Source: Rhodospirillaceae bacterium SYSU D60007
Lineage (GTDB): Bacteria > Pseudomonadota > Alphaproteobacteria > Reyranellales > Reyranellaceae
Direction of reading: 5' to 3'
NCBI GenBank assembly: GCA_003574685.1
Contig: QOCQ01000005.1
Location: 136,127 to 160,126, forward strand
Length of the DNA stretch: 24,000 nucleotides
The position numbers and the translations under genes are program-made. Positions 1 through 24,000 of this stretch are shown here, piece after piece. Each line of letters begins with the position of its first letter. Within the stretch, counting starts at the first letter, position 1. The notes beneath the pieces are model-generated. The model had not been told where the DNA came from. It ran no database searches and saw only the letters and a list, made by a program, of their open reading frames with translations.

Positions 1-1
1 G

Positions 2-235
2 TCGGGCGAGGCTGTTTCTGACGCAGTCATCTTCGCGACCCGGCTCGACATGGCGCCGGACGGCATGCCGACCATGACGGCGCCACTCGACGCACTGCCC
101 TCGACCGAGCCGGGCGTCTACAGGTTCAAGACGAAGCTCACGATGGCCGGCGCCTGGCGCCTGTCGCTCGCCGCCAAGGTCCAGGGCGAGAGCGGTACGC
201 TCGAAAGCAGACTGATCCTGAAGGCCGTGCCATGA
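2..235 (+). CDS. 3' fragment of a FixH/YtkA-like periplasmic domain protein; the 5' end lies outside the window
   Basis: The frame is open from nt 2 (..SGEAVSDAVIFATRLDMAPDGMPTM..GVYRFKTKLTMAGAWRLSLAAKV..). Its TGA overlaps the ATG of the next gene (ATGA at 232-235). It sits directly upstream of a CusB-like adaptor, as FixH/YtkA-type proteins often do. The family call is from recall only. Confidence 0.45.
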   Translation, partial: SGEAVSDAVIFATRLDMAPDGMPTMTAPLDALPSTEPGVYRFKTKLTMAGAWRLSLAAKVQGESGTLESRLILKAVP

Positions 236-1650
236 AGCGCGCAGCCGTTGCGGGTCTTGTGCTCGCGGCCCTCGCTGCCGCAGCAGGCGGCGGCTATTGG
301 GCGGGGCTTTCCGGCATTGCGGCGCCGGACTCCGGCATGCGGACGGCCAACTCCGCGCAGCCCGGAAGCGGCCAGCAAGGCGCCCGCGGCCCCGTCATCT
401 ACTACAGGGATCCGGATGGCCGACCGATTTATTCCGCACAGCCGCGCCGAACAGCGGACGGCCGGCCGTTCCGGGCTGTCCACGCCAGCGAGGATGTGAG
501 TTTCGAGGACAAGCCTGCGGTGGACGCCGGAGCCGGGTCCTCGCCCCGCGGCCGCATTCTCTACTACCGCCATCCCATGGGACTGCCGGACACGTCGCCG
601 GTGCCGAAGAAGGACTCCATGGGGATGGACTACATCCCCGTATACGAAGGCGAGGGAAGCGACGACAGCATCGTGAAGGTCGCCCCCGGCCGCCTGCAGC
701 AGACCGGCGTTCGCTCCGAGCCCGCCCGCCGCCGCAGTGTCAGCCGCCTCGTGCGCGTCCCCGGCACTGTCCAGCTCGACGAGCGCCGGGTTTCGGTGGT
801 CGCCATGCGCACCGACGCCTTCATCGACGAGGTAGCCAACGTCACGACCGGCGACCGAGTGACTAAGGGCCAGCCGCTCTTTCGGCTCTACGCGCCGGAG
901 ATTGCAGCGGCCGGCGCACAGTTCCTCACCGATCTCAACAACGCTGCCCAGGGCATTCCCACCGGGGGTGCCCGTCAGCGCCTCGAAAATCTTGGACTCT
1001 CGCCAGAGCTCATTGCCGGTATCGAACGGGCCCGCAAGGTGCCGCTGTCAATGACATGGCGGGCGCCACGGGATGGCGTTGTCCTGGAACGCAATGTCGT
1101 TGACGGCATGAAGGCAGCAGCCGGCGACATTCTCTTCCGCCTCGCCGATATATCGACGATCTGGGTGCTGGCCGACGTCCCGGAGTTCGATCTGGGATCG
1201 ATCCGGATCGGCGCGCCGGCAACCATTCGCGTGCGCAGCCTTCCGGATCAGAGCTTCGCAGGACACATCGCGCTGATCTATCCGCAGGTCAGCGAGACGA
1301 CGCGAACGACCAGGGTGCGGATCGAACTTCCGAACCCGTACGGCGCCTTGCTGCCGAACATGTATGCCGACGTGGAGATCGGGACCGGCACTGGCGATCC
1401 CGTGCTCGCTGTGCCGGACAGCGCCGTCATCGAGACCGGCACGAAGCAGATCGTCATCCTCGATCTTGGTGAAGGACGCTTCGAGCCGCGCGCCGTCCAG
1501 CTCGGCATGCGGGGCGACGGATATACAGAGGTTCGCGACGGGATCGCGGAGGGCGACCGCGTGGTCATCGCGGCAAACTTCCTCATCGATGCGGAGAGCA
1601 ATCTCAAGGCGGCGCTGCGCAGCCTCACCAGCCCCGGGGCGCAGCCATGA
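232..1650 (+). CDS. cusB: Heavy-metal (Cu/Ag type) efflux RND periplasmic adaptor, CusB-like
   Basis: 472 aa with an N-terminal signal/anchor (MKRAAVAGLVLAALAAAAGG). It has the adaptor heavy-metal-binding-domain motif ILYYRHPMGLPDTSPVPKKDSMGMDYIPVY and a membrane-fusion-protein body with a beta-barrel C-terminus. Both ends are ATGA-coupled (232 and 1647). Confidence 0.85.
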   Translation: MKRAAVAGLVLAALAAAAGGGYWAGLSGIAAPDSGMRTANSAQPGSGQQGARGPVIYYRDPDGRPIYSAQPRRTADGRPFRAVHASEDVSFEDKPAVDAGAGSSPRGRILYYRHPMGLPDTSPVPKKDSMGMDYIPVYEGEGSDDSIVKVAPGRLQQTGVRSEPARRRSVSRLVRVPGTVQLDERRVSVVAMRTDAFIDEVANVTTGDRVTKGQPLFRLYAPEIAAAGAQFLTDLNNAAQGIPTGGARQRLENLGLSPELIAGIERARKVPLSMTWRAPRDGVVLERNVVDGMKAAAGDILFRLADISTIWVLADVPEFDLGSIRIGAPATIRVRSLPDQSFAGHIALIYPQVSETTRTTRVRIELPNPYGALLPNMYADVEIGTGTGDPVLAVPDSAVIETGTKQIVILDLGEGRFEPRAVQLGMRGDGYTEVRDGIAEGDRVVIAANFLIDAESNLKAALRSLTSPGAQP

Positions 1651-4600
1651 TCGCACGCCTGATCGGGTGGTCCGCCCGCAATCTCGTCCTGGTCCTTGTC
1701 GGGACGACCCTCGCGATTGCGGCCGGGCTTTATGCACTGCGCACCCTGCCACTCGATGCCATCCCCGACCTCTCCGACGTCCAGGTCATTGTCTACACCG
1801 AATATCCGGGCCAGGCGCCGCAAGTGGTTGAGGACCAGGTCACCTATCCCCTCACCACCGCCATGCTGACCGTGCCGAAATCGAAGGTGGTGCGCGGCTT
1901 CTCTTTCTTCGGCGTGTCCTTCGTCTACGTAATCTTCGAGGATGGCACCGACCCCTACTGGGCCAGGAGCCGCGTCCTTGAATATTTGAGCGCCGCCGCC
2001 CGGCGATTGCCTGCCGGCGTAGTCCCTGGTCTTGGACCCGATGCAACCGGCGTCGGCTGGGTTTATCAATATGCGGTCATCGCCGAGCACATGACGCTGG
2101 CCGAACTGCGCTCGCTGCAGGACTGGGTGATCCGCTTCGCCGCGTCCAGGGCCGGCGGCGTCGCCGAAGTCGCCAGCGTCGGCGGCTTCGTCAGGCAATA
2201 CACGATCATTGCCGACCCCAGCCGGTTGCGCGCCCAGGGCATCTCGCTCGACCGGCTGCGCGAGGCGGTCCGCGCCAGCAATACCGATGTCGGTGGCGGC
2301 ACGCTGGAGCTGTCCGAGTTCGAGTTCATGGTGCGCGGCCACGGCTATCTGAAGAACGTCGCGGACATCGAGAACATTGTCCTCGCGACCGACAGAGGCG
2401 TGCCGCTCCGGCTGCGCGACGTCGCGCGTGTCGAGGTCGGCCCCGACGAGCGCCGCGGCATCGCAGAACTCAACGGCGAGGGCGAGGTGGCGAGCGGCAT
2501 CGTGCTGCAACGCTTCGGCGCCAATGCGCTGACCGTCATCGACAATGTAAAGCAGGCGCTGGCGGGGATCGCCTCCAGCTTGCCGGAGGGCGTTGAGATC
2601 GTACCGGTCTATGACCGTTCCGGGCTGATCGGACGGGCGATCGAGACACTGAAAAGCACGCTGGTCGAGGAAAGCCTCGTTGTTGCCCTGGTCTGCATCG
2701 TCTTCCTGCTGCATGTGCGCAGTGCGCTCGTCGCGATCCTGATGCTGCCCGTCGCCATCCTGATCGCCTTCGCCGCGATGAAGGCAATCGGTCTTGGCTC
2801 CAACATCATGAGCCTTGGCGGCATTGCGATCGCCGTCGGCGCCATGGTCGATGCCGCCATCGTCATGATCGAAAATGCCCACAAGCATCTTGAACGTGCG
2901 CCGGCCGACAAGCCGCGCATGGAGATTCTGGTCGTGGCGGCCAGCGAGGTCGGACCGGCGCTGTTCTTCAGCCTGCTCGTCATCACGGTTTCCTTCCTGC
3001 CGATCTTCACGCTGGAAGCGCAGGAGGGCCGCCTGTTCGGTCCGCTGGCCTTTACCAAGACATTCGCCATGGCGGCTGCGGCGCTGCTGTCGGTGACGCT
3101 GGTCCCCGCACTCATGGTGATCTTCGTGCGCGGCCGGATCATCGCGGAGCACCGCAACCCGATCAATCGCCTCCTCGTCTGGATCTATCGGCCGGTCATC
3201 CGCGCTGTTCTCCAGGCCAGGGTGCTGACCATCCTGCTCGCGCTCGTCGCGCTTGGGGCCACCGTGTGGCCGGCACGCCAGCTCGGCTCGGAGTTCATGC
3301 CGAATCTCGACGAGGGAACGCTGATGTATATGCCGACGACCCTGCCGGGTCTCTCGGTCACCAGGGCCGCCGAGCTCCTGCAGATGCAGGACCGGATCAT
3401 CAAGTCGTTTCCGGAGGTGGCTTCAGTCTATGGAAAGGCGGGCCGGGCGCTGACGGCCACCGATCCGGCGCCGATCGAGATGTTCGAGACGGTCATCAAT
3501 CTCAAGCCGAAAAGCGAATGGCGGCCCGGCGTCAGCGTCGAGAGCCTCAGGGCGGAAATGGACCGGGCACTGCAGTTCCCCGGCGTCTCGAACGCATGGA
3601 CCATGCCGATCCGCGCCCGCATCGACATGCTCGCCACCGGCATCCGTACGCCTGTCGGCGTCAAGGTGTTCGGCACCGACCTTGCTCAAATGGAGCGGAC
3701 GGCCCGGGAGATCGAACACGTACTGCGATCCGTGCCGGGAACCTCGAGCGCCTACGCCGAACGGGTGATCGGCGGTTACTACCTCGACATCGTGCCGGAC
3801 CGTGACGCGCTCGGCCGTTACGGCCTCGCCATCGGTGACGTCCAGGCCGTGGTCGCCACCGCGCTGGGCGGAGAAACGGTGACCACCACCGTCGAGGGCC
3901 GCGAGCGCTACAGCGTGGCGCTCCGCTATCCGCGCCACCTGCGCAGCGATCCGCAGGCGATCCGCCGGGACGTTCTGGTGGCATTGCCAGGCGGCGGAGC
4001 GGTGCCGCTCGGCGAGATCGCGAAGGTCGAACTCACCCGCGGCGCCACCTCGATCCGCACCGAAAACGGCCAGCTCGTCACCTACATCTTCGTGGACATC
4101 GCCGGCCGCGATCTCGGCGGCTACGTCGCCGAAGCCCGGCGAACCGTGGCGGATGCGGTGAAGCTGCCGCCCGGCACCTTCGTCTCGTGGAGCGGCCAGT
4201 TCGAATATCTCGAGCGTGCCGAAGCGCGCCTCGCCCTCGTCGTGCCGGTGACGCTGCTGATCATCTTCCTGCTGCTTTACCTCAATTTCCGTGCCCTGAC
4301 GGAGACGCTGATCGTGATGCTGTCGCTGCCGTTCGCGCTGGTCGGCGGGGTCTGGCTGATGTGGTGGCTGGGATTCAATCTCTCCGTGGCCGTGGCGGTC
4401 GGGTTCATTGCCCTCGCCGGGGTCGCTGCCGAGACCGGTGTCGTGATGCTGATCTATCTCGACCACGCCCTGAGGGAAGTGCGGGCCGAACGGGCTGCCG
4501 CAGGCCGTGCCTTCACCCGGTCCGACCTTTACGACGCCATCATGCGCGGTGCGGTGGAACGGGTGCGGCCGAAGATGATGACGGTCGTCGCGATCATGGC

Positions 4601-4814
4601 CGGTCTCGTGCCGATCCTGTGGAGCACAGGCACCGGCGCGGAGGTCATGCAACGCATCGCCGTGCCGATGATCGGCGGCATGCTGTCCTCCACGGTGCTG
4701 ACCCTCGTTGTCATTCCGGCGATCTATGCCCTGGTCAAGGGCCAGGGCCTGCCGCGCGAGGAGCTCGCCGTAGCCAGGGAATACGACCGCCAAGTAGCTG
4801 ATGCAGGACCCTGA
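1647..4814 (+). CDS. cusA: CusA/CzcA-family heavy-metal efflux RND pump
   Basis: 1055 aa with 12-TM RND architecture and two large periplasmic loops. Blocks typical of the HME family are present (GGIAIAVGAMVDAAIVMIEN, FFSLLVITVSFLPIF). Met-containing segments LMYMPTT, IEMFETV and AWTMPIRARIDMLATG fit the CusA three-Met Cu(I)/Ag(I) site. Confidence 0.93.
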   Translation: MIARLIGWSARNLVLVLVGTTLAIAAGLYALRTLPLDAIPDLSDVQVIVYTEYPGQAPQVVEDQVTYPLTTAMLTVPKSKVVRGFSFFGVSFVYVIFEDGTDPYWARSRVLEYLSAAARRLPAGVVPGLGPDATGVGWVYQYAVIAEHMTLAELRSLQDWVIRFAASRAGGVAEVASVGGFVRQYTIIADPSRLRAQGISLDRLREAVRASNTDVGGGTLELSEFEFMVRGHGYLKNVADIENIVLATDRGVPLRLRDVARVEVGPDERRGIAELNGEGEVASGIVLQRFGANALTVIDNVKQALAGIASSLPEGVEIVPVYDRSGLIGRAIETLKSTLVEESLVVALVCIVFLLHVRSALVAILMLPVAILIAFAAMKAIGLGSNIMSLGGIAIAVGAMVDAAIVMIENAHKHLERAPADKPRMEILVVAASEVGPALFFSLLVITVSFLPIFTLEAQEGRLFGPLAFTKTFAMAAAALLSVTLVPALMVIFVRGRIIAEHRNPINRLLVWIYRPVIRAVLQARVLTILLALVALGATVWPARQLGSEFMPNLDEGTLMYMPTTLPGLSVTRAAELLQMQDRIIKSFPEVASVYGKAGRALTATDPAPIEMFETVINLKPKSEWRPGVSVESLRAEMDRALQFPGVSNAWTMPIRARIDMLATGIRTPVGVKVFGTDLAQMERTAREIEHVLRSVPGTSSAYAERVIGGYYLDIVPDRDALGRYGLAIGDVQAVVATALGGETVTTTVEGRERYSVALRYPRHLRSDPQAIRRDVLVALPGGGAVPLGEIAKVELTRGATSIRTENGQLVTYIFVDIAGRDLGGYVAEARRTVADAVKLPPGTFVSWSGQFEYLERAEARLALVVPVTLLIIFLLLYLNFRALTETLIVMLSLPFALVGGVWLMWWLGFNLSVAVAVGFIALAGVAAETGVVMLIYLDHALREVRAERAAAGRAFTRSDLYDAIMRGAVERVRPKMMTVVAIMAGLVPILWSTGTGAEVMQRIAVPMIGGMLSSTVLTLVVIPAIYALVKGQGLPREELAVAREYDRQVADAGP

Positions 4815-4839
4815 CGTTCTGACCAGAAACCGATGGAGC

Positions 4840-5337
4840 ATGATCATGGCACCCAACCCGTTTCTATGCCGCCGGGCGTTGCTGGCGGGTGCAATGCACA
4901 CAGGCGTTGCGATCGCGCTGGCGCAGCCGTCATTCGCGGCCGACAAGCTTTCCCGGATCGTCGTGACCCGCGATCCCGCCTGTGGTTGCTGCGGGGCCTG
5001 GGTCGCGCATGTGCAGCAAGCCGGATTTCCAGTGGAGGTGATCGAGACGGGTGATCTCGCGCCGCTCAAGGGCAGGCTGGGGGTGCCTGAGGCACTCTTC
5101 GCCTGCCACACAGCCGAGGTCGAGGGCTACGCCATTGAGGGTCATGTGCCCGCCAGTACGATCAGGCGATTGCTCGTCCAGCGGCCGCAGGCCGCAGGCC
5201 TGGCCGTCGCCGGCATGCCTGTCGGTTCGCCGGGCATGGAAGTGCCGGGCGCGACGCCAGAAACCTACGAAGTCATTCTCTTCGGCCCGGGCCTGCGGCG
5301 CGTCTTTGCGCGTTACCGTGGGGCGCAGGAAGTCTGA
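4840..5337 (+). CDS. copG: DUF411 / CopG-like periplasmic metal-binding protein
   Basis: It carries the CxCC motif (DPACGCCGAW) and the CHTAEVEGYAIEGHVPASTIRRLL block typical of DUF411. The signal peptide has RRALLAG...AQPSFA-AD. The track ORF begins at 4801 inside cusA. ATG 4840 or 4846 is preferred because GGAG lies at 4835-4838. Confidence 0.75.
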   Translation: MIMAPNPFLCRRALLAGAMHTGVAIALAQPSFAADKLSRIVVTRDPACGCCGAWVAHVQQAGFPVEVIETGDLAPLKGRLGVPEALFACHTAEVEGYAIEGHVPASTIRRLLVQRPQAAGLAVAGMPVGSPGMEVPGATPETYEVILFGPGLRRVFARYRGAQEV

Positions 5338-5352
5338 CCTCCGCGACGCTGG

Positions 5353-6111
5353 TCAGGTGTGGAGGAAGCGGCGGGTATCGCCTTCCAACACCAGGCAGGT
5401 CAGGCGGCCGGAGGCATAGGCGCCGGTATCGATGTTGATGCGGTTAGCCCGCACTTCGGGCTGCCTGCAAATAGTGTGGCCATGAACGACGATTTTGCTG
5501 CCGTGGTCACGCGTGGACGACAGGAACTCGTCGCGGATCCAGAGCAGATCCTGTCGCCGCTGCTGCTCCAGCGGTATGCCCGGACGCACGCCGGCATGCA
5601 CGAAAGCGTAGTCTCCCTCCACGTGCCAGAGCTTGCAGGCCTGCAGGAACGCGACATGCGCCGCGGGCACAGCCTCCAGCGCACGGCGGCGCATCTCCTC
5701 CACGTCGATTGGGTGGCCCGGCTGGCGGGTGACGGGCACCTCATACGAATACAGGGTCTCCAGGCCGCCGTAGCGGAACCAGTCAAAGGCGACCGGCTCA
5801 CCGGCCAGGAAGTCGAGGAACGCCTCCTCGTGATTGCCCAGCAGGTGGACCGTCTCGAACGGCTCCGGCGGCGGCGCCAGCAGGCGCTCGATCACCTGCC
5901 GCGAGGCAAGGCCCCTGTCGACGTAGTCGCCAACATAGAGCAGCACCCGGCGCATGCCCGCCGCGGCCGAGGCGGCGTCGCGCAGGATCGCCTGCAGGAG
6001 ACGCTCGAGCAGGTCGTCCCGGCCATGGATATCGCCGATGGCATAGAGCCGCGTGCCGTCGGGCACACGCGCGACGGGTGTGGCCTGTGTCTTTGTGCGC
6101 CAGCCGAGCAT
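5353..6111 (-). CDS. PPP-family metallophosphoesterase (PrpA/ApaH-like Ser/Thr phosphatase)
   Basis: Motifs GDIHG, GDYVDRG, GNHE and VHGHT occur in canonical order. The track ORF start at 6138 is a TTG. The first ATG is at 6111 (MLGWRTK...). Confidence 0.8.
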   Translation of the reverse strand: MLGWRTKTQATPVARVPDGTRLYAIGDIHGRDDLLERLLQAILRDAASAAAGMRRVLLYVGDYVDRGLASRQVIERLLAPPPEPFETVHLLGNHEEAFLDFLAGEPVAFDWFRYGGLETLYSYEVPVTRQPGHPIDVEEMRRRALEAVPAAHVAFLQACKLWHVEGDYAFVHAGVRPGIPLEQQRRQDLLWIRDEFLSSTRDHGSKIVVHGHTICRQPEVRANRINIDTGAYASGRLTCLVLEGDTRRFLHT

Positions 6112-6141
6112 CCGTTGCTGCGCTCCATAGCGCAGCAACGG
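6112..6141 (-). other. Perfect 13-bp stem / 4-nt loop hairpin abutting the phosphatase ATG
   Basis: + strand ccgttgctgcgct (6112-6124), ccat, agcgcagcaacgg (6129-6141). The arms are exact reverse complements. It lies between the OMP stop (6157) and ATG 6111. Confidence 0.85.
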
Positions 6142-6156
6142 GCAGGATGTCAGCCT

Positions 6157-7440
6157 TTATAGCTGCACGCCGCCGCGCAGGCCGAAGACGTGCCGGCCAT
6201 AGTCGGCGCCGCCGATGTTCGAGGACCGGCTGATATACCGGTAGCTGGGCCCGAGATAGAAGTTCTCGGTGGGCTGATAGCGCACGCCGACGCTGAACCT
6301 CATGTAGTCGTCGTCGCGGCTGAAGGTACCGGGCACGCCGCGCGCCTTCTTGTAGTCAAGCATGCTGTAGCTGGCGCTGGCGGTCACCTTGATGTTGGGA
6401 CGGAAATCATAGTCCACATCGATGCCGAACACGGTCGACCAGTATCCCGTGAAAGGCAGCAGGATCGTCTCCTCGATCGTCCGCTTGACGTAGGGCCTGA
6501 CCACGACGGTCACCAGCGGGTTCCAGTATCCGGCCAGGCCGAAGATCGGGCCGCGGATCGTGCCCAGACGCGCATCGTCGTAGTCCTGCTCGCGATAGCC
6601 GGCGAAGAACTCGACCTGGGTGATGCCGCCGAAGTCGATCGTGGCGCCACCTACGACCTCCCAGCCGTTGGAGCTGCGCTCAAACCCGGCTCTATCCACC
6701 CGGCGGTCGTAGACGCGCTGGTTCAGGCCGCCCTGCACCCAGATCTCGTACCGTTCAATGAACTCGTACCCCAGCCGCAACGTCTCCGTGTACTCGATCC
6801 GGTCGCGGTCGCGGTTTGCAATCGTGCCCGGGGCGGCTCCCTTGTTGTTGATGTAGGTCAGGTCGTTGATCAGGCCTTCTGCCCGCACGCTGAACCGGTT
6901 GAACTTCTGGTAATAGCCCAGCTTGCCTTCCAGAAGGGTGTATTCATTAGGGGTCCGGAACGACGTCTCGGTCTCGGGCTCGCCGCGCTCGGTATGGAGC
7001 TTGCTGAATTGCAGGCCGCCGTAGACGTTCCAGTTGCGCTGGATATCGATCCGGCCGTCGAAGCCGGCGCGGATATCCTCATAGTTCTCGGAACCGTGGT
7101 CGGCGTACACCCCCGCCGTCGCCGACGCGAACAGGTTCAACATGTGGTTGTTCCAGTTCGAGCGCAGGTTCAGGGAAGGCCGGAAGACCGTGATCAGGTC
7201 GTCCTGCTCGCGGTTCTTGGTGGCAAAGATGTTCGTGTCGTAATACTCGGCGATTTCGAAGGCCGGATAGAGGCGGAACCCGCCGACCGGCAGCCCGATG
7301 GGCTCGTAGCTTTCGCCTTCCCGCGGTTCGGGCCGCGGCGGCCTCGGCTGGAACTGTGCCTGGGCCGTTTCGGCCCAGATGCCGACCGCAAGAGAGGAAG
7401 CGATCAGCGCTGCGACGCTGATCCTTGTCGTATTTGTCAT
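6157..7440 (-). CDS. Outer-membrane beta-barrel protein (BBP2/DUF2320-like by recall)
   Basis: 427 aa with a signal peptide ending AETAQA-QF and a Pro/Glu-rich linker. An amphipathic beta-strand pattern with aromatic girdle residues runs throughout (GGFRLYPAFEIAEYYDTNIF ...). The start is an ATG with GGGGA upstream. Confidence 0.7.
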   Translation of the reverse strand: MTNTTRISVAALIASSLAVGIWAETAQAQFQPRPPRPEPREGESYEPIGLPVGGFRLYPAFEIAEYYDTNIFATKNREQDDLITVFRPSLNLRSNWNNHMLNLFASATAGVYADHGSENYEDIRAGFDGRIDIQRNWNVYGGLQFSKLHTERGEPETETSFRTPNEYTLLEGKLGYYQKFNRFSVRAEGLINDLTYINNKGAAPGTIANRDRDRIEYTETLRLGYEFIERYEIWVQGGLNQRVYDRRVDRAGFERSSNGWEVVGGATIDFGGITQVEFFAGYREQDYDDARLGTIRGPIFGLAGYWNPLVTVVVRPYVKRTIEETILLPFTGYWSTVFGIDVDYDFRPNIKVTASASYSMLDYKKARGVPGTFSRDDDYMRFSVGVRYQPTENFYLGPSYRYISRSSNIGGADYGRHVFGLRGGVQL

Positions 7441-7541
7441 TGTGAATCCCCAAGACGCGACGAGTGAGCCACTAAAGTTGATGGGGCGCGATTGGGCGAG
7501 AATAGGGCAAACGAGACCGCCAGACCCCTCCTCCGGCCGTG

Positions 7542-7570
7542 ATCATACTGTGTATTTTGCCCGACACCAA
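7542..7570 (-). promoter_or_regulatory. Candidate sigma70-type promoter for the OMP gene
   Basis: The minus strand reads TTGGTG (7570-7565), a 17-nt spacer, then TATGAT (7547-7542). This is about 100 nt upstream of ATG 7440, in the least GC-rich part of the window. Confidence 0.25.
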
Positions 7571-7593
7571 TGGCCATAAAGACCTTGGAAGGT

Positions 7594-7627
7594 AAAGAAA
7601 AAGACCCGGCGCGGGATGCGCCGGGTC
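7594..7627 (-). terminator. Rho-independent terminator of clpB
   Basis: Perfect 10-bp GC stem gacccggcgc (7603-7612) / gcgccgggtc (7618-7627) with a 5-nt loop. On the minus strand it is followed by TTTTTCTTT (7602-7594). It lies 27 nt after the clpB stop. Confidence 0.75.
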
Positions 7628-7653
7628 TCTGTGGCCTGGGTGGAAGGGCGCCG

Positions 7654-10275
<2,622 letters not shown>

Positions 10276-10354
10276 ACCACGACACCCTTTCTCCAAAGCC
10301 CCCGTCAAGCGGCGGGCGATCGGGTGGACCCTCTGATGAGGCATCCACGATCCC

Positions 10355-10382
10355 ATATGGTGGTGCCTTGATCAGGAGCAAG
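10355..10382 (-). promoter_or_regulatory. Sigma32 (RpoH)-type heat-shock promoter of clpB
   Basis: The minus strand reads CTTGctc, 13 nt, CACCATAT, against the consensus CTTGAAA-N13-14-CCCCATNT. The -10 ends about 80 nt upstream of the clpB ATG. A 10-bp palindrome ccacgcgtgg (10386-10395) sits just upstream. Confidence 0.6.
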
Positions 10383-10404
10383 ACCCCACGCGTGGCATGG
10401 GCAC

Positions 10405-10434
10405 AGAATCAATCGGGCGGCCCGCAGGCCGCCC
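10405..10434 (-). terminator. Probable terminator of the DUF4167 gene
   Basis: Perfect 8-bp stem gggcggcc (10415-10422) / ggccgccc (10427-10434) with a 4-nt loop. On the minus strand it is followed by GATTGATT, a weak U tract. It lies 26 nt after the stop at 10460. Confidence 0.5.
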
Positions 10435-10459
10435 GTTGCTTGCCGATGCTCGGCGCGGC

Positions 10460-11392
10460 CTAGTTGCTGCCGCCCGAATTGCCCGAGTCGCCGCCGCTCA
10501 GATCCGGCTGGTCCTGCTGCGCGGGGTCGGCGCCGTTCTGCCCGCGCGGACCGCCGCGGAAGCGCCGGAAATGCGGGTGCCGCGGACGGAACGAACGGCC
10601 CTCGCGCGCGCCGCGGCCGCCGGCCGACGTGTCTTCAGGCGCGGCGCCTTCGGGATTTGCCGCCGCTTCACGGGTTTCCGCCGGCCCGGGCTCGCCGGGT
10701 GGCACCGCGTTTTCCGCCAGGGCTGGAGCGCCCTCAGCCGGCGGGGGGCGCTCGAACCGCTCTTGGCGGTCCTGGCGGTCCTGGCGGTCCTGCCGCTCCT
10801 GGAAGCGCTGCTCGCCCCGGGTCACGAAGTCGCGCCGGCCCCGCGGCGCAAAGCCACCTTCCTCGTCGCGCTGGCGCCGCTGCTCGTAGCGACCTTCGCC
10901 GCCGCGCCCGTCGCGCCCCTGGTAGCGGTCTTCGCCGTTGCTGTAGCCGCCCTCGCGGGCGCCCTGATAGTCCTCCGCCGGTGCGAAACCGGGTGCCCGT
11001 GGCGGGTAATCAACACTCGGCTGTGGCCCGTCGGCCGGATCCCCGCCGCCTGCCATTGCGCCTTCTCCGCCGCCGTCGCCAACACCCTGCGACGCCTCGT
11101 CGCCGGCCTCGGCTTCCTCCCATGGCTGAGGATAGCGCGGCTGCACGAAGCCGCCCTGGGCCTGGATAATCCGGAAGTAATGCTCGGCGTGCTGGTAGTA
11201 GGCCTCAGCCAGGATCCGATCGCCCGACGTGGCCGCCTCGCGGGCCAGCGTCTGGTACTTCTCGTAGATCTGGTGGGCCGTACCCCTGACCCGCACGTCC
11301 GGGCCGTTACTGTCGTAACTCTGGTTGCGATTGGGAAACTTATTGGGTTTCCCGTTGCGGCCGCGCTGCCGCCGCTGATGGTTGGGTCGCAT
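10460..11392 (-). CDS. DUF4167 domain protein with a long Arg/Gly/Glu-rich disordered tail
   Basis: The N-terminus MRPNHQRRQRGRNGKPNKFPNRNQSYDSNGPDVRVRGTAHQIYEKYQTLAREA..AEAYYQHAEHYFRI is the conserved DUF4167 block. The rest is low-complexity sequence. Its position between prmC and clpB is typical of alphaproteobacteria, by recall. Confidence 0.85.
   Translation of the reverse strand: MRPNHQRRQRGRNGKPNKFPNRNQSYDSNGPDVRVRGTAHQIYEKYQTLAREAATSGDRILAEAYYQHAEHYFRIIQAQGGFVQPRYPQPWEEAEAGDEASQGVGDGGGEGAMAGGGDPADGPQPSVDYPPRAPGFAPAEDYQGAREGGYSNGEDRYQGRDGRGGEGRYEQRRQRDEEGGFAPRGRRDFVTRGEQRFQERQDRQDRQDRQERFERPPPAEGAPALAENAVPPGEPGPAETREAAANPEGAAPEDTSAGGRGAREGRSFRPRHPHFRRFRGGPRGQNGADPAQQDQPDLSGGDSGNSGGSN
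10757..10801 (-). repeat. In-frame 9-nt tandem repeat (5 units, the central 3 identical) inside the DUF4167 gene
   Basis: + strand ccgctcttg gcggtcctg gcggtcctg gcggtcctg ccgctcctg. On the minus strand this encodes QER-QDR-QDR-QDR-QER. Confidence 0.9.
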
Positions 11393-11651
11393 TCAATCTG
11401 CCGGTCGTCGGCCGTGACGGGCGCTCGCTATCCGACATCTGTCTCCGCCCGAACCATGCACGGGCCCCGTCACGGACATCAGGGAGAGGTTCTTCGCACC
11501 GGCCAAGTCGCCGATGCTACCCTTGTCGGATGTGCTCAACCTATAGCGTCCCCCGGCGCTTGCCAACCGATTTCTCCCGCCGGGAGCCGTGTCCTTGATG
11601 GGTCGCGAGCCCATTCCGGGGTAGATTTCCACAGAAAACTGTATGCCCCGG

Positions 11652-12533
11652 CTATCCGGGACTGAGGCGGCGGGCAAGGACCACACGGGGAATGCCGCCC
11701 AAATCCTTGTGGGTGCTGACGGCGCCGAAGCCCGCATCCCGCACCAGACGGGCGACCGCGGCGGCCTGGCCACGCCCCACCTCGAGGGCGACAATCCCGC
11801 CGGGCTGCACCAGATAGCCGAGCTGGCCGACGAGGCGGCGGTAGCAATCCAGCCCGTCGGCGCCGCCGTCCAGCGCCAGCCACGGCTCGTGCTCCGACAC
11901 TTCCGGATCGAGGGTTTCGATGTCGTCACTGGGCACATAGGGCGGATTGGACACCACGACGTCAAACACCTCGGCGATCCCTTCCCCCCAGTCGCCTGAG
12001 CGGAACGCCGCGCGGCCTTCAAGGCCCAGGGCACGGGCGTTCTGGCGGGCTATCACCAGCGCGCGGGCGCTGCGGTCAACGCCAAGCCCCGTCGCCTGCG
12101 GCAACTCGTGGAGCAGCGCCAGCAACAGGCAGCCGGAGCCGACGCCGAGGTCCAGAATGCGCAGCTTCCGGCCGCGATAGGGAACGGCTGCCATCACGGC
12201 ATCGACAAGGGTTTCGCTGTCGGGCCGCGGCGTCAGCACATCCGGGGTGACCCGGAAGCGCAGGCTCCAGAACTCGCGCCATCCCAGGATGTGGGACATG
12301 GGCTCGCGCGCAAGGCGGCGTGCGGCCAGCCGCTCGACCCGCGCCACGACCCCGGCTTCCAGCGGCGCATCGCGGCGGGCGACGATTGTCTCCAGTGTCC
12401 ACCCTGTCGCCTCTGCTACCAGCAGCCGCGCCTCCAGCCGGCTCTCGGCAATGCCCGCCGCGGCGAGCCGGGCCGCCATCGCCTGTACCAGCGCCCCCGC
12501 GGTGGGCTTCGCCCCTGTCTGTTCCCCCGTCAT
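11652..12533 (-). CDS. prmC: Release-factor glutamine N5-methyltransferase PrmC (HemK)
   Basis: 293 aa with the catalytic NPPY motif (VVSNPPYVPS), the SAM-binding motif ILDLGVGSGC, and a HemK N-terminal helical domain. Confidence 0.9.
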   Translation of the reverse strand: MTGEQTGAKPTAGALVQAMAARLAAAGIAESRLEARLLVAEATGWTLETIVARRDAPLEAGVVARVERLAARRLAREPMSHILGWREFWSLRFRVTPDVLTPRPDSETLVDAVMAAVPYRGRKLRILDLGVGSGCLLLALLHELPQATGLGVDRSARALVIARQNARALGLEGRAAFRSGDWGEGIAEVFDVVVSNPPYVPSDDIETLDPEVSEHEPWLALDGGADGLDCYRRLVGQLGYLVQPGGIVALEVGRGQAAAVARLVRDAGFGAVSTHKDLGGIPRVVLARRLSPG

Positions 12534-12653
12534 GCTTTGGCAAGCTGGCCGCCCGCAGTAGCGGATGCAAGAGGCTTGCGCGGCCGGGCGCGGCGTCCAA
12601 CCCCGTCCGCGCGCCGGCCTGGCCCCGCCGGGCTCGCCCGATACAGGGTTGTA

Positions 12654-12702
12654 CCCTTAACGAAGCTCGAGCTTGTCCGTTGCAAGGGACCGCAACTTGC
12701 GG
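12654..12702. promoter_or_regulatory. Cluster of palindromes in the prmC / response-regulator divergent region (candidate operator)
   Basis: A perfect 12-bp palindrome aagctcgagctt (12663-12674) is flanked by ccctt-aacg ... cgtt-gc-aaggg. A second palindrome ccgcaa-c-ttgcgg lies at 12690-12702, 23 nt before ATG 12725. Confidence 0.3.
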
Positions 12703-12724
12703 CCTGCGGCGGACGTTGGGGTAC

Positions 12725-13078
12725 ATGGCATTGCGCGTGTTCGTTGCCGAGGACGAGGTCCTGATCGCCCTGGTCCTGCAGGATATCCTGGAAGAGCTGG
12801 GCCATTCGATCGTCGGCCCTGTGGCACGGGTCGAGGACGCCTGCCGGATTGCCCGCGAGGGCGCGTTCGAACTGGCCATCCTTGACGTCAAGCTGGCCGA
12901 CAGCGACGTCTATCCGGTAGCCGAAATTCTCCAGACCCGCGGCGTTCCCTTTGCCTTCGCTACCGGTTACGGCCGCGACAGCCTTGCGGCCGCCTTCCGG
13001 GCGCGCCCCATCCTGCCCAAGCCCTACACAGAGCCGGACGTGGCCGCCCTCATCCGGCAGATGTGTGACGCTGACTAG
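12725..13078 (+). CDS. Single-domain response regulator of the PFxFATGY ('FAT GUY', SdrG/MrrA-like) family
   Basis: 117 aa, receiver domain only. It has the acidic pocket E9-D10, the phospho-acceptor D54 (AILDVKL, nt 12884-12886), and an exact PFAFATGY motif at residues 75-82 (nt 12947-12970). The track ORF's 135-codon upstream extension has no receiver homology. Confidence 0.85.
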   Translation: MALRVFVAEDEVLIALVLQDILEELGHSIVGPVARVEDACRIAREGAFELAILDVKLADSDVYPVAEILQTRGVPFAFATGYGRDSLAAAFRARPILPKPYTEPDVAALIRQMCDAD

Positions 13079-14774
13079 TCCGCAGCGGCACGACGTTGCC
13101 GGTGCGCATGGCCACCAGCGCGGTTGCCGCCTTGCGCGCGAGCTCGTCCTGGCCGAACGGCTTTCCCAGCACGGCGCTCTCGCCGACATCGCCCAGCGCG
13201 CTGTGGTCGGCAAAGCCGGTAATGAACAGCAGGGCGAGTCCCGGGCGACGCAGCCGCGCCTGGCGGGCAACATCAGCGCCGCTCATCCCGGGCATGGCGT
13301 AGTCCAGGATCATCAGCTCGATTTCCGGCAACCGGTGCAGCATCTCCAGCGCCGCACCACCGCTGCCGGCCTCGTGCACGCGATAGCCGAGATCGCGCAG
13401 CATGGCGGCGGTAACCTCGCGCACGGGATGGTCGTCGTCGACCAGCAGCACCTGCACGCCGGCGAACTGGCCGGCAACCACCGCCGGTGGCGGCGCCTCT
13501 TCGGCACGCTCGCCGGCAGCCGCACGCGGCAGATAGATGCGCGCCGTGGTGCCCTCGCCCTCGCGCGACTTGATGCGGACGCCACCGCCTGACTGCTTGG
13601 CGAAGCCCAGCACCTGGCTGAGCCCGAGCCCCGAGCCCTTGCCGACGTCCTTGGTGGTGAAGAACGGCTCGAATGCCTTGCGCAGCACCATCTCCGACAT
13701 GCCGGTGCCCGTGTCGCTGACGCAGATGGCCACGTACTCTCCGGCGGGCGGCTCCTCGGGCCATGCCGGTGCCTGCAACGTGACATTCTCCGTATGCACG
13801 GTGAGTGTGCCGCCTTGAGTCATGGCATCGCGCGCGTTGATGGCGAGGTTGAGCACCGCCAGCTCAAGCTGTGTGGGATCGACCAGGGCGGGCCACAAAC
13901 CACGCTGCAGGTGCGTATCGATGCGGATGCGGCCACCCATCGTACTCTGCAGCAGGTCGCGCATGCCGGCCACCGAGCCGTTGAGGTCGATCACCTTCGG
14001 CTCCAGCCGCTGACGCCGCGAGAACGCCAGCAACTGGTCCGTCAGCCGGGCGCCGCGCTCAGCCGCCGTGCGCATGTAGCCCAGGCGCTGCATGAGCTTG
14101 CCGTCGACGCCGGCATTGGCCAGCCCCTTCTCCAGGAAGCCGATATTGCCCAGCACCACCGTCAGCAGGTTGTTGAAGTCGTGCGCCACGCCGGACGTGA
14201 GCTGGCCTACCGCTTCCAGCCGCTGCATCTGCCGCAGCGTGCTTTCGATCTTCTCCCGCTCCTCGATCTGGGCCACGAGCTGGCGGTTTGCAGCCGCCAG
14301 CTCAGCCGTGCGCTCCTGCACGCGCAACTCCAGCTCTTCGTTCAGCCGGCGGCTCTCGTGCTGCCGGGTTCGTCCGCGCAGGCCGGTGCGCACGGCGCTG
14401 ATCAGCGTCGTGGGATGAAAGGGCCGCTCCAGAAAGGTGACGTTGCCCAGCGCTCTCATCAGCCCGGCCGCGGCAGGATTGCGCTCGACGCCGCCGCCGT
14501 GGCTGGTCAGCAGCACAAACGGAAAGTCGGACCACGGCGGCTGCGACGCCACCCATTCGCGCAAGGGGCGAAGGTCCTGCCCGCGCAGCGCCTCCTCTGT
14601 CACCACCGCCAGGTCGGCGCCGTAGACAAGGCGCTCGACCAGTTCCGAAATGTCGACGCAGATGTCGCAGCGAAGCGCCGCCTCGCGCAGGATGCTCTTG
14701 GCGACCACGGCATCCCGGCCCCGCGGTGCGAGGATCAGCGTCCGGTCGGCCGCCGGCACTGCAAGGGTAATCAT
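13050..14774 (-). CDS. Hybrid sensor histidine kinase: N-terminal pseudo-receiver, coiled coil, HisKA, HATPase_c, C-terminal receiver
   Basis: 574 aa with H-box VAHDFNNLL, N-box LAINARDAM, G-boxes DTGTGM and GSGLGLS. The C-terminal REC domain has VDDD and ILDYAMPGM. The N-terminal domain of about 120 aa has a receiver-like beta/alpha pattern but lacks the acidic pocket and phospho-Asp (LILAPRGRDA, LAVVTEEAL). There are no TM segments. Its ATG overlaps the kaiC-like stop (ATGA at 14771-14774). Confidence 0.9.
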   Translation of the reverse strand: MITLAVPAADRTLILAPRGRDAVVAKSILREAALRCDICVDISELVERLVYGADLAVVTEEALRGQDLRPLREWVASQPPWSDFPFVLLTSHGGGVERNPAAAGLMRALGNVTFLERPFHPTTLISAVRTGLRGRTRQHESRRLNEELELRVQERTAELAAANRQLVAQIEEREKIESTLRQMQRLEAVGQLTSGVAHDFNNLLTVVLGNIGFLEKGLANAGVDGKLMQRLGYMRTAAERGARLTDQLLAFSRRQRLEPKVIDLNGSVAGMRDLLQSTMGGRIRIDTHLQRGLWPALVDPTQLELAVLNLAINARDAMTQGGTLTVHTENVTLQAPAWPEEPPAGEYVAICVSDTGTGMSEMVLRKAFEPFFTTKDVGKGSGLGLSQVLGFAKQSGGGVRIKSREGEGTTARIYLPRAAAGERAEEAPPPAVVAGQFAGVQVLLVDDDHPVREVTAAMLRDLGYRVHEAGSGGAALEMLHRLPEIELMILDYAMPGMSGADVARQARLRRPGLALLFITGFADHSALGDVGESAVLGKPFGQDELARKAATALVAMRTGNVVPLRTSQRHTSAG

Positions 14775-16288
14775 TCCTCGCTCCCCAACAGTGGAGCCTG
14801 TGTGCCAACATAGGCCGGCACGCCGCGCAGCACGCCCTGGAACGCCTCCAGCGGGGCACCCAGCCTGACGCCGCCCTTCCTGATGCGGAACTCGCGCAGC
14901 GTGTTCTCGTGCGGACCCGTGCGCTTCTTGAGTACGGAAATGGCCCGGCGCACTTCGCCCATCGCTTCGAAAAATCGCAGCAGAATGACCGTGTCCGCGA
15001 GGTAGGTCACGTCGATCGGCTGATCGACGTCGCCGACGAGGCCGTGCTGGGCCACTGTCAGGAATGTCGAGGTGCCGCGGCGGTTGAGATACTGAAGAAG
15101 CTCGTGCAGATGCAGGATACCGAACGGCTCGTTGAGCATTGAGGCCTGGTAGCCGTTCAGGCTGTCGATCGCCACCATCCTGATCGTGTCGCGATCAACG
15201 CAGGTGCGTACGCGGTGGGCGAACTCGCCGGGCGAGACCTCGGCGGCATCAAGCTGCTCAATGGCGAGTCGTCCGTTCCCGTGAAACGCCTCGATGTCGA
15301 TGCCAAGCTGCCGGGCGCGCGAAAAGAGCAGTCCGATCTCCTCGTCGAACAGGAACATCGCGGCATTCTCGCCCCTGGCCATCGCTGCCGCGACGAACTG
15401 CACGAGCAACAGGGTCTTGCCCGTCCCTGCCGGCCCGATGACGAGAGTGCTCGATCCCGCGGTGATGCCGCCGCCCAGCAGTGCGTCCAGATCGCCAATG
15501 CCGCTGCTGATCACGTCACCGGCCGAGCGCTTGCGATATGGCGCCGCCACCAGCCGCGGATACACCTCCACGCCGCCGGAGGAGATCCTGAACTCGTGAT
15601 AGCCGTCGCTGAAAGCCTGGCCACGCGCCTTCACGATGCGCAAGCGGCGGCGCGCGGCACCATAAACCGGCGCCGTCTGGTCGAGATGAAGCACGCTGTG
15701 GGCAATGCTGTGCACGGCCCGGTCCATAGACTCGGCCGTCAGGTCGTCCAGCAGGATGACAGTCGAATTGTGCCGCGCAAAGTAGTGCTTGAGTCCCAGG
15801 ATCTGGCGGCGGTAGCGCAACGAGCTCTGCGCCAGCAAACGGATTTCCGACAGGCTGTCGATCACCACACGCTGCGGGCGGGTGCGTTCGATGGCATCGA
15901 ACATGCGCTGCGTCGTCTCGCCAAGCTCCAGGTCCGAAGAGTAAAGCAGGCTCTGGTGCTGGTCGGGATCAAGCACGCTTTCCGGCGGCACCAGCTCGAT
16001 GATCTCGATCAGCTCGCCCAGCTCCCAGCCATGCGAGCGAGCGCCGGCGCGCAGCTCCGGCTCGGTTTCGGCGAGGCTGACGTAAATGCCGGACTCTCCC
16101 GCCGCAGCGCCGGCCAGCAGGAACTGCAGCGCAATGGTCGTCTTGCCCGTGCCCGGGCTGCCTTCGAGCAGATGAAGGCGATTGCGGGCCAACCCCCCGT
16201 CTGCCACGGCATCAAGGCCCGCAATGCCAGTGAGCGCACGGGGAAGCGCCGTCTCGGCGTTTGTGTCGACAGATGCAGACCTGTTCAT
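14771..16288 (-). CDS. KaiC-like double-domain RecA-superfamily ATPase
   Basis: 505 aa from ATG 16288 (MNRSASVD...). It has two Walker A motifs, GSPGTGKT (nt 16139-16162) and GPAGTGKT, and Walker B-like motifs VVIDSLSE and VAIDSLNG. The KaiC CII-type C-terminal block DTVILLRFFEAMGEVRRAISVLKKRTGPHENTLREFRI is present. The track ORF's 52 extra N-terminal codons run through the predicted promoter. Confidence 0.88.
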   Translation of the reverse strand: MNRSASVDTNAETALPRALTGIAGLDAVADGGLARNRLHLLEGSPGTGKTTIALQFLLAGAAAGESGIYVSLAETEPELRAGARSHGWELGELIEIIELVPPESVLDPDQHQSLLYSSDLELGETTQRMFDAIERTRPQRVVIDSLSEIRLLAQSSLRYRRQILGLKHYFARHNSTVILLDDLTAESMDRAVHSIAHSVLHLDQTAPVYGAARRRLRIVKARGQAFSDGYHEFRISSGGVEVYPRLVAAPYRKRSAGDVISSGIGDLDALLGGGITAGSSTLVIGPAGTGKTLLLVQFVAAAMARGENAAMFLFDEEIGLLFSRARQLGIDIEAFHGNGRLAIEQLDAAEVSPGEFAHRVRTCVDRDTIRMVAIDSLNGYQASMLNEPFGILHLHELLQYLNRRGTSTFLTVAQHGLVGDVDQPIDVTYLADTVILLRFFEAMGEVRRAISVLKKRTGPHENTLREFRIRKGGVRLGAPLEAFQGVLRGVPAYVGTQAPLLGSEE

Positions 16289-16326
16289 GCGCCTGGCTTG
16301 CCTGATTGCTCGCGTCAGATGCGAAG

Positions 16327-16352
16327 AACGTCGCGTACTGCCAACCGGTTCC
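16327..16352 (-). promoter_or_regulatory. EcfG (general stress response ECF sigma)-type promoter upstream of the kaiC-like gene
   Basis: The minus strand reads GGAAC (16352-16348), a 17-nt spacer cggttggcagtacgcga, then CGTT (16330-16327). This is an exact match to the alphaproteobacterial EcfG consensus GGAAC-N16-17-CGTT. The CGTT ends 38 nt upstream of ATG 16288. Confidence 0.55.
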
Positions 16353-16437
16353 AGCCGCCAAACCGCCCCGCCCACGCCCCATTTACCGCGGGCAATCGGC
16401 GGCCCTTGTGGTGAGGGCCGAAGCAGTCGCCGGAAGC

Positions 16438-16476
16438 GCGCCACTCCAGTGGCGCCGGCGGCGTGCCAACGCCGCC
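16438..16476 (-). terminator. Two tandem GC hairpins just after the antiporter stop (possible non-canonical terminator or insulator)
   Basis: The first hairpin is ggcggcg (16457-16463) / cgccgcc (16470-16476) with a 6-nt loop. The second is gcgccac (16438-16444) / gtggcgc (16449-16455) with a 4-nt loop. Neither is followed by a U tract. Confidence 0.35.
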
Positions 16477-16488
16477 ATCATGCGCGGG

Positions 16489-18735
16489 CTAGCTGGACAG
16501 CAGCATGATGGAGCGCGGGGATGCCGCTCCGACGGCCGAGACGATCGGCCCGAATGACAGCCTGTCGCCGGTTCGCGCGCTCACGCCCATGATGAGCAGG
16601 TTGTGATCGCCGCGACGCGCCTGGCGGAGGATGGCGTCGGCCGGCGAAGCATCGTTGCGCAGCGCGGTGCGGACCGCGACGCCGAACTGCTCACCCAGCG
16701 CCACGATGCCCTTGAGGATCTCGTCCGCCTCGCTGCGAGTCCTCACGCGTGGCCAGCGTCGCGGAGAAAACGTGGCAGCTTCCGGCGCCACATAGAGCGC
16801 TGTCACCGTTGCATCACTCGCGCGGGCGATGGCGAGCGCGACCTCCGCGGCACGGCCGGCATAGGCGGTGCCGTTCACCGGCACCAGAATATTCAGATGG
16901 TATCCTGCCGGGTCCTGCGCGTGCGGCCCGCGCGCCGCCACGATGGCAACCGGCCCCTCGAACGGCGCGGCGATCTCGGCCACTGCTTTGGCGAAGTCTC
17001 CCGTCTTGAGGATGGCGCCGTCCACGCCGACGGTCAGCAGGTCGTAGCCCTTGGCCGCCTCGGCGGCGACCAGCTCCGCCGGCATTGCGCTGCCGCGGCG
17101 CGCCGTCACATCTGCCGGCACGTTCGCGCCATCGGCGTCCGGCGCGGCACCGCTGGCGGCGTCGCGGGCGATCTGTTCGGCGTCGGCGTCACGCTCGCGA
17201 TCGGGCGGGCTCCGCCCGGCCTGCGCACTGGCGAGGTCGATCACTGTCACGGGCGTACCTCGCGGACTGGAAAGCAGACCTGTCAGGCGGGCGGCGAGCT
17301 TTCCGCTCGCGCTGCCGTCTGTGACTGCCAGCAGACGTTCCAGCCGTGGCACGAAGCCACGTGCCTCCTGCGCCTCCCGCTCCAGTCGCGCTGCCTCCTC
17401 GGGTTTGAGCGGCAGGCGCGCCAGCGCCCAGCGCAGCGTGGGCGGCATGGCCATGGTCGTAATCACCGCCATGGCGACGATCAGGCTGAACAGGTCGCGG
17501 TCGAGGACGCCAATCGACAATCCGATCGTGGCGACAATGACCTCGGTAGATCCCCGTGCATTCATTCCGCAGGCCAGCGCCAGCGACTCGCGCAATGACA
17601 GCCCACCGATCGTGCCGCCAACAAGCGCGCCGGCGAACTTGCCGATGCTCGCGATCAGGACCAGCCCCAATCCCAGAGCCACGAGCACCGGGTCCTTCAG
17701 GATCGACAGATCAGCGCCGAGCCCCGCGAGGCCGAAAAAGACGGGCATGAAAAAAGCCGTGATCAGGCCCCGGAGCTGCGCGTCAATGTGACGGGTCAGT
17801 ATGGGCGACTGGCCGACGAGGATGCCGGCCACAAAGGCGCCGAGCACGGTGTGAACGCCGATCGCGTGCGTTATCAACGCCATGACGCCCATGACGATGA
17901 TGATGGCCGTAATGACGGGCAGTTCGCTCACGAAGCTGTCGTTCGACCAACGGATAATGGCGGCGACCGCCCGCCGCCCCAGGGTGAAGCTGACGGCCAG
18001 AAAGGCCAGCGTGCCAAGAACGCTTTGTGCAAGAGCGGCAGGCTCAACAGCGCCATGCAAGGCAAGCCCGAAGATCATCGCCATGATGATCCAGCCGATC
18101 GTGTCGTCGATGACGGCAGCGGCGAGGATCACCTGGCCCACGTCGCGCCGCATGAAGTTCATCTCCCGCACGATGACGGCCACGATCTTGACCGAGGAGA
18201 TCGAGAGCGCCACGCCGAGAAACAGCGACGTCAGCAGCCGGCGATCCGGATCGGGCAGCAGTGATTCAGGAAGAAGCTGTCCCAGTGCCACACCGCAAAC
18301 AAACGGCACAGTGATGCCGGCCACTGAAACGCTGACGGCGGCGCGGCGCACCTGGTTGATCAGCGACAGGTCCGTTTCCATGCCCGCAACCAGCAGCAGC
18401 AGCAGAATGCCAAGCTGCGACACCGCCGCCAGCATGCTCTGCTGTACCTCGTTGCGTGGAAACACTTGATGCTGCAGCTCGGGCAGCAGAGCGCCAAAAA
18501 CGGAAGGACCCAGGAGAATGCCGGCAATCAACTGGCCCATGACGGCCGGCTGACCAAGGCGCTGGGCGGCTTCGCCCAGGAGGCGACCCGCCAGCAACAG
18601 CAGCACGATCTGGCCGATGAAGACCGCGATGGCCTGATCGCCGCCAGCCTCGGCGGCGAACGCCGGCGAAACAGACAGGATCGTGGCGAGAGCGGCGGAT
18701 GCGGCGATGAAACCGGCCGCGCACTTCCCGATCAC
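16489..18735 (-). CDS. CPA2-family cation:proton antiporter fused to two C-terminal universal-stress-protein (USP) domains
   Basis: 748 aa from GTG 18735, which forms a GTGA overlap with the upstream stop. It has a signal-like N-terminus (IGKCAAGFIAASAALATILSVSPAFA-AE), a Na_H_exchanger core (GQPAVMGQLIAGILLGPSVFG ...) and two USP-like halves (LAVTDGSASG... and ILVPVNGTAYAGRAAEVAL...NLLIMGVSARTG). Confidence 0.85.
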   Translation of the reverse strand: MIGKCAAGFIAASAALATILSVSPAFAAEAGGDQAIAVFIGQIVLLLLAGRLLGEAAQRLGQPAVMGQLIAGILLGPSVFGALLPELQHQVFPRNEVQQSMLAAVSQLGILLLLLVAGMETDLSLINQVRRAAVSVSVAGITVPFVCGVALGQLLPESLLPDPDRRLLTSLFLGVALSISSVKIVAVIVREMNFMRRDVGQVILAAAVIDDTIGWIIMAMIFGLALHGAVEPAALAQSVLGTLAFLAVSFTLGRRAVAAIIRWSNDSFVSELPVITAIIIVMGVMALITHAIGVHTVLGAFVAGILVGQSPILTRHIDAQLRGLITAFFMPVFFGLAGLGADLSILKDPVLVALGLGLVLIASIGKFAGALVGGTIGGLSLRESLALACGMNARGSTEVIVATIGLSIGVLDRDLFSLIVAMAVITTMAMPPTLRWALARLPLKPEEAARLEREAQEARGFVPRLERLLAVTDGSASGKLAARLTGLLSSPRGTPVTVIDLASAQAGRSPPDRERDADAEQIARDAASGAAPDADGANVPADVTARRGSAMPAELVAAEAAKGYDLLTVGVDGAILKTGDFAKAVAEIAAPFEGPVAIVAARGPHAQDPAGYHLNILVPVNGTAYAGRAAEVALAIARASDATVTALYVAPEAATFSPRRWPRVRTRSEADEILKGIVALGEQFGVAVRTALRNDASPADAILRQARRGDHNLLIMGVSARTGDRLSFGPIVSAVGAASPRSIMLLSS

Positions 18736-19226
18736 AATTTTTCCGGCTTGCTGTCCATCCGATAGCGGAAATCGCAGTGGCTGGCGCCCTGCATGATGGT
18801 TTGCGTGCGCTCCATGGCGATGCGCGGATCGTAGCCCTCGATAAAGGTGCCGTCGCGGTTGCACGACAGAAGATGGCCGATGTCGCCCAGCCCCATCGCG
18901 CGGTACATCTCCGCGTAGCGGCAGCGCGTCACGTTGAAGTCGAGATGCGTCTCGTCCTGCCGCACCGGCTCGATGCGCAGCGCGTCGCCCTGCGTCCAGA
19001 GCGGCTGGATGGCGGCGAAGCTGGCGATCGACGTTCCGCCCGGCGCCTGGGCCGCGAATTGCCGGCCGGCCTCGACGGCGGCCTTCTTTACGGCACGCTC
19101 GATCACACCTTTGGCTGCCGCTTCACCGAACGCTGCCTTCATCTCCTCGTAGATCGGCTTGATGATCTCGGCTTCGATGCGGCGGCGCTCGAGAATGCCC
19201 ATCGGGGCGGCGGCTGGCTGACTCAT
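18732..19226 (-). CDS. L-2-amino-thiazoline-4-carboxylic acid (ATC) hydrolase-family protein
   Basis: 164 aa with an ATG start. The C-terminal Cys-containing block FNVTRCRYAEMYRAMGLGDIGHLLSCNRDGTFIEGYDP...QGASHCDFRY matches my recall of the ATC_hydrolase family. Confidence 0.7.
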   Translation of the reverse strand: MSQPAAAPMGILERRRIEAEIIKPIYEEMKAAFGEAAAKGVIERAVKKAAVEAGRQFAAQAPGGTSIASFAAIQPLWTQGDALRIEPVRQDETHLDFNVTRCRYAEMYRAMGLGDIGHLLSCNRDGTFIEGYDPRIAMERTQTIMQGASHCDFRYRMDSKPEKL

Positions 19227-19271
19227 GGCTGGCTCCGTGGCTGCGAGAACGGCATGGTGATAGGCTGACGC

Positions 19272-20123
19272 ATGCCTTTCAAGTCCGGCACACGCGAGCA
19301 GAGGATGCTGACACGCACTATTCCCGCCAGCGGCGAGGCGTTGCCGGTGATCGGCTGCGGCACCTGGCGCGGCTTCGATGTCGGCAGCGATGCCGGCGCC
19401 CGTGCGCGGCTGGCCGAAGTACTGAAGGTGCTTTTCGCCGCCGGCGGCACGGTGATCGACAGCTCGCCGATGTACGGGACGGCCGAGGGCGTGGTCGGCG
19501 CGCTGCTGACGTCAATGGATCCGCACGCAAAAGCCTTCGTCGCCACCAAGGTATGGACGCAGGGCCGTGCTGCCGGTGTGGCGCAGATGGAGCACAGTCT
19601 TGAGCTCTTGCAGCGGCCGCGTCTGGAGCTGATGCAAATCCACAACCTTGTCGACTGGCGCACGCAGCTTGACACGCTGCGCACCTGGCAGGCCGAGGGG
19701 CGCGTGCGCTACATCGGCATCACCCACTACACAGCCGGCGCCCACGCCGATCTGGAGGCGGTGATCCGGGCCGAGCGGCTCGATTTCGTGCAGCTCAACT
19801 ATTCGCTGGAGGACCGGGCGGCCGAACAGCGCTTGCTGCCGCTTGCCGCCGAACGCGGCGTTGCCGTGCTGGTGAACCGGCCGCTGGGCGGCGGCAGCCT
19901 CGCCCGCGCCCTGCGCGGACGGCCCCTGCCCGGCTGGGCCGCCGATATCGGCTGCACGAGCTGGACGCAGGTGCTGCTGAAGTTCGTGATCTCCCATCCT
20001 GCCGTCACCTGCGTCATCCCCGGCACCGGCGATCCCGCACACATGGCCGACAACGTGCGTGCAGGCCTTGCCCCCCTGCCCGACCCCACCCTGCGCACCC
20101 GCATCGCAGCGGAATGGCCGTAG
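19272..20123 (+). CDS. Aldo/keto reductase
   Basis: It has a GEALPVIGCGTW N-terminal motif, DSSPMYG, and a (beta/alpha)8 AKR pattern through to PGTGDPAHMADN. An alternative start at ATG 19305 (MLTRTIPASG...) is equally plausible. Confidence 0.88.
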   Translation: MPFKSGTREQRMLTRTIPASGEALPVIGCGTWRGFDVGSDAGARARLAEVLKVLFAAGGTVIDSSPMYGTAEGVVGALLTSMDPHAKAFVATKVWTQGRAAGVAQMEHSLELLQRPRLELMQIHNLVDWRTQLDTLRTWQAEGRVRYIGITHYTAGAHADLEAVIRAERLDFVQLNYSLEDRAAEQRLLPLAAERGVAVLVNRPLGGGSLARALRGRPLPGWAADIGCTSWTQVLLKFVISHPAVTCVIPGTGDPAHMADNVRAGLAPLPDPTLRTRIAAEWP

Positions 20124-20159
20124 CTTGCCTTCCCCGCGCGGAGCCGTTACCGCAAAAGC

Positions 20160-20244
20160 CTTCATGGTGAGCTTGTCGAACCATGAAGGCGCCGCAGGAC
20201 CGGCAGTACGGGCCGCTTCATGGTTCGACAGGCTCACCATGAAG
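20160..20244. repeat. Composite REP/MITE-like palindromic element ('MVSLSNHE / SWFDRLTMK' repeat type)
   Basis: Two 29-bp copies lie in inverted orientation: 20160-20188 cttcatggtgagcttgtcgaaccatgaag and 20216-20244 cttcatggttcgacaggctcaccatgaag. They differ by 1 mismatch and are separated by 27 bp. Each copy is itself a 9-bp-stem hairpin. The element sits in a convergent intergenic gap. Confidence 0.8.
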
Positions 20245-20316
20245 CGGTTCTTGACCGTCGCTCGCGTTGAGCGGAGGCACCCGCTAGTCGGGCTCGCCAA
20301 TGACGGTTCGCAGTAC

Positions 20317-21396
20317 TCACGCGCCGCTGAGGCGGACGTCGAAGGTCTTTGTCTCGCCGTTGCGTACCACTTCGACCCTGACAGTGGAGTCGACCGGCGA
20401 CAGCGCCACGCGACTGCGCAGGTCGGAGGCGGAATGCACGGGTCGACCGTCGACCGACACGATGACGTCACCCACGCGCAGGCCCGCCTTCGCTGCACCC
20501 GATCCGGGCTCGACCTGCTGGATGCGCACGCCCAACCGGCCGCTGGCATCGGGCACCGTGTCGCTGACCAGCACGCCCAGGCGCGCGTACTGTACCTTGC
20601 CGGTGCGCACGATCTGGTCCATCACCGCGCGCGCAATGTTGGTGGGCACGGCAAAGCCAATGCCGACATTGCCGCCGCCCGGCGCGATGATCGCCGAGTT
20701 GATCCCGACCAGCCGTCCGTAGAGGTCGATCAGTGCGCCGCCCGAGTTGCCGGGATTGATCGGCGCATCGGTCTGGATGAAGTTCTCTAGCCGCCCGTTT
20801 CCCAGCCCGCTACGGCTGAGCCCGCTGACAATGCCTGCCGTTACCGTCTGGCCGATGCCGAACGGATTGCCGATGGCAACCACGTAGTCACCCACCTTCA
20901 GCGCGTCGGAATTGCCCAGCGGGATTGCCGACAGCCGCTCCGTCGGAATGCGCAGGACGGCGATGTCGCTGGTGCTGTCGGCACCCACGAGCTCGGCGTT
21001 CAGCACGCGCCGGTCCGACAGGGTGACGCGGATCTGCTGCGCATTGGCCACGACATGGGCGTTGGTCAGCACGTAGCCGCGGCTGGCATCGACGATCACG
21101 CCGGAGCCCGCCGCCAGCGCCGCCCGCCCGCGCGGCTCCGGCTGGGACTGCCCGAAGAAGCGGCGGAACAGCGGATCGCGCAGCAGCGGATTCTGCTGCT
21201 GTGGCACGTTCTGCACCACCGCCACACTGACCACGGCGGGCATGACGCGCTCGACCAGCGGTGCGAGTGTCGGCACGCCATCGCGCATCAGCGGCAGCGA
21301 ACCGACATCGCGCTGCGCCAGGGCCGGCGCCGTTACGAGAATCAGCAGCGGCAGGATCAGGCGCCCGCCGCGACGCACCAGGATCGACAGGAACAT
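20317..21396 (-). CDS. S1C (HtrA/DegS-like) periplasmic serine protease with one PDZ domain
   Basis: 359 aa with a signal peptide ending APALA-QR. The catalytic triad contexts are TNAHVV, SDIAVL and GNSGGAL. A single C-terminal PDZ domain is present (GSGAAKAGLRVGDVIVSVDG). Confidence 0.9.
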   Translation of the reverse strand: MFLSILVRRGGRLILPLLILVTAPALAQRDVGSLPLMRDGVPTLAPLVERVMPAVVSVAVVQNVPQQQNPLLRDPLFRRFFGQSQPEPRGRAALAAGSGVIVDASRGYVLTNAHVVANAQQIRVTLSDRRVLNAELVGADSTSDIAVLRIPTERLSAIPLGNSDALKVGDYVVAIGNPFGIGQTVTAGIVSGLSRSGLGNGRLENFIQTDAPINPGNSGGALIDLYGRLVGINSAIIAPGGGNVGIGFAVPTNIARAVMDQIVRTGKVQYARLGVLVSDTVPDASGRLGVRIQQVEPGSGAAKAGLRVGDVIVSVDGRPVHSASDLRSRVALSPVDSTVRVEVVRNGETKTFDVRLSGA

Positions 21397-21488
21397 CGGT
21401 AACCTCGGGAGCCTCGCCGGAGGCCCCTGATGTTGACGCGGAAAATGGCGCTCGCAAGGCAGACGACCTTAATGCCCCGCCGCCCTGG

Positions 21489-22220
21489 CTAGCGCAGCAA
21501 CAGGCGGAGGCCGGCGAGGGCCAGGATCACGGCCAGCATGTAGCGCGTGAGCCGGTTGGTCATCACGTGGCGTGCGATGGTGCCGCCCAGCGCTGCGCCG
21601 AACAGGGCGGCGCCGGCGTAAAGCGCGATGCCAGGCGCGACCGGTTGGCCCGCGAGCGTCACGGCGGCCAGGCCGACCGCCGAGTTGGCGAGAATGTAGG
21701 GTGCCGACAGCGCGGCGACCTGCCGGGGCGTGCCCCAGCCGAGCAGGATGATCAGCGGTGCCAGGAAGGCGCCGCCGCCGATGCCGGTCAGACCGGCAAG
21801 GAAGCCGGTGACCGCGCCCGCCAGCAGCGCTGGCCCGGTGCCGACAGGGCGGACCGCCGCAGTGTCGGCGCCGCGCTTCAGCAGCATGAGGCCGGCGGCC
21901 GCCAGCAGCAGAACGCCGGTCAGCACCAGGTAGAGTCCGCCATCGAGCAGCACCAGCCCGCCGGCGAAGGCGGCCGGCAGCGCCGGCACAAGGAAACGGC
22001 CCAGCAGCGTCCAGTCGATGCGGCCGTCGCGGTGCAGCCATAACGTAGCGTAACCCGCCGCCACCACGTTGAGCAGCAGTGCCGTCGGCCGCATCTGCTC
22101 GGCTGGAAAGCCGGCCAGTGCCATGGCGGCGAGAAACGCCGTGCCGCCCGCCTGCCCGGCGGTAGCGTAGAGCAGCGCCAGCGCGGCGAAGATTACCGCC
22201 AGCGACGCCTGGCCGCTCAT
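21489..22220 (-). CDS. TauE/SafE-family (DUF81) anion/sulfite exporter-type permease
   Basis: 243 aa from ATG 22220; the track start at 22232 is a TTG. It is a polytopic Gly/Ala/Leu-rich membrane protein with the two-fold repeat typical of TauE/SafE. Confidence 0.82.
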   Translation of the reverse strand: MSGQASLAVIFAALALLYATAGQAGGTAFLAAMALAGFPAEQMRPTALLLNVVAAGYATLWLHRDGRIDWTLLGRFLVPALPAAFAGGLVLLDGGLYLVLTGVLLLAAAGLMLLKRGADTAAVRPVGTGPALLAGAVTGFLAGLTGIGGGAFLAPLIILLGWGTPRQVAALSAPYILANSAVGLAAVTLAGQPVAPGIALYAGAALFGAALGGTIARHVMTNRLTRYMLAVILALAGLRLLLR

Positions 22221-22275
22221 CGCGGCACGCAACGCACGCGCCTGCGGGCGCGCAGCCCGGTGGCCGCGCTCCGCC

Positions 22276-23352
22276 TCACGCCTCGACGTCGGCGAGGCGC
22301 GCAGCCTCGTCGTCAGCGATCAGCGCCTCGACGATCTTGTCGAGCGACGAGCCGTCCATGACCTTGTCGAGCTCATAGAGCGTCATGTTGATGCGGTGAT
22401 CGGTGCAGCGCCCCTGGGGGAAGTTGTAGGTGCGTATGCGTTCGCTGCGATCGCCGCTGCCGACCTGGCCACGGCGTGAGGCCGCGCGTTCCGCATCGAG
22501 CCGCTGCCGCTCGGCCTCGTAAAGGCGCGCGCGCAGGATCTTCATCGCCTTGGCCTTGTTCTTGTGCTGGCTCTTCTCGTCCTGCTGGCTGACGACAATA
22601 CCGGTCGGCAGATGCGTGATGCGCACCGCGCTGTCGGTGGTGTTGACCGACTGGCCGCCCGGCCCCGACGAGCGGAAGACATCGATGCGCAGATCCTTGT
22701 CGTCAATCCTGATGTCCACCTCTTCGGCCTCAGGCAGCACGGCTACCGTCGCCGCCGAGGTGTGGATGCGGCCCTGTGCCTCGGTGGCAGGCACGCGCTG
22801 CACGCGGTGCACGCCCGACTCGAACTTCAGCCGCGCGAACACGTCCTTGCCGGTGATCTCGGCCACGGCCTCGCGGTAGCCGCCCAGGCCCGTCTCCGAA
22901 ATCTCCATGATCTCGAACTTCCAGCCGCGCAGGGCCGCATAGCGCTGATACATGCGAAACAGATCCGACGCGAACAGCGCCGCCTCCTCGCCGCCGGTGC
23001 CGGCGCGCACCTCGAGGATGGCGTTGCGGGAATCGGCTTCATCGCGCGGCAGCAGCATGAGCTTGATCTGCCTGTCGAGCGCCGGCACGCGGTCCTTCAG
23101 GGCCGCGAACTCCTCCTCGGCCATGGCCTTCATGTCGCGGTCGGTGGCCGGATCGGCGATCATTGCCGCCAGGTCGCCCGCCTCCTTCTGCGCCTTGCGC
23201 AGTGCGGCCACGGCATCGACCAGCGGCGTGAGATCGGCATATTCCTTCGAAACCTGGCCGAACTTCGCCGCATCCAGCGTGCCGGCCGACAGCATGGCCT
23301 GCAGCTCGGCATGCCGGTGCACGACCTGGTCCAGTTTGGCATCCAGCGACAT
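22276..23352 (-). CDS. prfA: Peptide chain release factor 1
   Basis: 358 aa with the GGQ motif ([20 protein letters not shown]). The RF1-type PxT tripeptide is read as PAT in [16 protein letters not shown]. The whole length looks RF1-like. Confidence 0.95.
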
Positions 23353-23364
23353 GGCGGCCTGGCG

Positions 23365-24000
23365 TCAGCGCCCCTCCTCGTCGTCCTCGTCAGGACCCAG
23401 GAGCTGCATCAACTCGTCGAGGGCATCTTCGCCGATGGCATCGACCAGATCGTCGATCGGCACCTCCCGCTGCGTGCCGGCATCGAGATCCTTCAGCGCC
23501 ACGACGCCCTTCTCCAGCTCGCTGTCGCCCATGATGATGGCGTGTGACGCATTCAGCCGGTTGGCCCGTTGCAGGCGGCGCTTCATGTTGCCGCGATAAG
23601 CGAGCTCAACCGGTACGTCGCTGCCCCGCAGCTCGCGCGCCAGCGCCAGGGCACGACGCTCGGCAGCCTCGCCCAGGGGGATGATCGCCACCGGCCGCTC
23701 CTGCTCCGGCGGTTGTCTGCCCAGCTTGCGTCCCAGCTCGACGAGCCGCTCGATGCCACCGGCCCATCCGATGCCGGCGGTGGGCGGACCGCCCAGCAGC
23801 TCGATCAGCCCGTCGTAACGCCCGCCGCCGATCACGGTACCCTGCGCGCCAAGCTGTGTGGTGACGAACTCGAAAGCGGTGTGGGTGTAGTAGTCGAGCC
23901 CGCGCACCAGAGTCGGGTCGATCTCATAGGTTATGCCGGAGTCATCGAGGCCGCGGCGCACGGCCTCGAAGAACGCACGCGAGTCGTCGTTGAGGTAGTC
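23365..24000 (-). CDS. hisS: Histidine--tRNA ligase, 3' portion; the 5' end lies outside the window
   Basis: The frame is open to nt 24000 (DYLNDDSRAFFEAVRRGLDDSGITYEIDPTLVRGLDYYTHTAFEF..GGGRYDGL..). Class II motif 3 and the anticodon-binding domain are present. The track 'M' at 23961 is an internal GTG. Confidence 0.9.
   Translation of the reverse strand, partial: DYLNDDSRAFFEAVRRGLDDSGITYEIDPTLVRGLDYYTHTAFEFVTTQLGAQGTVIGGGRYDGLIELLGGPPTAGIGWAGGIERLVELGRKLGRQPPEQERPVAIIPLGEAAERRALALARELRGSDVPVELAYRGNMKRRLQRANRLNASHAIIMGDSELEKGVVALKDLDAGTQREVPIDDLVDAIGEDALDELMQLLGPDEDDEEGR

Follow-up and report, generated by a model that had tools for sequence, protein, structure and literature searches.

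A KaiC-like ATPase paired with a pseudo-receiver hybrid histidine kinase in Rhodospirillaceae bacterium SYSU D60007, a further member of a KaiB-less class

The 24,000-nucleotide stretch of contig QOCQ01000005.1 analyzed here (the window) carries a KaiC-like ATPase gene followed by a hybrid histidine kinase gene whose N-terminal domain is receiver-like with a degenerate active site, an operon-like pairing that recurs across phyla (Table 1). We consider it fairly probable that the locus is a self-contained KaiC-to-histidine-kinase signaling module of a class lacking KaiB, operating by the mechanism proposed below. This class has been known since 2011, and the window locus is a further member of it; the novelty implied in an earlier note on this DNA has to be given up, the same module and hypothesis having been published by De Luca 2011 (PMC3164672). 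What is added here is the fold-level assignment of the pseudo-receiver, an EcfG-type motif 5' of kaiC in one sub-clade, and a neighboring FATGUY response regulator that is unconserved elsewhere.

Table 1. Features of the kaiC-like/kinase locus, in window positions
Feature	Position	Strand	Details
Single-domain response regulator, PFAFATGY (FATGUY) motif	12731..13078	+	Convergent; Pfam Response_reg and NCBIfam PhyR-family receiver
Hybrid histidine kinase gene	13050-14774	-	574 aa, soluble
Canonical C-terminal receiver	13131..13451	-	aa 442-548; D446-448, D491, T519, K538; Pfam PF00072, E 5.4e-18
HATPase_c catalytic domain	13521..13880	-	aa 299-418; Pfam PF02518, E 2e-19; N, G1 and G2 boxes located
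HisKA dimerization/phospho-acceptor domain	14010..14210	-	aa 189-255; H198; Pfam PF00512, E 1.4e-8
Pseudo-receiver N-domain (predicted)	14325..14774	-	Kinase aa 1-150; five alternating strands/helices; helix 5 continues into linker helix
ATGA stop/start overlap, kaiC-like/kinase	14771..14774	-	Preceded by GAGGA; read from sequence
kaiC-like gene	14771..16288	-	505 aa; Pfam KaiC PF06745, two stretches, E 4e-72
KaiC-like CII domain	14804-15520	-	~aa 257-495
T428 and Y429 codons	15002..15007	-	KaiC phosphosites S431/T432 by alignment with S. elongatus KaiC
KaiC-like CI domain	15554-16231	-	~aa 20-245
EcfG-type promoter motif GGAAC-N17-CGTT	16327..16352	-	3' end 38 nt 5' of kaiC-like ATG

Solved KaiC structures align with the KaiC-like protein end to end (residues 9-495, E 1e-51 to 1e-61), and NCBIfam KaiC models match it with scores under the model cut-offs. 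Both Walker A lysines are kept (K49 and K291), which, with the two PF06745 matches and the structure alignment, bears out the earlier reading of a two-domain KaiC-type ATPase with two Walker A motifs. The glutamate pair is intact in CII (E316/E317), but CI has one glutamate of the two (A73/E74), so that its ATPase properties may differ from those of canonical KaiC. At the phosphosite pair, [T/S][Y/F] is found in all KaiC-like proteins that are linked to the N-domain, and the TY of the window lies within the SY/TY/SF range of the De Luca 2011 class (PMC3164672). The C-terminus holds a conserved F.GVL.GVP...PLL segment, equivalent to the loop on which KaiA acts. The same 505-aa protein has been annotated on public contigs, with an exact match (P0121) on a 413-kb metagenomic contig; because of these annotations, and because the sole promoter-like motif lies between the ATG at 16288 and an upstream in-frame GTG, that ATG is the correct start.

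The overlap between the TGA of the kaiC-like gene and the ATG of the kinase gene was read correctly in the earlier note, and the identical 4-nt overlap is found at six other loci (L001, L008, L017, L021, L023 and L025). The two genes mostly overlap or lie <25 nt apart at the remaining loci, with gaps of ~70 nt in L004 and L009. We take the kaiC-like and kinase genes to be co-transcribed and probably translationally coupled. EcfG is the alphaproteobacterial general stress sigma factor, and an EcfG-type motif occurs once in the 24-kb window, against 0.19 matches expected, at the site 5' of the kaiC-like gene and nowhere else. Loci L001, L021 and L023 likewise have one match each, with another spacer, and in each it stands directly 5' of the kaiC-like gene; in the window, no sigma-70-like site was detected across 12400-16700. 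In the closest sub-clade, a general-stress (EcfG-type) promoter probably drives the operon. Two observations count against the preferred reading: the motif is confined to that sub-clade, being absent or merely relaxed in L025 and the more distant loci, and KaiC does not appear in the supplementary tables of two published EcfG studies.

Pfam domain coordinates reproduce the HisKA, HATPase_c and C-terminal receiver of the kinase layout described previously, and an AHDFNN motif begins at residue 197. No hydrophobic segment is present within the 574 residues, and this minimal architecture contains no sensor domain besides the N-domain. Residues 1-150 match no Pfam or NCBIfam model, and similarity between the N-domain and the C-terminal receiver of the same kinase is not detectable. 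The AlphaFold2 model of the N-domain (pLDDT 90, pTM 0.85) has a receiver fold, not a thioredoxin-like one; the top 50 listed Foldseek matches in the PDB are receivers or receiver-containing constructs (TM 0.6-0.8), and profile-profile comparison with canonical receivers (hhalign) gives 95% probability and E 3.5e-8. On CheY, D12/D13 map to A16/P17, D57 to E60, T87 to T90 (kept) and K109 to R117, with four of the five catalytic positions altered; the FixJ comparison agrees with this mapping. The N-domain is thus predicted to adopt the fold of a receiver, its active site being degenerate, in line with the loss of the acidic pocket and phospho-Asp that had been proposed for it.

Conservation was computed over 158 members of the N-domain family. 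Three regions hold the top-conserved residues: the strand-to-helix loops (P17, G19, R20 and D21; E60/E61; T90; E116, R117, P118, F119, H120 and P121), a QPxWSD loop (Q78, W81, S82 and D83) and a basic stripe along helix 5 (R133, R135, R137, Q138 and R142). This pattern is consistent with a protein-binding module.

The KaiC-like/N-domain kinase module is widespread in soil bacteria. At E<=1e-10 the N-domain family comprises 3,810 protein clusters, with the domain N-terminal in all of them; the 10 members sampled are without exception histidine kinases, and behind the constant N-domain the output is variable, being HisKA in some and HWE in others, with PAS, GAF or REC present or absent. A KaiC-like gene lies directly 5' of the N-domain gene at 21 independent loci outside the window, many on plasmids, in four phyla (Alphaproteobacteria, Betaproteobacteria, Gemmatimonadota, Verrucomicrobiota and Terriglobia). 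Immediate adjacency holds for the genome loci (9/9), the plasmid loci opened (7/7) and the close relatives (3/3), and in five further plasmid records it is read from the match tables of the two proteins alone. Identity to the window protein rises and falls together for the KaiC-like protein and the kinase (r = 0.89, n = 15), and plasmid genus counts for the two are near-identical (232 vs 264 records). A tblastn search of the 24-kb window, using a Pfam-verified KaiB as query, found nothing at E<=10, and neither KaiA nor KaiB families appear in the Pfam annotation of 10 kb on either side on the source contig, which extends the earlier observation of a missing kaiA and kaiB to the window plus these flanks. 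None of the 21 loci carries kaiB. The conserved pairing supports the suggestion, first made by analogy, that the kinase receives its input from the KaiC-like ATPase, by way of the pseudo-receiver N-domain. Stress genes adjoin other members of the family (Hsp20, GroES/GroEL, BON, OsmC, CspA, DnaJ-like and Bax-inhibitor).

The convergent response regulator gene, which the earlier note had passed over, shares 29 nt with the kinase gene where their 3' ends overlap, and its PFAFATGY motif begins at residue 73. It is uncertain whether this regulator is part of the module; the FATGUY motif is absent at all other loci examined, which counts against the preferred reading.

Under that reading, the KaiC-like protein would be a double-ring RecA-type ATPase and autokinase whose state would depend on nucleotide load and on phosphorylation at T428, possibly also at Y429, and would drift with energy status, temperature or stress duration. 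The N-terminal pseudo-receiver, not being phosphorylatable on Asp, would serve as its docking and allosteric input domain. The long helix 5 and the linker helix would relay binding to the HisKA bundle, altering autophosphorylation of H198, from which the phosphoryl group would pass first to D491 in the C-terminal receiver of the same kinase and then to further partners, possibly including the adjacent FATGUY regulator. The probable EcfG-type promoter of the closest sub-clade points to a role in stress adaptation rather than in a circadian clock. Domain layout, active-site degeneration, operon structure and the pairing conserved across phyla are observed here, whereas we infer that the pseudo-receiver of the window kinase is the contact surface, which way control runs, what lies downstream and the dependence on EcfG. 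In homologues, binding between KaiC and the kinase, phosphorylation of the corresponding site and effects on stress resistance have been demonstrated (bioRxiv 10.1101/2022.01.26.477890; PMC8069551).

Synteny and binding data carry no direction, and the wiring might run in reverse, with the kinase upstream and the KaiC-like ATPase as its effector or target, recruited by the pseudo-receiver; the kinase or its receiver could then modulate KaiC phosphorylation, or KaiC could act on other clients. A KaiC with no KaiA or KaiB to reset it may require a partner for its kinase/phosphatase balance, and the basic stripe of helix 5 and the C-terminal segment of the KaiC-like protein also fit such a scheme. 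We nevertheless regard it as unlikely, since a minimal kinase with no other sensor domain would be left without an input, and the kaiC-first gene order and the pseudo-receiver in the usual sensor position favor KaiC as the input. It is also quite unlikely that the pseudo-receiver senses a small ligand, such as a nucleotide second messenger, with KaiC linked functionally but not docking on this domain. Ligand-binding pseudo-receivers are known in ShkA (c-di-GMP), CikA and KaiA (PMC12632262), and the remodeled pocket, in which invariant Arg, Asp and Glu abound (R20, D21, E60/E61 and R117), could hold a phosphate-bearing ligand. A generic ligand sensor, however, would not need the KaiC-like neighbor found at every locus examined, nor does it fit the co-varying identities or the finding that the N-terminal 138 residues of a Pseudomonas kinase are enough to pull down KaiC (bioRxiv 10.1101/2022.01.26.477890).

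A true timekeeper, either an hourglass or a damped oscillator working without KaiB and with the kinase as a SasA-like output, was proposed for the class by De Luca 2011 on account of hydroxyl residues at both phosphosite positions (PMC3164672), which the window retains as T428 and Y429, and KaiC phosphorylation in Pseudomonas varies with culture age (Terrettaz 2022). That phosphorylation tracked culture age and not circadian cues, however, and the lack of KaiB and KaiA across the window and its flanks, the second-site Tyr and single CI glutamate that deviate from oscillator design, and a promoter motif and gene context that indicate stress make this role very doubtful here. Scarcely credible is an ordinary phospho-accepting N-terminal receiver in a REC-HK-REC phosphorelay to which kaiC is incidentally adjacent. 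In its favor, the domain has a receiver fold and ~17% of the family have Asp at the phospho-Asp-aligned position, but this reading is contradicted by the receiver alignment: beyond the altered catalytic positions, Ala-Pro replaces the metal-binding Asp-Asp in 90% or more of family members, PF00072 leaves the domain undetected, and adjacency to kaiC is kept across phyla.

The closest precedent for the preferred KaiC-to-kinase module is the "second kaiC context" of De Luca 2011 (PMC3164672), with KaiC (Rta_04330) and the "Nt_HK" kinase (Rta_04340) of Ramlibacter tataouinensis, in which kaiC precedes a specific kinase, co-transcription was seen by RT-PCR and kaiB is lacking. Its receiver-like N-terminal domain, RtaNt, was proposed as a KaiC-interaction module, and family architectures include Nt-PAS-GAF-HK-REC. 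The window shares the gene order, the lack of kaiB and an N-domain weakly similar to receivers, the likeness to RtaNt being one of description. De Luca 2011 likened RtaNt to KaiB, the SasA N-terminus and a receiver, whereas the window model has a receiver fold only, and favored an hourglass role, whereas the window context indicates general stress.

The KaiC-like systems of P. putida (PP_3834/PP_3835) and P. protegens CHA0 likewise have a KaiC that stands alone, with no KaiB, and shares an operon with a (hybrid) histidine kinase, and often have a single-domain response regulator nearby, as the window does; outside Pseudomonas, their nearest relatives belong to Rhizobiales. KaiC and the kinase were found to bind each other by two-hybrid assay and co-immunoprecipitation, with kinase residues 1-138 sufficient, and stress phenotypes were described (Terrettaz 2022, bioRxiv 10.1101/2022.01.26.477890). 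Terrettaz et al. named the interacting fragment a PAS domain, which counts against the preferred reading, its likeness to the window pseudo-receiver being by description alone. CsrA or an EPS sortase accompanies the Pseudomonas groups; both are absent at the window locus. In Methylobacterium extorquens AM1, kaiC2-kaiR2 is likewise an alphaproteobacterial kaiC with no adjacent kaiB followed by a regulator gene, KaiR2 being comparable by description; S426 phosphorylation, UV and temperature resistance and leaf colonization are reported for it (Iguchi et al. 2018, as cited in PMC8069551), and the citing paper gives a single phosphoserine at the S431-equivalent position.

SasA and CikA are also histidine kinases set by Kai docking through a noncatalytic terminal domain, in CikA a pseudo-receiver. 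SasA places a thioredoxin-like (KaiB-like) domain on KaiC CI, where the window kinase has a pseudo-receiver instead. The CikA analogy is looser than first written because the CikA pseudo-receiver binds KaiB, not KaiC (PMC12632262). Both KaiB and KaiA are missing in the window, and the window pseudo-receiver is N-terminal and feeds straight into the kinase helix. ShkA-type kinases share a degenerate receiver inside a hybrid kinase, which in ShkA controls autophosphorylation and intramolecular relay (PMC12632262). The ShkA pseudo-receiver lies between kinase core and receiver and binds c-di-GMP, whereas that of the window is N-terminal and genetically tied to a KaiC-like ATPase.

The earlier note, which read the locus as a KaiB-less KaiC-like ATPase gating a pseudo-receiver hybrid kinase, had proposed profile searches of both proteins, a structure prediction for the N-terminal domain of the kinase alone (the N-domain) and a survey of gene neighborhoods. 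The searches recovered KaiC, HisKA, HATPase_c and Response_reg and bore out the two-domain KaiC-type ATPase with duplicated Walker A motifs. PF06745 matches in two stretches, residues 9-495 align with solved KaiC structures (E 1e-51 to 1e-61), and Walker A is intact in both tandem domains (GSPGTGKT from residue 43, GPAGTGKT from residue 285), with both lysines kept. The catalytic glutamate pair of CII is kept as E316/E317 (KaiC E318/E319), and CI keeps a single glutamate in A73/E74 (KaiC E77/E78), a Ser/Ala-Glu pattern common to the whole KaiC-like clade. The clock phosphosites S431/T432, the mark of the KaiABC/KaiBC oscillator, are replaced by T428/Y429. Scores against the NCBIfam circadian clock protein KaiC models lie below the cut-offs (NF006799, 271 bits vs 408; TIGR02655, 186 vs 546), so the protein is classed as KaiC-like and not as a KaiC orthologue. 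The equivalent of the KaiC A-loop (window 14774-14870, minus strand) has the pattern F.GVL.GVP..(Y/F).G...PLL, conserved across phyla in the comparison loci L001-L025, with a short tail of variable sequence after it; the pattern is absent in the divergent Sinorhizobium meliloti type. It is possible that this C-terminal segment is the docking peptide for the partner kinase.

The kinase has the layout described from the sequence, with Pfam profiles and phosphotransfer residues for HisKA, HATPase_c and a canonical receiver (table), and no PAS domain, GAF domain or hydrophobic segment was found in its 574 amino acids. The overlap of the kaiC-like TGA with the kinase ATG was likewise confirmed, and the same 4-nt ATGA overlap is kept in relatives. 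The histidine kinase gene lies directly 3' of the kaiC-like gene, as in the class of De Luca et al. (2011), in which the two are co-transcribed, and the two genes are predicted to form an operon here. No sigma-70-type promoter was found for it, and terminator-like matches that might bound it occur at chance level.

Features of the kaiC-like/kinase locus and equivalent motifs in comparison loci
Feature	Position	Strand	Remarks
prmC	11652-12533	-	
Single-domain response regulator, 115 aa	12731-13078	+	FATGUY motif PFAFATGY from residue 73; convergent with kinase gene
Hybrid histidine kinase, soluble, 574 aa	13050-14774	-	Pfam domains and motifs
N-domain	kinase aa 1-150 (14325-14774)	-	
CheY D12/D13 equivalent	A16/P17 in N-domain		profile-profile alignment
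CheY D57 (phospho-Asp) equivalent	E60 in N-domain		profile-profile alignment
CheY T87 equivalent	T90 in N-domain		profile-profile alignment
CheY K109 equivalent	R117 in N-domain		profile-profile alignment
HisKA	kinase aa 189-255		phospho-acceptor H198
HATPase_c	kinase aa 299-418		N, G1 and G2 motifs
C-terminal receiver	kinase aa 442-548		complete quintet: D446-448, D491, T519, K538
Stop/start overlap ATGA	14771-14774	-	TGA of kaiC-like gene on kinase ATG; GAGGA just before
kaiC-like gene, 505 aa	14771-16288	-	two KaiC domains, Pfam PF06745, E 4e-72
EcfG-type promoter motif GGAAC-N16-17-CGTT	16327-16352	-	upstream of kaiC-like ATG
Na+/H+ exchanger fused to two universal stress protein domains	16489-18864	-	immediately upstream of kaiC-like gene
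prfA	22276-23352	-	
EcfG-type motif, comparison locus L001	from 1303		
EcfG-type motif, comparison locus L021	from 5940		
EcfG-type motif, comparison locus L023	from 5907		

Kinase residues 1-150 match no Pfam or NCBIfam model, PF00072 included, and the same silence was found for 17 scanned N-domain homologues. An AlphaFold2 model built with 56 homologues nevertheless has a receiver fold (pLDDT 90, pTM 0.85), comprising five alternating strands and helices, with helix 5 continuing as a long helix; the top 50 matches listed by Foldseek against the PDB are all receivers or receiver-containing constructs (TM 0.6-0.8). A thioredoxin-like, KaiB-related fold of the SasA type was rejected on the same model and matches. 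At the sequence level the N-domain profile matches the FixJ receiver (E 2e-4), and against canonical receivers a profile-profile comparison reaches a probability of 95% (E 3.5e-8). The resulting alignment upholds the reading of a receiver-like domain that has lost its acidic pocket and phospho-Asp, threonine T90 being the only element of the catalytic quintet retained. With the quintet reduced to its threonine, PF00072 silent and the fold kept, the N-domain is a pseudo-receiver. Its similarity to the kinase's own receiver is undetectable (E about 1), and by this comparison it is not a recent copy of that domain.

Conservation among 158 diverse family members is concentrated in three groups of residues. 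The strand-to-helix loops, which form the active-site face in true receivers, hold the first group (P17, G19, R20 and D21; E60/E61; T90; and E116, R117, P118, F119, H120 and P121). The second is a QPxWSD loop in which Q78 and W81 never vary and S82 and D83 reach 99% conservation, and the third is a basic stripe on helix 5 (R133, R135, R137, Q138 and R142).

The N-domain family is large. When 1.84 billion cluster representatives were searched with its profile, 3,810 clusters (50% identity) matched at E<=1e-10; the domain begins within the first few residues in almost all of the best 150 of these matches, and 10 of 10 sampled members are histidine kinases. The transmitter behind it is variable, being HisKA or HWE; PAS or GAF domains are present in some members and lacking in others, as is a C-terminal receiver. 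Public labels for these proteins are inconsistent ("response regulator," "ATP-binding protein," "PAS domain-containing sensor histidine kinase"). That a family of this size has no Pfam or NCBIfam model represents an annotation gap.

The gene neighborhood survey found the pairing of the KaiC-like protein with the kinase to be very strongly conserved in genomes and plasmids. Scanning a species-level genome collection with the single KaiC-like protein gave nine loci, a sample sufficient for diversity and not for statistics, from Alphaproteobacteria, Gemmatimonadales, Verrucomicrobia, and Terriglobia; an N-domain gene directly follows the KaiC-like gene in all nine. We supplemented these with plasmid records and exact-protein look-ups, and found the same adjacency in seven annotated plasmid loci (Agrobacterium, Sinorhizobium, Sphingomonas, Bradyrhizobium, Phenylobacterium, Pacificitalea, and a Roseateles-labelled record flagged as organism-unverified), in three close relatives and, read from coordinates in the two hit tables, in five more plasmid records. 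Among 72,556 plasmids, 232 records carry the N-domain and 264 the KaiC-like protein, with almost equal genus counts. Identity to the window proteins co-varies between the two partners (r = 0.89, n = 15), and their genes overlap or are separated by <25 nt in most loci. In the three close relatives the genes around the pair are wholly different between loci while the pair persists, indicating that the two-gene cassette is the conserved unit. The N-domain was found in five bacterial lineages, including Betaproteobacteria. A weak partial match in Paraburkholderia caribensis (L018) was set aside as it has no KaiC-like gene within 5 kb upstream, and is probably an ordinary receiver or an unannotated case. 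Taken together, the constancy of the N-terminal module, the diversity of transmitters behind it and the obligate KaiC-like neighbor gene fit the expectation for a dedicated coupling domain.

The absence of kaiB and kaiA from the 24 kb, also claimed in the earlier note, stands. A KaiB query verified against Pfam had no match in the window at E<=10, and neither the KaiB nor the KaiA Pfam family was found within +-10 kb on the source contig, a 413-kb metagenomic contig that the window matches. Across 21 related loci nothing scored better than E 2 for KaiB, and kaiB is present in none of them.

The cassette is set among housekeeping and stress genes, namely prfA, a DegP-like protease gene, the Na/H exchanger-Usp fusion, prmC, and clpB. 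The genes prfA and prmC are often adjacent in bacteria; in this window (11652-23352) they lie ~10 kb apart, and between them are genes for a TauE-like protein, the DegP-like protease, an aldo-keto reductase, an ATC hydrolase and the Na/H exchanger-Usp fusion, followed by the kaiC-kinase pair and a response regulator. G+C content is uniform across the region and so gives no sign of recent transfer. An nhaA gene is also found near the distant KaiC gene of an Agrobacterium plasmid (L020). The 3' end of the response regulator gene overlaps the kinase gene by 29 nt. Its product belongs by motif to the FATGUY family (SdrG, MrrA), stand-alone receivers with the motif PFxFATG[G/Y] that serve the general stress response as hubs of phosphorylation (PMC5964349). 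We rejected this regulator as a conserved part of the module, the motif being absent from every other locus examined, and its link to the KaiC module may be fortuitous.

GGAAC-N16-17-CGTT, the consensus of the alphaproteobacterial general stress sigma factor EcfG, is matched once in the 24-kb window (0.19 expected), at a site upstream of the kaiC-like ATG. In three of four independent close relatives the same motif, with an unrelated spacer, occurs directly upstream of the kaiC-like gene and is the sole match in the locus; it is missing in the fourth (L025) and in more distant loci. Neither KaiC nor "circadian" was found in the supplementary tables of the Bradyrhizobium diazoefficiens and S. 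melonis EcfG studies, and the motif is consequently the basis on which we predict that the kaiC-like operon belongs to the sigma-EcfG regulon. On the S. meliloti megaplasmid (L013), where a divergent KaiC-like gene is followed by an HWE kinase gene with the N-domain and then a response regulator gene, an exact EcfG/RpoE2-type motif at 6886(+) falls within the 3'-terminal part of the kinase gene, ~145 nt ahead of the regulator gene. Other members have stress genes beside them (Hsp20, GroES/GroEL, BON, OsmC, CspA, DnaJ-like, and Bax-inhibitor).

The anatomy of the module and the co-occurrence of its genes are direct observations; the contact surface, direction of control and output are inferred. 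In the likeliest reading the KaiC-like hexamer would be the sensor and integrator, its nucleotide state and T428 phosphorylation tracking energy status, temperature or the passage of time. Carrying Glu where a receiver has its phospho-Asp, the pseudo-receiver would be unable to accept a phosphoryl group on Asp. It would dock on KaiC, whose state would pass along helix 5 and the linker helix into the HisKA bundle and set H198 phosphorylation. The phosphoryl group would then move from H198 to D491 and on to further partners. The suggestion that the KaiC-like ATPase is itself the kinase's input gains support from the conserved pairing and from binding data in Pseudomonas, the only homologues in which KaiC-kinase binding has been demonstrated. 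The same anatomy could, less probably, be read with reversed wiring between ATPase and kinase, with the pseudo-receiver in a small-ligand role, or with the module acting as a true hourglass.

A more novel and in our judgment improbable scenario can be drawn for the Bradyrhizobium-like sub-clade. The operon would be switched on by sigma-EcfG, KaiC would use T428 phosphorylation to integrate energy state or elapsed time, and the remodelled pseudo-receiver pocket (R20, D21, E60/E61, T90, and R117, with Glu for phospho-Asp) would be the direct reader of that phospho or nucleotide state; the kinase would in turn feed FATGUY-type regulators controlling PhyR, making a feedback timer in the general stress response. 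If true, a KaiC protein would set the duration or memory of the alphaproteobacterial stress response. KaiB-less KaiC-kinase pairs are probably the commonest use of KaiC-type ATPases outside cyanobacteria, and control of a histidine kinase by an ATPase ring without KaiA or KaiB bears on how the cyanobacterial clock evolved from simpler signal processors. Three testable leads are the assignment of a receiver fold to the coupling domain, with Glu at the position of the phospho-Asp, the lack of any Pfam or NCBIfam model for it, and the possibility that the module is wired into the alphaproteobacterial general stress response.

Of the known systems, the cyanobacterial clock outputs on which the docking analogy was built fit in part. 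The CikA pseudo-receiver binds KaiB, leaving the analogy with CikA imperfect, and that with SasA fails at the level of the fold. Methylobacterium extorquens has a kaiC2-kaiR2 cluster in which phosphorylation of KaiC2 at S426 controls UV and temperature resistance and leaf colonization (PMC8069551). The L020 locus (4950-6769; Agrobacterium tumefaciens F2 plasmid) was excluded as a member, as its KaiC is distant (28-30% identity), has SG at the phosphosites and overlaps a downstream gene for a canonical stand-alone receiver, corresponding to the third context of De Luca et al.; this is a hint that partnership with a receiver fold predates the kinase fusion.

The closest match is the second context of De Luca et al., in which kaiB is absent from the genome, the phosphosites are SY, TY, or SF, and the N-terminal domain common to the kinases, RtaNt, is weakly similar to receivers (E 5e-5) (PMC3164672). 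The window shares with it the phosphosite class (TY) and a histidine kinase directly downstream, and the KaiC-like proteins linked to the N-domain have TY, SY, or SF in all 21 loci. Indirectly, a likeness of the N-domain to RtaNt is suggested by the weak receiver similarity of each (E 2e-4 to FixJ for the N-domain, E 5e-5 for RtaNt) and by the occurrence of the N-domain in Betaproteobacteria. Terrettaz et al. found KaiB-less KaiC homologues adjoining kinases and single-domain regulators in Pseudomonas, with their nearest non-Pseudomonas relatives in Rhizobiales (bioRxiv 10.1101/2022.01.26.477890). The Pseudomonas KaiC binds its kinase in two-hybrid and co-immunoprecipitation assays, kinase residues 1-138 being sufficient, and the system has stress phenotypes and phosphorylation that varies with culture age (same source). 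They labelled the interacting fragment a PAS domain. We infer that the window N-domain is the same domain as the N-terminal domains of the Ramlibacter and Pseudomonas kinases. The window locus is thus a member of an already described class. The hypothesis of the earlier note repeats one already in print, for which experiments on a related system give support; the present analysis adds, modestly, a fold assignment, family size, phyletic breadth, and a predicted link to the general stress regulon.

Follow-up and report, generated by a model that had tools for sequence, protein, structure and literature searches.

A receiver-only response regulator of the PFxFATG[G/Y] (FATGUY) class is encoded at 12725..13078 (+) of the window, as we call the whole 24,000-nucleotide stretch of DNA analyzed here, and its assignment to this class is secure. 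The gene has been co-inherited with a kaiC-kinase operon in one islet, and its position beside that operon is a lineage-specific arrangement confined to one narrow lineage. FATGUY receiver-only proteins are phosphorylated on one Asp, have no output domain, and relay phosphoryl groups between kinases and phosphotransferases. A functional link between this receiver and the KaiC-kinase pair is plausible, if unproven, and finds some support in the co-inheritance in the islet, independent recurrences of comparable pairings, an analogous arrangement in Pseudomonas, and the ECF-type promoter motifs shared by the two transcription units.

Translation of 12725-13078 (+) gave a protein of 117 amino acids followed by a stop codon. 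Its sole Pfam domain was Response_reg (residues 5-109), with no output domain, in agreement with the earlier note, which had described a receiver domain only. The residues expected of a working receiver, E9, D10, D54, T80, and K99, were all present when counted on the translation, with K99 lying in the sequence P98-K99-P-Y101; the acidic pocket, the phospho-acceptor, and the Lys of the PKPY sequence are therefore intact, as had been claimed. The class-defining motif, also placed correctly at residues 75-82 in that note, reads P75-F-A-F-A-T-G-Y82 and is encoded at 12947..12970 (+), T80 being the conserved receiver Thr. Among 35 aligned homologs, P75, F76, and G81 were invariant and F78, T80, and Y82 were at least 90% conserved. 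The predicted phospho-acceptor D54 (codon 12884..12886, +) was likewise invariant across the 35 sequences, and in the matches to Sma0114 and SdrG it falls on their acceptor Asp. The best partial NCBIfam matches were to the receiver half of PhyR and to PRK13435 response-regulator models. The ATG start is common to the ortholog P0007. An open frame immediately upstream (12320-12724) was considered as an N-terminal extension and rejected, since it overlaps prmC on the opposite strand, adds no Pfam domain, and is bypassed by the ortholog, which has the same ATG.

An AlphaFold model of the receiver, built on 35 homologs, had a pLDDT of 91.6. The order of elements in the model is beta1-alpha1-beta2-alpha2-beta3-alpha3-beta4, two short turns, then beta5-alpha5, and the segment between beta4 (76-80) and beta5 (96-98) contains only two turns of three residues each, so that helix alpha4 is predicted to be degenerate. 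At the position three residues before K99 (K-3) the protein has Ile96, which is non-aromatic. A missing or degenerate alpha4 and the lack of an aromatic switch residue on beta5 are traits described for Sma0114 and SdrG (PMC9981736, PMC5964349), and both are found in this receiver on the basis of its translation and model. In a Foldseek search with the model, SdrG ranked second (TM 0.87, rmsd 2.0 A).

The receiver gene is real and under purifying selection, because four metagenome orthologs share 80-89% identity with it and comparisons with two of these orthologs showed more synonymous codon differences (33) than non-synonymous ones (23-24). The gene could be imagined as a decaying or silent leftover of a former pair of HWE kinase and receiver, with no present function, in keeping with the absence of an adjacent partner kinase of the usual type and with the failure to find a close ortholog in five same-genus genomes, where the best match was 44%. 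That history is highly improbable, however, given the intact catalytic residues, the codon differences just described, the conservation of promoter-like motifs upstream, and the confidence of the model.

The earlier note had called the protein an SdrG/MrrA-type regulator. Motif and fold bear out the class, but orthology to SdrG or MrrA is not established, and the motif alone is insufficient for it. The closest solved relatives by sequence were Sma0114 of Sinorhizobium meliloti (2lpm, E 1.6e-27; also PDB 2m98) and SdrG of Sphingomonas melonis (5ieb, E 1.3e-20), followed by PhyR receivers. Sma0114 is about 45% identical to the window receiver over 111 residues and has the same single receiver domain, PF.FATGY motif, lack of an aromatic switch residue, and weak alpha4. 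SdrG and MrrA of Caulobacter crescentus resemble the window receiver in motif class and fold and in being encoded by orphan receiver-only genes. The likeness extends to the setting, since SdrG and MrrA are hubs of the general stress response (GSR) and the window genome also contains PhyR, HWE/HisKA_2 kinases, and a PhyK/PhyT-like protein. SdrG used as a query on this genome nevertheless matched three receivers about equally (79.3, 79.0, and 76.6 bits), and in a receiver tree that rests on 116 columns the window clade did not group with SdrG, forming instead a long branch beside HWE-adjacent homologs.

The usual genomic company of this type of receiver is an HWE kinase. The 53 closest homologs in other genomes were inspected, and in 44 cases the gene comes immediately downstream of an HWE/HisKA_2 kinase core, in the same orientation; KaiC was encoded within 6 kb of none (0/53). 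The closest homologs outside the receiver's own clade share at most 57% identity with it. In a six-frame translation of the genome, the exact motif PF.FATG[YG] occurred three times, twice fused to PAS-HWE hybrid kinases and once in the window gene, which is the only exact copy that is not kinase-fused. Receiver-only genes elsewhere in the genome with looser, FATGUY-like motifs adjoin HWE kinases or a sigma gene.

These associations suit a reading in which the window gene is an orphan FATGUY receiver serving only HWE/HisKA_2 kinases, whether within the PhyR relay, as a hub or sink, or within a different HWE pathway such as that of Sma0114, and in which its place beside kaiC-kinase is an accident of the assembly of an accessory stress islet. 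This reading is only a little less probable than the model preferred below. Its closest characterized relative, Sma0114, is encoded beside Sma0113, the HWE kinase with which it works, and has been linked with catabolite repression and with polyhydroxybutyrate (summarized in PMC5964349); HWE/HisKA_2 kinases are the main phosphodonors of SdrG and MrrA (PMC5964349). Unlike Sma0114, the window gene adjoins a HisKA hybrid kinase and KaiC. It has no HWE kinase near it, which counts against an exclusive HWE/HisKA_2 partnership, all the more as four other FATGUY-like receivers in the same genome are fused or adjacent to HWE kinases.

Within the window, the receiver gene is divergent from prmC (11652-12533, -), beyond which lies clpB (7654-10356, -), and converges on the gene for a soluble hybrid histidine kinase of 574 amino acids (13050..14774, -). 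The 3' coding ends of receiver and kinase overlap by 29 bp (13050..13078); on orthologous contigs the corresponding ends overlap by 26 and 29 bp and, in one case, are separated by a 16-bp gap. The stop codon of kaiC overlaps the kinase start. The kaiC gene encodes a two-domain KaiC-like ATPase (14771..16288, -), with a Pfam KaiC match of E 6e-72 and an NCBIfam KaiC score of 271 bits, below the equivalog cut-off. Further along on the same strand lies a third unit, the gene for a fusion of a CPA2 cation:proton antiporter with universal stress protein domains (CPA2-Usp; 16489..18735, -; Pfam Na_H_Exchanger and Usp). The KaiC-like protein and kinase are thus as had been described, although the opposite orientation of the receiver had not been stressed: it converges on the kinase gene and does not share an operon with it. 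The receiver is a neighbor of the kaiC-kinase operon rather than a member, and it is not co-transcribed with the kinase. A terminator scan found no terminator-like site after the receiver gene, and a promoter scan found no sigma-70 promoter-like site around it. A convergent gene with a candidate promoter of its own, next to a kinase whose DHp domain is of the HisKA and not the HWE/HisKA_2 type, would fit a receiver that served only HWE/HisKA_2 kinases.

At its N terminus the kinase has a pseudo-receiver (residues ~10-140; window 14325-14774), and Pfam and NCBIfam matches place HisKA, HATPase_c, and a second receiver, at the C terminus, after it. The C-terminal receiver carries an FITGF motif, and the HisKA core is CckA-like. 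Across 27 loci, the N-terminal ~140 residues were highly conserved among KaiC-linked kinases, with E61 at the acceptor-Asp position. A model of this domain (pLDDT 86.5) has the (beta-alpha)5 receiver fold, and everything that it matches best in the PDB is a receiver domain. Because a Glu occupies the position of the acceptor Asp, the domain is a pseudo-receiver.

The receiver, kinase, kaiC, and CPA2-Usp genes together form a lineage-specific islet of about 6.2 kb (12600..18731, boundaries approximate). They are taken as one islet because in four same-genus genomes that do not have it, prmC is followed within ~180-400 bp by the ortholog of the window gene at 18732-19226. The order prmC, receiver, kinase is kept on the four metagenome contigs that carry orthologous receivers. 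Direct repeats flanking the islet occurred at chance level only, and the ORF list contained no mobility genes or integrase. For counting purposes the islet is a single evolutionary event. Orthologs of CPA2-Usp are present in same-genus genomes on other contigs. A conserved partnership between CPA2-Usp and kaiC was considered and discarded, as CPA2-Usp was next to kaiC in 0 of 102 other loci. The islet is a mixture, since CPA2-Usp is also unlinked to kaiC elsewhere, and such a mixture is in line with a receiver that reached its place by accident and serves HWE/HisKA_2 kinases only.

The idea that kaiC-kinase loci always carry such a regulator failed on comparison with other genomes. KaiC orthologs of 60-65% identity were found in 13 of 40 relatives, and the kinase follows kaiC in all 13, with an adjacent FATGUY receiver in none (0/13). 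A KaiC profile recovered 80 further kaiC loci; the kinase with its pseudo-receiver domain was present at 79 of these, and a FATGUY receiver was adjacent at only four, leaving 76 without. Among 401 evenly drawn alphaproteobacterial genomes, 19 carry a KaiC of this type, giving 18 new loci at which the kinase again followed kaiC (18/18) and an adjacent FATGUY receiver was again lacking (0/18). Across all sets of loci the KaiC orthologs share 60-72% identity with the window KaiC, and of roughly 90 alphaproteobacterial kaiC-kinase loci about 95% lack a receiver-only gene next to them. This includes the nearest relatives of the window pair (L146, L155, L156, L228, and L241; 70-72% KaiC identity). 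Adjacency is kept only in the orthologs at 80-89% identity. The dependence of the receiver on the kaiC-kinase pair that the earlier note had looked for was likewise not borne out: viewed from either side, the two distributions are largely independent. That kaiC-kinase loci normally do without such a receiver again speaks for service to HWE/HisKA_2 kinases alone.

The four exceptions point the other way. All open frames of the kaiC loci were scanned for receivers, and FATGUY copies were identified in three arrangements. At L202 and L203 (Boseaceae and a related MAG), the receiver gene is convergent and lies 30 bp after the kinase, with the motif PVIVATGY. The L216 copy (Sphingopyxis) shares the strand of kaiC and lies ~125 bp upstream of it, with GGAAC-N16-GGTT about 45 bp ahead of its own ATG; in the receiver tree this copy is sister to SdrG (support 100/99). 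At L185, the receiver is fused to a KaiC-linked kinase with an HWE core. The KaiC-locus copies are scattered in the tree, and the pairings with kaiC-kinase therefore arose independently, FATGUY-type receivers having joined these loci in at least three other lineages. Three FATGUY lineages occur within 500 bp of the operon (~0.12 Mb in total), compared with one or two matches in the remaining flanks (~1.2 Mb). This enrichment is a rough, post-hoc internal control (P about 0.01) in a setting where signaling genes cluster in general. The greater frequency of FATGUY receivers at kaiC-kinase loci than in their flanks nonetheless argues against a purely accidental adjacency.

Motif scans placed candidate stress promoters in front of both transcription units. 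An exact EcfG-type motif, GGAAC-N17-CGTT, lies at 16327..16352 (-), 38 nt upstream of the kaiC ATG, and the same motif with divergent spacers also precedes kaiC in Reyranella and several other alphaproteobacterial loci. Before the receiver, a candidate ECF/EcfG-type promoter, GCAAC-N17-CGTT, occupies 12692..12717 (+) and ends 7 nt before the ATG; the receiver mRNA is probably leaderless. This motif is one mismatch from the GGAAC consensus and sits in a palindrome-rich stretch. GCAAC-N16/17-CGTT was kept in 3 of 3 available orthologous upstream regions when these were read by eye, with differences in both the spacer and the local palindrome. Across the genome such GCAAC sites are only weakly enriched: the two strands together (10.7 Mb) contain about 98, against 70-86 at control spacings. 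GCAAC variants are found among the EcfG-dependent promoters of S. melonis, several of them 2-10 nt from the start codon (PMC6599016). The organism's own EcfG consensus is loosely defined, because neither phyR nor any of the genome's three EcfG-like sigma genes has a strict GGAAC-N15-18-CGTT in front of it. Near-consensus sites do occur, GGAAC-N17-TGTT before phyR and GGAAC-N16-GGTT before one sigma gene. The presence of EcfG-type motifs at both the kaiC and the receiver units points to the stress response.

Environmental Pseudomonas have a comparable network. In P. putida KT2440 it comprises PP_3834/PP_3835 and a regulator. The KaiC of Pseudomonas-type loci (61-64% identity) and their kinase with the conserved N-terminal domain are orthologous in type to the window pair. 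According to a preprint, the P. putida regulator interacts both with KaiC and with the kinase, and kinase residues 1-138 suffice for KaiC binding (10.1101/2022.01.26.477890). A convergent receiver-only gene directly follows the kinase in 12 of 15 Pseudomonas-type loci, converging on its 3' end in the same position as the window receiver, and this shared topology again weighs against a receiver serving only HWE/HisKA_2 kinases. The Pseudomonas regulator differs from the window receiver in having a VIFISGY motif and in grouping with the outgroup, away from all FATGUY/PhyR-type receivers; a tblastn search with the window receiver (E 1e-5) did not recover it. Pseudomonas also differs in having no PhyR-NepR-EcfG system.

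With this parallel in mind, the window receiver might be a dedicated partner of the KaiC-kinase module only, acting as a phosphate sink or through a protein-contact output, as has been proposed for the Pseudomonas regulator, with no flow into PhyR-NepR-EcfG. The convergent position and the published interaction network of KaiC, kinase, and regulator (10.1101/2022.01.26.477890) are consistent with such a role, as is the observation that receivers with FATGUY or FATGUY-like (FxSGY) motifs generally serve as intermediaries or sinks, among them MrrA, SdrG, Sma0114, CckA-Rec, and CpdR (PMC9981736). An exclusive partnership of this kind is nevertheless improbable, as the receiver belongs to the alphaproteobacterial FATGUY/PhyR-like group and not to that of the Pseudomonas regulator, and both transcription units carry EcfG-type motifs. 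Characterized FATGUY proteins are, moreover, promiscuous.

Another KaiC homolog without KaiA or KaiB, kaiC2 of Methylobacterium extorquens AM1, is paired with a downstream regulator gene, kaiR2. The kaiC2-kaiR2 pair influences resistance to UV and heat, so that its function concerns stress and not a clock; it differs from the window locus in that the account consulted reports neither a receiver-only partner nor a link to PhyR/EcfG (PMC8069551).

The connection to the general stress response proposed in the earlier note is supported by the gene content of the genome. PhyR scored 291 bits against a cut-off of 240, and the genome also has seven HWE/HisKA_2 kinases along with three EcfG-like sigma genes. 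The phyR gene is flanked on one side by a PAS-HWE kinase and on the other, just after phyR, by a membrane HisKA_2 protein. The genome therefore holds the GSR parts that a FATGUY-class receiver would feed. A precedent for the transfer itself comes from Caulobacter crescentus, where the FATGUY protein MrrA receives phosphate from CC2874, a HisKA hybrid kinase whose own Rec domain is dispensable for this (PMC5964349). This is the same connectivity as had been proposed for the window kinase and receiver, and what it lends to the stress-response link is a precedent in kind. CC2874 is membrane-bound, whereas the window kinase is soluble with an N-terminal pseudo-receiver. CC2874 was also considered as a KaiC-associated kinase of Caulobacter and rejected as such, since the 'noTM' constructs identify it as a membrane kinase and KaiC goes unmentioned (PMC5964349); it serves as a precedent for HisKA-to-FATGUY transfer only.

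Taken together, we tentatively prefer a model, with a probability that falls a little short of even for all of its steps combined, in which the receiver is a stress-induced phospho-shuttle or sink tying the KaiC module to the GSR. An ECF/EcfG-type promoter of its own would drive the receiver gene, giving an mRNA that is probably leaderless, and the gene would be induced together with the convergent, EcfG-driven kaiC-kinase operon. Through D54, the protein may take phosphoryl groups from the DHp histidine in the neighboring KaiC-coupled hybrid kinase and return them to it, and, like other FATGUY proteins, it may also trade them with HWE/HisKA_2 proteins of the PhyR relay. It would thereby act as a shuttle or sink between the KaiC module and general stress signaling, a role suggested because FATGUY and FATGUY-like motifs mark phosphotransfer intermediaries or sinks. 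In this model we infer all of the phosphotransfer steps, the dependence on the sigma factor, and which way phosphate flows, and the partner of the receiver may be the KaiC-coupled kinase, the HWE/HisKA_2 set, or both.

Stress phenotypes have been published for KaiC homologs in Pseudomonas and Methylobacterium, along with a partner kinase, while FATGUY receivers are known hubs that collect phosphate for the alphaproteobacterial GSR. To our knowledge, no defined output has been published for KaiC homologs outside cyanobacteria. A broader scheme, which we regard as doubtful, is that the non-circadian alphaproteobacterial module of KaiC and pseudo-receiver kinase is an input branch of PhyR-NepR-EcfG that acts via FATGUY receivers. 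The module would be EcfG-induced, and the slow phosphorylation state of KaiC might time or latch the GSR in a feedback loop. The window islet, the Sphingopyxis sdrG-kaiC-kinase locus, and the Boseaceae loci would then be rare captures of a hub gene that is normally unlinked. If the link fails, the locus would be a further case of an orphan FATGUY receiver, placed within an accessory islet of stress genes. If phosphate does pass between the receiver and the KaiC-coupled kinase, KaiC would gain a concrete output route and the general stress response a new kind of input.

On the basis of alignment and structure modelling, the conserved N-terminal domain of the KaiC-linked kinases is a pseudo-receiver. 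In the kinase of the window it lies within residues 1-150 (14325-14774, minus strand), and its fold in a structure model compared with PDB entries is (beta-alpha)5. In the alignment, a GRD motif is invariant, the acceptor Asp is replaced by Glu, and ERPFHP is found instead of KPF. The equivalent KaiC-binding region of the Pseudomonas kinase, residues 1-138, was termed a PAS domain in a preprint (10.1101/2022.01.26.477890). At four loci from other Alphaproteobacteria (L183, L185, L250, and L258), an HWE-type kinase core, not HisKA, comes after the same pseudo-receiver domain. Evidently the core has been exchanged, while the KaiC-facing domain in front of it stayed constant. The L185 kinase additionally ends in a C-terminal FATGUY-like receiver.

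At L228, the closest kaiC-kinase relative among the loci retrieved in its search (72% KaiC identity), the gene converging on the kinase gene encodes a full OmpR-type regulator of about 240 amino acids (10235-10996, minus strand), not a receiver-only protein, and presumably this regulator is CtrA-like. At L160-L199, comprising Pseudomonas and related loci, the kinase gene and a KaiC-associated receiver-only gene converge, separated by 4-189 bp, and the receiver carries a VIFISGY motif. This motif is of the FATGUY-like FxSGY type known from CckA-Rec and CpdR (PMC9981736).

In the window, the receiver, kinase, kaiC, and CPA2-Usp antiporter genes make up an accessory islet of ~6.2 kb (~12600-18731), located between prmC and a gene for a 164-aa protein (18732-19226). 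Comparison of prmC flanks showed that the islet is missing in four genomes of the same genus, and neither repeats nor mobility genes were found at its ends. Between prmC and the receiver gene, the motif scan identified a second GCAAC-N16-CGTT (12659-12683, minus strand) directed towards prmC, which arises because the palindrome-rich stretch around it, including the perfect 12-bp palindrome AAGCTCGAGCTT, is symmetrical. This site could be a divergent promoter or an operator.

Outside the window, a motif scan of the organism's own genome found an exact GGAAC-N16-CGTT (C55:208224-208248) directly 3' of phyR and upstream of a gene for a membrane HisKA_2 (PhyK/PhyT-like) protein, and a GGAAC-N17-TGTT lies about 140 bp 5' of phyR itself. 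In Sphingopyxis sp. R3-92, GGAAC-N16-GGTT precedes an SdrG orthologue, kaiC, and a hybrid kinase gene arranged head to tail (L216:4490-8640), an array that looks like a three-gene general-stress operon.

Follow-up and report, generated by a model that had tools for sequence, protein, structure and literature searches.

Does an EcfG-type site in front of a kaiC-like gene act as a promoter, and does it bring a KaiC-type ATPase into the general stress response (GSR)? The locus that raises this question lies in the window, by which we mean the whole 24-kb stretch of DNA analysed. The window encodes a ClpB protein that shares 94% identity with its Vineibacter terrae counterpart, with the next matches in Reyranellaceae, and that therefore identifies the host as an alphaproteobacterium, the group in which the PhyR-NepR-EcfG pathway operates. 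The core GSR genes phyR, nepR and ecfG are absent from the 24-kb window. Comparative sequence evidence makes it very probable that the site is a functional EcfG-type promoter and that the operon behind it, encoding a KaiC-like protein and a hybrid kinase with a putative pseudo-receiver, is a conserved member of the general-stress regulon. The features on which the argument turns are as follows.

16327..16352, minus strand: EcfG-type (ECF15-like) promoter, with the -35 box GGAAC at 16352-16348, a 17-nt spacer and the -10 box CGTT at 16330-16327.
16289..16326, minus strand: predicted short 5′ leader, deduced from the promoter geometry, with the start expected a few nt downstream of CGTT.
14771..16288, minus strand: kaiC-like gene, 505 aa, matching PF06745 twice (E=4e-72) and solved KaiC structures over its full length.
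13050..14774, minus strand: hybrid histidine kinase, 574 aa, with putative pseudo-receiver, coiled coil, HisKA, HATPase_c and receiver (Pfam; N-terminus by model).
12725..13078, plus strand: single-domain FATGUY response regulator with the signature PFAFATGYG, matching Sma0114 (2LPM, 1.6e-27) and SdrG (5IEB, 1.3e-20).
about 16400-16476, minus strand: GC-rich hairpins after the antiporter-Usp gene, with three possible stems, a possible transcript boundary.
16489..18735, minus strand: Na+/H+-exchanger-Usp fusion gene, upstream of the kaiC-like gene.

The preliminary description of this DNA reported a minus-strand GGAAC-N17-CGTT ending 38 nt before the kaiC-like ATG, within a 200-nt gap, and these coordinates are confirmed: the two boxes are separated by the 17-nt minus-strand spacer CGGTTGGCAGTACGCGA, the CGTT ends 38 nt from the ATG at 16288, and the motif lies inside the 200 nt that separate that ATG from the antiporter-Usp stop codon at 16489. 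The box sequences, the 16-17 nt spacing, the orientation and the short distance to a coding start that characterize an EcfG promoter are all found at 16352..16327. A search of both strands of the 24 kb for GGAAC-N16/17-CGTT returns this site as its one exact match, and with the relaxed patterns GGAAC-N16/17-NGTT, NGAAC..CGTT and GGAAN..CGTT it is still the sole intergenic match in the window, which bears out the earlier statement that no other intergenic region holds an equally good one. No sigma-70-like site was found between 12000 and 19500. The motif also agrees with the published S. melonis consensus GGAAC-N17-20-GTT, which is enriched within 100 bp of coding starts (PMC6599016), so that its identification in the preliminary description as the EcfG signature is well grounded. 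Set beside the EcfG (ECF15) promoters of S. melonis, Bradyrhizobium and Caulobacter (SigT), the site shares the GGAAC box, the 16-17-nt spacer, the CGTT box, a proximity of ~100 nt to the start and an alphaproteobacterial host. The downstream genes differ, and a KaiC-like gene is unreported in the regulon papers and supplements searched.

Within the window, positions 16341-16352 also form a half-palindrome, GGAACCGGTT, a weaker version of an inverted repeat, GGAAC...GTTCC, that lies within the promoter spacer of four of the 49 motifs (loci L012, L013, L014 and L027) and at the homologous locus L092 on the pAt plasmid of A. fabrum. A second regulator, acting as a dimer, may bind this repeat, in which case its site would overlap the -35 box.

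Taken by itself, a single occurrence in one window could arise by chance in GC-rich intergenic DNA, in which case another promoter, or read-through from the ATC-hydrolase and antiporter-Usp genes, would serve the operon. Dinucleotide shuffles predict 0.11 (N17) plus 0.10 (N16) exact matches over both strands of the 24-kb window, a total of about 0.2 for this 9-base motif. The chance of a correctly oriented match within about 150 nt of the kaiC start is about 0.001, computed from the background rate of the motif in the compared loci given below. Read-through is also given room by the hairpins at 16400-16476, which are not convincing terminators. The preliminary description counted two hairpins after the antiporter gene; hairpins are indeed present there, with three possible stems rather than two. 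A U tract is missing, the predicted fold is no more stable than that of shuffled sequence (z = -1.0), and no terminator-like site was called there, so that the hairpins are not supported as terminators after the antiporter gene. Transcription continuing from the antiporter-Usp gene is therefore possible. Scans of the window with Rfam models and for tRNAs found nothing.

The chance explanation was weighed against orthologous loci, which the preliminary description had named as a place to check its reading. KaiC-like relatives number in the thousands, and many are 72-76% identical to the window protein, including those of Bradyrhizobium elkanii, B. manausense, Xanthobacteraceae, Stellaceae and Acetobacteraceae. 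The comparison covers nine loci from a species-representative genome collection and 80 metagenome loci, together with loci from named taxa; the motif was sought on the sense strand in the 300 nt upstream of the gene, and a locus was counted if its upstream sequence reached 120 nt or more. Grouped by identity of the KaiC-like protein to that of the window, the counts are as follows.

At least 68% identity, 46 loci: exact GGAAC-N16/17-CGTT in 25, GGAAC-N16/17-NGTT in 41.
62-67% identity, 34 loci: exact GGAAC-N16/17-CGTT in 5, GGAAC-N16/17-NGTT in 7.
At most 61% identity, 7 loci: exact GGAAC-N16/17-CGTT in 0, GGAAC-N16/17-NGTT in 0.

To allow for relatedness among the close orthologues (at least 68% identity), their upstream regions were grouped at 80% identity into 42 clusters, 23 of which carry the exact motif and 38 the relaxed GGAAC-N16/17-NGTT, against shuffle expectations for the close-orthologue upstream regions of 0.07 loci (exact) and 0.28 loci (relaxed). 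The motif is thus conserved before the kaiC-kinase pair across about 40 independent lineages. Recurrence at this scale argues that the match in the window is not accidental, and a chance origin is very improbable. The same conclusion follows from density: the 25.6 kb of DNA upstream of the gene at all loci contain 31 exact motifs (1.21 per kb), and the remaining 903 kb of the same loci, searched on both strands, contain 10 (0.011 per kb), an enrichment of about 110-fold.

The form of the conserved sites is informative as well. The boxes persist across loci while spacers and flanks vary, and positions left free by the search pattern are also biased, with a pyrimidine after GGAAC in 47/48 sites and a G before CGTT in 37/48. 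The five close orthologues that fall outside the relaxed pattern keep GGAAC(C/T)TT together with a variant -10 box ending in TT. In 41 orthologues the -10 box ends 60-178 nt before codon 15, with a median of 101 nt, compared with 80 nt in the window. The B. elkanii site, GGAACCGGCAATGCTGCCACGGCGTT, has its -10 box ending 35 nt before the ATG, a layout nearly identical to that of the window. Orthologues in a Stellaceae MAG and a Hyphomicrobiales MAG also carry the motif upstream, and it is absent upstream of the orthologue in the one Acetobacteraceae MAG inspected. The -10 box of the A. fabrum homologue reads CGTC. No EcfG-type motif was found upstream of the plasmid homologues of Caballeronia and Paraburkholderia, both Betaproteobacteria, a class not known to have EcfG.

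Plasmid-borne homologues from Agrobacterium, Sphingobium and Azospirillum (64-67% identity) were set aside as members of a different sub-family, in which the kinases are longer and the motif is mostly missing. In part of the KaiC sub-family at 62-66% identity, a higA antitoxin-like gene stands directly before kaiC and replaces the EcfG-type promoter; examples are L101 2068-2430 from Caballeronia, where it overlaps kaiC, and the gene upstream of ~2495 in L103 from Microvirga.

In several loci a further exact EcfG-type motif occupies the other strand of this intergenic region (~2410 on the minus strand of L047, ~2864 on the minus strand of L048, and also in L051 and L060-L062). In L047 and L048 this second motif faces a large gene for a PAS-type sensor of at least 754-915 aa, an arrangement that suggests divergent GSR promoters.

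A conserved promoter could still be read by another ECF sigma factor of similar specificity, which would leave the operon outside the PhyR-NepR-EcfG pathway. An AAC in the -35 box and a CGT in the -10 box are common to many ECF sigma factors, and NGTT or other -10 variants occur in many of the orthologues, both of which speak for this alternative. Against it, GGAAC-N16/17-CGTT is the specific EcfG consensus across alphaproteobacteria, and S. melonis genes with experimentally determined EcfG dependence include the same NGTT variants as well as GCAAC variants (PMC6599016). The distribution of the motif points the same way, as it is found in several alphaproteobacterial families and is missing in the betaproteobacterial homologues, and the neighbouring genes that carry the same motif include the PAS sensor gene and a stress-protein-like gene. 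We regard control by another ECF factor as distinctly unlikely and favour EcfG as the sigma factor that would use this promoter.

The protein encoded behind the promoter is a genuine relative of KaiC. Independent gene calling on the source metagenome contig gave the same start codon for the 505-aa protein, the same 4 nt shared with the kinase gene and a regulator gene on the opposite strand. End-to-end comparison with solved structures gives 8zn5 at E=2e-61 and S. elongatus KaiC at about 5e-51. The translation shows a Walker A motif in both KaiC domains, GSPGTGKT and GPAGTGKT, and alignment to solved KaiC places A-E at the catalytic glutamate positions E77-E78 of the first domain and an acidic pair, D315-E316, in the second. 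Residues T428-Y429 align with the phosphosites S431-T432, and with a tyrosine at the T432 position the protein has one canonical phosphosite at most. Neither kaiA nor kaiB is present in the window or at the orthologous loci, where the gene after kaiC is always a hybrid kinase. The protein is a stand-alone double-domain KaiC, and the genes that make up a KaiABC or KaiBC oscillator are not found with it.

The kinase is the constant companion of this protein. The start of its gene shares 4 nt with the end of kaiC, and in all close orthologues a kinase of the same type, 63-79% identical, is encoded directly after kaiC, so that the conserved unit is the kaiC-like gene plus a translationally coupled hybrid kinase. 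The dimerisation domain is HisKA (PF00512) rather than HWE/HisKA_2, and the DHp/catalytic core is closest to the Caulobacter cell-cycle kinase CckA (5idj, E=9e-43). Residues 1 to ~120 matched no Pfam family. An AlphaFold model of this N-terminus, built from 39 homologues (pLDDT 89.8), shows a (beta-alpha)5 receiver fold followed by a long helix, and the top Foldseek matches of the model are all receiver domains. The acidic pocket is absent, with A16-P17 after strand 1, T59-E60 after strand 3 and R117 in place of the conserved lysine, and on the strength of the model the domain is therefore read as a pseudo-receiver.

The same domain recurs, at 30% identity (E=1e-13), on a HisKA_2-type kinase encoded on pSymA of S. 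meliloti. At that locus (L100 3420-6310) a KaiC paralogue with 42% identity is followed by the HisKA_2-type kinase and then by a single-domain regulator. Assignment of the paralogue to the Sma0113/Sma0114 operon was considered and rejected, as the FATGUY motif is missing from the regulator and the DNA before the paralogue has no EcfG motif. A pseudo-receiver shared by two kinase classes, each beside a KaiC protein, is a good candidate for the domain that reads KaiC, and its presence on the S. meliloti kinase shows that kinases of the class in control of the GSR can be connected to a KaiC module.

The second neighbour, the FATGUY regulator, stands in a looser relation to the operon. The preliminary description used an adjacent FAT-GUY regulator to tie the KaiC-type ATPase to the GSR circuitry, and the protein is a true FATGUY regulator, sharing the PFxFATGY signature of SdrG (S. 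melonis) and Sma0114 (S. meliloti), a likeness drawn from sequence. Its gene is however convergent with the kinase gene and not co-transcribed with it, and it lies next to kaiC in only two of about 89 related loci. It is thus a possible partner that falls outside both the operon and the conserved unit. The 3′ ends of the kinase and regulator genes overlap by 29 nt (13050-13078), which could lead to transcriptional interference or to antisense pairing between the transcripts. Two degenerate motifs precede the regulator on the plus strand, TTAAC-N16-CGTT at 12657-12681, ending 43 nt before its ATG, and GCAAC-N17-CGTT at 12692-12717, ending 7 nt before it. Both had been described earlier, at 12654-12702, and both are real, but the spacer of the GCAAC version is 17 nt rather than 16. 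As GCAAC variants occur among EcfG-dependent S. melonis genes, weak EcfG control of the regulator is possible.

The wider surroundings contribute little to the conserved unit, as the genes flanking the kaiC-kinase pair are different at every locus and the antiporter is not a conserved neighbour at orthologous loci. The genes prfA (22276..23352) and prmC (11652..12533), which are usually adjacent, are separated in the window by about 10 kb (12534-22275) that holds genes for a DegP-like protease, an aldo-keto reductase, an ATC hydrolase, the antiporter-Usp fusion, the kaiC-kinase operon and the regulator; the GC profile of this insert is not atypical. Elsewhere in the window, plus-strand genes at 232-5337 encode an HlyD/CusB-like membrane-fusion protein, an AcrB/CusA-like RND pump and a DUF411 protein, and likely form a metal-efflux operon.

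These observations bear on how far the operon belongs to the GSR beyond its promoter. One possibility, compatible with EcfG control, is that the promoter is EcfG-dependent while the KaiC-kinase pair serves as the output module of an unrelated pathway, the FATGUY neighbour being a coincidence. The convergent regulator that is not a conserved neighbour, the HisKA-type kinase with its CckA-like core outside the HWE/HisKA_2 class controlling PhyR, and the flanking genes that change from locus to locus all favour it, and the related pseudo-receiver heading the HisKA_2-type kinase beside the S. meliloti KaiC paralogue counts against it. We give an unrelated output about an even chance.

The reading of the site as a functional EcfG promoter suggests the following mechanism. 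EcfG-RNA polymerase would bind the -35 box GGAAC and the -10 box CGTT and start transcription a few nt downstream, giving a bicistronic mRNA for the KaiC-like double ATPase/autokinase and the hybrid histidine kinase. Under stress, phosphorylated PhyR would free EcfG from NepR and the KaiC-kinase pair would be made. The nucleotide or phosphorylation state of the KaiC hexamer, with T428 as its single site, may then be read by the pseudo-receiver of the kinase, by analogy with cyanobacterial SasA/CikA and the Pseudomonas pairs described below, and the kinase/phosphatase output would be set through the kinase's own receiver domain and passed to a downstream partner. EcfG dependence, the position of the transcription start, the contact between KaiC and the pseudo-receiver and the downstream output are all inferred. 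The preliminary description placed the KaiC-type ATPase in the GSR as target, feedback element or timer. The operon as a target is well supported by the comparative evidence of promoter conservation in alphaproteobacteria, and the feedback and timer roles are hypotheses. A more specific version, a conserved GSR-induced timer of stress duration in which a slow change of KaiC state switches the kinase through its pseudo-receiver and, by way of a PhyT-like relay or single-domain FATGUY regulators, acts back on the phosphorylation of PhyR, thereby setting how long the GSR lasts, is speculative and rather unlikely.

One of the two closest described parallels comes from Pseudomonas, where KaiC-like genes peak in stationary phase and affect resistance to osmotic and oxidative stress, where KaiC-like/kinase/regulator modules interact physically and have been proposed as stress timers, and where, according to Terrettaz et al., the nearest relatives outside Pseudomonas are in Rhizobiales (bioRxiv 10.1101/2022.01.26.477890). 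Like the window operon, the P. putida and P. protegens modules combine a stand-alone KaiC, unaccompanied by KaiA or KaiB, with a (hybrid) histidine kinase in one predicted operon and have a single-domain regulator nearby, and their expression, tied to stationary phase and stress, is counted as a further likeness. The parallel is drawn from description and spans a different host class and sigma factor, as Pseudomonas has no EcfG. The regulator in the window also differs in being of the FATGUY type, convergent and not a conserved neighbour, and the KaiC-kinase interaction, demonstrated in the Pseudomonas modules, is predicted for the window.

The other parallel, an alphaproteobacterial one, is the kaiC2-kaiR2 cluster of M. 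extorquens, where KaiC proteins are described as controlling temperature-dependent UV tolerance and heat tolerance, with a phenotype in leaf colonisation (Iguchi et al. 2018, as reviewed in PMC8069551). This cluster pairs kaiC with one regulator gene, and its KaiC has a single phosphorylated serine, S426, close to T428 of the window protein, again a likeness by description; that review treats PhyR and KaiC apart and reports no EcfG promoter (PMC8069551). With cyanobacterial KaiC and its partners SasA and CikA, the window protein shares the double domain with a Walker A motif in each half, a residue that could be phosphorylated at the position of S431 and the prospect of output through a partner histidine kinase, with a pseudo-receiver in the partner as in CikA and KaiA. 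It departs from the cyanobacterial system in the missing KaiA and KaiB, the tyrosine for T432, the alanine for the first catalytic glutamate of the first domain and the N-terminal placement of the pseudo-receiver on a hybrid kinase, and oscillation is not evidenced.

The preliminary description considered the connection between KaiC and the GSR not to be an established one, and no paper linking KaiC with EcfG was found in the literature searched. A listing of the orthologue under another name in regulon tables, such as that of 2009 for B. japonicum, is possible. Searches for KaiC with PhyR or the general stress response gave reviews with separate sections on each, or unrelated papers, and those for KaiC in Bradyrhizobium gave only the kaiBC operon of photosynthetic strains. 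Supplements of GSR-regulon papers hold no entry for 'KaiC' or 'circadian', and the organisms concerned may lack an orthologue or name it differently.

As a promoter the site is of an ordinary type, and as far as found the conserved regulon member behind it is undescribed in the literature searched. The finding is of moderate interest, as non-circadian KaiC homologues gain a defined regulatory context. Many bacteria other than cyanobacteria carry stand-alone KaiC homologues, whose role is poorly understood, and this promoter ties non-circadian relatives of the clock protein to the stress response. A conserved general-stress promoter before a large alphaproteobacterial KaiC-kinase family amounts to a testable statement on when these proteins are made, and an orthologue in culturable Bradyrhizobium offers a tractable system. 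Placement in the GSR regulon fits the stress phenotypes described for Methylobacterium and Pseudomonas, and it would add to the general-stress regulon an ATPase/autokinase and a hybrid kinase, a kind of module with the potential to influence how the response is timed or remembered.
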